Shown in pieces: positions 1-64,000 of a DNA stretch of 64,000 bases (positions within the stretch are counted from its first letter, which is position 1; each line of letters opens with the position of its first letter). The position numbers and the translations under genes are program-made. Source of the stretch: Vairimorpha necatrix (lineage: Eukaryota); contig CP142729.1 in the NCBI GenBank assembly GCA_036630325.1, forward strand, positions 1,178,001 to 1,242,000, given 5' to 3'. Under the pieces are notes generated by a model. The model did no database searches. It saw only the letters and a program-made list of their open reading frames with translations, and was not told the DNA's origin.

Positions 1-1873
1 ATAAATTAGATATTTTGTCTACATTCACATTAGAAAATACAGGAGTGATATGTGTCTTGGCATATAAAATGTATTTCTTAAGGAATTCGTGGTCCAAAGA
101 CTCGGCGTAATCAGAGACATTTCCTCTGTGTGAATTGAGAATATGATTGGCCATTATTTCATCTTCCTTAGAGTCAATATTATCCTTAACTACGCACAGG
201 ATATCAAATCTAGAAAGAATAGGATCACTGAGATTTACATTCTGAGCAAAAGTAAGGGACGAATTATAAACACCCCTGGTAGGATTAGCTGCCGCTATGA
301 CAGTGCATCTTGCATGTAAAGTGGCCACAATCCCCGCTTTAGAAATAGAAATAGACTGTTGTTCCATGGCTTCGTGGATAGAAGTACGATCATGATCATT
401 CATTTTATCAAATTCGTCAATTAGACACACTCCATTGTCCGCTAGTACAAGAGCTCCACCTTCTAAGGTCCATTCCTTAATTACAGGATCTCGCCTTACA
501 GAGGCAGTCAAGCCTACAGAACTCGCCCCTTGACCAGTGGCGAGTACTGCTCTATTACTAGTCTTCTCGACATATCTTAGAAATTGAGACTTGGCTGTCC
601 CAGGGTCTCCTAGGAGTAAAACATTTATGTCTCCTCTGACCCTATGATTATTCTTCTCTTTCATTACTCCTCCAAAGAGCGCTATGGCTATAGCCCGCTT
701 TACATTAAAATGTCCACATATAGAAGGCGCTATAGAATTAAAAATAATATTCTTCACATTTGGATTCTTAGAGAGTCTTTTAATCTCTTTTATATCTTCC
801 TCATTTAATTTACATTGATTGACATTCTTCTCTATAAAAACACCCTCTATAACAGTAAAAAAGACAGGGAAGCCATTCTTAATATTTAATGATACATTGA
901 AATTATTCTTGTAAATTCCTATAACTTCTATTTCTTCTCCAGGTTTGGCTGTATCAATCAAATCATAAAAAAGTAAAACTTCCTTGGATCTAGGCAGAGT
1001 ACCAGGCGGGACTGTACCTGGTACTTCCTGAAGAGTCAACTTCTGGAAATCCTTGTAAACTGTCTCGGAACTATTAATTGTAAAAGGACCCCTGCTCTGA
1101 CACTCGTAACAATGTGTGGGCTTTGATGAACTGGCCGAAAATGGGCCAAATACTGCTTGACACTTCATGCAAGTGTATTTTATAATAAAGAACTGGGGAA
1201 AGACACCAGTCCTTCTGGTGACTACCCCTTTAATCCTGACTAATTTATTAAGATGATTATTCCTAAGAGACCTAATATTTTCACTAATAGGGAGATCAAT
1301 AATCCTACAATGTAATTTCTTCTTGATCTGATCATAATTTGGGAAATATACTTTGACCACTTGCTCTAAGCCACTCTCAAATATTTCCAGAGTCTGCTCT
1401 GGATAACAATCTAGCAATTTCAATAATGTCTCATTGAAATCTGAAATGTCCATATAACTTACTCTGAGACTTTCTAGATTTTCAGAACACATTTCCTTAA
1501 TACATTTTATATATTTCTTATTTTTATGCGAATTAAGAAATTTTATAAATAAATTCTTGACTGCATGAATAAAAAATGTTTTCTCAAAAAACTTCTTGCA
1601 TAAATTATTTTCAGAAATAATTTTCTCTACGTCTACGTCCTGGTAATCTTCCTCAGATGGAGGATCAATTACTTCATTATAAGACGAATTTGTAGTGAAA
1701 TCCAAACTACTCTCTTGATACGCATCTGAAAATGATTCATTTACATTTTCATCTATGAAGTTTTCTTCTATTATTTCATCTTCACTGTAAGAGTCATTTT
1801 GTTCTCTAAATGGTTCCTCACTGGGCAATTCTTCCATATTTTCTTTTTCTTCATCAATTTTTCTTTTTGACAT
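1..1873 (-). CDS. MCM2: DNA replication licensing factor MCM2 (3' end runs off the window)
   Basis: Manual translation from the ATG at 1873 (preceded by CCCCCTTTA): acidic N-terminus, GVVTRRTGVFPQ, C-x2-C...C-x2-C zinc finger, LQEVPGTVPPGTLPRSKEV, Walker A LLGDPGTAKSQ, CLIDEFDKMNDHDRTSIHEAMEQQ, arginine finger ILSRFD. Not in the ORF track because there is no stop inside the window. Confidence 0.95.
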   Translation of the reverse strand, partial: MSKRKIDEEKENMEELPSEEPFREQNDSYSEDEIIEENFIDENVNESFSDAYQESSLDFTTNSSYNEVIDPPSEEDYQDVDVEKIISENNLCKKFFEKTFFIHAVKNLFIKFLNSHKNKKYIKCIKEMCSENLESLRVSYMDISDFNETLLKLLDCYPEQTLEIFESGLEQVVKVYFPNYDQIKKKLHCRIIDLPISENIRSLRNNHLNKLVRIKGVVTRRTGVFPQFFIIKYTCMKCQAVFGPFSASSSKPTHCYECQSRGPFTINSSETVYKDFQKLTLQEVPGTVPPGTLPRSKEVLLFYDLIDTAKPGEEIEVIGIYKNNFNVSLNIKNGFPVFFTVIEGVFIEKNVNQCKLNEEDIKEIKRLSKNPNVKNIIFNSIAPSICGHFNVKRAIAIALFGGVMKEKNNHRVRGDINVLLLGDPGTAKSQFLRYVEKTSNRAVLATGQGASSVGLTASVRRDPVIKEWTLEGGALVLADNGVCLIDEFDKMNDHDRTSIHEAMEQQSISISKAGIVATLHARCTVIAAANPTRGVYNSSLTFAQNVNLSDPILSRFDILCVVKDNIDSKEDEIMANHILNSHRGNVSDYAESLDHEFLKKYILYAKTHITPVFSNVNVDKISNL

Positions 1874-2111
1874 TAAAGGGGGAAAATTAATTAGGAAATT
1901 ATGAATTATCATCTTCATAACAATATGTATAAAATACGTTAATTATTATCATCTCTGTTGTATATATTATATAAATTGTTTTCTTGTTTCTAGATAATTA
2001 GATTTACATAAGTCAGTCTATCTTTTTAATTCGTTTTTCATGATACTTAAAATTTAGATATAGAGGTTGTTGATGATCTGGCATTGTATTTCATAAACAT
2101 CGCAGTCTAGA

Positions 2112-2972
2112 TTACTGATGATCATCTAAAAGACCCTTTGAATATTTTATATATTTGTCAAGTTCCTGTTCATTACAAAGTTCTCTTAAAATCATTTCAC
2201 TTATGAAATTTGACAAGAAAATATATTTCTTGTCATTATTCGCTCCATCTATCAATTCTTTAATTTTATTAAACATGTTTTCTAATAAATCTGCTTTAGA
2301 ATATTGGTTTATTCTATTTTGTCCTATGATATTTTCAGGAATGCATATCCTCTTTAGTAAAGCGAACTCATTACAATATCTAGAGGGTATCTCTTTAATC
2401 TTTCTATTATCTAAATCTACTAATCTTCTATTTATGTTTTCTATTATGTCAACACATTTTACAAAATAAAACCATATCTGTGGCTTAATTTCTATATTTA
2501 TATCTCTACTAGTATTTGTTTGTGTTATGACAATATTCTTTAATATATTATTAACTAATATCTTATATATATTTATATTCTCATGACTGTACAAATATAA
2601 AATATCAATATTAGTAAAATCCAGCATCTCCATTTCTGTAATAGTCTTATCTATCACGATAGCTATAGATTTCATATATATCGACAAAGTATTATGATAA
2701 AATGCTTTATCATAAAACATTAATGACTTAGTAGTCTCTAGTATTTCATCTATTTCTAGAAAGTTATCTATAAATGTATTATCCTTGCTTGGTCTAGTTA
2801 AGAATGTTATCAGGGATTTTTCATAATAATGGGAATATTGCATATCTTGAAAATAGAGTTTGTATGGTACAGTAGCCTGTTTGTTATACATGAAAATATA
2901 ATCCCTTATGAATGTTAGTGGTGACTTGTACATTGTGTTTTTCATTTCATGTTCTTTGATTGTAAATTCCAT
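2112..2972 (-). CDS. hypothetical protein, 286 aa
   Basis: Long ORF; ATG preceded by CCCTAA; no motif recognised. Confidence 0.75.
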   Translation of the reverse strand: MEFTIKEHEMKNTMYKSPLTFIRDYIFMYNKQATVPYKLYFQDMQYSHYYEKSLITFLTRPSKDNTFIDNFLEIDEILETTKSLMFYDKAFYHNTLSIYMKSIAIVIDKTITEMEMLDFTNIDILYLYSHENINIYKILVNNILKNIVITQTNTSRDINIEIKPQIWFYFVKCVDIIENINRRLVDLDNRKIKEIPSRYCNEFALLKRICIPENIIGQNRINQYSKADLLENMFNKIKELIDGANNDKKYIFLSNFISEMILRELCNEQELDKYIKYSKGLLDDHQ

Positions 2973-3030
2973 TTAGGGCTTATCAATTTTTTCTATTTTA
3001 TGCTGAATTTTTCTTTTTTATATTTTTTTA

Positions 3031-3062
3031 AACCACTTTGTTTGTATACAAACAAAGTGGTT
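3031..3062. repeat. perfect 32-bp palindrome
   Basis: AACCACTTTGTTTGTA|TACAAACAAAGTGGTT, read directly. Confidence 0.9.
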
Positions 3063-3109
3063 AATGCATAATCTGACCGTAAAATGAATTTTTTAAAAAG
3101 ATATAAAAT

Positions 3110-3265
3110 ATTTTTAAAGTGTGATATACCTATAAAAACTTTAATATTTAAATAATTTATTTTTAAAGTGTAATATACCTATAAAAACTTTTAATATTTA
3201 AATAATTTACTTTTTAAGTTTAATATGTCTATAAAAACTTTTAATATTTAAATAATTTATTTTTA
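3110..3265. repeat. tandem repeat, ~51-bp unit x3
   Basis: TTTTTAAAGTGT(G/A)ATATACCTATAAAAACTTT(T)AATATTTAAATAATTTA recurs three times. Confidence 0.8.
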
Positions 3266-3489
3266 CAACAGTATATCTATTAATACTTAGATTGATTATT
3301 ATGTGTTACGTATCAATATAAAAGTTAACTATAAAGAAAACATTTACCTTTTTTAAAAAATATCTTAGCAGTTTTTTATGTTGCTAGTTTGTATTTGGAA
3401 CATTTTGCAAATTGTAACTCAACGGTATTTTGATTTTTTCTATGATTCAAATCCTTTCCTTTTTTCTTCAAATTTGTTCATGTTTGATT

Positions 3490-4791
3490 TTATTTGTACA
3501 AATATATAAATTTCTCTGTCAATATTACCAATAACTCTGTTTTTACATCAAAACATATCATATTCTCCTCCACTTTATACTCAATTTCTTTTTCATATTT
3601 TTCATTAGTCACTACTATTTTATTTTCACTCTGATCTACCAGATAATACATTTTATTACACATCATCTCCCTATACTTTATTATTTGTTTCAGTCCCATA
3701 TTTATTGCTTTTTCTTCCGTCTCATTTATATGATAATGTAATATTTTATTAAATCTATTTCTATATACCAAAACTACACTATCTTCTTCGCCAAATATAT
3801 TTATACAATTCATATCTTCAATATCTAAGTTTAATTTACATATTTCTGGAATATCATCGTGTAACAAAAACATTTCCCAGTTGTCATCAATTTTCAATTT
3901 GTAAATATTGAAAACTGTGCCTATGTAAACATACCCTTTACATTCATACAAGGAGTGTATAGGTATATTACATATTTTTACTGTCTTTTTATTGTGTCCT
4001 AATATGTAAAAGGTTATATTTCCTTGTACATCTCCAATAATCAATTTATTTCTATTTTTTTGGTTTGTTAATAAACATGTTATCTTTTTATAATTCGTGT
4101 CTTCAAAAATGATATTAGAATTGTAAATATTTACAATATAAAACTTATCTTTTATACTTAATACCACATTCCCGTCAATATATTTCATATGTGTTATAAT
4201 TCCTGTATCATTAAAAAATTTTATACTCGTCATACCTGATTCATAATATTTAACAATACAAGGTTTGTTATCTTTGATCGTCGATAAGACGATCAGATTG
4301 TTCACTTCGTCTATCAAAATCAGACTGTTTTTAGTATTAAAATTCACTAAAATTTTTTTATAAAATAAAAAATTTTGCGAATTTTCTTTTTTGTTTATTT
4401 TACAATCACAAATTTGTTTAGTGTTGAGTTTTAATATTTCTAGTTCTGTTTTTAGTGCCGATATTTCTTCTAATAACTTGTTTTTTGCGTTGAATTCAGT
4501 AAGATATTGTTCTATTAATTTGTGTTCTTTTTCAGTGTTTAGAGCTACTACTTTTGATGAAAAAATCAGTCTAATTTGAGATTTGAGACATTTTGAAGAG
4601 CACACAGGACATAAGACATGTTTTCGTTTACCGAACCATTCTAGTATACAAGAATGACCAAAAAGATGGCCGCATTTCATACTTGCTATTCTGTGATCAC
4701 CAGAAGAAGTGTATTCTCCGAAACATATTGGACAAGTGACACCTTCTTCTTCTTTTATTGAGTTATTTATATCTGAGACATCATTAGACAT
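3490..4791 (-). CDS. RING-finger E3 ubiquitin ligase with degenerate WD40 region, RFWD3-like
   Basis: CPIC...SGDHRIASMKCGHLFGHSCILEW...CPVC followed by a coiled coil and a beta-rich C-terminus, as in RFWD3. Confidence 0.8.
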   Translation of the reverse strand: MSNDVSDINNSIKEEEGVTCPICFGEYTSSGDHRIASMKCGHLFGHSCILEWFGKRKHVLCPVCSSKCLKSQIRLIFSSKVVALNTEKEHKLIEQYLTEFNAKNKLLEEISALKTELEILKLNTKQICDCKINKKENSQNFLFYKKILVNFNTKNSLILIDEVNNLIVLSTIKDNKPCIVKYYESGMTSIKFFNDTGIITHMKYIDGNVVLSIKDKFYIVNIYNSNIIFEDTNYKKITCLLTNQKNRNKLIIGDVQGNITFYILGHNKKTVKICNIPIHSLYECKGYVYIGTVFNIYKLKIDDNWEMFLLHDDIPEICKLNLDIEDMNCINIFGEEDSVVLVYRNRFNKILHYHINETEEKAINMGLKQIIKYREMMCNKMYYLVDQSENKIVVTNEKYEKEIEYKVEENMICFDVKTELLVILTEKFIYLYK

Positions 4792-5184
4792 TTAGAGGGC
4801 AAGAGAAGATATTAAAAAAATAACGGAAAAAAATAATTTGATTTTTTAGCAGAATGTATGGAATTAAGTTAGTTAAGCGAGGTTTATAAAAGTTTTTTAA
4901 AAAATAATAAAATTTTTTTTATATTTTATAAACTTTAAAGAATATTTAAAAAATTATATAGAATATTACAAAAGCATACAGATTTATACTGAATAAATTA
5001 ATTTTTCAAGCAATATAAAAATGCATATATCTAATTTGAGAAATTTTGAAATGCAATTGTGCCTTACTTCTATAGATTATTTAATCTTTCATAAAAAGCC
5101 AATAGAATTAAATTTAAGAAATTTATACACAATAAATAAATACATACACAATCAAGAAATATTTTTAAACATACATTTCTTTTA

Positions 5185-6555
5185 TTATATTACTTTTATT
5201 TCTTGGGATGTTATAAATAAATACTCAAATATCTCAGTACACGAATTATAAACTTCATTCTCTTTATTGAGTCTACTAGCCGTACTCATTAATTCCTCCA
5301 CCACCGTATTATTTCTAATCATTAATGATTTATTATACAAATCACAAGCCTTATCAATATTATTAGTCAAATGTTCTATATATCCTTTAGTACAATAATA
5401 TTTATAATCTTTCTCACATTTCTCTAGAGCTTCTCTCGACTCTTTAATATTCCCAAGAAACAAATGACAATAACATTTTAATAATAAAACATTATTACTT
5501 TTATAATTCTCTTTACTTCTCAGTATCCCACTAATATAAGACAAGGCTTCTTTATAATCCTCAAGGAATATTAATAAGCTGACATATCCTTCTTGTATAA
5601 TAATATTTCGTTCTACAGCTAAACCTTCTAAATAATAAAATCTTGATTTATCAAAATTAGTCATTTTCTGGTATTCAAAAGAAATATAATAAAAAGATTT
5701 CCATGTACAAATCATCTTCTTATTACAAATATTAAAACAACTTAGACTTTTTTCACATTCTCTGAGTTTACTGTAACATATTCCAAGATATAAATAAATT
5801 TGTCCTGTTTGTTTATCAAAGTCAAGACATTTTAGTAAAACTTTTTTAGATTCTTCAAAATCTTCTATTAATAAGAAATATAAAGATAAAGATAAATGTG
5901 TGAACACACATTTATCGTATAATTTGTAAGAAGTGTGACTTATATTAAATAAGTCAAATTTGTTTTTTTCTATAAATAAATTTTTAGAAAATAAAAATGC
6001 ATAAATTGGATGAAAAAAAGATGTGGCAAAATTGAAATCAAAATTTTCATAATTTAGAAATATTTGGTATAAAATGTCTCTTTGTTCATTTAAATCAAGT
6101 AAACTAGAAACTTCTTTTTGTGTCAACATTTCATCTTTTATCAAATAATACAATGACTCAATATTCCTTGTATCAGTTTTATATGCTTTGATCAGTAGAT
6201 CTTTCTTTAAGATGTCTTTTTTAGTCAAAGATTCCCAGAATATTTCCACAGATTTGAAGTTTAGAATATTTTCTAAAGATAAGATTTCGTAAGATGGAAT
6301 TTTAGGAAGTTGATTTTTGGGATTTGTGTTTGTTTTTATGATTGATTTGTAGTAAATCAGTCTTATATGGTAGTCATCAAGGGAGATATCTTCTAAAATG
6401 CTTAGTATTTTAGAGTAATATCCTAATTGATAGAGATTTAGTATTAGATATTTGAAAGCAGTAGGGCATTTTGATAATTTGTAAAAGTGTTCTGCTAAGA
6501 GAAGTGAGCCATTGTATAATTCAGAGTTGTAAAGTGAAATGTACCAAGATTTCAT
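5185..6555 (-). CDS. CDC16: TPR protein, anaphase-promoting complex subunit APC6/Cdc16-like
   Basis: TPR-like helices; AYKTDTRNIESLYYLIKDEMLTQKEV and YYISFEYQKMTN resemble Cdc16 segments as I recall them; CCC before ATG. Confidence 0.7.
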   Translation of the reverse strand: MKSWYISLYNSELYNGSLLLAEHFYKLSKCPTAFKYLILNLYQLGYYSKILSILEDISLDDYHIRLIYYKSIIKTNTNPKNQLPKIPSYEILSLENILNFKSVEIFWESLTKKDILKKDLLIKAYKTDTRNIESLYYLIKDEMLTQKEVSSLLDLNEQRDILYQIFLNYENFDFNFATSFFHPIYAFLFSKNLFIEKNKFDLFNISHTSYKLYDKCVFTHLSLSLYFLLIEDFEESKKVLLKCLDFDKQTGQIYLYLGICYSKLRECEKSLSCFNICNKKMICTWKSFYYISFEYQKMTNFDKSRFYYLEGLAVERNIIIQEGYVSLLIFLEDYKEALSYISGILRSKENYKSNNVLLLKCYCHLFLGNIKESREALEKCEKDYKYYCTKGYIEHLTNNIDKACDLYNKSLMIRNNTVVEELMSTASRLNKENEVYNSCTEIFEYLFITSQEIKVI

Positions 6556-6724
6556 AATAGGGTATATTTAAAACTAACTTTAAAACTTTAAAACTTTAAA
6601 AAATATAGATAGTAAGATATTATCAAAATATAAGAATAATCTTTACAGATAGATGACAAATTTAGAGTCTAATAATTTACTTTTTATTAGAAGGAAAACA
6701 TGGGTTTATTTATTATAAAAGATT

Positions 6725-6865
6725 AAGAGGCAGAATGTCAAATATGCATAAGTGGCACAATATGAGAATATTTTAAGAGGCAACATGTCAAAACAGATAA
6801 TACGCCTTACGTAGTAAAAGACTATAAGAGGGGGGTATGTCAAATATAAATAAGTGGCACAATGT
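6725..6865. repeat. imperfect direct repeats in a divergent intergenic region
   Basis: AAGAGG..(A)TGTCAAA three times; TAAGTGGCACAAT twice. Confidence 0.6.
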
Positions 6866-6987
6866 AGAAATATATCTACTGGCAATATTCCTTATAAAAA
6901 TCTGTCTATCCAGACACAAATTTGTTTTAAATACACATTTATGATTGTATACAAATATTTTGTGTTTTATTTTTTTACCCTCCCACT

Positions 6988-7449
6988 ATGAAAATAAAGA
7001 TAAATTCCCTTGACACTTTGATCTCCCAAATCTGCAAGAAACTCCCACCATCTTCAAAAGAAGACCTCAAAGTCCTCAACAAGTTGAAACTGTTCATTGA
7101 CAAGAATACTATCCCTAATAATGATACCAGGAAGACTGAGTACACTGACATCTTGTTTAATAAGACACTAGATATTTCATATCTAAGACGAGATTTCTGT
7201 AAAGAGATTAATGAGGAATATAAGAAGTGGACTCTTATGTATAAATCAATAATAACCAGTCAACTAGTAGATAATATTAGTACAGTAGTACATAATGAAA
7301 TAAATATAAGTACAAATGATTTAGAAGATATTAAGAAGATGAATGAAGAGAGTGTGAAGTTGTTAGAGAGGATGGACAAGATATTAGTAGAGAGGAAAGG
7401 GCATTACAATACGGAGAAAGGGATAATCAAATATTTTAGATCTTTATAA
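6988..7449 (+). CDS. hypothetical protein, 153 aa
   Basis: ORF with CCCTCCCACT before ATG; AATAAA at the stop. Confidence 0.75.
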   Translation: MKIKINSLDTLISQICKKLPPSSKEDLKVLNKLKLFIDKNTIPNNDTRKTEYTDILFNKTLDISYLRRDFCKEINEEYKKWTLMYKSIITSQLVDNISTVVHNEINISTNDLEDIKKMNEESVKLLERMDKILVERKGHYNTEKGIIKYFRSL

Positions 7450-7529
7450 AATAAATATTAAATCTAATGTATTATAAAACACTATAAAATAAATAAATTT
7501 TAGATCTAATGAGACACCCCCCTCATTTT

Positions 7530-7715
7530 ATGAAAGTTCTTCTAAAATGCAGTAAGTTGAAATATGAAGATATTAAGAAGATCGAGTATGTAGACAGTAA
7601 AGTGAAGATTTATACAGTAGACAGAATACTAGAATATTCTATAAGGCAGAAGTGTGGTACATATATTGTAATAACAGATGATAATATAGAATATTATAAC
7701 ATGGAAAATCTATAA
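7530..7715 (+). CDS. small hypothetical protein, 61 aa (MKVLLKCSK...)
   Basis: ATG at 7530 follows a CCCCCC motif; AATAAA just after the stop. Confidence 0.55.
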   Translation: MKVLLKCSKLKYEDIKKIEYVDSKVKIYTVDRILEYSIRQKCGTYIVITDDNIEYYNMENL

Positions 7716-7725
7716 CATAATAAAA

Positions 7726-8244
7726 TCATATATATAAAAGAATTTTATTTAATTTTTTACCCCTCTTTTTTGTGACTTTGAAATTTATAACGATACGTTT
7801 TGAGCCTTTTACGTTAATATAATATCAAATTTAAAATTAACGTTTCAATTTGATAATTGTGAGTGCGTATATTATATACAAATGCGTCTTTAATTCATAT
7901 TATTATTTTTGTAAAACTAAGTTCCAAAATATCGTCAGAATCGTTTTTTAGAATTTATTTAGCCCTTCTAGAAAAATTCACAAAAACATGTACCAAAAAA
8001 AAGTTGAATATAAGCGTCAAAACTTGAGCTTAGAAGTTCAAAAATTATCTCATTATAATTTTTAAATGTTTTTAGCTTGACTTTGCTCCTTATATGTTAC
8101 TAAAAAGTATTTTTCAAAATCATGTTTTCTCCTTTTTAAATTCATTCATTCCAAAATGAAAACTTAACAAGATTAAAAGAGGAAATACATATTAAAAAAC
8201 TAAACTTTTTGATCCCGTTTTCAAAACGGGGAAGCATACGCTAG
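7726..8244 (+). mobile_element. non-autonomous Helitron-like element (~519 bp)
   Basis: 5' A|TCATATATATAAAAG; 3' hairpin CCCGTTTT-C-AAAACGGG (8214-8230) ten nt before CTAG|T; sits between A and T with no TSD. Confidence 0.6.
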
Positions 8245-8351
8245 TTATTATATAACATATTATATAATAAATCTATTAGCACCTAATATTTTATATTAAA
8301 TCTATAATATATCTATTATATAACATGTTATATAATAAATCTTTTACACCC

Positions 8352-8585
8352 ATGAGTAGAACATCAAGTGGTAAAAAGAAATACGAAGGAAGATTAAGGA
8401 AATTAGAAAAAGAAGAAGAAAAGAAAAGGGAAGAACAAAGGAGACTTGAGAAGATCGAGGATGAGAAGTGGATGGTAGGGGCCAAGGACACGAAGAAAGA
8501 AGAAGAGGCTAAGAAAAAGGAGGCAGAGAAGGAGAGGCTTAAGAAAGAAAGGCAAGCCGCCTATGATCAAGAAAACCATAAATAA
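8352..8585 (+). CDS. LSO2: ribosome hibernation factor Lso2/CCDC124-like, 77 aa
   Basis: ACACCC-ATG; charged two-helix protein with EDEKWMVGAK...EKERLKKERQA matching the Lso2 KW-x2-G...EKAR-x-KKER pattern. Confidence 0.75.
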   Translation: MSRTSSGKKKYEGRLRKLEKEEEKKREEQRRLEKIEDEKWMVGAKDTKKEEEAKKKEAEKERLKKERQAAYDQENHK

Positions 8586-8627
8586 ATTTATTCAAAATTC
8601 ACCATGTGTAGAATATCCTCTGCTTTC

Positions 8628-9974
8628 TTATTGTGTGTTTTCTCTTTGTTGTTTTATTAGTGCAGTGTACGCCTCTTTGATCTTTTTTAGTTTGTTTATT
8701 ATAGTATACAATTTCTTAATAATTTCTTCTTTTTCAAGTATCTTAGTATTTTGTTCATTTATCTTAGCATTTTGTTCATTTATCTTAGCATTTTGTTCAT
8801 TTATCTTTTCTTTTTGTTCAATTATCTTAGTATTTTGTTCATTTATCAGTTGCTCGTTCTTCTTTATATTCTTCTTATAATGATATATCTCTAATAATAA
8901 ATAATTATCTCCATGTTCAAGTCTATTTCTATACACTTCTTTAATTATCTCATTCGCTATATTTATCTCTTTAATATATTCCTCATATATTTTATCATTT
9001 TCTTCTATATATCCCCTCATTAGTACTATCGTGTTGTTTATCTTGTTCACCTCTTTGTCAATTTCGTCTGTATATTTACAATATCTCTTATTTATATTTA
9101 TCTTCTCTTTTAATATTTCTATATAGTCCCAGTATTCTTTATAAATCTTCTCTGTGTCTAAATCCTTTATATTTCTAGTGCATTCTAAGATTCTCCCTTT
9201 TAGATCTTCTACTTCTCTGCCTATGACTGGGATGATGTCTTCTCTTTCTGTGAGAATATATTTCTGGTATTTGTGTCTTAAGTCTCTACACTCGAGACTT
9301 AGTTTATTATTTGTGTATTCTGAGATATTCAGTCTTCTGTAAGTTTCCTGGTATGATTTGTTTAATTCTTTGTATTTGTTTATTAGGTCACTTATATTTT
9401 GGGGGTCGTCTATGTTTTTTATTATGTTTTGGTCTCTTTGTCTTAAGAGGCTTGTGTAGAGGCCTAATGTTTTCTTGTATTTTGATTTTTCTATTTTGTA
9501 ATTTCTATTTAGTTTTTTTATTTTCTTTAGTAATTTGCTAATTACATTTGTATTATTATCTATAATATTATTATTATCTATAATATTTTTACTAGTATTA
9601 TATTTAGTACTATTTATAGTAGTATCATATCTATTACTATTATTATCTATAATATTATTATTAATAGTACTATTTATAGTGTTATTTTGAGTTGCCTCTA
9701 TTATGTCTATTATTCTTATTAAATTATCAAGTCTCATTTTATAAAACTCATTCTCTATTTCTATGACACTCCTGCTCAAATTCAGGGAGTAAATACTCGT
9801 CTTATATTTCTCTATCTCTCTTGTCATCTCACTAATAGTGTACTGGTTTTGTATATTCATTTCATTGAGTGTCTTATTAGATTCTTCTATATTATTGTAC
9901 TGTATTAAAATCTTCTTATAAATTAAGTAAGGGATTTGATCTATTTCTTGTTGTGTTAAAATAATAAAAGACAT
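8628..9974 (-). CDS. coiled-coil hypothetical protein with Asn-rich and EQN(A/T)KI repeats
   Basis: ATG at 9974 after CCCTTAAG; 21-nt tandem repeats at ~8740-8850. Confidence 0.7.
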   Translation of the reverse strand: MSFIILTQQEIDQIPYLIYKKILIQYNNIEESNKTLNEMNIQNQYTISEMTREIEKYKTSIYSLNLSRSVIEIENEFYKMRLDNLIRIIDIIEATQNNTINSTINNNIIDNNSNRYDTTINSTKYNTSKNIIDNNNIIDNNTNVISKLLKKIKKLNRNYKIEKSKYKKTLGLYTSLLRQRDQNIIKNIDDPQNISDLINKYKELNKSYQETYRRLNISEYTNNKLSLECRDLRHKYQKYILTEREDIIPVIGREVEDLKGRILECTRNIKDLDTEKIYKEYWDYIEILKEKININKRYCKYTDEIDKEVNKINNTIVLMRGYIEENDKIYEEYIKEINIANEIIKEVYRNRLEHGDNYLLLEIYHYKKNIKKNEQLINEQNTKIIEQKEKINEQNAKINEQNAKINEQNTKILEKEEIIKKLYTIINKLKKIKEAYTALIKQQRENTQ

Positions 9975-10150
9975 CTTAAGGGTAAGAAACAAGTAATATA
10001 ATATGGAAGAGAGAAGGATCTTTTATATATACTATATACATATATATATTATATATACTATATATGTATCTATATCTATAATATTATACTATATTATTTT
10101 TGTTTATCATACATTACTTTTTAGATCTTTTTATTTTCTTTACCCTTAAG

Positions 10151-10375
10151 ATGTCCGCTCTCTTTCATTTTGACTCTTTCTGTAGACTCCTCATAATCCT
10201 CGTCTGTACTGTCACTTATGTAAAAATCCACTTCCCATCTTGGATTACTAAAAGAACTAAAGGAATACCCTCAACATTCTACAAATTATCAGTCATAGGA
10301 GAGAGACTCAGTGTGTATGTATCACTTATATGCTTTATATTTGGGATGAGAAAACTACTATCATTTTTCATATAA
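10151..10375 (+). CDS. KSH1: protein Kish (TMEM167/Ksh1 family), 74 aa
   Basis: MSALFHFDS...LVCTVTY...K.SVIGERLS.YVSLIC is the Kish signature; ACCCTTAAG before ATG. Confidence 0.9.
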   Translation: MSALFHFDSFCRLLIILVCTVTYVKIHFPSWITKRTKGIPSTFYKLSVIGERLSVYVSLICFIFGMRKLLSFFI

Positions 10376-10416
10376 AAAATAAACAAAAAATAAATATATA
10401 CAAAAATAAGATAAAC

Positions 10417-10500
10417 TATAATATTGACTTTATAATATTAACTTTATAATATTGACTTTATAATATTGACTTTATAATATTGAATTTATAATATTGAATT
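10417..10500. repeat. 14-bp tandem repeat x6
   Basis: TATAATATTGACTT units; the last ones overlap the 3' end of the minus-strand ORF. Confidence 0.85.
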
Positions 10501-10683
10501 TAATTGTGTACATTTCTTCTTGAGATTTATTATCTCTTTAAGTTTATTATTTAATTCATCATAAGAATCTGTAATATTAAGAGAAGTCTTTCTCTTTAAT
10601 ATCTCTGTCTCTACTGATCTTATGGCCTCGTCAATGTCATCAGTCATTTCTAGTGTAGAGAAAAATAAATCATATAATTTCAT
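10486..10683 (-). CDS. small hypothetical protein, 65 aa (MKLYDLFF...)
   Basis: ATG at 10683 preceded by CCCCT; helical composition. Confidence 0.55.
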   Translation of the reverse strand: MKLYDLFFSTLEMTDDIDEAIRSVETEILKRKTSLNITDSYDELNNKLKEIINLKKKCTQLNSIL

Positions 10684-10751
10684 AGGGGAGGGGAAAAGGC
10701 GAGAGGAAATATGCATCATAAAATCAAAATAAAAATATTTAAATTTCTCAA

Positions 10752-10825
10752 GCTCTGGTAGCTCAGTCGGTTAGAGCGTCGTGCTAATAACGCGAAGGCC
10801 CTGGGTTCGAATCCCAGTCGGAGCA
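10752..10825 (+). tRNA. tRNA-Ile (anticodon AAU)
   Basis: Cloverleaf: acceptor GCTCTGG/TCGGAGC, D-arm GCTC..GAGC, anticodon arm TCGTG-CTAATAA-CGCGA, T-arm CTGGG-TTCGAAT-CCCAG. Confidence 0.97.
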
Positions 10826-11421
10826 CATTTTTATACAACAAAAATTGAGAAGAAATTTTTAGAATTATAGGAAACAGTGATTAATAGTCAACAAATCATT
10901 TTATTTTTCTATGTATATTTTCATTTGTCTGAACTTATAAGGTATTAAAGAGTAGTAAAATAAACATTTTATAGATGGTCTTTTGTATGTATTTTAGATC
11001 GTATTTATAAAAGTCATGACGATATTGGAGAATGTAAAAAGCGTCATAATATTATCATGTCCACTGTTAAATAAAACAAGGCCAATGTCATTAATATTTG
11101 AATGTAATTTAGAAATTTATAAAACTCCGTCTAACTAGTTTTGGACTTGCGAAATAGGAAAAGACTTGAACTTTGAAAATAAAATGCGCCTAAAAGTTGT
11201 CTTAGGCTCAAAATTAATATTAAAAATTTTAAATGAGATTTAAAAAATCTAATTTTTATAGCTACTTTGTATCTTTTCTATATCCATAGATAATTCATCA
11301 GTACATGATTTCTAGCGCAGTAGAAAACACATGTATTGATATATTTACTTTTTTTTTATAAATACTTTTGGATGTTATAATTATAATTCATATTTTTTTG
11401 TTTATTACCCTCTTTTTTAAT

Positions 11422-11949
11422 ATGTTAAAAGTTTTGTTCTACATTTCTCTTATAGTCATTCCTTCTCTAACTCTAATCCTCAAAAACACTACCAGTTTCT
11501 TATCTATTGGTTACTTGGGCGTCGTCATGTGTCTAATCCTCGGCATCTTAGGAACTGTCAGAGGCATGTCATCTATCGCCAAATATGTATCAGGAGTCTG
11601 TATAAGCACACCAAGAGTCAGTAACAAAAGCATATTTGGTACTGTAATATGTGAAGCGGGTCTGATCTTATCAATTTTACATTGTATAATAATGTGTGTG
11701 ACACTTAATAATATGAAAGATACGCTTATAAATAATTATCTAATACTTTGTTCTGGGATGATAGTAGGAACAGGGTTCTATTTCTCAAGTACTGCTGTGG
11801 GGATTATATGTGGAGTAATAAGTTTAGCAGATGCAAAAAATGCAGAGATATTTTTCAAATTGGTGGTGCTTGAGTTTATACCTGCTAGTGTTGGATTATT
11901 GGGATTTATATTGGGAATAATATTGACAACAAAAGCAAAGAATTTATAA
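11422..11949 (+). CDS. VMA16: V-type ATPase proteolipid subunit c'' (Vma16-like)
   Basis: Five hydrophobic segments; TPRVSNKSIFGTVICEA and FFKLVVLEFIPASVGLLG motifs; CCC upstream of ATG 11422. Confidence 0.8.
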   Translation: MLKVLFYISLIVIPSLTLILKNTTSFLSIGYLGVVMCLILGILGTVRGMSSIAKYVSGVCISTPRVSNKSIFGTVICEAGLILSILHCIIMCVTLNNMKDTLINNYLILCSGMIVGTGFYFSSTAVGIICGVISLADAKNAEIFFKLVVLEFIPASVGLLGFILGIILTTKAKNL

Positions 11950-12049
11950 AATAAACAAATATAAAATGAAAATATGTAAAAAGTCGTTTTTAATTTAAAA
12001 AATAAAATTTGATAGAGTTTTGACATTATTTGGTTTTATAAATTAGAAT

Positions 12050-12302
12050 GACTAGTATATGCCTTTTAAATGTTGTGTTTTTCATTTAAAAAATAAAATA
12101 TAAATTGAGTTTTAGACTATATTTGTTTTTATAAATAAGACTGGCCAGTATATGCCTTTTAAATGTTGTGTTTTTCATTTAATAAATAAATATTTATTTT
12201 TAATACCGTTTTTAATTTGTCAGGCTGACCAGTATATGTCTTTAAGTTGTTGTGTTTTTCATTCAATAAATAATTATTTATTTTTAATACCGTTTTTAAT
12301 TT
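12050..12302. repeat. three imperfect direct repeats of ~85-90 bp upstream of XPD
   Basis: AGTATATG(C/T)CTTT..A.(A/T)TGTTGTGTTTTTCATT at ~12054, ~12148 and ~12231. Confidence 0.75.
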
Positions 12303-12473
12303 ACAGTTTAGTTTTTAAGTTACTCTGTTCGTTCTTATTTTGTAAGATAAATCCAATAGCTTTAAAGAAAACATTCGTTTTTAATTTATTTCTCAATAAG
12401 TTATGTATATAAATAGTAAATATACTATTTAATAATTTGTATAATTAAATTTCAATATTATTTTATCCCTAGG

Positions 12474-14666
12474 ATGATTATCAAACTAGACGACTTATCT
12501 GTTTACTTCCCATATTCTCAAATTTATCCAGAACAATTAAAATACATCAAAGAATTAAAAAGTAATCTAGACACTAATGGTCATATCTTAATAGAAATGC
12601 CTTCTGGTACTGGGAAAACTGTAGCTTTACTCAGTATAACTATTAGTTACATAATTCATATGAAAAAAAATGGAAAAAAAATAAAACTAGTTTATTGTTC
12701 AAGAACTGTCTCAGAAATAGACAAAGCTCTTAGTGAACTGGAAAATCTAGTCAATTATATCAAAAAATATATAAAATTCGATTTTTTAGGTGTAGGTTTA
12801 ACAGCTAAAAAAAATTTATGTGTAAACAATGAAGCTCTACAATCTAGAAATGTAGACATGACATGTAAAAAACTACGAGATCTTGAAAATTGTGATTTTT
12901 ATACAAATTTGTATAAAGATTTCTCTATTCCGCAAGGTGTTTATACACTCGAAAAATTATTAGAACTTGGTAAATCAAAAGGTATATGTCCTTATTACTT
13001 AATTAGAAATAGTCTACCAATATTCGATTGTATAATTTACACTTATAATTATCTAATAGATCCTAAAATTTATGGTATTGTTTCTAAAGATCTAAGTGAA
13101 GATTGTATTATAATTTTTGATGAAGCACATAATATTGATTCTCATTGTATAGAAGCTTTAACTTATGAAATAAAACGTAAAACATTGGATAACGCGACAA
13201 AATGTTTAAAAAAACTTGTTAAATGTGTAGATATTAAAAAAAAAGAAAATAGAAATGTATTATTAAAAGAATATCAAAAAATGAAAGGTACTTTAAATAT
13301 TTGTACAGAAGACACTATTCCACATTTTTACGCTGAAGAAGAAAGAAAATACGAATTTATTCCTGGGAATTTGAGAGATTCAGCACATTTTGTTGGAATA
13401 TTAAAAAGATTGGTAGAATTTTTTAAAACAAAACTTAAAACAACTCATTTGACTACTGAAACACCAGTAAATTTTTGTCAATCTATACGAGATTTGACAT
13501 TTTTAGACAAGAAAACATTAAAATTCTGTTCTCAGAGACTTGGACTTTTGATTCAATCTCTTGAATTTGATGACGATGATTTGTACTCATTGCGGCGTGT
13601 CGCCGATTTCGGTACTATGGTTTCTATGTATTCTAAAGGATTTTCCGTTATTTTTGAACCTTATGACACACAAGCTCATACTGTTTTTAATCCAATTTTG
13701 AGACTAGCGTGTCTTGATTCTTCTATAGCTATTTCACAAGTTTTTTCAAAATTTAAAAATGTGATTATTACTAGTGGTACGTTAAGTCCAATAGAAATGT
13801 ATCCTAAGATATTGAATTTTGTACCAAAAAAAGTTGTAGAAATAGGTGCTACTTTAGATAGAAATGCAATTTCGCCTTTAATATTGACTAAAGGCAATGA
13901 TCAAATGACTATAAAATCTACTAATGAAGAAAATGGTGTCAATACTATAACTACTTCATTTTCATTGAGAAGTGAACCATCAGTAGTACGGAATTATGGT
14001 ACATTACTAATAGAACTAAGTAAAAATGTTCCTGATGGTTTAATATGTTTTTTCCCGTCATATATTTACATGGAAGAAATTGTCAGTTTATGGTCAGAAA
14101 CTAATATAATAACTGATATAATGAAAAATAAATTAATTTTTATTGAGTCACCAGACCACAGAGAAACAGATTTAGCACTTAATAATTACAAAAAAGCTTG
14201 TAGATGTGGCAGAGGCGCCGTATTATTTTGTGTAGCAAGGGGTAAAGTGTCAGAAGGTGTTGATTTTGAAGATGGTTATGGTAGATGTGTTGTTATGTTG
14301 GGAATACCTTTCCAATATACGGAAAGTGTTAGATTAAAAAAAAGATTAGAATTTTTAAGAAATGAGTATAATATTAAAGAATATGAATTTCTTACATTTG
14401 ACGCTATGAGACACACGGCTCAGTGTTTAGGACGAGTATTGAGAAATAAAAAAGATTATGGGTTGATGATTTTAGCAGATCAAAGGTTTGACACTAAAGA
14501 TAAAAAGACTAAATTGCCTAAATGGATACAAGGATTTATGGAAGAAGGGAATTATAATTTGAGTATTGATATGGTATTGAGTATAGCGAAAAGGTTTTAT
14601 AAAGAAATGGCACAAGAATTACCAGAAAAAGGAATTAGTACATTGACAGCCGAAGAAATATCTTAA
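12474..14666 (+). CDS. RAD3: TFIIH helicase XPD/Rad3/ERCC2
   Basis: YFPY..IYPEQ, EMPSGTGKT, Fe-S cysteines, DEAH, SGTLSP, RGKVSEGVDF, QCLGRVLR. Confidence 0.97.
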   Translation: MIIKLDDLSVYFPYSQIYPEQLKYIKELKSNLDTNGHILIEMPSGTGKTVALLSITISYIIHMKKNGKKIKLVYCSRTVSEIDKALSELENLVNYIKKYIKFDFLGVGLTAKKNLCVNNEALQSRNVDMTCKKLRDLENCDFYTNLYKDFSIPQGVYTLEKLLELGKSKGICPYYLIRNSLPIFDCIIYTYNYLIDPKIYGIVSKDLSEDCIIIFDEAHNIDSHCIEALTYEIKRKTLDNATKCLKKLVKCVDIKKKENRNVLLKEYQKMKGTLNICTEDTIPHFYAEEERKYEFIPGNLRDSAHFVGILKRLVEFFKTKLKTTHLTTETPVNFCQSIRDLTFLDKKTLKFCSQRLGLLIQSLEFDDDDLYSLRRVADFGTMVSMYSKGFSVIFEPYDTQAHTVFNPILRLACLDSSIAISQVFSKFKNVIITSGTLSPIEMYPKILNFVPKKVVEIGATLDRNAISPLILTKGNDQMTIKSTNEENGVNTITTSFSLRSEPSVVRNYGTLLIELSKNVPDGLICFFPSYIYMEEIVSLWSETNIITDIMKNKLIFIESPDHRETDLALNNYKKACRCGRGAVLFCVARGKVSEGVDFEDGYGRCVVMLGIPFQYTESVRLKKRLEFLRNEYNIKEYEFLTFDAMRHTAQCLGRVLRNKKDYGLMILADQRFDTKDKKTKLPKWIQGFMEEGNYNLSIDMVLSIAKRFYKEMAQELPEKGISTLTAEEIS

Positions 14667-14844
14667 AAAAAAAGTGAATAAATTAATTTATCTTTTTATT
14701 TTAATTTTGTGTATTGCAAATTAACAAATAGTTAAGCAATTTTTCAAGCTTATATTGAAGATACTTGTGCAAAAAAAATAGATGTGTTTTTGTAACATCC
14801 TTAAAAACACAATTTAATTGGATGTTTATGTTTTAACTTCGTAG

Positions 14845-15020
14845 CTAAATTAAAATGAAACTACGACATTATAATTATGAGATAGCAATTAAAATGTAAC
14901 TACGATATTATAATTGCTATAAATTTACAACCATGACACTAAATTATGAGATAAATTTACAACCATGACACTATAATTATGAGATAAATTTACAACCATG
15001 ACACTAAAATTATGACATAA
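14845..15020. repeat. tandem repeats, ~33-bp unit
   Basis: TAAATTTACAACCATGACACTA(T)AATTATGAGA x3 plus two related AATTAAAATG..ACTACGA units. Confidence 0.8.
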
Positions 15021-15072
15021 ATTAAAAATTTAATGTAAAATTTTTATTATAATTTTAAATACTCAGTTTTCT

Positions 15073-15681
15073 TTAAATTATTCCTCTTAATTTTGGTTTT
15101 ACTCCGCTTTTACTTGACAATCCATCAATATCATTTCCAACACAATGACGCCCGCCACATTTATTACATTGCAAATAAAACAACCTTTGTTCTTTTATTA
15201 TCGCCGTATCTTCAATTCCATCACAACTTTTACATACCACAAAATTCTCTATAAATTTCCTTAAAACTTCTTGAATTTTGGCCTTTAAAAAGTTCCCTTT
15301 TATCCACAAATATCCATCGTCTTTTACTGACCCTTCTGCCATTAACTCGCTTGTTATAAATTTCGTAATATGAAAAACTTCTCTATCTAAAATATCAGCA
15401 ATTTCTACTATATTTACTTTAGTTCTTATGCCTTCTCTTTTAACTTCGAGAGGAAGTCTCAATTTATTACTAGATCTGTCTTCTTTATCTTTTTTTAATA
15501 TTGACATGGCATTTTTCAAAAGTGTGTAATATTGTAATTCTGTCGGGGTGTCTATTAAATCATCTTCTTGTTTTGTACTCTGAGTCGTTTTACGTGAACC
15601 AAGTCTGGTTTGTCTCTTCATACTAAATTCTTTCAAATTTATACCAAGTTCTTCAATTTCACTACTGCTTGAGTCGGACAT
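15073..15681 (-). CDS. SUI3: translation initiation factor eIF2 beta
   Basis: Y..LL, LDRE..HI.KF...EL, GNF....IQEVLRKFI..FVVCKSC...DT......RLFYLQC.KCG zinc ribbon. Confidence 0.9.
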   Translation of the reverse strand: MSDSSSSEIEELGINLKEFSMKRQTRLGSRKTTQSTKQEDDLIDTPTELQYYTLLKNAMSILKKDKEDRSSNKLRLPLEVKREGIRTKVNIVEIADILDREVFHITKFITSELMAEGSVKDDGYLWIKGNFLKAKIQEVLRKFIENFVVCKSCDGIEDTAIIKEQRLFYLQCNKCGGRHCVGNDIDGLSSKSGVKPKLRGII

Positions 15682-15946
15682 TGAGCCCTAAAAAAAATGA
15701 AAAAAAATACCAAAAATCTGAAACTTAAAGAACAAGTCAAAAGCTTTTTAATATTTGCCCCTTACTGAGTTAACAACTGAGCCCAAAAAATACTAAAAAT
15801 TGAAACTTAAAGAACAAGTCAAAAGCTTTTAAATTTGTACCTTACTGAGTTAACAACTGAGCCCAAAAAAATATAAAAACTTTGAAACTTAAAGAACAAG
15901 TTAAAGGCTTTTCAATATTTGCCCCTTATGACTGAGTTAACAACTG
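15682..15946. promoter_or_regulatory. triplicated bidirectional promoter unit (~80-96 bp x3) between eIF2beta and TBCD
   Basis: TGAGCCC..TGAAACTTAAAGAACAAGT..CCTT(ATG)ACTGAGTTAACAAC repeated three times. Confidence 0.8.
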
Positions 15947-18189
15947 ATAAATTGAAAGAATATTGCGAAAATTTTGATTATAAAAAACTCTCGATTTATT
16001 GCACAAGAGACATAAAGAAAATGCCGCAAATACTGCATTTTATAAAAAATATTGAATCTACTAATATTTCTGAAATATTAAATTTTGCTTTTAATTTTCA
16101 TGAAGAAAACTTAAATTTTGAAATGAAACTCATTTTATTACAAACTTGTCTTTATACTTTATTGAGTAATCCTTTTAATTTTATAGAAATTATGGATAAA
16201 AAACAGAGAAATGAAATATTCAAATTTGTTACTGAAAATTGTATTAAGGAAAAATTAACCATTAAAATTATTGTAAAAATATTCGATATAAAATATATTT
16301 TAGAAAATACAAATTATAATAGTTACATCGTTCTAAAAGAATTAAGTAAAATTCAAAAATTGCATAAAAATATTATAGAGTTTGTTTGTTCGAGTTTGTT
16401 GGTTTATGAAAATTTATGCGAAAAAACTATAAATAGAATCGAAAATTTAAATCTGCATGAAAAAGATTTTCTCATAAATTATCTGACAAAAGATGAATTA
16501 TCTATGTCAGATAGAATTTACAGTTTCAAGATTTTATCTCACCAATACAAACACCACAAGGATCTTATTACCCCCAGTATATTTTTCAAATATCTGAATT
16601 TTAATAATTTCAAATTTGGATATTCTCTTTCTAGATCATTTTTAAGGATTATCAAATATTTTGATGTCATTGAAATTAGTAACCATATACAATCTTTATT
16701 AACAGATATTTTTGCTAATGAAATGTTATGGATTAATTCATTTCATATTTTAGGATCATTGTTTTTTAAGAATTATAAGATTGAGATTGACTTGTCGATT
16801 ATTAAAAGAAGTGTCTTTTATAGTTGCGATGATACTAATTATAGAAGTTGTTTAGTTAGAGAATATGCTTTGTTTCTAATATATTCTATTATAAGAAGAA
16901 ATCCGACAGACGAGTTGATTAATATTCTGGTTTATACATGTATATTTGATATGAATTTAAAGATAAGAAGAATTTCTGCCTCGATTCTTTCTTCATATTT
17001 TAATTTAGATTTATTTATAAAAAGGTATGATGATTTATTAGATTCATATGAGAAAATTAATCGTATTTTTAATATTGAGATAGGAGAATATTTATCTATG
17101 AATAGTACAGACATCACAGTTATGCAACTGAAAAATGAGATCATAATGAAATACGATTACCAGGTACGAGTAGAAGATAATGATAATGTGACACTGTCTT
17201 ATATAAACCTAGGCTACAACTTTAAATATTCCATAATGTATGAAAGGGAGTTCTTAGAATCTGAAAAGTATTTGCTTTTGGATCTTAGTTCACTGTTTAA
17301 ATATCGATTTTTCGATAATTTATGCAATTTATACATAGAAATATTATCGCTTATTTGTAGTTCAGCACAGTATAAAGATTTGATCGAGACCAAGGAAGTT
17401 ACAAATAATATAATTTTCATGCTTTCGAAAAATTTAAAAAACTTTGAATTAGTGAATATAATCTGGTCAATTGATTCAGAGGTCATTTTTGAATTCCTAT
17501 TTAAAAATCGTAAAAAGTCAAATCATAACATAATCGTAGCCAATATTCGGAATTATAAATATTTAGAAACAATAATACTAGAATATAAAAAGGCCATCAA
17601 GCTTAATATGAATATTGACTTTATAACATCTATCTATAAATCTCTTCTATACTACAAAGAAGACATAAGACATTTTGAAGATGAAATCCTAATGGGCTTG
17701 GAGAATTATTCTATAACTAGTCGTGGAGATGTGTGTTATGAAATAAGACTCACGAGTCTATTATTAGTCAAATATGATAAAGTACTATTTAATAAATACC
17801 TAGTAAGGTATTTAGTGGATAAAAGTAAATATATCAGAGATTACTTATTTAATAATCTAGAAGATTATAAATATCTAATAGATGGATATGAAATATTAAG
17901 CAAAAGAGATATAAAATTAATAATTCGGAATATGCACTTGTTTGATGAGTTTAATGTCACAATAGGAATATTGGGATATCTTGCTACGTGTGATAAGCAT
18001 GAATATGAAGAAATTATCGACATATTAATTTCTAAGCGCGATTTAATTGATAAAAATATCAAAAAAATTACAAGTTCAGGATATTCCAGAGTATACAATT
18101 ATATAATCAAGTTAGATTTAGAAATGTCAAATAAGTTTAAGTGGACTGAACTTATAAAAAAAAATGACACCGAAAATACTTATAATTAA
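15928..18189 (+). CDS. TBCD: tubulin-folding cofactor D (TBCD/Cin1-like)
   Basis: LVREYALF..YSIIR, CIFDMNLKIRRISAS and GLENYSITSRGDV..EIR match TBCD motifs; CCCCTT-ATG at 15928. Confidence 0.8.
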   Translation: MTELTTDKLKEYCENFDYKKLSIYCTRDIKKMPQILHFIKNIESTNISEILNFAFNFHEENLNFEMKLILLQTCLYTLLSNPFNFIEIMDKKQRNEIFKFVTENCIKEKLTIKIIVKIFDIKYILENTNYNSYIVLKELSKIQKLHKNIIEFVCSSLLVYENLCEKTINRIENLNLHEKDFLINYLTKDELSMSDRIYSFKILSHQYKHHKDLITPSIFFKYLNFNNFKFGYSLSRSFLRIIKYFDVIEISNHIQSLLTDIFANEMLWINSFHILGSLFFKNYKIEIDLSIIKRSVFYSCDDTNYRSCLVREYALFLIYSIIRRNPTDELINILVYTCIFDMNLKIRRISASILSSYFNLDLFIKRYDDLLDSYEKINRIFNIEIGEYLSMNSTDITVMQLKNEIIMKYDYQVRVEDNDNVTLSYINLGYNFKYSIMYEREFLESEKYLLLDLSSLFKYRFFDNLCNLYIEILSLICSSAQYKDLIETKEVTNNIIFMLSKNLKNFELVNIIWSIDSEVIFEFLFKNRKKSNHNIIVANIRNYKYLETIILEYKKAIKLNMNIDFITSIYKSLLYYKEDIRHFEDEILMGLENYSITSRGDVCYEIRLTSLLLVKYDKVLFNKYLVRYLVDKSKYIRDYLFNNLEDYKYLIDGYEILSKRDIKLIIRNMHLFDEFNVTIGILGYLATCDKHEYEEIIDILISKRDLIDKNIKKITSSGYSRVYNYIIKLDLEMSNKFKWTELIKKNDTENTYN

Positions 18190-18823
18190 ATCTTTTAATT
18201 ATGAATATATATAAAGTAAGGGTGGCCTGATTGTAAATAGCATTCTATGATTCTTCTCCCTGCAATATGGATGTATTGATTAGTTTATTGTTCGGCCCGC
18301 AGGCCATAATAAATTCTTGCATTTGCAATAGGAAGGCTTCTCCCATTCGTTGCTTTCATGTACATGCCATTGTTTCGGTTTAAGTTTTCTTCGGGATGAA
18401 AAAAAATAACTTTTTAAAAAATTAGAATACTGCGATAATTAATACCACAGGGGGTTGAAATGTAGCAAGAGTTCTTATATTATAAATTTATCAAAGTTGG
18501 AGATTTTTTGCTTCGAGATGTTAAATAGTAGATCGATAGGCCAGTACCATAAGGTCTATGTGTGCTCGTCGATTCAATTATTCTAATTTTTTCGAATATA
18601 TCATCGCTATATTGTCAAAACTATTTGAAAAAATCTAAATATTTAGAGATTAGGTCTGTATATAGTTCACCACAGGTAAAAACGGCACGGGACTTTATTT
18701 GTTGTAACATGTGCATCTACTGCGTGTTCACTTAAAGGCGATTTTCCAGTGTCATTTTATTTGGAATCGTAAAAAGGGTTATTTTTGTATTAATTAAGAT
18801 TTCATAAAATAGTTTTTTATTGT

Positions 18824-20341
18824 TTAACGATAATTGGGCCTTAATGCATCACTAATAGAATAATCAACACGAATTTCTTTACCTTTGATCGACTTACCTC
18901 TTAGTGATTCCTTGGCCTTTATACAATCTTCTAGACATTGGAAGTAGACGAATCCAAATCCTCTACTTTTCTTTGTTTCGTAGTCCGTGATGATTGTAAG
19001 CTTGTAGTCTTTTATGTCTGCAAGTTCCTCATTGAGAAATTCTCTCAGATCTTCTTCAGTAGCATACAAACTCAGACCGAATACACCAAGTGTCTTAGAA
19101 GGGGGGACATTCTCAGGGATGATTTTCTTGGGCCTTGATTCATAAGACTTTTGGGCTCCTTCCGACATAGGATCATATGTAGAAGGGCCTTCCCTGTCGT
19201 ATCTTCCTCTTCCTGATGATCTCTCGTATTGCTCATGGCTTCTTCCGGTTCCTTCTCTTGAGCCTTCTCTAGATCCATATGATCCTTCCCTTGAGCCATA
19301 AGATGAGGTTCTTTGACTATAGCCTCCTTCTCTTGATCCATATCTTTCTTCTCTTGAACCTTCTCTCTGTCCATAGCCCCCTTCTCTTGAGCCTTCTCTA
19401 GAACTATATCTTTCTTCTCTTGAACCTTCTCTTTGTCCATAGCCGCCTTCTTTTGGCGCATCTCTTTGTCCATAGCCACCTTCTCTTGGTCCGTCCCTTG
19501 AGCCTTCTCTTTGGCCATAGCCCCTATCTCTTGACCCATATGAATCTCTTCCTCCATGGCCTCTCTCTCTTTGGCCATATCTTTCTTCTCTCTGCCCGTA
19601 TCTTTCTTCTCTAGGTCCACCATATCTTTCTTCTCTTGGTCCACCATATCTTTCCTCTCTTTGGCCATATCTTTCTTCTCTGTCTCTTGATGGATATCCT
19701 CCTCTTCTTTCATTTCCATATCTGTCATCTTCTCTTTCTGATCTAAATCTTTTATCCTGGCCGTATGATGAACTGTATCTGTCATTATCTCCTCTATCAA
19801 ATCTTTTCCTGGGGTATTCTTCCCTACGATGTGATTCGCTTGGTCTTTGTTCATAAGATCTTGGTCTGTATTCTTCTTTGTCTCTTGATGAGTTATTATT
19901 GTTTTCTACACTAGGAGCAGGAGCATCCCACGTGGAAGCAGATGGAGCTCCCCAAGCGCCTTCACTTTTCTCAGATGGAGCTCCCCAAGCATCTTCGCTT
20001 TTCTCAGCTGGCGCGTCCCAACCTCCTGCAGATTTCTCAGCTGGCGCGTCCCAGCCTCCCTCACTCTTCTCTGTAGGTGCGTCCCAGGCGCCTTCACTCT
20101 TCTCTGTAGGTGCATCCCAACCTCCTTCGGATTTTTCTGTTGGTGCGTCCCAAGCGCTTTCGCTTTTTTCGGCTTCGTGCTTTTCTGCTGGTGCTTCGCT
20201 CTTCTCCAATTCAGATTTGTTTTCTACATCAGTTTTCTTTTCTTCTGTTTGTGCTTCCTTTTTCTCTTCAGTTGCCGTTTGATTTATTTTCTCTTCTGTC
20301 TTTTCATTTTCTATGGATTTATTTTTTTCCGCTTCTACCAT
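18824..20341 (-). CDS. RNA-binding protein: Trp-repeat N-terminus, R/E/G/Y/S low-complexity middle, C-terminal Tra2-type RRM
   Basis: LGVFGLSLY (RNP2), SRGFGFVYF (RNP1) and IRVDYSIS closely match the Transformer-2 RRM; CCCCTAA-ATG. Confidence 0.88.
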   Translation of the reverse strand: MVEAEKNKSIENEKTEEKINQTATEEKKEAQTEEKKTDVENKSELEKSEAPAEKHEAEKSESAWDAPTEKSEGGWDAPTEKSEGAWDAPTEKSEGGWDAPAEKSAGGWDAPAEKSEDAWGAPSEKSEGAWGAPSASTWDAPAPSVENNNNSSRDKEEYRPRSYEQRPSESHRREEYPRKRFDRGDNDRYSSSYGQDKRFRSEREDDRYGNERRGGYPSRDREERYGQREERYGGPREERYGGPREERYGQREERYGQRERGHGGRDSYGSRDRGYGQREGSRDGPREGGYGQRDAPKEGGYGQREGSREERYSSREGSREGGYGQREGSREERYGSREGGYSQRTSSYGSREGSYGSREGSREGTGRSHEQYERSSGRGRYDREGPSTYDPMSEGAQKSYESRPKKIIPENVPPSKTLGVFGLSLYATEEDLREFLNEELADIKDYKLTIITDYETKKSRGFGFVYFQCLEDCIKAKESLRGKSIKGKEIRVDYSISDALRPNYR

Positions 20342-20859
20342 TTAGGGGTAGGATTTTTCAAAAAAATATTAATTTTCTTTTGCTCGGTTAAGCGTATCAA
20401 GATATTACATTGTAATAAGATATTTATTATTAAGTCACAATTTAATATTTATATGTGAATTATTGTATCCACATATAAGTAATAAGAAAAACTGACGAAA
20501 TATTAACATGTCACGATGCCAGTAGATCATATCCCTCCCATGATCCCCGTTTGTACACGTGGCACAGAGCTGTAATTACTTACAAATATGTAAGAAGGAT
20601 GGATTAACCCACGCTAAAAAACTAGATTTTACTCAGTCCAGTAATGTAAAGTAAACGAACAAGCTGAGACGCGGATTAAGGAAAAAGCCGAATATAAAAA
20701 AAAAGAATTTATCATTTTATATATAATCACAAGTTTAAATATTCTCTATGCGGGGTAAAATCTTAATAGCGACATAAATACGACTTACTTTAGTTCACAT
20801 GGTTTCTCTAAATAAAGAAACCAAAATTTATTTTTTTAATTGAGTGTTGTAATAATTTA

Positions 20860-21000
20860 TATCGTGCAAATACCAAATTCTCAATTAGACCTCCGAACGG
20901 AAGCGTATATACAGACAAGATTCTTAAAAACCATTGGAAATCAGAACTGCAACATGAAGTTGAGGCTTGAAACAGCTAGAAAGTCTTTTTTAAAACCAAA
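20860..21000 (+). pseudogene. possible remnant of a non-LTR retrotransposon C-terminus
   Basis: TEAYIQTRFLK resembles the EAYIQ..VLKKT motif I recall from microsporidian non-LTR elements; short and unverified. Confidence 0.35.
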
Positions 21001-22444
21001 TAAGAGGCTCTTTTGTTACTAATAGTAAGGAAGTTAAGCTATATACTAAAGCATAAGAATGATGAAAGGTTTTATATTCAAATGATCAAATTAGAAATGT
21101 ATGTAAATTAGGCTTATACGTGGGCACAAGAATAATATTATCTTATGTAATGTAAATAGGACTGAAACATGAAATTTTACCACGCAAAACAAAAAAAAGC
21201 ACTTTTATTTCCGACAAAATGAAGCTTACACATTAGATCATTCTTACTCACTTAAAAGATATATAATAATCTCAGCAACGAGTGGGCATTATCCAAAGTG
21301 AAGATAGCTTCGTATAATTAGGGTCTGCGTATTAAAAGTCCTAATTGACATAAGTCTTTCTATAAATAACAACTCAATTATTCTAAAGTAGAGAAGACTC
21401 TTTTGTAATGACACAAGACAATGTTTCAAAGCAACAAGAATCAAACTTGGCAGAATTTGAACACATTTTTTTTGGAACTATAAATATCGTCAAAGCCTCA
21501 AGGCTCTACAAGCTTTGTGCAAAAGATGGCTATTTTATGATCCCATGAACCAATACATCAGGCGGAGTCTAATAATATTTTATAAAGGTCAAATTATTAT
21601 AAAAAGTAAAACATTATACATATTTCTATATTTAATAATGTTTACAGAGTTTAAAACAATACTAGGTTAAATAAATGAGCTTTGTTAAGATGAAACTGAC
21701 CTGAGTTCAATTTGACCACATAACTCAAAAACACCAGAGGACTGTAAACTGAAGCATATTGCAACTAATGCCCTATAATTACATTATAAACAATGGAAAA
21801 ACACGAAAAGTACTATGGTAAATAAATAGGTATTTAAAATTTGCTGTGCCCGAGAAATTGGTGGAAAAAACAAATAAACTAATTATATTATAAATTAACG
21901 TTGACAATTAATCGATAATAAAAAATTTTTAAGTTTTATATATACACAAGGTAATATTATATGTTGACAAAGTAAATATATTAAAAAAATAGGCTGACTT
22001 TATAGACACTGTCTCTATCCATTTAGACGGACCAGCGTACTTAATCAATACTTTGTAAGTTTAATCACCTTAAAAACCAATAAACATTACGAAAAAAAAT
22101 CAATATGAAGATTTTAAATAACAAAGGATTTAATTTACGCTAGAAATACAATAATAAAGATAAAATAACTACTAATAAAAATTAATTTTTTGAAAACTTT
22201 CTCTCTTTCAAATGTTTTAAACTTTGAAACATAAATATAAACATGAAACATTTTGGTTGTGTTGAGAATGGACAGAAATATTAACTAAACTTCTCTTTTA
22301 ATGTATTATTAATTTCTAAAAATAAATTAAAAAAATTATTTATTTCTGATGAAACAGTTTGAAAAAACTACTCAATTAAAATATTTGATCTCTAACAATG
22401 TTTTAAAAATAAATATTTAAAAAAAAAATTTATAAAAAAACAAT

Positions 22445-23650
22445 ATGAGAAATATAAAGTTTTTAAGTGCAGCTCTTTTGTGTGCTCAGAGTGTCTACTC
22501 CAATATATGCGCTCCTTCTAATACAGGAGTTCCTAGTATACCAAATTTAAGTGGAGGACAAATAGAGAATTGTGGAGTTCCAAGTAAACCTCTAGTTGCT
22601 CAACCGCCTTCAGGAATGCCAACAGATTGTGTAGTAGGATCGCCAGGAAACAATCCACCAGTAGGACAGCCAATGAGACCATCAGGATATAGTCAACAAC
22701 CACCAATTTGCGCAGTAGGCCAGCCAGAAGTGCCCGGAGGAAATTTCCCAGGACAACCAAGCGTGCCAGTGATGCCTAACGTTATACTGCCCCCCTCTCC
22801 ACCTCAACCTCCTGCCGTTACACAAGTATTCCAGCCACCAGTACCCGCTGCCACTACTATCGTAAACCCTGTGCCAATGCCATATCAAACTCCTCAAACT
22901 CCCCAAACTCCTGGACAAGGCAACTACTTACCACCATCTGGATCCAATCAACCACCAAAACAAGAAACTCAGTGTAAGATAAAGAATGTAGTTGAGTGTA
23001 CACCAGTAACTCCCGAGGAAGAAGTGCCTGAACCCTTACCACCCACGTCAATTACCTATAGTCCGCAACCACCTACGAATGTTCCTGGAACTCCTAATGT
23101 TCCTGGAACCCCAGTTATGCCAGCTATGCCCATTGTGCCCACTGTACCCGCTCAGTCACTATGTGTGATGCCACCAGTCAATCCAGTCCCAATGAACCCA
23201 TCTAATACACCATACAACGGATCCAATGTTTGTGTAACGCCACCATCACAAGGCACAGGTGTACCTGTTCAACCTTCTCAGCCTGCTTTACCTGCTCAGC
23301 CTTCTCAAACTCCTCAGCATCCTGTGCAAGGAACTCCTCAGAACCCTGCCAATACTGTTTACGTACCAATCCAGCAAGCTCCTAGTGAATGTGCTAATCC
23401 CTCTAACATGATCAACTCATTATGTGATAATAGCACCCACTTACCGACATCAATGAAAGGATCAGTAACATCTTGTGATGTACCTAATAATGCCGAATGT
23501 TTATCTAAGATGATCAGCCAGCCGCCACAAGCTACAGTAGTTGATTATGCTGAATGTACACCACAGCCGAGAACTTTAGTCGATGTAGGGGTTTTAGCAC
23601 CAGCCAGTGAAGCTTATATTCAAGCACATCAAAATCAATGCGTCTATTAA
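22445..23650 (+). CDS. PTP1: polar tube protein 1 candidate (Pro/Gln/Cys-rich secreted protein, 401 aa)
   Basis: Hydrophobic signal peptide, very Pro-rich, no Trp, spaced Cys, PTDC..GS segment, NVPGTP repeats, terminal QC.Y; AT-rich start context without CCC. Confidence 0.75.
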   Translation: MRNIKFLSAALLCAQSVYSNICAPSNTGVPSIPNLSGGQIENCGVPSKPLVAQPPSGMPTDCVVGSPGNNPPVGQPMRPSGYSQQPPICAVGQPEVPGGNFPGQPSVPVMPNVILPPSPPQPPAVTQVFQPPVPAATTIVNPVPMPYQTPQTPQTPGQGNYLPPSGSNQPPKQETQCKIKNVVECTPVTPEEEVPEPLPPTSITYSPQPPTNVPGTPNVPGTPVMPAMPIVPTVPAQSLCVMPPVNPVPMNPSNTPYNGSNVCVTPPSQGTGVPVQPSQPALPAQPSQTPQHPVQGTPQNPANTVYVPIQQAPSECANPSNMINSLCDNSTHLPTSMKGSVTSCDVPNNAECLSKMISQPPQATVVDYAECTPQPRTLVDVGVLAPASEAYIQAHQNQCVY

Positions 23651-24529
23651 ATAGTTTCTAATACTTTTTGTTTTTTTAAAAAAAAATTTCCCTTTTATTA
23701 TAAAAAATATTTTTTATATGAATATATTAACAAATTCATCTTGGTGTTTTATATTATTCAATTGAAAAGGAAAATGTTTCATATTTAATATCACATGACA
23801 ATTAATAAAATGTGTTCATATTATAAATATATTACAATTAAGAAATTGATTGAAAAATATGGTACATTGCTAAAATAATTTGTAATATAATTTATAGCTT
23901 ATAATATCTTAAGGCGTCAAATCGTCTTTATTCGTTATATTTTTCATTATCAAAAAACTAGTATATATTCGAAATGTTTAATCTATTACTATTAATTATT
24001 TAGTAATGCTCTTTTTTAATTACCTAAAATCCCCATCAAATGTATATGTTATGGAGCTTTAAAATATATAAATTATTTGGTATAATTCTTCATAATTAAA
24101 ATAATACATACTTATAATCTCAACTGCCAAGTCATCACAATTGTGTTGATGACTAAAATGTATTATATTCCAGAATAAAAAAATAAAATCGACAATTATT
24201 TATATTAACAAAGCACGTAAAGAGGCACTTTATTTTCCTCTTTGTTTTTAAATGATTATAAGCGTATTTTATAAGTCACGAGAAAACCTCTCATGACCTC
24301 TACTATTTTGTGAATGACAGGGTTGTGCTACTTTATTGAATAAAGTTACAAAAGAAACAGAAGAACTTAGGATTGCAATCATCAAACTGTACATTAAATT
24401 TTTTTAATCGCCATAATATAAGCCATTAAATTTGTTGGCTTAATAATGTGTGTTTGGCTCGAGCAAATCAGTTACTTGATCCATATCACACATTAAATTA
24501 TGTCCAGCATATATGATTATGTGGCACGG

Positions 24530-24910
24530 GCTTAATGATCTGTGGAGGAACATCTTCTTACAATCACAAAAGGCACCGACTATCATCAGCATCGCGTAAA
24601 CGATTGCTTACACAGCCGCAGCACGGCTCTCTATTTTATGGACCATCTTTTATTGGACTATTCGGTTTCACCGACGCGTTTCATGTCCTGTGTGATGGGA
24701 TCACGAAACCTTCCGACAACTTCTTCTATTCTCTTGACATGGCTAGAATAATAACACATTAGAGACTCTACGCTGAGGATCATACAACATATATAGACTT
24801 TACTTACATTCTAACAGAAGTGGCCCTAAACATTACAGTTCTTTGGGCGTGTCTTCCATATGGCCGTAGATCCCTGTGGCTTAACCCACACGAGTTTTAC
24901 AACTCGTCTG
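24530..24910 (-). mobile_element. old diverged fragment of the tRNA-SINE family
   Basis: Colinear similarity to 51360-51740 (CTTACACA.CC.CA, GAT.GG..CACGA.ACCTTC, CCCTGTGGCT..AC.CACAC.AGTTT); no head or tail seen. Confidence 0.6.
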
Positions 24911-26779
24911 AACTAAAAATTACCATCTACATATAATATAGCTGCGAATATTTCAACACCACAGCGAAATAATTTTTTGAGCTCAAATGAATTTGTTTCT
25001 AATTTTTTTAATACAATGACACAAAGCGACCATCCCCAGAACCATGTTTTTCTTTGTCATTTATGACGTAAGAGCTGCTTCTCTATGGTAACTAAAATTT
25101 TGCCCATAAAATCAATCCGTGATGCTGTGCTGATTTTTAAATAAATTTATTGCAACTGAAAATTGCCAATGATTCTATATTTTCTTCTTGCAGTTTTATT
25201 TTTTTTACATTAAATGGGTTTGCCTATATTTTTTTAAATATTTTCCATTTGGTAAACATTACATGAAGAAACTTTTTTCTATATAATATTATATTTATCG
25301 AATTGATAAGTAAGCTTTATAGATTGGATGGTTTAGATTTTCTACATTTATTCTTAATCTACATATGGTTTTAAATCATGTAAATTTGATGTTACTTCCG
25401 CCGCCATTTGCTTTTTTAATGACAATTTAATTGGCCCGGAGTAGTAACCTGATAAACCTTTCATAAATGGTTTTACTTTGCTACTGACAAATAATCTTGT
25501 ACTAGCATTTTCATAATAAAACTGAAATATTGTAACATAAACATGAATAATATTAAATAAAAAAATCGAAGAGTGGTATTACTAAACCTACCACGCGATC
25601 TCGCTACTATAAATTTACGATTGAAAAAATTAAACCTGCAAAGTTTAAAGAGATTGATGTACATCACTTACTAATCCCTTATAATATTTACAAAACACAT
25701 ACATAATTCATTATCAAATTGATTTTGTACTCATTTTTCTATTTCTGAACCCATCTTGCAATGTAGTACAAATTTATTTTATTGTATTTTATAAAAATAT
25801 AAGTAATTTAGAATGTAAGATATTTTATTGTTTTGTATATCACAACTTACCCAGTTTGCATTATACTAACCGTCAGTGTATAAGCTATTATAAATTTTAT
25901 TGTCGATGTTTTCTTTCAGTAAAGGTATTTTAATAAAATTTATTACTTAATATCTTTTGTTTATTTTTCGAAAGATTTTTGTCATGAATCTTCTTCTTAG
26001 GTGAACAAAACAACCAAATAATAAACAAAATTAAAAGACCCTATATACTTAATTTACAAAAAATTACAATTAAATATGTTATTTTTATTTTGTATTTTGG
26101 TAATTTTAGTGGTTGTTGTTTTTTAGCTTTCTAGTTCTTATTTTTTACTCTAAATTAATTTTTTAAAAAAAAAATTACGACTTTTAAATGCATATATTTC
26201 AAGTGATTTTTTATATACTAGTCTATTGGTCTACGATTATCCAGGCCTTGAAAACTTCTAAATTCAAATCAATTTTGTGTCTATCTTCCTTTAGTTTGTT
26301 TGAATATTATTAATATATTTATTTTTTATGCAGCTTAGGCTTCAATGTATGTATATCTTTTCACCATGTAGTATATGCCTAGTTTTTTGAATTAAGTCTT
26401 TTAGCAGCTATATTGATCAAATCAGCATTAGTGTAATAGAATTGCTGTTTTTTAAAAAAAGGCGCTAAATTTGGAGTACTTGTGATTTCTATATACGTAT
26501 ATGAAATAATAAGTGCAAACAGAAATGTATAAAATGGTCGATATACAGCATAAATTTTAAATAAAAATTGTTTATATAACATGCCAAACTCAAATATGTA
26601 AATATAGGCTTTCAATTTTTGATTATTCATTATTTTCAAAATTATAATAAAACATTTGCTTATGTTAAAAATTGTTAATTTGTGCATCTTGAGAGTTGGG
26701 GGAATTCTCATTTCAGAAGTGTTGAGATTTAACGTATAAAACGTAACGACATTCTAAAAAAATTCTAAAATTTCGATGA

Positions 26780-26930
26780 AATTTTGAATAAATTGAGACA
26801 AATAGGAGGCTCTGTTACAGTCGGAGAGATAGACCAAAGCAAATTTAAAAAAATTAAAACCATAGGAGAAGACTTGTAAAAAGATTGGGTGAAATGGTAC
26901 GGGAAAATGATTGAGCAGTAAAGATAGTCT
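26780..26930 (+). pseudogene. Merlin (ISXO2-like) transposase remnant
   Basis: IGGSVTVGEIDQSKFK..HRRRLVK across a frameshift, resembling IGG..VEIDESKF.KRK.HRGR. Confidence 0.6.
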
Positions 26931-27755
26931 GCGTGGTGCTCAATAAATAAATAAAAATACATTGCACGCAATCTTGTTTCAGCATGTAAAAATTTTCGTC
27001 ATTCTTTTAGATATGTACAGGTCCTCAATATCTTTGAAAGGCTATTATATATCATAGAAAGCACTACAGTCATATTTAAAAACGCCAAAAAGGTGCCTAT
27101 AAAATCACTATTGAAGGAAATTAAAGTTTATTGAAATCTTCTATATTGAAAAAGCTTAAGGTATATTTTCTTTAGGTATATATTTGACTCTCTATGTACT
27201 AAATTACATGTGAATCAATGTACCCTTAAAGTTTTATTAAAATTAAGTTTACGATATATAAATATGGCTAATTTTCACTTTATCCCCCCCCTTACCAATA
27301 TAAATTAAGAATTTTTTATTTTTAGCCCTGTTTTTTAAAAGTCGAAGCGTCCAGAGCGGAAAGGAACAGAGAAAAATTTACATAAGTAAAAAAATGGTCT
27401 TAGAAACATCTAATTTGATCATAGTTTATGAAAAATATATTATTTAAACCAATTTAATAATGTTTTCTAATAAACTATGAGTTAAATAGAAATCTAAATT
27501 TGTAAAAATATGTTTTAGCCTATTGCTTTCTTTTGTCATTACATTTAATTTTTGCTAAAGATAAACATGTTTATACTTAGTTTATGTTGTTTAAAACAGA
27601 ATCTAGGTTAGGTTATTCTTAGTTTGGTAGTATATTTATTAGTCTTGTTTTTTAGGTTTTTATTGGTTTTTCTAGACAAACAAAGTAAAAATAATGTTAT
27701 ATTTATGCTCTTTTAAGAATTATTGAATCGTATAGAATGTCAATTTATTAATATA

Positions 27756-30700
27756 TATAAGTGCTTAACATAATTAGGGTTTAATATTATTACTGATTAT
27801 AACATCCCCCCTCCAGACGGTTAGTCTCCTTCAACATACTTTAAATCCCCTACACCCTTAAGATCATAATGCCTTTTTTTCACCAACCTTCCATTCTCTA
27901 ATCTCACTATATATGAATCCCCTGGACATAGCTCAATCACTCTTCCCATGTCTAAAAATCGACCCTTACTATACTTACTACATCCCTTTAAATTCTCATT
28001 CTTGGCAACCCTAACTATCTGGTTCCTTTTGAACTTTTCTCTAAACCAACTTTTAAACTGTTGCGCATACTTTCCCTCTGGACTATTCTCCATACTAACA
28101 TTTCCTGTATTATCGGTTAAAGCTTCTACTGGCGTGCACTTAATACCAGCATGAAAACTTAAATTATATTTCTCAATAGCTTCATAAACCTTGTTCTCGA
28201 ATTTTTCTTTTTGGCTCTTTAAAATACTATCTCTTACAGTTCTAATAACTCTTTCTACTCTTCCATTACTTCTGTGCGACTCAACGCTGACCTTTCTATG
28301 ACTAATATCTAAATTTCTACATAGCTCGGTAACTTTTTCGTTGCAAAACTCTTTACCATTATCCGTAATGATTTCCTCTGGTTTTCTACCCTGTTTACAC
28401 AAATCCTTGATAAATTCGGCAATTCCAGATGCGTGCTTGCTCTTCAATACTCTGCCCCATAATCTCCTTGTAAAGTAATCAACTGCCAAAACAATAAACG
28501 CTTTCTCATCCCTAAATTCTATTAAATCTAAGCCAACCTTCTCTAAATATCTTGTTGTGTTCACTAAATCAGTACCGCCACTCGTTTTTCTATTAAAAAT
28601 CTGACAAGTCTCGCAATTCTTAAGGACCTTTTCGATCTGATCCTTAATTCCTGGCCAATAATACTGTTTCCTCAACTCATAATATACCGTTGTTCTGCTT
28701 CTGTGGCTCAAATTTACATGACAATCCATTATTAATCTCTCTCTGTCTTGTTCCAAAGGCATCTCGCCTTCTCTACCACTATCAAATACCCAGTATTCTT
28801 TACCTTCTACAATTTTTACATGCTTATTTCTTTTCCCTTCTTTTTGTCTATCACGGCGTGTTTCATTTCTCTTTTTCTTTGCATCTTTTTCTTTTGTATA
28901 TACCCTACTTAGCGCATCGGCTACGACCATATTTTCTGGAGTTCTATATTCTATCACGAAATCAAATTCCTGAATCTTCTCGACCCATCTATTAATTCTA
29001 GCATTCTTAAAGTCGGGCTTGTTTCTTATTTCGCCCAACGCTTTATGATCAGTTTCTATTCTAAATTTCCTACCTCTTAATTCATATTCAAACTTTTTAA
29101 CGCCCCAAAAAACTGCGTACATTTCTTTTTCTGATATACCATAATTAACTTCCGTAACGGTAAACTTCTTAGACGCCCACTGTACTGGCACCCATTCTCC
29201 TTGATTATTTTTCTGTAACAGTACTGCGCCCATGCCTACATTACTAGCGTCAGTCCTCAACAAAAATTCTTTATCATAGTCTGCTATTTGCAGCTTTCCT
29301 AGGCCTTTCAATACTTCTTTTAAATTATTAAACTCGTTTTTCATATCATCCGTCCACTTCCAATTATCATTCTTCCCTTTTAAACTATCTGTCAACCTAA
29401 CTGTCAATCCAGCGTAATTCTTAATAAAATCTCTGAACCAACCCGTCATTCCTAAAAATCTTCTTACATCTGACACGCATGTTGGTATCGGAAACTCTAG
29501 GGCTTCATTTTTCTTTATCTCTGACGGTATTATATCTTCTCCATTTAAAGTGACTCCCAATAATTTAACTTCCCGTTGACAAAACTGAACTTTATTTGCA
29601 TTCAGCTTCAAATTGTTTTCCTTCAGTCTATTTAATACCCTTTTCACTAATTGCTCGTGTTCTCCTATCGTTCGGCTGTACAACACAATATCATCCATAT
29701 ACACCTCTACTCCTTTGCCTTTCATATCTCTAAAAATCCTATCCATAATTCTCTGCAATATCTGCGGGCTATTCTTATATCCCATAACCATAGAGTTCCA
29801 TTCATAAACCTTGCCATTAAAATCAAACGCCGTCTTATGTTTATCCTCCTCCTCTATCTCAATACTATAGAAGGCCTCTTTTAAGTCGAAAACCGTCATA
29901 TATTTTGCACCTTGTGTAGCTCTTACAACATCTCTTATGTTAGACAATCTATACTCGTCCTTTTGTACAATATCGTTCAATGCCATCAAATTACTAACCA
30001 GTCTTATCTCACCATTTGGCTTTCTGATTGACCTTATAGGATTCCTCCAACTTGAATTTGACTCTCTTATCACTTTCCTTTTTAATAAATCTTCTAGATG
30101 TAGCTCTGTATCTTTTATCAACGCCTGCGGAACCATTTGTCCCTTCTTAAATACCTTCATACCCGCTTCAGTATTAATTTTACATTTTTCCAGTTTACAA
30201 TATTTTATCTCCTCTTTTCCTAACTTAAAAACCTCTCCAAAACTCTTAGCATACTTATCTAAATTTAATCTGATTCTCTTACTCTCCTCTTTAACGGCAT
30301 ATTCTTTTTGATTTTTCTCAAATTTGACTCTAAGTCCTCTTTTTGATCTTCTAAAATCTCGCTCCTGACTTGACTCTGATTCACTACCTACTTCCATTTT
30401 GCAACTGTTATCCTTGTTATTCTTTTTATAATAATTATCTCTATTAATCTTCAGTCTGCATTCAAACACCCTATGCCCTTGTCTATCACAATAGAAGCAT
30501 CTCGGTACTCTCGATTTTTGTCTTGGTTGTTCTCTACTAATTTCTTCATTTATAGACCTAGAAATAATTTTTCTCATTTCCTCATATATCTTTTCTTTTT
30601 CCTCTACTTCCTTAATCCTTAACAATAGCTTCTTCCTTATTCCTTCAATATTTTCTTCCTTTTTGATATTTCTCACAATAAAATCTTTTAAATCCATCGA

Positions 30701-30898
30701 AGCCAACTTGAACAGCTCACTCTTCCATTTCACTCTATCTACATCTCTCAAATCCAATTCATACAATATACGCTCTAACTCCTGTAACATCTTTCTGACC
30801 ACTTGGCCACAGTCCTCTCTTGTGAACTCTTCTTTAGGTATCGCCCCCATATAAGTGCTTAACATAATTAGGGTTTAATATTATTACTGATTATAACA
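27756..30898 (-). mobile_element. Ty3/Gypsy LTR retrotransposon A with identical 49-bp LTRs
   Basis: LTRs 27756-27804 and 30850-30898; TSD ATATA; PBS TGGGGGCGA; PPT GGAGGGGGGA. Confidence 0.92.
27821..30865 (-). CDS. Gag(CCHC)-RT-RNaseH-integrase polyprotein, 1014 aa, no protease motif
   Basis: CFYCDRQGHRVFEC, YMDD, TDAS...EKE...TDH, H-x3-H...C-x2-C, D...D...E (GLDL, TDNG, GRVER). Confidence 0.93.
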   Translation of the reverse strand: MLSTYMGAIPKEEFTREDCGQVVRKMLQELERILYELDLRDVDRVKWKSELFKLASMDLKDFIVRNIKKEENIEGIRKKLLLRIKEVEEKEKIYEEMRKIISRSINEEISREQPRQKSRVPRCFYCDRQGHRVFECRLKINRDNYYKKNNKDNSCKMEVGSESESSQERDFRRSKRGLRVKFEKNQKEYAVKEESKRIRLNLDKYAKSFGEVFKLGKEEIKYCKLEKCKINTEAGMKVFKKGQMVPQALIKDTELHLEDLLKRKVIRESNSSWRNPIRSIRKPNGEIRLVSNLMALNDIVQKDEYRLSNIRDVVRATQGAKYMTVFDLKEAFYSIEIEEEDKHKTAFDFNGKVYEWNSMVMGYKNSPQILQRIMDRIFRDMKGKGVEVYMDDIVLYSRTIGEHEQLVKRVLNRLKENNLKLNANKVQFCQREVKLLGVTLNGEDIIPSEIKKNEALEFPIPTCVSDVRRFLGMTGWFRDFIKNYAGLTVRLTDSLKGKNDNWKWTDDMKNEFNNLKEVLKGLGKLQIADYDKEFLLRTDASNVGMGAVLLQKNNQGEWVPVQWASKKFTVTEVNYGISEKEMYAVFWGVKKFEYELRGRKFRIETDHKALGEIRNKPDFKNARINRWVEKIQEFDFVIEYRTPENMVVADALSRVYTKEKDAKKKRNETRRDRQKEGKRNKHVKIVEGKEYWVFDSGREGEMPLEQDRERLIMDCHVNLSHRSRTTVYYELRKQYYWPGIKDQIEKVLKNCETCQIFNRKTSGGTDLVNTTRYLEKVGLDLIEFRDEKAFIVLAVDYFTRRLWGRVLKSKHASGIAEFIKDLCKQGRKPEEIITDNGKEFCNEKVTELCRNLDISHRKVSVESHRSNGRVERVIRTVRDSILKSQKEKFENKVYEAIEKYNLSFHAGIKCTPVEALTDNTGNVSMENSPEGKYAQQFKSWFREKFKRNQIVRVAKNENLKGCSKYSKGRFLDMGRVIELCPGDSYIVRLENGRLVKKRHYDLKGVGDLKYVEGD

Positions 30899-31689
30899 AT
30901 ATATGTTATATTTTAGCTCCAAAAGTAAAATATTACATGTTTGGAAAATTCTTTAATTCTTGAAAAATATTCATTTATAGCAGCAAATGAACCTTATAAA
31001 TATTGTTTATATAGAGATTTTCGTTGTTATACATTGCAATGTACAATAAAGATAAATCTTGATCAATAATTGGAAGAAGGAAATTTTTAAAAAATTGCAA
31101 AACCAAACGAAAAAAATAATTGTTTTATTTTTGGAAAATATGCTATTTTATTACAACTTTATTTTTTTGACTTTTGCTCCTTCACATTTTTTCCGCTTCG
31201 AATTTCGAAAAAAAGGGATATTTTTTAAAAATTCTTAATTTATATTGGTAAGGGGGGGATAAAGTGAAAATGCTCCTATAAATATACTTATTTAAATTTT
31301 ATAACAATTATTTATCAACAATATTTTTTCTAAAGGTTTCTCTCCCTTTTCTTTGTTTAAAGAATGTGTTTTTATACAATGCTGATTTTAGCTGTTATTT
31401 TTTTAAATGTTTTTGCGGATTAGTGGGCGGGTTTAAACAGCTAATCGCAAAATTCAACTTATATATATGGTATAAAACAAGACAAAGAACTCTTCAAATT
31501 TACTGGAAACAACATAAACACCAATATAGTAAGCCCAATTTGACGTTTCAATACAAATTGTAGTAGAAATCAGGCATATCGTAATGCTTCAGTTGCATCG
31601 TTTATTAACATATATATAAAAATGTTTTTTTATAAGTGAAATGCTTATATGGTGATCTAATTTGTATTAATTTGAAATTCGAAAATCAA

Positions 31690-32352
31690 TGTCACAGTTC
31701 GGAGCGGACGCCAGGGGTAAAAAATTAAAAAAAAACTCTTCAGTGAGGATCGAACCAAAAAATAAGAACAAATAAATGTTCGTCTTAAATGATAACCAAA
31801 GTTTTGTCTTAATTTTTTGAGGGGTAAATTTTTGCTATTTTTTTATAATAATGGGAGGGAATATTGAAAAAAGGAGAAAAATAAAATAAACAAAATTTTT
31901 AGTACTTTATTCATTACCAAGCAACCTTAGATCTCTATCTCTAGTACTTATTTCTTCTATTATAATATCATTATCATCTTCTTTGCATAATTTTACTTTA
32001 TTAAAATGTATTATGTCTATTACAATACCAGTATGTAAAAAGACAAAAACTTCTTGTCTTTCATTGTTATTCAATTTTATTTTCATGCCATTAAAATTAA
32101 AGAAATTTTAAATACAAATTACAAATAAACACCAATTTTTTTTTTATTTTTTACCCTTCTCAAGTAAGCATTTTCCCCTGCGTCCGCTCCGAACGGGTAT
32201 TTTTTTTACTTAATTTTTTACCCTTCTCAAGTAAGCATTTTCCCCTGCGTCCGCTCCGAACGGGTATTTTTTTTACTTAATTTTTTACCCTTCTCAAGTA
32301 AGCATTTTCCCCTGCGTCCGCTCCGAACGGGCGTCCGCTCCGAACGGTGACA
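31690..32352. mobile_element. MITE with TGTCAC termini (possibly Ginger-like) and three subterminal 61-bp tandem repeats
   Basis: TIR TGTCAC(A/C)GTTCGGAGCGGACGC; flanking duplication ATCAA (or AATCAAT if the ends lie 1 nt inside); repeats at ~32140-32330. Confidence 0.8.
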
Positions 32353-33531
32353 ATCAATAAGGCTGTATTTCGATGTTCTACTATAGTTGAGGCTTTAATA
32401 TATTTTCTTTTTTATTTAATAATAGTTTATTAGGCCTTTTTTATCCTTAATTTCATTTTCTTGAGGATGAAATCTGATTGGTAAAAAATATGAAATATAT
32501 AAAAAACTTGACATATATTTTATAGAAGAGTTGATATAAGAAAATTTTGGGGTTAAAGCAATTATTTGACAAAGACCTCATAAAACACTGCTTGAATTAT
32601 CCTCCAACAAAATTTTTTGCCCAATAAAAAATTAGAAATATATAGTATCAAATTGGATAGTGATATAGGTTATAAAATTACTTCGTGTTTATTGCCATAA
32701 TAAATTATGCATTTAATTTCATTAAAGCTTTATGCTACTGTGGCAATAAAGGGATAAAAACAAATTTGTCATTTTTACCCATAGTTGAAAAGTAAAGAGG
32801 TAGAGCTCATGAACGTCAGCACAACTGCAATTGAAAATAAGACTGTAAAGTGTCCATAATGCGATGTTGATTGTAAAACAACTTTGAAAATAAATTTGCA
32901 GCTAGATGTGTTAGAAGGCTTGTCGAATCGGTGTGTCATTATCAAAGAAATTCATTTTGTTCAATTAACAAGTATTTTTATATATTTCATTAATAAATTA
33001 TAGTCTTGTAAAGTTAAACAAACTGCCATAAGCGAATTTCTGGGTATTAGTTATTTATGTATGAGACATTTAATTACAAGGTTAAGTTCTCGACTTACCC
33101 CCCCCCCCCCCACCCCTAAAAAAAATAAAAAAAGGGGAAAAAATAAAAAAAAATAAAAAAAAGGGGAAAAAATAAAAAAAAATAAAAAAAGGGGAAAAAA
33201 TAAAAAAACGTTTAATTCTCGACTTAACCCCCCCTTACCCCCCCCCCCAAAAAAAAAAAAAAAAAAAAACTATTCCACAATTGTAAAGTCTATTTCAGGA
33301 ATAATATCATAAGCTACAATACTAAAATTACCTATTTGAAAAAATTCTAACATTTTATCTAATAGATTTTCACGATATATTAATTTGAATCTGTTAATGT
33401 AAATCTTTCTTACAAGATTCATAATAGTACCATGACTAGTTCCGCCTTTTCTTAGTTCTCTTTTAATAACCGACCACATTCCCTCTATAGTCTGAGTATG
33501 CGCACCAGTTATATTATCAACAAAATTTTGG

Positions 33532-34640
33532 GGCTCTAGGGCCTATTCCCGGGTATTTTTTTTGTTTAAAGGGGGGACCCTTTAAACAAAAAAATTATAG
33601 AAAAAAAAAGAAATCTCACTTATTTATTTCGAATTAAAAGTTTTAAGAGAGTTAAAAAGGCGTCTTTATAGGCTTTGGAATCATGAGTTTTTAAATTTCT
33701 TCTCCTCCAAACATATTCTTCTATATACCCTGGCATTATATAACCTGGTATTCCTTTCCTCGTTTTGATGTCCGATTTGAATTGAGACCACTCACATTCT
33801 ATTAAATTAGTGTGGTCTCCATCAGCATTGGTGAATCCTTCCTCATGGTTCACGATTTTATGTACTCCGCCAATCCCAGCAACAGCGTATGGGTAGGATC
33901 TGTGCCCATCTGTTTTTATTACAGACATGGGACTAATATTTTCAGAGAAAAAGTCGAAGAAAGTTTCTTTTTTTATATTTGGTAAAACTTTAAGAACTAG
34001 TTTTCTAGTTTTTTCTTCTACTGCGCCAATTATCCAAGTAGCTTTACTAATTGAATCGTACATTTTAGATGGTGACTTAATAAGTTTTCCTTTAATTATA
34101 ACACTCTCATCCACTTGTATTGGGTGCTCTGGCCCCAATTTCTCCCATGTATTCTTATTATCTTCAGTTATTACTTCTATAATATTCCTTTTAATTCTTT
34201 TTATAGTATTTAAAGAAACCAAAGTATTTTTATTAATATTATATTTATAATTTTTTTCCAGCCATGAATATATTATAAATAAGTATTCGCTTGTGTCTAT
34301 CTTTAAACTTGAAATTTTTAGCCCCTCAAAAACTGATTTGGATTTTCTACACAATAAGTTAGTACATCTGAATCGAAAACCGTTCGAATAAGAAAAATCA
34401 TGATCCAAAACCATGCTCTCATAACATTTCGAGCATATTTTAAACTCTTCAAGTAAGCCATGCCTTTGAATAAAGGCCATGGCTGCTTCATTAGAAGAAA
34501 AAATGTCAGATCTCGAATTTCTTGGTTCTTCTTCAAAATTATTCATTTTTGGGGGGTTGTAAAAATTTCCCAGTTTAGGGCCTATTCCCGGGAAATGCCG
34601 TCTTTTTTACGTTCATTACCCGGGAATAGGCCCTAGCGCC
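33532..34640 (-). mobile_element. Merlin DNA transposon (inner), 1109 bp, apparently intact
   Basis: TIR GGC(T/G)CTAGGGCCTATTCCCGGGTA; 8-bp TSD AATTTTGG at 33524-33531 and 34641-34648. Confidence 0.93.
33620..34546 (-). CDS. Merlin/ISXO2-like DDE transposase, 308 aa
   Basis: C-x2-C...RC...C zinc ribbon, QVDES, KTDGHRSY, VNH...HTNLIECEWS. Confidence 0.92.
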   Translation of the reverse strand: MNNFEEEPRNSRSDIFSSNEAAMAFIQRHGLLEEFKICSKCYESMVLDHDFSYSNGFRFRCTNLLCRKSKSVFEGLKISSLKIDTSEYLFIIYSWLEKNYKYNINKNTLVSLNTIKRIKRNIIEVITEDNKNTWEKLGPEHPIQVDESVIIKGKLIKSPSKMYDSISKATWIIGAVEEKTRKLVLKVLPNIKKETFFDFFSENISPMSVIKTDGHRSYPYAVAGIGGVHKIVNHEEGFTNADGDHTNLIECEWSQFKSDIKTRKGIPGYIMPGYIEEYVWRRRNLKTHDSKAYKDAFLTLLKLLIRNK

Positions 34641-37600
34641 AATTTTGGCTGTGATTCACAGTCAAATGTAGATACTCATATTCTGCACAGATTGTTTGAA
34701 TATCACTATAACCACGCCAACAATCTGTCACAATTGTGGTCCCCGGAGCAATTTTTCTTGTAATTAATTCAACAAGAGTAGCTCTTGTTCTATTTTCTAC
34801 GATCTCAAAGAAAAAAGAATTTGCATCCCCTCTCACAACGCCTCCAACTGCCCATACTTGATATTGAAGAACCCTTCCCGCATGGTTTTTACTTTTTACA
34901 AGTAAAGTTTCATCAATTTCAACAATACAACCGACGCCGCCAATCGTTTGATTGTTTATATATGTTGAATAAGAGACGTACACGGCGTTATTAAAACGCG
35001 TAAACCATCTTGATACCGTACATTTACCTATATCAAGTTCTAACGTGGCGGCCAAATTACTTGAACCCTTTACCCATTCGCAAAGCAATATTAAAAGATC
35101 CTCAATAGGCAATTTTGAGTTCTTAAAAACGCTTTGTTTCATTATGGTTCCTTTGTTAGAACATTTTTTACCATCACGTCTTGAATAACAACGATAGTTT
35201 TCAGTGTTGGTTCGATTTTGAGTCATTGGTATATTGCATTTATTGCACATAGGGACCCTCAAAATGTTTTTTGCAATTAAAAATTGCATTAACTCATTTT
35301 TTTTATAGATGAGTTTTCTAAATTCTTTAATTCTCATTATGGGTCAAATTTTTTATTTTTTTTATTTTTTCCCCTTTTTTTATTTTTTTTTATTTTTTCC
35401 CCTTTTTTTTATTTTTTTTTATTTTTTCCCCTTTTTTTATTTTTTTTAGGGGTGGGGGGGGGGGGGGTAAGTCGAGAACTTAACCAATTACAAAAATAAA
35501 TTCTAAAGGAAAAACAAAGTAGAAAAATTTAATAGTAAATTAGTTTGACAAAAAAGAGTACAACTATATAACAAAATTTAGTAAGCAAAATATCTCAGAA
35601 GATGCCGTGTCGATAGTGTTTGGCGTTTAAAAATTGTTGAAAAAAGTCTAAAGTAAGATAATCATGATTCTTATTGACAATAGAAAAATCAACGATCTAG
35701 TAAAATTAGTTAAATATTATGGTTACACCGAATTAATAATACACAGTGGCTGCTTTAGTCTTACGCCGAATCGAAAGACTAAATTGCTGAACTCCAAACT
35801 GTAATATTTATTGGAGTTTGTTCAGAAATTCATATGATATCATATAACTAAATAGGAAACTTTGATTAGTGCAAAAAATGTGAATCGGCGTGGCACATTT
35901 CAAGAACGCCGAAAACTGGTTTACTAATAAGATTTATACCCGGAAGGAACTTTAAAGAAGATTCATTTCCGTAATCATTTTTTATTTTTTCTTACTTTTT
36001 GCCGTTTTGACTTTTCATCAAGGAGTGTTTTTAAAACCAAAAAAAATAATACGAAAAAAACACCCTGAGTTGCCCATTTAACCAAATCAAAATAAAAATT
36101 TCATGTAAAAATATATAATAATTTTTTATCTACATAGTTTGTTTAAACATTGGTCTTATAGGACTTACAAACATATTTTAGCATTTTTTCAAACTGTAAT
36201 TTTTTTGAGATGTTAAAGATATTGTATCTATTTTTCATTTTCTTCATGCCCTTTCACTTGTCAAATTCTTAGACTTCTTATTGAATAGCTGCCATCTATT
36301 TTTTAATGTTCGATGCCTGTCAAACAATTAAAATATGTAAAAAAAATCATCAGAACATAACGATAAAAAATATATTGTAATTTCGATCATTTTGTTGCTT
36401 TATTTATATTATTAATTACTTAAACATTTTATTTATATGAAAATTTTTTTTATATCCCATATGAATATGGTTAAAATATTTGCTTCATTGATATTTATTA
36501 TGTCTAGTCTAGAAGTATTAGACAACATACACAATAACCAGAAAGTTTATGATGAACTTGCAACTTTGATGATAAAAAAAATAGAAGAAAAGGATTACGT
36601 TCAATTTAATTGCAGCGAAGAGTTTATTAAAGTATATCTTTGTTATAATTCTGAATATAAAAAATTTTACATGCATATAGAAATGATATCGTCTTTTGAA
36701 TTCAATGTAGACTCAAAGCAAATCGTGTTTCAACACGATAATAAATCTGTAAATGAAATTACTGAAGTTATTGAATATTATGTAAAACAATATTTCGAAA
36801 ATGAAATAAATGAGTCTATAATTTTTGTATACGATCTAGTAAGTTTTGAAAATTGTTTTATCATGAAAAAGATTGTAGAAAATATTAGAAGAATTAACGA
36901 AAATAGACGGGTGAATAAAAAAGGATGGGAGATCTATTATGATTATATATGTGAAACAGATTGTTATTTTCTTAGTATGCTCCACAGCATCAAAGACGGC
37001 CTATATATGAATGAAAACAATATAAATATATTTGATGTACGTTTTTGCTATATTACTAAACATTTTGATACATACATTAGATTTTGTATCGTTAAAAAAG
37101 AAATTTGTTACTTATTTGAATTTAAACTAGAAGCACAAAATATTAATAGACTTATAACCTTGTATGATGCAAATATAAAACTACGTGATGAGTATGATAG
37201 GGATATTTTAAATAAAATGCTTGTATTATGTAAAGTAGCTGATATAGATGTTATTGAGAACTATAATATAACAGATAAATTTATATTTACGCCAAACATG
37301 ATTGAGCTCCCAAAATCAAATATCAAAATTTTCTTGGAATCCGATAAAGTATGTTTTAAATATACTTTTGGTGAATATAAATATCATCTAAAAAACAATT
37401 TAGTTTTAGAAGATGGTAAATTATACATCGAAAGGAAAGAATTTAGCGAATTCAAATTTTTTTTTGAAAACTTATCTACAACAAACAATGTGTCAAATGA
37501 TATTAAGACTGTCGAAATGATATTTAGAATATTAAGAAATCATGACAAAATAGAATTTTTGATCACTAAAATACTAAAAAATAAAGGGTTCTTCCTAAAT

Positions 37601-38102
37601 ATAATATATACCCATTTATTATTTTCTGGAGGTACTTTAACCCAAAATGCCTTTAATATATTGATGGACATAGAAGATGAGGCTATAAATGAAGCACTAA
37701 TAAAGAAAGTTGTTGATATTACACACAAAAATATCCACATAACGAATAGTTTACATTTTTATTTAATAAAAAAATGTCTACGTATGGAGGCAGAAAGATT
37801 TATAAACGAAACCAATGTAGATGACGATCTGGTTTATAGAACTTTTATAGATATTTACCACTTAATTGTGATTAAAAAGGCTACAAATGAATCCGAATTG
37901 GCCATTAAAAAAAATAATATTAGTTGTATGAAAATAATACAAGAAGCAATAATTACATATAAAAACTATATTAATAACTACAAAAGTGCTCTTTTGAAAC
38001 ATTTGGGTGAAATAACTTTAATGTATACAGAATTGTATGATTTTTACGGAAATGTACACTGGCAACATGAACATAAAAAAAATGAAATTATTAAGTGTTT
38101 AG

Positions 38103-40525
38103 TGTCAAGTGACAGATCTCCAGTGGTCCTAAGATTGCCCTGGAGCTCAGAGAATACAATTCTATAAGTATTCTCTTCCTTCTCCCAACTATGTTTATGG
38201 AGGGAAAATGTATAATATTTTCCCGCCTATAAATATAAAAGAAAATCATACCCAGAAGGGTATGAAGAATAATAAAAATATTAGTCTAAAACATTCTTCT
38301 CGGACTGATGGGAAACCATCAGTCCACAATGGTGGTAACGGTGAAGAGGATTTGAACGATCACTTTAATAGTCTCATCACGCACATGAAAAAAATATGTC
38401 TGAGCAATAGGTGGACAGAATTTAACGGCGAAACTTTAAAACAAGCCGAAGATTTTTTAACTCAGTTCCGCGAAATTGAGGACGTGTATACGCAAGAGAA
38501 AACGCTAGATATTGCCAAATCTAAACTTAAAGGCAAGGCGTTAACATGGTTCAGAGCGTTCGAGGGTGATGAAATTACAGACTATGATTCATTCAAAACC
38601 CAGTTTAAAAAAAAGTATTTAAAAGAAAAACTAGCAGAAGATATAACTGATAGGTTCATACATCTATACGTGGAGGGTCCAAGAGAAGGCGACATTTTAA
38701 GTTACGCTTACGACCTCAAAAGATGTGCAAAAGGAAACCCTGAATATTTTGCCAGATCAAAGATTTCTATAGGAAAGAACTCCCCTGATAGGTTGAAGGA
38801 GTCTATTGAAGAAACGAAAGATTGGTTGGAATTGCTGGAATTAGTTGATAACAAACAAACTTTTATAAATAACTATTTAAACAAAAAGAAAACACTTAGT
38901 AGGAAACCAACATATGAAGCCACTAAACGAGAAAGGAAAAATAATAAACTTATTGGTGAAAAGGCAGAACAAGTATATTCTGCCAAGCTTTTAAAGTTGG
39001 GGAAAGGAAAAAATACTACTAAATTACAAGATATCCGCCCGAGGATAAATTTATATTCGGGAACAACACAAATATCCGCTCTTAATGATACCGGATCTCG
39101 AGAGAATCTTAAAAGTAAAACAATGATTCAGAAATTGGAATTAAAACCAATAATAGATACGCTTAAGGTAGATAGAAAAGGAGACCAGGTTGAAGCAGAA
39201 GGGAAAACACAAGTTTTTATCAAAAAGACAAAGATCAAGAAAAAATTAAAGATCGAGGCTCATGTAAAAGAGAAATTACCGGAAAACTTCATCATTGGCA
39301 TACAAGATACCAAGAAACTAAATCTACTAAAAAGTCTCGATAAAATGGAATATGACAGAACAAAGAAATCTGTCTGTACAACTATGGTGAAAAAACCAGA
39401 CACGTATATAACAGAAATGGGCGGAGAGAATCTAGTTCAGGAAGAAAAAGAAAAAAGTAATAAACTTGATATAAAACCTTCTATAACATTCCATATTAAA
39501 GACCAAAGCTCAAGTGTACATCGTAGCATAGATTTGAAAGTGCCAAAGGATCTTACAGCATTAAAGAACATTCAACATAGAAGACTAATGAGTCAAAATG
39601 AAGCGATAAGAGTCAAGCCCGTAGAACTGGTGAAAGAAGCCCATACTGGAGAAACTTGTTCGACGTGTACTATCCCGATTGCTTTAGACAAAGGATTTTT
39701 CAGGGACAAAGGAATATATGTGAACCCGGGAGAACTTTACATAATTAAAAAACAAGTTGGTTACCCAACTCCTTACATTGAAGAATTACATGATCCACCT
39801 GAATGTATAAGATGGGGCTTGAATTTAAGGCATCGTCAGATAAGTACCTGGGAGGAATACAGAGAACAGTCGCCATATAACGGACTAATAAAAAATGTTC
39901 ACGGGCGTAGTGTACCCCCTGGGCTTAGAAATATACCATTCAATTTTAATTTTATGATAAATGGATGGCGTAAAAATTACGACGAAGGTTTAGAAGTGCC
40001 TTACTACACACATATCATTTACACGATGATTAAACCAGGAGAAGAAACAGGAATAGTTTATAAAAATGAGAAATTAGGTGTTCATAAACTACAAAACACA
40101 ATACAAAGGCGAAACCCGCCGATAAACCTCAAGAAGAAAGTGATTGATAAAAGGGTAAAGTCATATATTACCCCTGTAGCCAAAATAAAGCGAGCCTATA
40201 ATTCATATAACCTAAATAAGGACGCAGTCACTATTTACTGCAAGTACTTTAAGATGTGTCGTCAAATGGGAACCTAGGAGGCTTTAAAGAAGGGGGGAGT
40301 GTCAAGTGACAGATCTCCAGTGGTCCTAAGATTGCCCTGGAGCTCAGAGAATACAATTCTATAAGTATTCTCTTCCTTCTCCCAACTATGTTTATGGAGG
40401 GAAAATGTATAATATTTTCCCGCCTATAAATATAAAAGAAAATCATACCCAGAAGGGTATGAAGAATAATAAAAATATTAGTCTAAAACATTCTTCTCGG
40501 ACTGATGGGAAACCATCAGTCCACA
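38103..40525 (+). mobile_element. non-autonomous LTR retrotransposon B (226-bp identical LTRs)
   Basis: LTRs 38103-38328 and 40300-40525 (TG...CA); TSD TTTAG; PBS-like TGGTGGTAAC; PPT AAAGAAGGGGGGAG. Confidence 0.93.
38208..40277 (+). CDS. Gag-aspartic protease-degenerate RT, 689 aa
   Basis: LKGKALTWF (retrotransposon Gag), ALNDTGS...IIG (protease), PYIEEL...VPPGLRNIP...YYTHII (RT-like, lacks YxDD); no RNaseH or integrase seen. Confidence 0.8.
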   Translation: MYNIFPPINIKENHTQKGMKNNKNISLKHSSRTDGKPSVHNGGNGEEDLNDHFNSLITHMKKICLSNRWTEFNGETLKQAEDFLTQFREIEDVYTQEKTLDIAKSKLKGKALTWFRAFEGDEITDYDSFKTQFKKKYLKEKLAEDITDRFIHLYVEGPREGDILSYAYDLKRCAKGNPEYFARSKISIGKNSPDRLKESIEETKDWLELLELVDNKQTFINNYLNKKKTLSRKPTYEATKRERKNNKLIGEKAEQVYSAKLLKLGKGKNTTKLQDIRPRINLYSGTTQISALNDTGSRENLKSKTMIQKLELKPIIDTLKVDRKGDQVEAEGKTQVFIKKTKIKKKLKIEAHVKEKLPENFIIGIQDTKKLNLLKSLDKMEYDRTKKSVCTTMVKKPDTYITEMGGENLVQEEKEKSNKLDIKPSITFHIKDQSSSVHRSIDLKVPKDLTALKNIQHRRLMSQNEAIRVKPVELVKEAHTGETCSTCTIPIALDKGFFRDKGIYVNPGELYIIKKQVGYPTPYIEELHDPPECIRWGLNLRHRQISTWEEYREQSPYNGLIKNVHGRSVPPGLRNIPFNFNFMINGWRKNYDEGLEVPYYTHIIYTMIKPGEETGIVYKNEKLGVHKLQNTIQRRNPPINLKKKVIDKRVKSYITPVAKIKRAYNSYNLNKDAVTIYCKYFKMCRQMGT

Positions 40526-41498
40526 TTTAGATTTGGATAAAAATGCGGTTGAAAAGAATACTAATATAATAATGCTTAAATTATCTGAAAATACAAAAAT
40601 TGAAAATAAATATCAAGAAAGAAGAAAACAAAAAGAGAAAAACTTTAAAAAGTTAATAAAAATATATAATAACCATTTAGTACATGAAAAGATTGACCAA
40701 GTGATAGAAAAAGCTCAATATCTAAATAGTGAAAATTTTTTGGAAAAAGAAACAAGAACAATTTTAGAAAATAATTTAATCAATGATGGAATGCAAATAA
40801 TTGAATCAGCTTTTAATAATTATATTCCGGTAAAAGGAAAAACATATATAGAAAAAATTATGTTCGAAGTAAAGAATTTTTTTTCTACGAATATAGACGA
40901 AGAATCGGCGTTTGAATTTAAAATCAAAAAAGAAGAAAGTTTTAAAAAAAACATATATTTAATAATAAAAAACAAGACAAAAGAAAGAGGAAAGGCAGAA
41001 TTGCCGAAAGCCATTAAAAACTTGTTTAATAGTATTTTCGAAAAAGACGCAATTAAAAAAGAGAAAAGTAAAAAACTCTTGGAGAATATAAAAACTGTTT
41101 TGGAGAAGCAAGAATTTAAAACTTATTTGAATAAGGAATTTAGTAAAGATATTCATAACGAATTAGTAAAAGTGCTTGAAATGCACGACAAAAATAAATA
41201 ATACGAGTTTAAAAATTTTTTTGTAAGAATATGCTTAACATATATTATTATGCTATATTTTGGTTTTCAAAACATATATCAAACATACCAAACAAATTAA
41301 ATTATGCCTTTTAGCTTTTCATATTTTTATTAACTGTAATTCAAGTCTTTTTTATTTAATATATAATATCGAATTATAGAATAGTCTACCATTTTAATTG
41401 CGCATGCCTCAAGTCTGTAAATATGACTGTCTATTTTTAATTTTAGTAAAACCAGTTCTAAAACGTCGTTTTTTGTTTTGTAAAAACTTCTATTTTTA

Positions 41499-43361
41499 TT
41501 TTTTTTTCTTTGCAAGTAAGAGGTGGGGTAACCCCTTACATATATAGCAGAGAGATTTGGGTGTGATCCTTATCCAACTGGCACTGTGAGATTTTTACTT
41601 ACTAAAACTCCCCATATAACTTTCCGGTCCCTCCGCCGTATCCATTGGACTTTGGCTCCAGGAAACCCTTTCCATATATACACTAAATTGCGTTCAAAGT
41701 GAACTCGCATCAGACACATTTGACGAACATGGGGGTTATGACCCGGGGAAAGACATCGTCGTACTATCTCAAAGATTCCAAAGTCATCTGTATCACACAA
41801 ACGGCTCCTTACACCAAAACATCGCAGAGTGGCCTTTGATTGGCTGCGTTAACCACCAGCCTTCCACTAGATTCGGCAACTTATTAACAGAATCTTAAAG
41901 AATAGGATATGCGAGCCCTTCTATTGACCTTTTTTGTCTAGTCTTTTGATTAACTCTATGACTCCGCACTTTATAATACACCAGCCATGAACTCCAACTA
42001 GGCCGTACCCAACAGATACTTCTATGTATTATTAATCCTCAGGCGTTTCTTAAATTCAAAATCACAGGTGTAAAAATAAAAAAAACCTAATCCATTTATT
42101 CCAACAAAAGTAATTTCGTAGAAGGTTCGCATAAGTATCGATATTTCGTTTTTAATATTTATTTCTGAACCGAAACTCATACATGACATCTTCTTTATAA
42201 ATCTTCAATATTTCTCTTATTGCTCTAAATTCAGTTTTTAAATGACTCCACAGATTCTCTATTCTATTAGTATGATGTTCAAACTCATTAGTAAAGCCAA
42301 TACTATGATTTACAACTTCATGAACAGAACCGAAATCGCGAACAACAGAACGGTAAGATGCAAAACATCATTTCTTATTATCGTTCCTTGGCCAACATGA
42401 CGCTTGATAATCTCTAGCATTACAGCCGCAGTCCTATTAGAAATAATTTTTAGAAAACAGTCTTTTCCTTCAATTTCTATACCTCCAACCAACCAAGTCG
42501 TTCCAGATATATCTTTCTCCTCTGTGGTAGGATTCGTAATTATACGACCTCTACAGATTGCCACTTCGTCGACCTTAATAGTTTTCATTATTCCCCTCAC
42601 TTTTACAAAAAATGTATTATTTCATATTTAATTTTTTCTTTAATAGCCCTTTGAAAGAAATATATGTGGGCTCAGAGACTTCACATATTACTGAGATCAT
42701 GAGGTTATTAGAATTACCCAACAATACAACATCCTAAGTTGTATATGTCTGGACATCCGTGACTTTTGAAAAAAGTACCATTTTTGATGCTTTTTTTGTG
42801 CAGACATTTTTGCAATAATGCAAATTCCTTCCAAGTAATTTTTAGGCTTTACTTGGTTCATAAAACAGCCACAGTCACACTTTACAGTTTTTTTGTAAAA
42901 ATTTAGAGACTTTAAGTACCTCTGCCCGCCTTTTCTTCAACAAAGAATATGTTGTAAAGATCTGAAACTTGCATAGGTGTAAAAAATTAAAATTTAAAAA
43001 TCGCTTTCCATAAATTCAAAATCACCGAGGATTTTGACATTTATTTGTAGAATGTTACAATGCATGTTCGCATATTCAAATTTTTTTTAACCCTGTGATT
43101 TTGAATTTAAGATGCGCCAATCAAGAAATTGGTGATACTATTTTTAGGCCTTAAGGTAGACTTCGACACTAGGTGCCAATCCCGTTGGCTAGAAATGCAC
43201 AAGTTTCATTGAATCAACCTAGTAGTTATTATGAACATTTTCATCATCTATGTTGTTCCAACTTCATCACAGAAAGTAGAAACAATTTCGGTGAACCTGG
43301 AATTTAAACCCAGCCATTACTCAATGGAAACATAGTCTTCAACCACTTGGCTAAAGGGACC
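41499..43361 (-). mobile_element. tRNA-derived SINE copy 1 (diverged, interrupted by a Merlin)
   Basis: Poly(T) on + then TTGCAAGTAAGAGG; body colinear with 51102-51896; degenerate tRNA head at ~43290-43361. Confidence 0.8.
42042..43118 (-). mobile_element. decayed Merlin element inserted in SINE copy 1
   Basis: TIR GGCG..TCTTAAATTCAAAATCACAGG; fragments KVDEVAICRGRII, TWLVGGIE, NRTA, HHTNRIENLWSH. Confidence 0.85.
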
Positions 43362-43908
43362 TGCGCCTTACTGTCAATTAATAAATATGTATAAAAAGAA
43401 CTTTGAAGACATATTATCACAAATTTCATTAATTTTTTTTCCTTCCTTTTTCTGTTGTTTGAATTTCCACCAAGGGTGTTTTTAAGAACACAAAAAATTA
43501 TACGAAAAAAACCCCTAAGTTGCCCATTAAACCAAATTTATTTAAATTTTTATGTAAAAAATATAACAATTATCATTTGTCTACATAATATGTATCAATA
43601 TTGGTTTTAGATCCCACCCATATTTTTTTTATCTTACAAACAGTAAATTTTTTAAGATTTTAAAAGATATTGTATTTGTTTTTAATTTATCTTCTTTCCC
43701 TTTACACTCAAATTCATAGCCTTCTTATTGAATAACTGCCATGCTTTTTTTAAATGTTCGATGCCTGTCAAGCGATTGACATAAGTAGAAAAATTTATCA
43801 TACTAAAAAATTTGTAAATATATTGTAAGTTAGATATTTTATTGCTTTTATTTATATTATTAATTACTTAAACATTCTATTTATAAGAAAATTGTTTTTA
43901 CATCTCAT

Positions 43909-46900
43909 ATGGATATCGTTACAATATTTACTTCATTTATATTTATACAATCTAATCTTGAAGTATTAGACAAAATCAACAATAACCAGAAAGTTTATGA
44001 TGAACTTAAGAATATGATCATGAAAAAAATAGAAGAAAAGGATTATGTTCATTTTAATTGCAGGGAAAAGTTTATTAAAGTATATCTTCGTTATAATAAT
44101 GAATATAAAAAATTTTACATAAATATAGAAATAATATCGTCGTCTGAATTCAATATAGGCTTAGAGCAAATCGAATTCCAACACGACAATAAATCTGTTA
44201 ATGAAATTACCGAACTTATCGAATATTATGTAAAACAACATTTAGAAAAAATAATAAATGATTCTATAGTTTTGGTATACGATCCAGTAAGTTTAAAAAC
44301 TTGTCTTATTATGAAAAATATTGTAGAAGATATTAGAAGAATTAATGAAAATAGACGGATAAATAAAAAAGGGTGGGAAATCTATTATGATTATATATGC
44401 GAGACAGATTGTTACTTACTTAGAATGTTGGCCGGTATAAAAGTCGGTACAATTATGAATGAATATAATATAAGTATATATGATATGTATTGTTGCTTAT
44501 TCTCAAAATCTTCTGACACATGCATTAGATTTTACATCAAGAACGGAGACATTTTCTATTTATTCGAATATAATGTAGAGGAACAAAATATTTATAGAAT
44601 CATTACTTTGAATGACACAAATATTAAGCTAAATGATGAGTATGATGAGGATATTCTAAATAAGTTGCTTGTTTTGTGTAAATTATTTGATATGAATTAT
44701 ACGGTGAAAAATGCGACAGCAGAAGAATTGAAATTTACCTCTAATGTGATTGATATCCCAAAATTAGATTTTAGACTTAAATTGGGATTTGATAAAATAT
44801 TCTTTAAACATACTTTTGGTGAATATGAATATCATTTCAATAACGATCTAACTAAAAAAGATGGCAAATTATATATTAAAGAAAAAACTTTTAGCGAGTT
44901 CAAAATCTTTTTTGAAAACATACCTACAACTGTCAATGTTATAAATGATATTTATGCTGTCGAAATATTATATAGAATCTTAAAATATCATAACTGTTTA
45001 TTTTAAGATATCTTAAGGGTAATAAAAATACAAATTTATAAATATTCAACATCCCTCCTCTTTTATAAGCTAATATACAAGTACTTTGAGTTGAGACGCA
45101 TGTCTTTTAAGCCTTCTTCCTTTCGATAATACTATATACGAATTATTTTCTAATCGTTCTATAATCTGTCCTCTATCTTTAAACTTGGGTTGTCCTTTAG
45201 CTACAGCAAATTCGTTCTTTATTATCACCTGATCGTTTTCATTAAACACTTCTTCGACTTCTTTATTCTCGTTTGCTTTGTTAAAGATAATAATTTCTTC
45301 GTATTGTTTTTCTTTTATTTTTGTCTCGTTTTCTTTTTTACAAGCTTCGTTTGGTGACATTCCTAGTTTCGAGTGGCAGATATTATTGTAAGCCTCTAAC
45401 ATTTTTAATAGTTTTGATTTTAGATTTAGATTTCCCTCTTGTTTGTAAATCCCTTCCTGCACAGTTCTATTAAATCTTTCTACACGCCCATTTGATTGAT
45501 GGTGAAAGGGCGTTGAGTAATGTACTTTTACTTTATTCTCTATAGCCCAGTTCTTTACTTTGCTACTTTGGTTTTCTTTTGATGAATCCATTATCAACTC
45601 TTTAATTAATATTTGTTTGTTAATTTCGTTTATAAAATCTACAATTTTCTGACTATCTCTAGTGGTAATAACTTTTCCAAAACCCTTTCTACTAAAGTAA
45701 TCAATTCCTGTTATTATATATTGTTTATTTATTGGTCCTATAATGTCTATAGCTACCTTTTCTCCTGTATAAAACGATTTAACGAACAAAAAGGCTTTTC
45801 CTCTTTTTGGATTATACATTTTACATCTTATACACTTTTTCAACTCTTCTTCAACTAATTTCTCCATATTATCCCAAGTATATTCTCTTTTAAGCTCTTT
45901 GGCTACTATTTTTGCTCCACGATGAACTAATTTTTCGTGTTTATCTTTAATAAGTTTCCTTTTTGTGTCATCATTTAAATCTTGAATTTCATTAACAACT
46001 TGGGCATCCTTTTGGTATAAGCGAGATATATAGTCTACATGTGCCATTTCTGCTCCCCTTCTGTATTTTACTGTGAAATTATACTGACTAAGTCTATCTA
46101 GCCATCTCTGTATTCTTTGAGAGCCTATTTCTCCTTTATTCAGAACTTCTAAGGCTTTATGGTCTGTTATTACTTCAAATTCATTCCCGTACAAGAAATA
46201 TTTAAAATTCTCCATTCCCCATAATACTGCTAAGCATTCCTTTTCACTGATACTATAGTTTATCTCAGCAGGTAAAAGTCTTCTTGAAGCATATGAAATT
46301 GGATAAATCGTTTCACCTTGTCTCTATGAGAGAATTGCGCCAACACCCGAATTACACGCATCTGTTTCTAGTATAAATGGTTTTGTATAGTCTGGTTGAT
46401 ATAATGCTATATTTGATTTTATAATAGTTTTAAGCTCATTAAAAGCTTTATCTTCCAGTTCTCCCCAACAAAAATTTTTATCTTTTTTGAGTAAATCATA
46501 CAAGCATCCTGCAACACTTGAGCACATGGGAATAAATTTTCTATAAAAATTTATAAAGCCAAGAAATTCTTGTAAAGATTTTATATTTTGGGGCGGTTTA
46601 ATTTCATCAATACCTTGGCTAGCTTCTAATTTTGGTTTTATTTTGTTATATTCTATTATGTGTCCTAAAAATTCTACTGATGTCTTTTTGTAGATAGTTT
46701 TATCTTCATTTAATCGCAAATCATTATTTTTTAATCGTTCTGTTATAATCCGAAAATTTTTATCATGAATTTCTTCAGTTGTTCCAAAGACCAAAATATC
46801 GTCAACATAAATGAAACATCTTTTACCAATATCCTCTTGTAAAACATCATCCATAAACCGTTGAAATATGGCCGGCGAATTTTTAAAGCCCATTGGCATT

Positions 46901-49565
46901 ACATTCCATTCGTACAAATGATGTTTATGTCTAAAAGCTGTCTTGTGCCTGTCTTCTTCTGCTAATTTTATTTGAATTACCCATCTTTTAAATCTAACTT
47001 TGAAAAATATTTTTGATCTTTTAAATTATGTAAAATTCTTTCTATACTTGGAAGCGAATATTTATCCAAATCTACTAACTTATTAAGTGCAATCAAATTT
47101 GTTGTTACTCGAACCGATCCATCTGGTTTCATAACTGGTCTAAGATTGTTTAACCACGTAGATCTTGATTTTTGAATATATTTTTTCATTAACAACTTTT
47201 CTATCTCGGCGTCTATGGCTACTTCTAATTTCTGTGGCAATCCATACACTCTTTCTACGACTTTTTCTCCAGGTTTTGTTTTAATTTGACACACTCTGTT
47301 TTTTGGCTTTGCAAAAATTTTGATTAACTCCTGTTTTCCTAATAAAATTTTAAATTTATCAACCTTTGGTAAAATAAAGAGTTCGGTTTTATATATTTTG
47401 TCCATATAATTAAATTCAAGCTCTACTATATCTCGTACTTTAAATTCTTCATCTAAACACGTAAAAAAGCTCAATTGCTTTATCCTCCTCGACACCTGTA
47501 ATTTCAATTCTCTAACTGCACAATAAGAAATAAAATTGAAACTAGAACCAGAATCAAAAACCACAGGTACTTTCTTAAAATTAACGTAGACGTAATTGTT
47601 TTTATTTTCATAAAATGAAGTGCTTTCTTCTAATCTCTCTTCATTATCAGATACTATCTCATGTACTTGCTTACTTGAACCTGTATCTCTATTTCTATTC
47701 CGAAAATAGCAACTTGTAGAAATGTGTCCTGGCTTTTACAAATGAAGCAGGTTTTAGTTTTTCTCGGAGTTTCTTTTATGCTTAAATTTTTGAAGGAGAA
47801 TGATAAATCGGCCTCCTTCTCCATTTCTTCAATGGTTTCATAAAATTCATCGTCAGTGTCATATTTACTGGATAAAAATATTTTTATAAGTTTATATCTG
47901 GGTTTAATGCCGTTTTTTAGAATTTTCCTTCTATCCTTTTCTTCAATTTTTAAAACTTCGCATAATTTTATCGTTTCCTTTATAAATACAGAAACTGATT
48001 CATTATCCCTTTGTTTCTTAGAGCAAAGGTCTACAATAGAAATTTTTGTACTAAATTTCTCTAATGCTTTGTTTTTCCAATCTTCATAATTATAACTTGC
48101 TTTTCTTTTATTAGCAAATTCTTCTAAATGCCAGTTTAAGATATTTTCATCAAATCTACTTATAAATTCATCCATTTTATCTTCGTCCTTTTTTATATTC
48201 CATTTACTAAGAGCCTCTGCTCTTTTTATTTCATGTATTATGTTGTTTTTAGTTATTTTTTCGTTCATATTCTCCACCATGTTTATTTTAAGATATCTTA
48301 AGGGTAATAAAAATACAAATTTATAAATATTCAACAATAACAAAATAAAATCTTTGATGACTGAAATATTAAAAAATAAAGAATCAGGCTTAAATATAAT
48401 ATGTGCGCATTTGTTGTTGTCTAAAGGTATATTGACCCAATATGGATATGATATATTGATGGGTATAGAAGATATTTCCTTAAATGAAGCCGTAATAAGT
48501 CATATTGTTGATATTGCACATGAAAATGACCAATTAACTAATGGTTTACATTTTTATTTAATCAAAAAATGTTTACTCATAGAGGCAGAAAGATTTATAA
48601 ATGAAAATAATGTAGATGATGATGTGGTTTATAAAACTATAAAAGATATTTCCAAAATCGCTGAATTAAAAAATGCTGCAAATACATTTGGCTTAGATAC
48701 TAGAAAAGGTGTCATTAATTTTTCGAAAATAATACAGGACGCAATACTTACGCATCTTGATAGAATTCGAAACTACAAGAACACTATTCTGAACCATAAA
48801 ATCAAAATAAGTACCATGTTTACAGGAATTTTTGATATTAATGGGGATGGGCATGAGCAACATGAACATAAAAAAAATGAAATTATTCAGTGTTTAGGAT
48901 TGGAAAAAAACGAAGTTGCAAAAAATACTAAAGTAATAATTCTTAAATTATCTGAAAATACAATAATAGATGATGTATATCGTGAGAGAAGAAAACAAAA
49001 AGAGAAAAATTTCCAAAAGTTAATAAAAATATTTTATAACTCTTTGGTATATGAAAAGATGGATCAAGTGATAGAAAAAGCTCATAATATAGGTAACATA
49101 GATCTTTTAGAGAAAGAAAAAAGAACAGATATAGAAGATCAATTAATAAATGAAGGAATGCAAATAATTGAATCATCTTTTGATAATCAATTTTTGATAA
49201 AAGGAAACCCGCGTTTAGAAAAAAATCTTATCGAATCAAAGATTTTTTTTGTAATGAATATAGATGAAGAATCGGTATTCGAATTTAAAATCAAAAAAGA
49301 AGAAAGTTTTAAAAAAAACATATCTTTAATAATAAAAAACAAGACAATAGAAAGAGGAAAGTCAAAACTACCAAAAGCATATAAAAATCTCTTCAATAGT
49401 ATTTTTGAAGAAGACACAATGAAAAAAGAGAATAATGAAAAACACTTGGAGAATATAAAAGCGGTTTTGGAGAAGCAAGAATTAAAAAACCATTTAAATA
49501 AGGAATTCGGCGAAGAACTTCATAATGATTTGGTAAAGGTACTTGAAATGTACGAAAAAAAATAA
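43909..49565 (+). pseudogene. paralog 2 of the ~770-aa secreted-like family, interrupted by LTR element C
   Basis: Removing the element plus one TSD restores the frame (LKYHN-KIKSLMTE); colinear with paralog 3. Confidence 0.9.
44995..48336 (-). mobile_element. Ty3/Gypsy LTR retrotransposon C with identical 57-bp LTRs; gag-PR-RT-RH-IN frameshifted
   Basis: LTRs 44995-45051 and 48280-48336 (TGTT...AACA); TSD ATAAC; PBS TGGTGGAGA; PPT AAAAGAGGAGGGA; FDSGS, YVDD, TDAC and GRVER motifs lie in four ORF pieces. Confidence 0.93.
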
Positions 49566-50199
49566 TAATACTTCTTTCTAAAATTTATTGTTTAAATGTG
49601 CTATACATATACTATAATTTTATATTTTGTTTTTAAAATTAAACATGTCAAACAAATTTAATCTGCATGGCCTTTTACGCTTTTCTTATTTTTATTTTCT
49701 GTTGACTGTAATTTGAATTTTATTGTTTTATTTTGGTATATAATATCAATATAATAAAACATCATAACAATCTTGATTGCGTATAGTGTTTTTTAGTAAA
49801 GCTGTCTTCTTGTTTCTAATTTTACTAAATACATAGTTCTAACATGTCGTTTTTGTTTTGTAAAAAATTTTGACCATATCCTAAAACCCTGTGAAAACAT
49901 TAAATCAATCAAAAATGAAAAGTATAAAACCAAATCGTTTAAAATATGATCATAAAAAGGTTTTTAAGCGATTTCATTGATATAATCATATTTTAAATTT
50001 TTACTGTATTGTTACTTTAAAAATGTTTTTTAAAACCCATATTGCTTTTTTGAGTTTTATATTTCAAAAAAACAATAAAAATTGGTGCATGGCCGTTTTG
50101 AAACCGTATTGAAAATTTAAAAGGGGCCCTAATTAAAAAGTGGCAAGATTGTCAAAAACAAGATTTGTTGAAACAGATGAAATATTTAGTGATGAAAAG

Positions 50200-50560
50200 T
50201 TTTTAAATATAGAAACAAATGTAAATTGTATTTTGGAAACATTTAATGATGCAGAATCGGCGTGTGTCTTTTTCGCTTTTTATGGCCAATAGAAATACAG
50301 CTATTCTCATTGAGGTAATATAAGATAATGTATTACAACTGGTTCTATTCAAACACTGATCAATTAAGAGCATATGATGCCGCATTTAGACAAATCACAG
50401 GGATGTAGCACAGAACTGTGGGTTACTCTGTCAATTTTGTAAATTTTAACGACCCCGAGACACATACCCACAAATAATGGGATTTTGGTCTCTTTCCAAG
50501 AAAGATATTTGATATAAACATGGAATCAACCAAGACGAACCCTATGAGTACCTTTTATAG
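50200..50560 (+). pseudogene. Merlin transposase remnant
   Basis: NRNTAILIEVI..., DPETHTH...GFWSL in broken frames. Confidence 0.5.
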
Positions 50561-51101
50561 AGTCTTCGGGACTATCAAATACCGAAAAATCAACATATAA
50601 ATTATCTTCTTTTAAAATTTAAATTGAATTGTTAAATATCTTATTTTAAAATTTTTTCTATTTTTACATTCCGCTATGTTTTTTTTTCCAATGAGGGTTC
50701 CAAACAGTCATATAACAAAAAAAAATCTTACAGAGGTATATTTCGTAAAATCCAATGTATAAACTCAATTATTAGAATAGTAAATTTTTGGATAAGCTAA
50801 AAATAGGAAAAATCAGTACTCGCCAGAGAAAGAACATCCGTGAAAATAAAGCACGCGCCCTCAATAAAAGTTTGAAAAAAGATGTTAAATAGTACTAGCC
50901 GATAAATACCACACGTATTTTTTATCAAATTGGTTAGACGAAATTTTTTAATTGGAAAAGGTTTATGATTTTAATTCTAATGTGACGGCTTAAAATATAA
51001 TTGTGATTAATTTCTACTGGCCAAAGTTAAAAGCATCATTTAAACTTTTGAACAGAAGCATAAATAAAGACAAGCATTCATAAAAAGGCCTCGGAAACAT
51101 A

Positions 51102-51896
51102 TTTTTTTTTTTTTCTTTGCAAGTAAGAGGTAGGGAGAAACCTTACATAGGGACCAGAGGATTTGGGTGTGATCCTTTTCCAACTGGTACTGTGAGATTC
51201 TTACTCACTAAAACTCCCTCCGTATAACTTGCCGGTGCAGCAAGCTCCGCCGTATCCATTGGACTTTGGCTCCAGGAGAACTTTTTCCATTTATACCTCA
51301 AATCGCGTCCAGAGTGACCTCACAGCGGATATACTTAACGGGCATGGTTATCTATAACCCGAGGAGAGACATCATCGTACTGACTCAAAGGTTCCTACAA
51401 TCATCTGTATTGCACACGCGGCTCCTTACACAACCACATCATCAGCCCGGCGTTTTTATTGGGCTGCGTTGACCACCAGTCTCCCACTAGTTTCGGCCAC
51501 CGTGTTATAAAATCTTGTAGGATAGGGTCCACGAGACCTTCTGTTGCCCTACTTCGTCTAGCCTCTTAGTTAGCTCTAGGATCCCACTCTAGAGTGCACC
51601 AGCCATGGGCTCCAACTAGGTCGTACCCATTAGATACTTTTATGTATCATTAAGTCACCAAAGGGTGATACTGTTTTTCAGGCCTTGAGGTGCGTTTCTA
51701 CACTAGATGCTAATCCCCTTGTGGCTGGACACACACAAGTTTCATTGAATCAACTTAATGATTATCGTGGACATTTTCATCATCTGAGTTGTTCCAACTG
51801 CATCATAGAAAGTAGAAACAATTTGGTGCCCCTGGGACTCGAACCCAGCCCATTGGTCAATGAGAACATCCCTTCGACCACTCGGCCAAGGGCACC
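51102..51896 (-). mobile_element. tRNA-derived SINE copy 2 (full length, 795 bp)
   Basis: Minus-strand head GGTGCCC..TGGCCGAGTGG (A box)..CTGGG-TTCGAGT-CCCAG (B box/T arm)-GGGCACC; A-rich tail; TSD CTCGGAAACATA at 51090-51101 and 51897-51908. Confidence 0.9.
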
Positions 51897-53739
51897 CTCG
51901 GAAACATACTGGTGCCAAGAAGATAGGGATTGATACAGATCAATTTGGATATTTGCGAAAAACAAGAGAAAGTCTGAGAAAATTTCAGTGTAGATTCGGG
52001 TTGGAAGCAAGTGAATCCTGCAAATAGTAATGAATAATGAAAGGTTTTATATACGAAAACCGAATTTAGAAAAAAAAATCATCTAGTTTATATGTGCTGC
52101 GCAACGGTCGTGCTCAGACTATCCTATTTTTTTACGTACTGAATTCAGGTATAGATAGTAAGGTGGAAATATTTTTTACGAACAATATTTCCTTGGGTCG
52201 AAATTTTACAGATTTGTTAAATAACATCCGGATTGAATTTCTTAAGTTATGAACTTTTTGTTTTTTAGATGATTTTTTATGTTTATATTTTACCCTTATG
52301 ATGTGCCTGGGGCCGCTGGACAGTAGATCAAAAATCTTCTAAGACACACATGAGGCATTATCTGCCTAGTTAATGAAAATATACTTAAAACAACACAAAA
52401 TGTACGATTGTTTTGGTATAATGGTACTAACTCCGACGATGCGTACATGACGGTCACTGAATCAAGCGTGATGAAAGACGGGATGTGAAACATTAATTTA
52501 AAATTGTAATAAATCTTCATTTTCTAATCTTCGAAACCCATACATTACTATTTATGTTCTGTATTCATTCACTGAAAAGCAGTCTAAACTTAAATAAAAA
52601 TTCCCGCGTGTAAGCTTCCAGTGTCTTTGGGGCAAAAAAAATATAAAATGCACTAAAAAAGGAAAATATCAAACTTCAGAAAAACATGAAGAGTATAAAA
52701 AGTGATACTTACTCACGAAACGGTATTAGTAAAAGGAAATTTGTAAAATCGCCATCGGAAAAACATGACACAGTCAAAAACTGTACATTGTTGCTAGAGA
52801 CAATAGACGAGCGAACATTAAAATTGAGAATTGAAATACAACAAACCTATAGTATAAAGACGTTATGTCTGTTTATTAAAAATACATAAAAACGAAACGA
52901 TTTGCAGTTCGATGGCCATAAATCATATCTCGCAGCAGTAAAATCTATCAATGGCGATAATTGTGTTGTTATCCATGATACAGGCTTTAAAAACGAAGCA
53001 GTGAATTCTACAAATTTAAATTGAGGAAGTCTGGTCATATCTTATATATGATATAATAGCTGGGAAAAAAGGCTAAAGAAAGTGTTTTTAGAGTTTTTTT
53101 TAAAAGAATTTAATTGGAGAAGAAGGTGCGTAATATATAAAAATATCAAGAGTTGAGAGAGTTTTTGATTAAAATTATAAAAAGTTTTCTTTAGAATAAA
53201 TGCTTTTTGTCGTAGCCGATCAAATGGAGACAATCATATTCTTGCAAATGGACTGATTTGATTGGCTACAAAAAGTATTTAAAAACATTTCCGAAAGAGG
53301 GGATGGAAAATTCTAATAAAACGTTTAACACTTTTAATATTTTATTTGTTTTAGTTTCACTAAAAGGGGAACCTTCAGAGATAAAAAATTCCGGCACTGG
53401 CCGTTGCGCCATATATGTTGAAGCTAGGTTCTATACCGAAATATATAATATTATTTTTTTTTTCAAAAACTAAACAATTTTAAAATGCTTAAAGATTTTG
53501 TTGATTTATATTTTATTTCTTTTAGTTGAACCTGTCAAACGTTTATCTTATTTTAAATCGCCTGTCAACTGTCGTTTTGATATTTGACGTCCGTCAAAAT
53601 GAGAAAGACAGATCGAAAATGTCTTTTAATTTTCATGCTTACGATATAAATTAATGTTTGAATTGTGTCATTTTGCTTAGGCTTTTTATTGTTCACGTGG
53701 TATGCTTTGTATATAAATTTTTTTTATTTCCTACCCAAT

Positions 53740-56049
53740 ATGAAAATCATACAACTATTTGCTTCAATCCTATTTATACATTCAAATGTTGAAGTATTAG
53801 ATAAAATCAAAAACAATCAGCAAGTTTATGATAAAATCAATGAAAACATAATGGAAAAAATAGAAAAAAAGGAATATGTTAAATTTAATAGCAGTGAGGA
53901 GTTTATTAAGATAAATCTTTTCCCTAATGAAGAAAATAAAATTTTTTACATAAATATAGAACGAATTGCATTTGAAAGCAATTTAAACCAAGTAAGTTAT
54001 GAATTTGACTATTTTGATAAAACCATTAATGAAATTTCTATACTGATCGAACATTATGTAGAAACATATTTAGAAAAAGACACTACCGATTCTTTAATTT
54101 TGATGTACGATCCAGTAAATTTTATTGCATGTCCTACACTGAAAGATATAGTTGAAAATATTCAAAATATAAATGAAAATAGACGGATAAATAAAAAAGG
54201 ATGGGAAATATATTATGATTATATATGTAAAGCAGACTGCTATTTACTAAAAATGCTGGACGGAATAAAAGTCGGTATAATTATGAATGAATATAATATA
54301 AGTGTTTTTGATATTCAACTTTGCTATATTCCAAAATCTTTTGACACATGCATCAGATTTTACTTCAAGGACGGAGATATTTTTTATCTATTTGAATTAA
54401 ATGCAGATGAACTTAATATTGATAAACTCATAACCTTGAATGACACAAATTTTAAGCCAAATTGTGAGTATGATGGGGATATTCTGAATAAGTTGCTTGT
54501 ATTGTGTAAACTCTTTGATGTTTTACATACTGAGCAAAATGTGACAAAAGAAGAATTTAGCTTATCTTCAAATATGATTGATATACCAGAGTTAAACCTT
54601 AAACTTGAGAATGATTCACCAAAAGTATGTTTTAAACATACTTTTGGCGAATATGAATATTATCTTAAAAACGAACTAACTAAAGAAGATGGAAAATTAT
54701 ACATTGAAGAAAAATGTTTTAGCGAGTTTAACTTATTTTTTCAAAACATACCTATAACAAACAATGTTTTAAATGATATTAAGGCAGTCGACATGCTATT
54801 TGGAATATTAAGGAACTTTAACCAAATCGAATTTTTGATGACTAAAATATTAAGAAATGAAGGATCGGCTTATAAAGTAATATGTGCGCATTTGTTGTTG
54901 TCTAAAGGTATATTAACCCGAGATGGCTTTAATATATTGATGGGAAGAGAAGATGAAGCAGAAAAAGAAGAGATAATTAGTAAGATTGTTATAATTGCTC
55001 ACCAAAATTACCCATTAACCAATGGTTTACATTTTTATTTAATAAAAAAATGTTTACTTATGGTGGCAGAAGGGGGTTTAAGTGAAAATAATGGTGATCT
55101 CGATGTGATCTATAAAACTTTTAATGAAATTTATAAACTTATTGAATTTAAAAAGGTTACTAACGAAACTGATCGCAGTTTAAAAAAAGATGCTAATCAT
55201 AATTTGAAAATAATACAAGAAGCAGTACTTGCTCAAAAAGATAATATTAAAAATTTTAAATGTGCTGTTATGAAACATTTGGCAAAAATAATTTTCATGT
55301 TCACGGAATTTTATGATTTTAATGGACAAAAATGCGATCAACATGAACATAAAAAAGATGAAATTGCCACAAGTTTAGAATTAGATAAAAATGAGGTTGA
55401 AAAGAATACCAAAATAATAATGCAAAAATTGTCCGAAAATACAATAGTAGATAATGTATATCAAGAGAGAAGAAAACAAAAAGAGCAAAACTTTAAAAAG
55501 TTAATAAAAACATTTGCTAACTACTCATTAGATAAAAATTTACAAAAAATTATAGAAAAAACCAAAAATTTAGAAGTTGAAATTATTTTAGATGAAGAAA
55601 CAAGGACAAATATGGAGAATAATTTTCTCAATGAAGGAATGCAAATGATTGAGTCCGCATTTAGAAAATATAATATTATTAAATGGAAAACTTATATAGG
55701 AAACTTTTTTAACAAATTATTTGATGGTTCTAGAATGAATATGGACGAAGAAATAGCATTTGAATATAAAAGTTTAATTGAGGAAAATTTTAAAAAAAAT
55801 TTATATACAGAAATAAAAACGAAGATAAGAAAAGACGCATCACTAAAACTGCCTAAGACCATAAAAGCCATTTTTAAAGGTATTTTTAAAAAAGATACAA
55901 ATGAAAAAGGAAAGAATGGAAGGTACTTGGAGACTTTAAAATCAGTTTTGGAGACGCAGCAATTAGAATACCTTTTAAATGACGTTTTTAACTTTAATTT
56001 TCATGATAATTTGGTAGAGATACTTAAAATGCACGACAAAAATAAATAA
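53740..56049 (+). CDS. paralog 3 (intact, 769 aa) of a lineage-specific secreted-like family
   Basis: ACCCAAT-ATG; hydrophobic N-terminus MKIIQLFASILFIHS; shared motifs NENRRINKKGWEIYYDYIC, TFGEY, TNGLHFYLIKKCL, QHEHKK. Confidence 0.9.
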   Translation: MKIIQLFASILFIHSNVEVLDKIKNNQQVYDKINENIMEKIEKKEYVKFNSSEEFIKINLFPNEENKIFYINIERIAFESNLNQVSYEFDYFDKTINEISILIEHYVETYLEKDTTDSLILMYDPVNFIACPTLKDIVENIQNINENRRINKKGWEIYYDYICKADCYLLKMLDGIKVGIIMNEYNISVFDIQLCYIPKSFDTCIRFYFKDGDIFYLFELNADELNIDKLITLNDTNFKPNCEYDGDILNKLLVLCKLFDVLHTEQNVTKEEFSLSSNMIDIPELNLKLENDSPKVCFKHTFGEYEYYLKNELTKEDGKLYIEEKCFSEFNLFFQNIPITNNVLNDIKAVDMLFGILRNFNQIEFLMTKILRNEGSAYKVICAHLLLSKGILTRDGFNILMGREDEAEKEEIISKIVIIAHQNYPLTNGLHFYLIKKCLLMVAEGGLSENNGDLDVIYKTFNEIYKLIEFKKVTNETDRSLKKDANHNLKIIQEAVLAQKDNIKNFKCAVMKHLAKIIFMFTEFYDFNGQKCDQHEHKKDEIATSLELDKNEVEKNTKIIMQKLSENTIVDNVYQERRKQKEQNFKKLIKTFANYSLDKNLQKIIEKTKNLEVEIILDEETRTNMENNFLNEGMQMIESAFRKYNIIKWKTYIGNFFNKLFDGSRMNMDEEIAFEYKSLIEENFKKNLYTEIKTKIRKDASLKLPKTIKAIFKGIFKKDTNEKGKNGRYLETLKSVLETQQLEYLLNDVFNFNFHDNLVEILKMHDKNK

Positions 56050-56306
56050 TACAAAATTATTTTAAATTTATTGTTTAAATATCTTCAACACTTTTCATAA
56101 AGTTGTATTTCGGGGTAAACAATATTTTACATTAAAAAAATTGGCACACTTCTAAAATACGATACTTTGTAAAAGTTAAGAAATCCTTCATTTGTAGTTA
56201 GGAAAAAATTTAAATTGTACCCAGGAAAGTATGACATGTTGCTTTTTTTATTAAGTCAGACGAGATTTATATAAGTGAAAACTTTTCAAGAATTTATTTT
56301 ATTGTT

Positions 56307-57266
56307 TATTAATTGAAAGATCTTCAATGGAACCAAGATTGCCCTAGAGACTATAGAAAACTATTCTATAAGTTTATTCCTCATATTCACTGTTAAAGAT
56401 AATTGTAAGTTAAAAGGTAAATTCATTTAATATATATTCTCAACATTCCCGCGCTAAATTTAATACGGGGAGATGTAATTATCTTTACTACTTCCTACGC
56501 CTACTACTTAGCTCTCAAAATAAAAGTGCATTTTTATGTTAACTGACCATGGACTGCGCTTTACTCTACCGCGTCTTACCATCCCCTAGTACAAGTCTTC
56601 GCGGTACTTTCTTTCTCTCTCATAATACATAAAGTCTATGGGCATGTGGGGGTTCTTTAGACATGTCTCCCCAACAATGAAATCTAATTTTAACCGCCCA
56701 TGTGATTTTTCACGACAACATAGTTTCTTTTTGATTTCTTTTCTTTTTAAATCTCTCCGGATTTTTGAACACTAATGGTTCAGCAATCCTGCCACGATAG
56801 CTTTAGGTGGGAATAGTAGGATTACCACTGCACTCAATCTGCACATCTCTTATGCTAGATCTTATTACAGTCAATACTGTTTCTTAATAGCTCTTCATTG
56901 CACCTCCACGTCTTCACCTATCCGGTCCCTCGACTGATGCAAGCCATCGCCTTCTCTTCTGTGAACAAACAACATTCCCATTCTTACTTATAGTGCAATT
57001 TTTTACGTCTCATTTCTCGACGGAACTTACAACCTCTTTTTTTGTTCGGGTTCAGTAATTTTATTCTTCAGTATGCTAAAGATAATTTGTAAGTTAAGGA
57101 TTATATTTATTAATTATATATTCTCATTAACAATTATGGTTTTTGAGGGAAACTACGATATTTTCATGCTGACAAACACTAAAAAAATCAATCCAAAGAG
57201 GATATGAAGAATTGACAAAAATATAGCTAACATTGTTCTCAGTCTGTTTGCAACCAACATGCCATA
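56307..57266 (+). mobile_element. old solo LTR of the element-B family, split by a short-LTR element
   Basis: AAGATTGCCCT.GAG...TTCTATAAGT (56335-56373) and TATGG..TT.GAGGGAAA...GATATGAAGAA (57135-57210) are colinear with LTR 38103-38328. Confidence 0.65.
56391..57130 (-). mobile_element. internally deleted LTR element with ~55-bp diverged LTRs
   Basis: TG(T/C)TAAAGATAATT(T)GTAAGTTAA...TATATATTCTCA at 56391-56445 and 57074-~57130; interior has no long ORF. Confidence 0.6.
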
Positions 57267-57315
57267 GTTTTGAATTAGAATAAAGTTGTGACTAAATTTT
57301 AACTATGCACTAGGA

Positions 57316-60044
57316 CAGAGGTGGGCAAATACTTTATAGCTGTAAGCCAAAATGAATTTTTTTAAATGTCTCCCGGGCCGGAGGACTATTTCGGCTTTGC
57401 TTTACACAAGCGGAAATTTTGGATGAAGTTTTTTCCCTGCCCATTTTTTAACAAAAATATTAAGTATCATTTCAATTAGAATAAAATATGTCAAGTACAT
57501 TCTAAGGAAATATTTTTATAAATAAATGGCTATTAGATAAACCACACAATAAAAGGTTTTATTTTGTTACTTATTTATGTCTTAACGATATTAATTATTT
57601 TATATTGACACATGGTTATTACAATTTAACATTTATATTGCATCTCTAAATATAATAGTAAAAAAATTCAAAAAAGAAAAAAAACATCAAACGTTAAAAT
57701 AAATATTTAATGTTAATGCGAAACGTGAAATGTCGAATGTTCATCCGACATTATTTCTTCAAAATTAGGTTCTAAATCACTTGTAGCAATCCTTAATACC
57801 GAGTGTAGATTTTCGTCAGTAATTTGTGATCGATATTTATTTTTCGTGGAAACCATTAAAGAAAAAATTCTTTCAAAATATAAGTCGAACCAAATAAAAC
57901 AAGATATTTCTGAGCATAGTTCAAAAAATGTTTGAAATGTTCATTATTTAACGCGGCATATAAAGCACTCAATTCGTATGAGTGAAAAATTTCTTTTAGT
58001 AAATTATTTGATTGTAAGTCAATTAGTTCTAGTTGAATTTCAACAGGAGCTTCTTGCACGTCGAAATTGAAAGGATGGCCAATTAATGATAAAGGTTTTA
58101 TCAATATCTTTGAAATCTTGAAATCTTCTTTGGAATTCAGAATGCAGGTCTTGTGTTATTGCATTATATTTAAAAAAATCTGTATTTTTTAATGATTCTC
58201 GCCGTGCTTGCAATGGGGGGAAATGATTTAATAATTTATTATTAAAGTTTTCAGCAAATAAATTGAGTTTTGTCATAAATGCTTTGACGTTTGAGTGCAT
58301 ATTGAAGGCGAATTGGTTTTACCTTGTATATTTATATTTAGTTCATTCAAATATTTTACTATATCTACTAAAAACGAGAAATCGGTTAGCCAAGCCTCAT
58401 TTTGCAATTCAGGAATATCTTGTAGTTTTTCTTTTATCGACAAGAATGATATTATTTCATCAAGCAAATATTGGAATCTATGTAAAACTTTACCAATGCT
58501 AAGCCATCTCACTTCAGTGTAATAGGGAATTTCGTAGTAGTCACTTTCAATTTCTTTCAAAAATTCAAGAAACTGTCGATGATTTAAGGCACGTCCTCGG
58601 ATAAAATTTACAACTTTGGTCACAACAGTAACGACGTGATTCTATTTCAAACTTTTCTGCATAGCATTTCTTGGTGAATAATGCAGTGCAAAAATAATAT
58701 ATAGTGTTTTGGTTGTAACTTTTTTACTTTGTCGCGAATTCGTTTAAGTAAGCCTATATTTTTCCCTGTTAAACTAGGACAGCCATCCGCAGTGACGCTT
58801 ACTATTTTATTCCAAGTTAAACTAACTTTAACTAAACACTCTGCAACAGCGAGAAAAAAGTTTTTACCAGTAGTTGTATTTTTCATTGGATGCACACTAA
58901 GAAGTTCCTCGCTAATTTCACATTTCCTATTAATGCCGCGAATAAATATTAATAATTGACTTGTATCAGTAATATCGCAGGACTCATCTAAAGCCAGAGA
59001 ACAATAGGTAAAATCAGCAATTTTTCTGCTTAGCTGGTCAAGTAAGTTTCCTGAAATATTTTCAATCCGGCGTACTATCGTTCTTCAAGAAAGGCTTAGA
59101 TTTTCAAAAATATGTTTCTTTTCAGGACAACATATCTCCGACACTTGTACCATGCATTGTTTAACAAATTCTGCTTCTAAAAACGGCTTACAGAACTTAG
59201 CAATTTTTTGTGCGACAGCATAACTTGCTTTTGTAGTAGATTTTACAATATTAATTCGTTTGGTAACAATTTTTTGTTGCTGATTCAAGTTTTTTGTAGA
59301 GTTTTCAGCTATGTTTTGAAGTTCTTGTAAAGAATGTGATCATATTTTGGATGTTTTGTTGTAAAATGCCTGCTTAAATTGTATTCTTTGAAAACAGCAA
59401 TTGTTTCCTGACAAACTAAACAAATTGCTTTCTTATTAATGTTTGTAATAATATATTTTACCGTCCAAGCTTCATTGAAGTTTCTGCATTCCAAATCAAC
59501 TTTTCTTTTTTTAGTTTCTCTCATTTTAAAAGGGCTACAAAAAAATAAGTTAAATAAAAACAATAAAAAAACACCAAAGTTTTAAAAATTTACTTACAAA
59601 AAGTCCACTTTTTCAATTTTATGTATGCAAACCAATGGTAGATTCGAACTAAAAAAGAGTATGCGATCAGAATAAAATAATAATTAACAATACCTGGGCT
59701 GCGATCTGTCGTCCCCCAAACATTGAGAGGCTAAGAGGAGTGCAGCATATGTCGTCCACACATGCATTAAAAACCTAGCGCGATCTACTTTGTGTTCGAT
59801 GAACCCCCCCCCCCCCGCCATGAGAGCGATTGTCGCGAGCGACCTGCATCGCTCACACTAGTGTAATAAGCCAAACGCTTATTTTATTTCGCCTATTATA
59901 TATACAGTTCGCATACTAATAATGTTTATGCCAACAAAATCTCATAAAGAGTTTTAAAAAAATTGCGTTAGAATTTTCAGCGGGCCGGATAAAATTAGCA
60001 AAAGGGCCAAATCCGGCCCGCAGGCCGGCCTTTGCCCACCTCTG
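57316..60044 (-). mobile_element. hAT (Buster/SPIN, GTF2IRD2-like) DNA transposon with a frameshifted transposase (59524-57713)
   Basis: 14-bp TIR CAGAGGTGGGCAAA; GGCCCGC.GGCC subterminal motifs; KRKVD.ECR.F...W, CLVC..KEYNL.RH, LALDES.D, DGCPS, HCIIHQE, EVRWLS, FGSTY. Confidence 0.9.
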
Positions 60045-60667
60045 TTGTAAAGCATAACTGAGCCAAGCAGACATCCGCATTATACTGATTATGAGGGATA
60101 TTTGAGAATAATGAGAAGAAGTTTGAATAAATGCCAAAGACGACATTAAAAGATGTAAGCGAATGCTGTAAAAATTAAAAGCGGAATGAAAGCCATAATG
60201 CTTCTAAAAACTAAACTATTTCATAAGTGTCGATCATATGCGTTTTTCTGATAAAAAATTTGCAATCAAAAACATATTTTTATAATGTCTTTGACTTTAT
60301 GTCTATAAATTATATAGGAAATCCGGGGTTCGGGCGTCACTAATATATTGTGACCTACGCTACATCCACATAAATATAAGTTTCTTTCTTTTAATTATAT
60401 TTGTGGGCAGTCATAACTAAGTCATTAAAAGATAAACAACTTGCCTACAAAGATATTAAATATGAAATTCATCGAGGATGTGCACGATCTTAAAATGGCA
60501 AAACAGTAAGTTCGGCTGTTTCATCGAAACCAAGCCAATAAAAGATTTCGTTGTCAATTTTCAAAAATAGGAGTCCTTATTGACTTCAATACCCTAAAGG
60601 ATAGACTCAGAAGTCGATTCCTATATGAATCGTGTAGCAAAGATATTTAAACGCGATAATAGTACAA

Positions 60668-61459
60668 TTTTTTTTTCTTGCAAGTAAGAGGTAGGGAGAA
60701 CCCTTACATAGGGACCAGAGGGGTTTGGGTGTGATCCTCATCCAACTGGTACTGTGAGATTATTATTCACTAGAACTCCCTCCATGCTACTTGCCGGTGC
60801 AGCAAGCTCTGCCGTATCCATTGGACTTTGGAACTAGGAGAACACTTTCCATTTATCTCTCTTTTGCGTCCAGAGTGACCTCACGGCGGATATACTTAAC
60901 GGGCATGGTTATCTATAACCCGAGGAGAGACATCATCGGACAGACTCAAAGGTTCCTACAATCATCTGTATTGCACACACGGCTCCTTACACAACCACAT
61001 CACCAGCCCGGCGTTTTTATTGGGTTGCGTTGACCACCAGTCTCCCACTAGTTTCGGCCACCGTGTTACAAAATCTTGTAAGATAGGGTCCACGAGACCT
61101 TCTATTGCCATACTTCGTCTAGTCTCTTAGTTAGCTCCAGAATCTCACTTTAGAGTGCACCAGCCATGGGCTCCAACTAGGCCGTACCCATTAGATACTT
61201 TTATGTATCATTAAGTCACCAAAGGGTAATACTGCTATTTAACTTTGAGGTGCGTTTCTACACTAGATGCTACCCCCCCCCCCGTGGCTGGACACACACA
61301 AGTTTCATTGAATCAACTTAATGATTATCGTGGACATTTCATCATCTGAGTTGTTCCAACTGCATCATAGAAAGTAGAAACAATTTTGGTGCCCCTGGGA
61401 ATCGAACTCAGCCATTGCTTAATGGAAGCATTGCATTCTACCACTGTGCTAAGGGCACC
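60668..61459 (-). mobile_element. tRNA-derived SINE copy 3 (full length)
   Basis: Body highly similar to copy 2; head GGTGCCC-TTAGCACAGTGGTAGAATGC...CTGAGTTCGATTCCCAG-GGGCACC; poly(A) tail; no TSD seen. Confidence 0.88.
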
Positions 61460-62480
61460 CCCTGTAATGTATCCTCAATAAACTAATATTGTGGAATTAT
61501 AATCATTAAATTCCCCCTATTTAAATTGATACTCCAACAAGCTCCGACGCGCCCATTGAGTTTTGACTTAGGAGGATCTACCACCTTTTACTTCAAAATC
61601 GCCTCCAGAATATTTGCAGTAGGTATGATTATAGACATGTTTAAATCCCCCCCCCCCAAAAAAAAAAAAAAACATGATTGTACTTACACGGAAGGCTGAT
61701 GCTAGCATATGCATCGAGTAAAGATAACTCCTCAAGTTATCATTTTATTGATCATTTGTCTCTACAAGTTTGTCAACGTGTTACAGTATTTATTAGATAA
61801 GACTTCTAAACCTCCTGCTTTACTTCATCTAGTTCTTTAATTCGCACGAAAGATCCACCCAGTGTGAACCGAAGGGCCTTTACAACTCTAACAGCACCAT
61901 TCGTATATTAAATTATCCTTAAACCTACATTTTTTTAGGTGTTATGGCGTGTTTCTTATTAAGACCTAAATTTATTTGAGATTGAATGCATACAATTTTT
62001 ACGAATCAACATAATTCACATCCTAAATATAAAGCTTCAGACTTATTTGTATACGATCTTAGTTCTTTATGTAATAATACAATTTTGTCGAACGCGCTGG
62101 TCGGTAATGACTAATGACCTTTATTCCTATATAAACAATTTTTTTATATATATGTGTTATGTCTTTCTATAACATAATTTTATTTTATTTATTTTATTTT
62201 CCCTACAAGTTTTTTAAAAATTATAAATAAAATTTTAAGAAAGGAGGGCATGATAAATTTAAAAGATAACTATAATCAAAAGAATAAATATAATGACAAT
62301 AAAAACATTAAAAATATAAAATATAACAAAAGCCTCATAGAGGCATATTTAAAAAATGGCCATGTCCCCATGGGACATCTCAATATGGCTAATCCTTGGT
62401 GTATTTAATTTATAAAGTAATTATGACACTTTAAAATTAGATCCAATTTATATTCTTTGGTTTTTTATATATTATATTGT

Positions 62481-62580
62481 CTGTCATAGCCGATCAAATA
62501 CGAATCAATCATATTCTAATTAAACGGAAAGAGTTGATTGGCTACAAAAAATATTTATAAACATTTCTATGGGGTGGGGA
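62481..62580 (+). repeat. dispersed ~95-bp non-coding repeat, second copy at 53208-53302
   Basis: TGTC(A/G)TAGCCGATCAAAT...CAATCATATTCT...TTGATTGGCTACAAAAA.TATTTA.AAACATTTC in both places. Confidence 0.75.
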
Positions 62581-64000
62581 AAAAATAAACTTATTGGCAT
62601 GCATATTTACTTATTTTTTTATAAATTATTTTCCTTAGTTTCTAAAAAATTTTTTCCAGATTTGCTTTTTTGTTTATTTATTATTGTAAATGAAAAGCTT
62701 CCATCTCAAATGCTAGGAATTGAAACTTATATGCTAAAATGTGCATAAAATTGCTATAGTCCAAGTCTATGGAAACGATCTTGGCAAAAGCAATTTTTAA
62801 ATCAATACGAGGAACCCAAAAATAAAAAAATTTAATTTTTCTCACATATATCTTTTAATTCTGTTATGTTCATACTTATTGAACTAACGTTCACATAAAA
62901 TCTGTTGCAAAATTGAAATCAAAAACATGTAGTATAAAAAAATTTGGAGTTGTGGTATTATTAGCCAGCTCGTAGAACCTGCCGCTTAGATGAAATAACT
63001 CTTTCGTAATTATAAATAAGAATAAACAAAAAACGGGCAAAATTACAACCTCGTTTAATATTTAAAATACAAAATAATTATATATAATTATCACATTATG
63101 AAGTTTCCCATCATAAGATTTTCATCTGAATTTTTTTTCTAATATTTAGCTATAACTATTAATTTAAACTTTAATGATTAATACTAAAGAACGTAAGAAA
63201 AAAAATTTTTTTAAACATCCATCGTGCCTTTGCCTATTCACTTCACAACAAAAAAACATTATTCTTAAAATAAACAATTTACATTGTTTAAAGGGAGCAT
63301 CATAATGAATTATTTGTGTTCTAACTCACTTCTTTCATAAATGCTATAATATTTGAATACTAAATTTAATTATAACTCATACAAATGCCCTAGCCTCTTT
63401 CCTAAGAACTAAATCATATTGATTTTTGTTTATAAACAATTTGGAAATTGATATTTGTTTTTTATTCTGTATTTAGTTATATTTCCCTTTTCTGTCCTAT
63501 ACAAAGCATTATAGTATCTATTTTAAATTTTACGATATTTACAATTCTGTAATCTATTATTTTATATGTTTTGTTTACTTTAGAAGAATATTATAAAAAT
63601 CTTCTTAGATTACAAACAAAATATATTGACTTCTAATTATTAATATTTTAAATAGTAGTTATAATAAGATTTAAAATTAAATTTGGTATTCAGATATTTA
63701 TTATTTTGTATTTTTAATCATAAAGTGGCTAGTCTTTTTTTTGTCTTCTCTTTTCACATTAAAAAACTCACTTGCGTATATTGTAAGTATCTCTGCTGCA
63801 ATAATCTATATTAAATACAGCTGTTTTTAACTATTATATTTCATCTCACAGCAGAATATATAGTGTTTGTAGAACTCATCAAATTGGAGGATTTTTAAAA
63901 GTGAAACATAAATTTTAATGGTAGATTTGTAAATCGCCATACTATTGGTTAATGAAATCAAATATCTTATTAGTTCGGAAGAAAATGAGGCCGTATTAAA

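What the first reader, a model, noticed from the sequence alone, without database searches (positions are those of the whole stretch)
51090..51908. A long tRNA-headed SINE family in a microsporidian
Seen: ~795-bp element with a tRNA-like 5' head (perfect 7-bp acceptor stem, A box, T arm/B box), a ~700-nt GC-richer non-coding body, an A-rich tail and a 12-bp TSD. Further copies lie at 60668-61459, 41499-43361 and, much older, 24530-24910. Established: this is the anatomy of Pol III SINEs mobilised by LINE target-primed reverse transcription. I do not know of well-characterised SINEs in microsporidia, and the body is unusually long. The heads could be mis-annotated as tRNAs.
Basis: partly seen in the sequence, partly recalled or inferred. 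Interest (0 to 1): 0.75.

Follow-up and report, generated by a model that had tools for sequence, protein, structure and literature searches.

The report
Microsporidian SINE with its partner LINE
This is a young copy of a roughly 100-copy non-coding jumping element (a SINE) in a microsporidian parasite; its tail end was borrowed from a rare resident LINE retrotransposon, and that tail folds into a four-armed RNA shape that also turns up behind the genes of unrelated retroelements.

Summary
Confirmed. Window 51102-51896 (-) is a 778-nt tRNA-headed element with a 17-nt A tail and an exact 12-bp TSD. The genome holds about 100 recognisable copies (103 tail hits, 101 head hits, 0 in controls). TSDs are 11-17 bp, and two copies with unrelated flanks are identical, so it moved recently. 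The scan reported this family before on other DNA of this genome. Added here: (1) a partner. The last ~160 nt derive from the final codons and 3' UTR of a rare APE-type LINE (LINE-B; 79% over 95 nt); the other three resident LINE families do not match. No complete LINE-B was found, so the current source of enzyme is open. (2) SINE and LINE-B tails fold independently into the same four-way junction with compensatory changes. Its core recurs just after the stop codon of three distant LINEs, one Copia and one Gypsy element, and resembles the Drosophila R2 3' UTR (Rfam RF00524, below threshold). ARAGORN of 51 heads tRNAs. An ordinary kind of SINE; the portable 3' module is the interesting, unproven part.

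The parts
51897..51908 (-). 5' copy of the 12-bp target-site duplication
51824..51896 (-). tRNA-derived head; closest resident tRNA for the family consensus is tRNA-Ala(TGC), small margin
   Evidence: anticodon arm variable, acceptor stem and boxes conserved
51878..51888 (-). A box of the Pol III internal promoter (consensus recalled)
   Evidence: sequence
51835..51845 (-). B box in the T arm
51280..51823 (-). non-coding middle body of unknown origin, about 545 nt
   Evidence: matches only other copies of the family among 177 loci; no Rfam match near gathering score; whole-element fold z -1.4
51185..51279 (-). segment homologous to the last 16 codons, stop and first 3' UTR bases of LINE-B (G000:C6, L141:5066-5159)
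   Evidence: 79% over 95 nt, E 2e-16 against 20 loci; translation FSWSQSPMDTAELAAP against LINE-B VSWSQSSMSTAELVAP and V. ceranae P0004 FSWSQSPMGMAELDAP
51129..51221 (-). predicted four-way-junction RNA module: P1, UUUUA, P2 hairpin with 7-nt loop, P3, P4, UUU, P1'
51102..51118 (-). A-rich tail
   Evidence: 12-32 nt in copies L001-L030
51090..51101 (-). 3' copy of the target-site duplication
60668..61459 (-). second full-length copy, 91% identical, no TSD recognisable
43128..43361 (-). 5' part of a third, older copy
42041..43119 (-). Merlin-type DNA transposon remnant inserted in the third copy
   Evidence: tblastn E 6e-18 to the window's IS1595-family transposase
41499..42037 (-). 3' part of the third copy with A tail
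24453..24931 (-). very old headless, tailless relative (model positions 125-632)
   Evidence: E 8e-17; control
61471..61871 (-). very old fragment (model positions 296-725) directly upstream of the second copy
   Evidence: E 2e-14

Best explanation
A tRNA-derived SINE with a LINE-derived 3' tail, copied by the enzyme of the LINE-B family. Step 1 (inferred): RNA polymerase III transcribes the element from the A and B boxes in the head and reads through a body that has no run of five U. Step 2 (ancestry shown, binding inferred): the last ~160 nt, taken from the end of a LINE-B-type element, fold like LINE-B's own 3' UTR, and LINE-B ORF2 protein treats the RNA as its own. Step 3 (footprints shown, chemistry from the established TPRT mechanism): the endonuclease nicks loosely chosen DNA, reverse transcription starts in the A tail, and a staggered second cut leaves an 11-17-bp TSD, usually with 1-2 extra purines at the 5' junction. 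Step 4 (shown): this has gone on for a long time (relics near 60-75% identity) and very recently (a 16-copy clade, identical copies at unrelated sites). Step 5 (open): no complete LINE-B lies in the stretches examined, so the enzyme must come from a copy outside this assembly or from a recently lost one.
For: Copy number: 41 of 42 matches span at least 740 nt at 93-100% (40 of 364 candidates scored); 103 exact hits of a tail 14-mer and 101 hits of a head 22-mer with up to 2 mismatches, 0 for reversed controls. TSD: 36 of 55 headed copies (of 91 tails examined) have an exact TSD, 11-17 bp, mode 14; 26 of these 36 carry 1-3 extra bases, mostly A. Recency: L004 and L005 are 100% identical and share no flank; L007 and L010 99.9%; young clade of 16 copies with support 100/100. 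Partner: of four resident non-LTR families only LINE-B aligns to the SINE's last 200 nt (score 104, z 28; LINE-A, Dong-like C and D z below 1). LINE-B copies end in poly(A), and stub L163 has a 12-bp near-exact TSD. The tails of SINE and LINE-B fold independently into one topology although the P3 and P4 sequences differ. T5 runs occur on the sense strand in 4 of 51 copies, A5 runs in 50 of 51 (the copies share ancestry, so this is close to one observation).
Against: Only two RT-bearing LINE-B copies and three 3' stubs were found. The best copy has an open 1084-aa frame but lacks the first ~60 residues of the endonuclease with its N and QET motifs; the missing part was not found in the 10 kb upstream of its array. 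The second copy is broken. Beyond the 95-nt block SINE and LINE-B keep structure but little sequence, so the real partner may be a sister lineage. The Dong-like RLE family is intact and young and leaves TSDs of similar length (12-15 bp in 4 of 6 parsed). The 3' module also occurs in Copia and Gypsy elements, which do not use TPRT, so it may serve RNA stability rather than enzyme recognition. No RNA evidence for this organism: all four runs laid were contigs, and the one RNA run matched only in short pieces. Whole-tail folding energies are only modestly better than shuffles (z -2.1 and -1.5).
Confidence: 0.72

Rival explanations
1. The tail came from LINE-B long ago, but the recent burst is driven by the abundant Dong/R4-like RLE element (or by LINE-A), recognising the RNA loosely.
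For: Dong-like family: intact 1199-aa frame, copies 96-99% alike, TSDs of 12-15 bp like the SINE's. LINE-A: at least 11 open 1242-aa frames. LINE-B is nearly absent. The module resembles the 3' UTR of R2, another RLE element.
Against: Neither family shares sequence or the module with the SINE tail; both end in T-rich tails, while the SINE and LINE-B end in poly(A); LINE-A copies were seen in tandem arrays, whereas the SINE is dispersed. The module stays conserved among SINE copies.
Confidence: 0.17
2. The four-way junction is a portable RNA-stability or translation element (for instance an ENE-like catcher of the poly(A) tail between its two U-rich strands), not the handle for reverse transcriptase. 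The SINE kept it because it protects the RNA.
For: Core found 8 nt after a Copia pol stop (L338) and 100 nt after a Gypsy pol stop (L336), and after a zinc-finger ORF (L335). UUUUA and UUU flank the closing helix. ENE triple helices stabilise a Copia RNA in Arabidopsis (PMC12501189, passages).
Against: Known ENEs are two-way U-rich internal loops (same passages); here the U tracts are short and three hairpins lie between them. L252, L254 and L333 lack the P4-UUU arm. Nothing was tested biochemically. This reading does not compete with steps 1, 3 and 4 of the main one.
Confidence: 0.35
3. The element came whole from an insect host by horizontal transfer.
For: TE exchange between microsporidia and metazoans is documented (PMC4202319, title and passages); the module resembles a Drosophila R2 UTR; insect repeat libraries could not be searched.
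Against: The tail's donor sits in a microsporidian and fungal LINE lineage (V. ceranae 78%, Smittium about 41%, Nematocida 35%; clade support 99/97); very old relics show long residence; three tail motifs had 0 hits in 12 supplements on lepidopteran SINEs (PMC8010984).
Confidence: 0.07
4. A multi-copy functional non-coding RNA gene, or tRNA pseudogenes that happen to lie beside LINE debris.
For: Conserved acceptor stem and B box; GC-rich body; ARAGORN calls.
Against: Copy-specific TSDs, A tails, 5' truncation, nested insertion into another copy's head (L013) and star-like decay; no special folding of the whole element; the body matches no LINE.
Confidence: 0.03

Closest known systems
tRNA-derived SINEs with a LINE-derived tail (stringent pairs); in fungi Mg-SINE with MgL/MGR583 and SINE2-1_BG with Tad1-24_BG (PMC3747384 table, passages)
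   Same: tRNA head, non-coding body, 3' end shared with a resident APE-type LINE, TSDs
   Different: First such pair that I could find in a microsporidian; about 780 nt; the shared part includes the LINE's last codons; the partner belongs to a microsporidian and Smittium lineage whose clade name I could not fix, and is nearly extinct in the assembly
Drosophila R2 3' UTR structure, Rfam RF00524
   Same: Closing helix, UUUUA, 5-bp hairpin, two further hairpins, UUU, closing strand, in the same order, with matching junction bases; R2 SIDE keeps that fold with compensatory changes (PMC3414825, passages)
   Different: 22 bits against a gathering score of 38, E 0.036 on 901 bases; only model positions 79-206 and without a 32-nt insert; LINE-B and L252 give no RF00524 match; a genome search with RF00524 gave 0 of 49 scored candidates; R2 has an RLE nuclease, LINE-B an APE
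ENE poly(A)-binding triple-helix elements of retrotransposons (PMC12501189, passages)
   Same: 3' UTR position, U-rich strands on both sides of a G-C-rich helix, poly(A) downstream, presence in LTR elements
   Different: Multi-way junction instead of an internal loop; short U tracts; no triplex test
'SINE' fraction of Nosema bombycis (PMC3614468 Table 2, passages)
   Same: SINE-class repeats in a related microsporidian
   Different: Only a total of 28,669 bp (0.18%) in the passages seen; no sequence, head or partner; identity with this family untested

Membership tests
tRNA-derived SINE | 5' head derived from tRNA with A and B boxes | tested here: met
   parent most like tRNA-Ala(TGC) among 49 sequences from 55 of 63 tRNA loci, small margin
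tRNA-derived SINE | Non-coding, under about 1 kb | tested here: met
   778 nt; longest stop-free stretch 54 codons sense, 86 antisense in the consensus
tRNA-derived SINE | Dispersed, many copies | tested here: met
   103 tail hits, listed places on all 12 contigs; 101 head hits
tRNA-derived SINE | Variable-length TSD and A-rich or simple-repeat tail | tested here: met
   36 of 55 headed copies with exact 11-17-bp TSD
tRNA-derived SINE | Transcribed by RNA polymerase III | not testable with these tools
   only contigs available; lack of T5 runs is consistent
Stringent SINE/LINE pair | 3' end homologous to a resident LINE | tested here: met
Stringent SINE/LINE pair | Shared 3' RNA structure | tested here: met
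   predicted only: same topology in independent folds; P4-UUU-P1' arises in 3 of 2000 (SINE) and 20 of 2000 (LINE-B) shuffles
Stringent SINE/LINE pair | An intact partner is present | tested here: not met
   best copy 5'-truncated inside the endonuclease, second broken; other haplotypes not held
Stringent SINE/LINE pair | Partner protein mobilises the SINE through the tail | not testable with these tools
   needs a retrotransposition assay
R2 RNA element (RF00524) | Reaches the family's gathering score | tested here: not met
   22 against 38 bits; none for LINE-B or L252
R2 RNA element (RF00524) | Same helix order and junction nucleotides | tested here: inconclusive
   clear in the alignment of the SINE tail over model positions 79-206, but one sub-threshold hit
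ENE | U-rich internal loop forming a triple helix with poly(A) | not testable with these tools
   architecture differs; needs melting or probing
Functional tRNA gene | Rfam tRNA score and stable anticodon arm | tested here: not met
   below gathering score; not among the 63 scored tRNA hits; anticodon arm is the most variable part
A described SINE family (SINEBase, Dfam, Repbase) | Sequence match to a catalogued consensus | not testable with these tools
   libraries not held

The most novel reading that the evidence does not exclude
The SINE carries a portable 3' RNA module (closing helix, UUUUA, a T-loop-like hairpin, two variable arms, UUU) that has been exchanged among, or kept by, APE-type LINEs, RLE-type R2 elements and Copia and Gypsy LTR elements. 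The fold long known as the Drosophila R2 recognition signal would then be one case of a general retroelement 3' device, acting on RNA stability or on loading of the enzyme.
Probability: 0.4. Interest if true: 0.8.

Novelty: new member of a known kind. Interest (0 to 1): 0.5.

Why it matters
It gives a defined, recently active SINE/LINE pair in a group known for genome reduction, where I found no characterised SINE in ten library searches. About 100 heads can inflate tRNA counts (39 of 51 copies are called tRNA-Met by ARAGORN). Young insertions could serve as strain markers. If the 3' module is shared across retroelement orders, it makes a standing question testable: what R2-like 3' UTR folds do, since here the same fold can be swapped among an APE LINE, a SINE and LTR elements.

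Tried and rejected
Pfam Exo_endo_phos_2 found no endonuclease in the genome (0 of 21 candidates), a false negative: APE LINEs were found through RVT_1 and protein searches. LINE-A and the two Dong-like families were rejected as tail donors. A 38-nt tail-only hit (L124) has no LINE upstream. 5S origin for the head of the second, 450-bp repeat was rejected (score 56; shuffles mean 45, maximum 66; no Rfam match). A loose genome pattern for the module was uninformative (976 hits against 1202 in the control). Viral collection: 0 hits; 24 hits of which 3 pair in P2; 7 hits, of which the one inspected lies inside a phage gene. Two of the three P2-pairing hits lie 24 nt behind a dicistrovirus-like capsid ORF, but the covariance model did not pick them up, so I do not count them. 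One search gave 2 hits, one a degenerate tRNA arm and one without context. Of the 9 hits, 2 do not pair, 1 lies in a Vibrio gene and 2 (L331, L339) have no retroelement ORF next to them. Only 2 of 80 metagenomic LINE relatives carry the module, and both were in the model's training set. MAFFT could not align P3 and P4 across lineages, so the tool's pair count covers P2 only: 7 sequences, one covarying pair, 15 of 500 shuffles as high. Sequencing runs: 20 of 24 listed hold part of the element, none half of its words; of the four laid, two cover the flanks too, one contig bridges the 3' junction, no listed joint skips the element; runs with small shares were not read as habitat. The sigma-70 scan is irrelevant here. 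The RT tree did not fix a clade name; 9 of 22 inner branches are open. PDB search separates neither R2 nor L1 as nearest.

Full report
Setting. The window is G000:C4:1178001-1242000 of a 15.0-Mb, 12-contig genome. A LINE protein of this genome is identical to a record labelled Vairimorpha necatrix, with a 78% relative labelled V. ceranae, so the organism is a Vairimorpha-type microsporidian.

Observation. The minus strand holds a 73-nt tRNA-like head (51824-51896), a 705-nt remainder, a 17-nt A tail and an exact 12-bp TSD. The element is 47% GC against 29-33% in its flanks. A fifth, old fragment lies at 61471-61871.

Family. A DNA search scored 40 of 364 candidates and returned 42 matches, 41 of them spanning at least 740 nt at 93-100%. 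A tail 14-mer has 103 exact hits and a head 22-mer 101 hits with up to two mismatches; reversed controls give 0. These are lower bounds. Of 91 tails examined in fetched loci, 55 had a head that my pattern recognised; 36 of the 55 have an exact TSD of 11-17 bp (mode 14), and 26 of the 36 have 1-3 extra bases, mostly A, before the head. Two of the 36 (L029, L030) share a flank and are not independent. A second parse of 37 sites showed no strong target consensus beyond a T-rich start. The focal copy belongs to a 16-copy clade (100/100). L004 and L005 are identical with unrelated flanks; L078 and L080 are a segmental duplicate and say nothing about activity. Relics near 60-75% identity show long residence.

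Head. [quoted passage not shown] Among 49 tRNA sequences from 55 of the 63 tRNA loci found, the family consensus is closest to tRNA-Ala(TGC) (top five hits all Ala; scores 71 against 62 for the best non-Ala), while the young head scores about equally with Leu and Ala. Some isotypes were not in the set, so the parent is a best guess. ARAGORN of 51 copies tRNA, 39 as Met; Rfam does not at gathering score.

Partner. Four non-LTR families were found: LINE-A (APE, RT, zinc finger; many open frames, tandem arrays, T-rich tail), two Dong/R4-like families (class inferred from RT and C-terminal motifs), and LINE-B. Only LINE-B matches: SINE positions 618-712 align to its last 16 codons, stop and UTR start at 79% (E 2e-16 against 20 loci; z 28 against below 1 for the others). 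The SINE still translates there to a peptide matching 12 of 16 residues of LINE-B's end and 13 of 16 of the V. ceranae protein's end. One contig of an RNA run (X19, record 9) matches 47 nt of this block with two differences and continues on both sides in a way that looks by eye like a LINE-B relative. LINE-B groups with V. ceranae, Smittium and Nematocida proteins (99/97). Against the simple picture: all 64 candidates of a protein search and 40 of 63 of a DNA search gave only two RT-bearing copies and three stubs; the best lacks the start of its endonuclease. The species is described as tetraploid (PMC10759460, passages), so an intact copy may lie in a haplotype not held here; that is inference.

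The 3' module. Folded separately, SINE tail and LINE-B UTR give the same four-way junction; P1 and P2 have pair probabilities above 0.9 in both, P3 is weaker in LINE-B. Rfam's best structured hit on the tail is RF00524, the Drosophila R2 3' UTR, with the same helix order and junction bases, but at 22 bits (gathering 38, E 0.036). LINE-B and L252 do not hit it, nor does a genome-wide search. The core (UUUUA, 5-bp hairpin with 7-nt loop, A-C/G-U, next helix) lies 19 and 43 nt after the stop in 2 of 80 metagenomic LINE relatives at 28-30% protein identity (L252, L254). Pattern scans of the prokaryote collection, where such contigs are probably eukaryotic contaminants of bins, added a LINE (L333), a Gypsy-type pol (L336), a Copia-type pol (L338) and a zinc-finger ORF (L335), each with the core on the sense strand within 150 nt of the stop. 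The pattern fixed most of P2, so three things count as independent. First, that position. Second, two P2 pairs were left free on each side and all 5 of 5 hits are Watson-Crick at both (about 1 in 1000 by chance at equal base use; read). Third, the P4-UUU-P1' arm outside the pattern is present in SINE, LINE-B, L338 and L335, and arises in 3, 20, 9 and 314 of 2000 shuffles; own strands pair 96% (P1) and 100% (P4) against 69% and 58% across sequences (these four were chosen because they show the arm, and the helices were fitted per sequence). L252, L254 and L333 lack P4. The loop pattern U-N-N-R-A-N-U fits a T-loop (recalled, not tested). The module is patchy: LINE-A, the Dong-like families and 78 of 80 LINE relatives lack it.

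Mechanism. Pol III transcript, LINE-like 3' fold, TPRT by LINE-B-family ORF2 (0.72). Shown: anatomy, TSDs, tail ancestry, recent spread. Inferred: polymerase, binding, present source of enzyme. Because LTR elements carry the module too, it may stabilise RNA instead of, or besides, recruiting the enzyme (0.35, not exclusive).

Literature. Ten library searches showed no characterised microsporidian SINE and no report of this module across retroelement orders; the library lacks most subscription papers. Passages only were read. [quoted passage not shown] PMC11585130 reports no SINE in Microsporidia MB; PMC13702014 plots a SINE category whose values I could not see; PMC3614468 tallies 28,669 bp in N. 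bombycis. PMC3747384 lists two fungal SINE/LINE pairs. PMC3414825 (passages and supplement 1) describes the Drosophila R2 fold; its conserved R1 segments show no UUUUA hairpin core by eye. PMC8010984 (passages, 12 supplements searched), PMC5786205 and PMC11194090 (passages) added nothing on the module. The original R2 structure papers were seen only as references.

Earlier scan notes. At least eight earlier findings describe this family on other DNA of this genome; one mentions a folded tail module found in unrelated retroelements. Look-ups by LINE-B protein and by the tail found nothing, and none of the summaries shown names a resident partner.

Verdict. A real, recently active tRNA-SINE, a new member of a known kind, with its tail donor identified. 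Interest 0.5, carried mostly by the 3' module (probability 0.4 for the cross-order reading, interest 0.8 if true).

Noticed in passing
L101:5223-5673 and 5664-6114 (G000:C3:844422-845313); also L105, L141, L247, L376: A second non-autonomous repeat of about 450 bp shares its last ~315 nt (86%) with the 3' UTR of LINE-A and lies in the same tandem arrays; its 135-nt head is not 5S-derived and has no Rfam match.
   Followed up: partly
G000:C6:699-727 kb (L376, L105, L106, L141); similar clusters on C1, C2, C3, C4, C5, C11, C12: LINE-A copies and the 450-bp repeat form head-to-tail arrays, one to three clusters per contig; both RT-bearing LINE-B copies sit in or beside such arrays. Self-targeting or a chromosomal landmark are possible.
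   Followed up: partly
L013:1436-3044; L121:313-1266: A young SINE copy inserted into the B box of an older copy with a 12-bp TSD (L013); two extra heads stand in tandem before a copy (L121).
   Followed up: no
window 51867-51896: The young clade changed its A-box region to a sequence like that of resident tRNA-Leu and tRNA-Ser genes; the head is the fastest-changing part of the family (0.89 against 0.95-0.98 column identity).
   Followed up: partly
L143:1820-5416; L145, L151, L155-L157, L160: Two Dong/R4-like families, one with an intact 1199-aa frame, very short 3' UTR, T-rich tail and 12-15-bp TSDs.
   Followed up: partly
window 36437-38167, 40572-41201, 43909-45006, 48357-49565, 53740-56049: Tandem family of a ~770-aa protein without Pfam match (three frames scanned), two copies interrupted by LTR-element sequence.
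   Followed up: no
window 33047-35518: Element with 162-bp inverted ends enclosing two IS1595-family (Merlin-type) transposase frames.
   Followed up: no
window 27821-30865, 45070-48280, 38101-40525: Ty3/Gypsy-type elements: a 1014-aa pol frame, a fragmented one, and a gag-bearing element between identical 228-bp repeats.
   Followed up: no
window 22445-23650: 401-aa proline-rich protein with a hydrophobic start and no Pfam match, resembling a polar tube protein by composition (recalled, untested).
   Followed up: no
L359:310-332, L360:2501-2523: A hairpin like the module's core, with a 6-nt loop, 24 nt behind a dicistrovirus-like capsid ORF; not recovered by the covariance model.
   Followed up: partly
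L234 (G000:C1:1431923-1432126): A 104-nt intron-bearing tRNA that ARAGORN reads as Leu(AAG); the call may be wrong.
   Followed up: no
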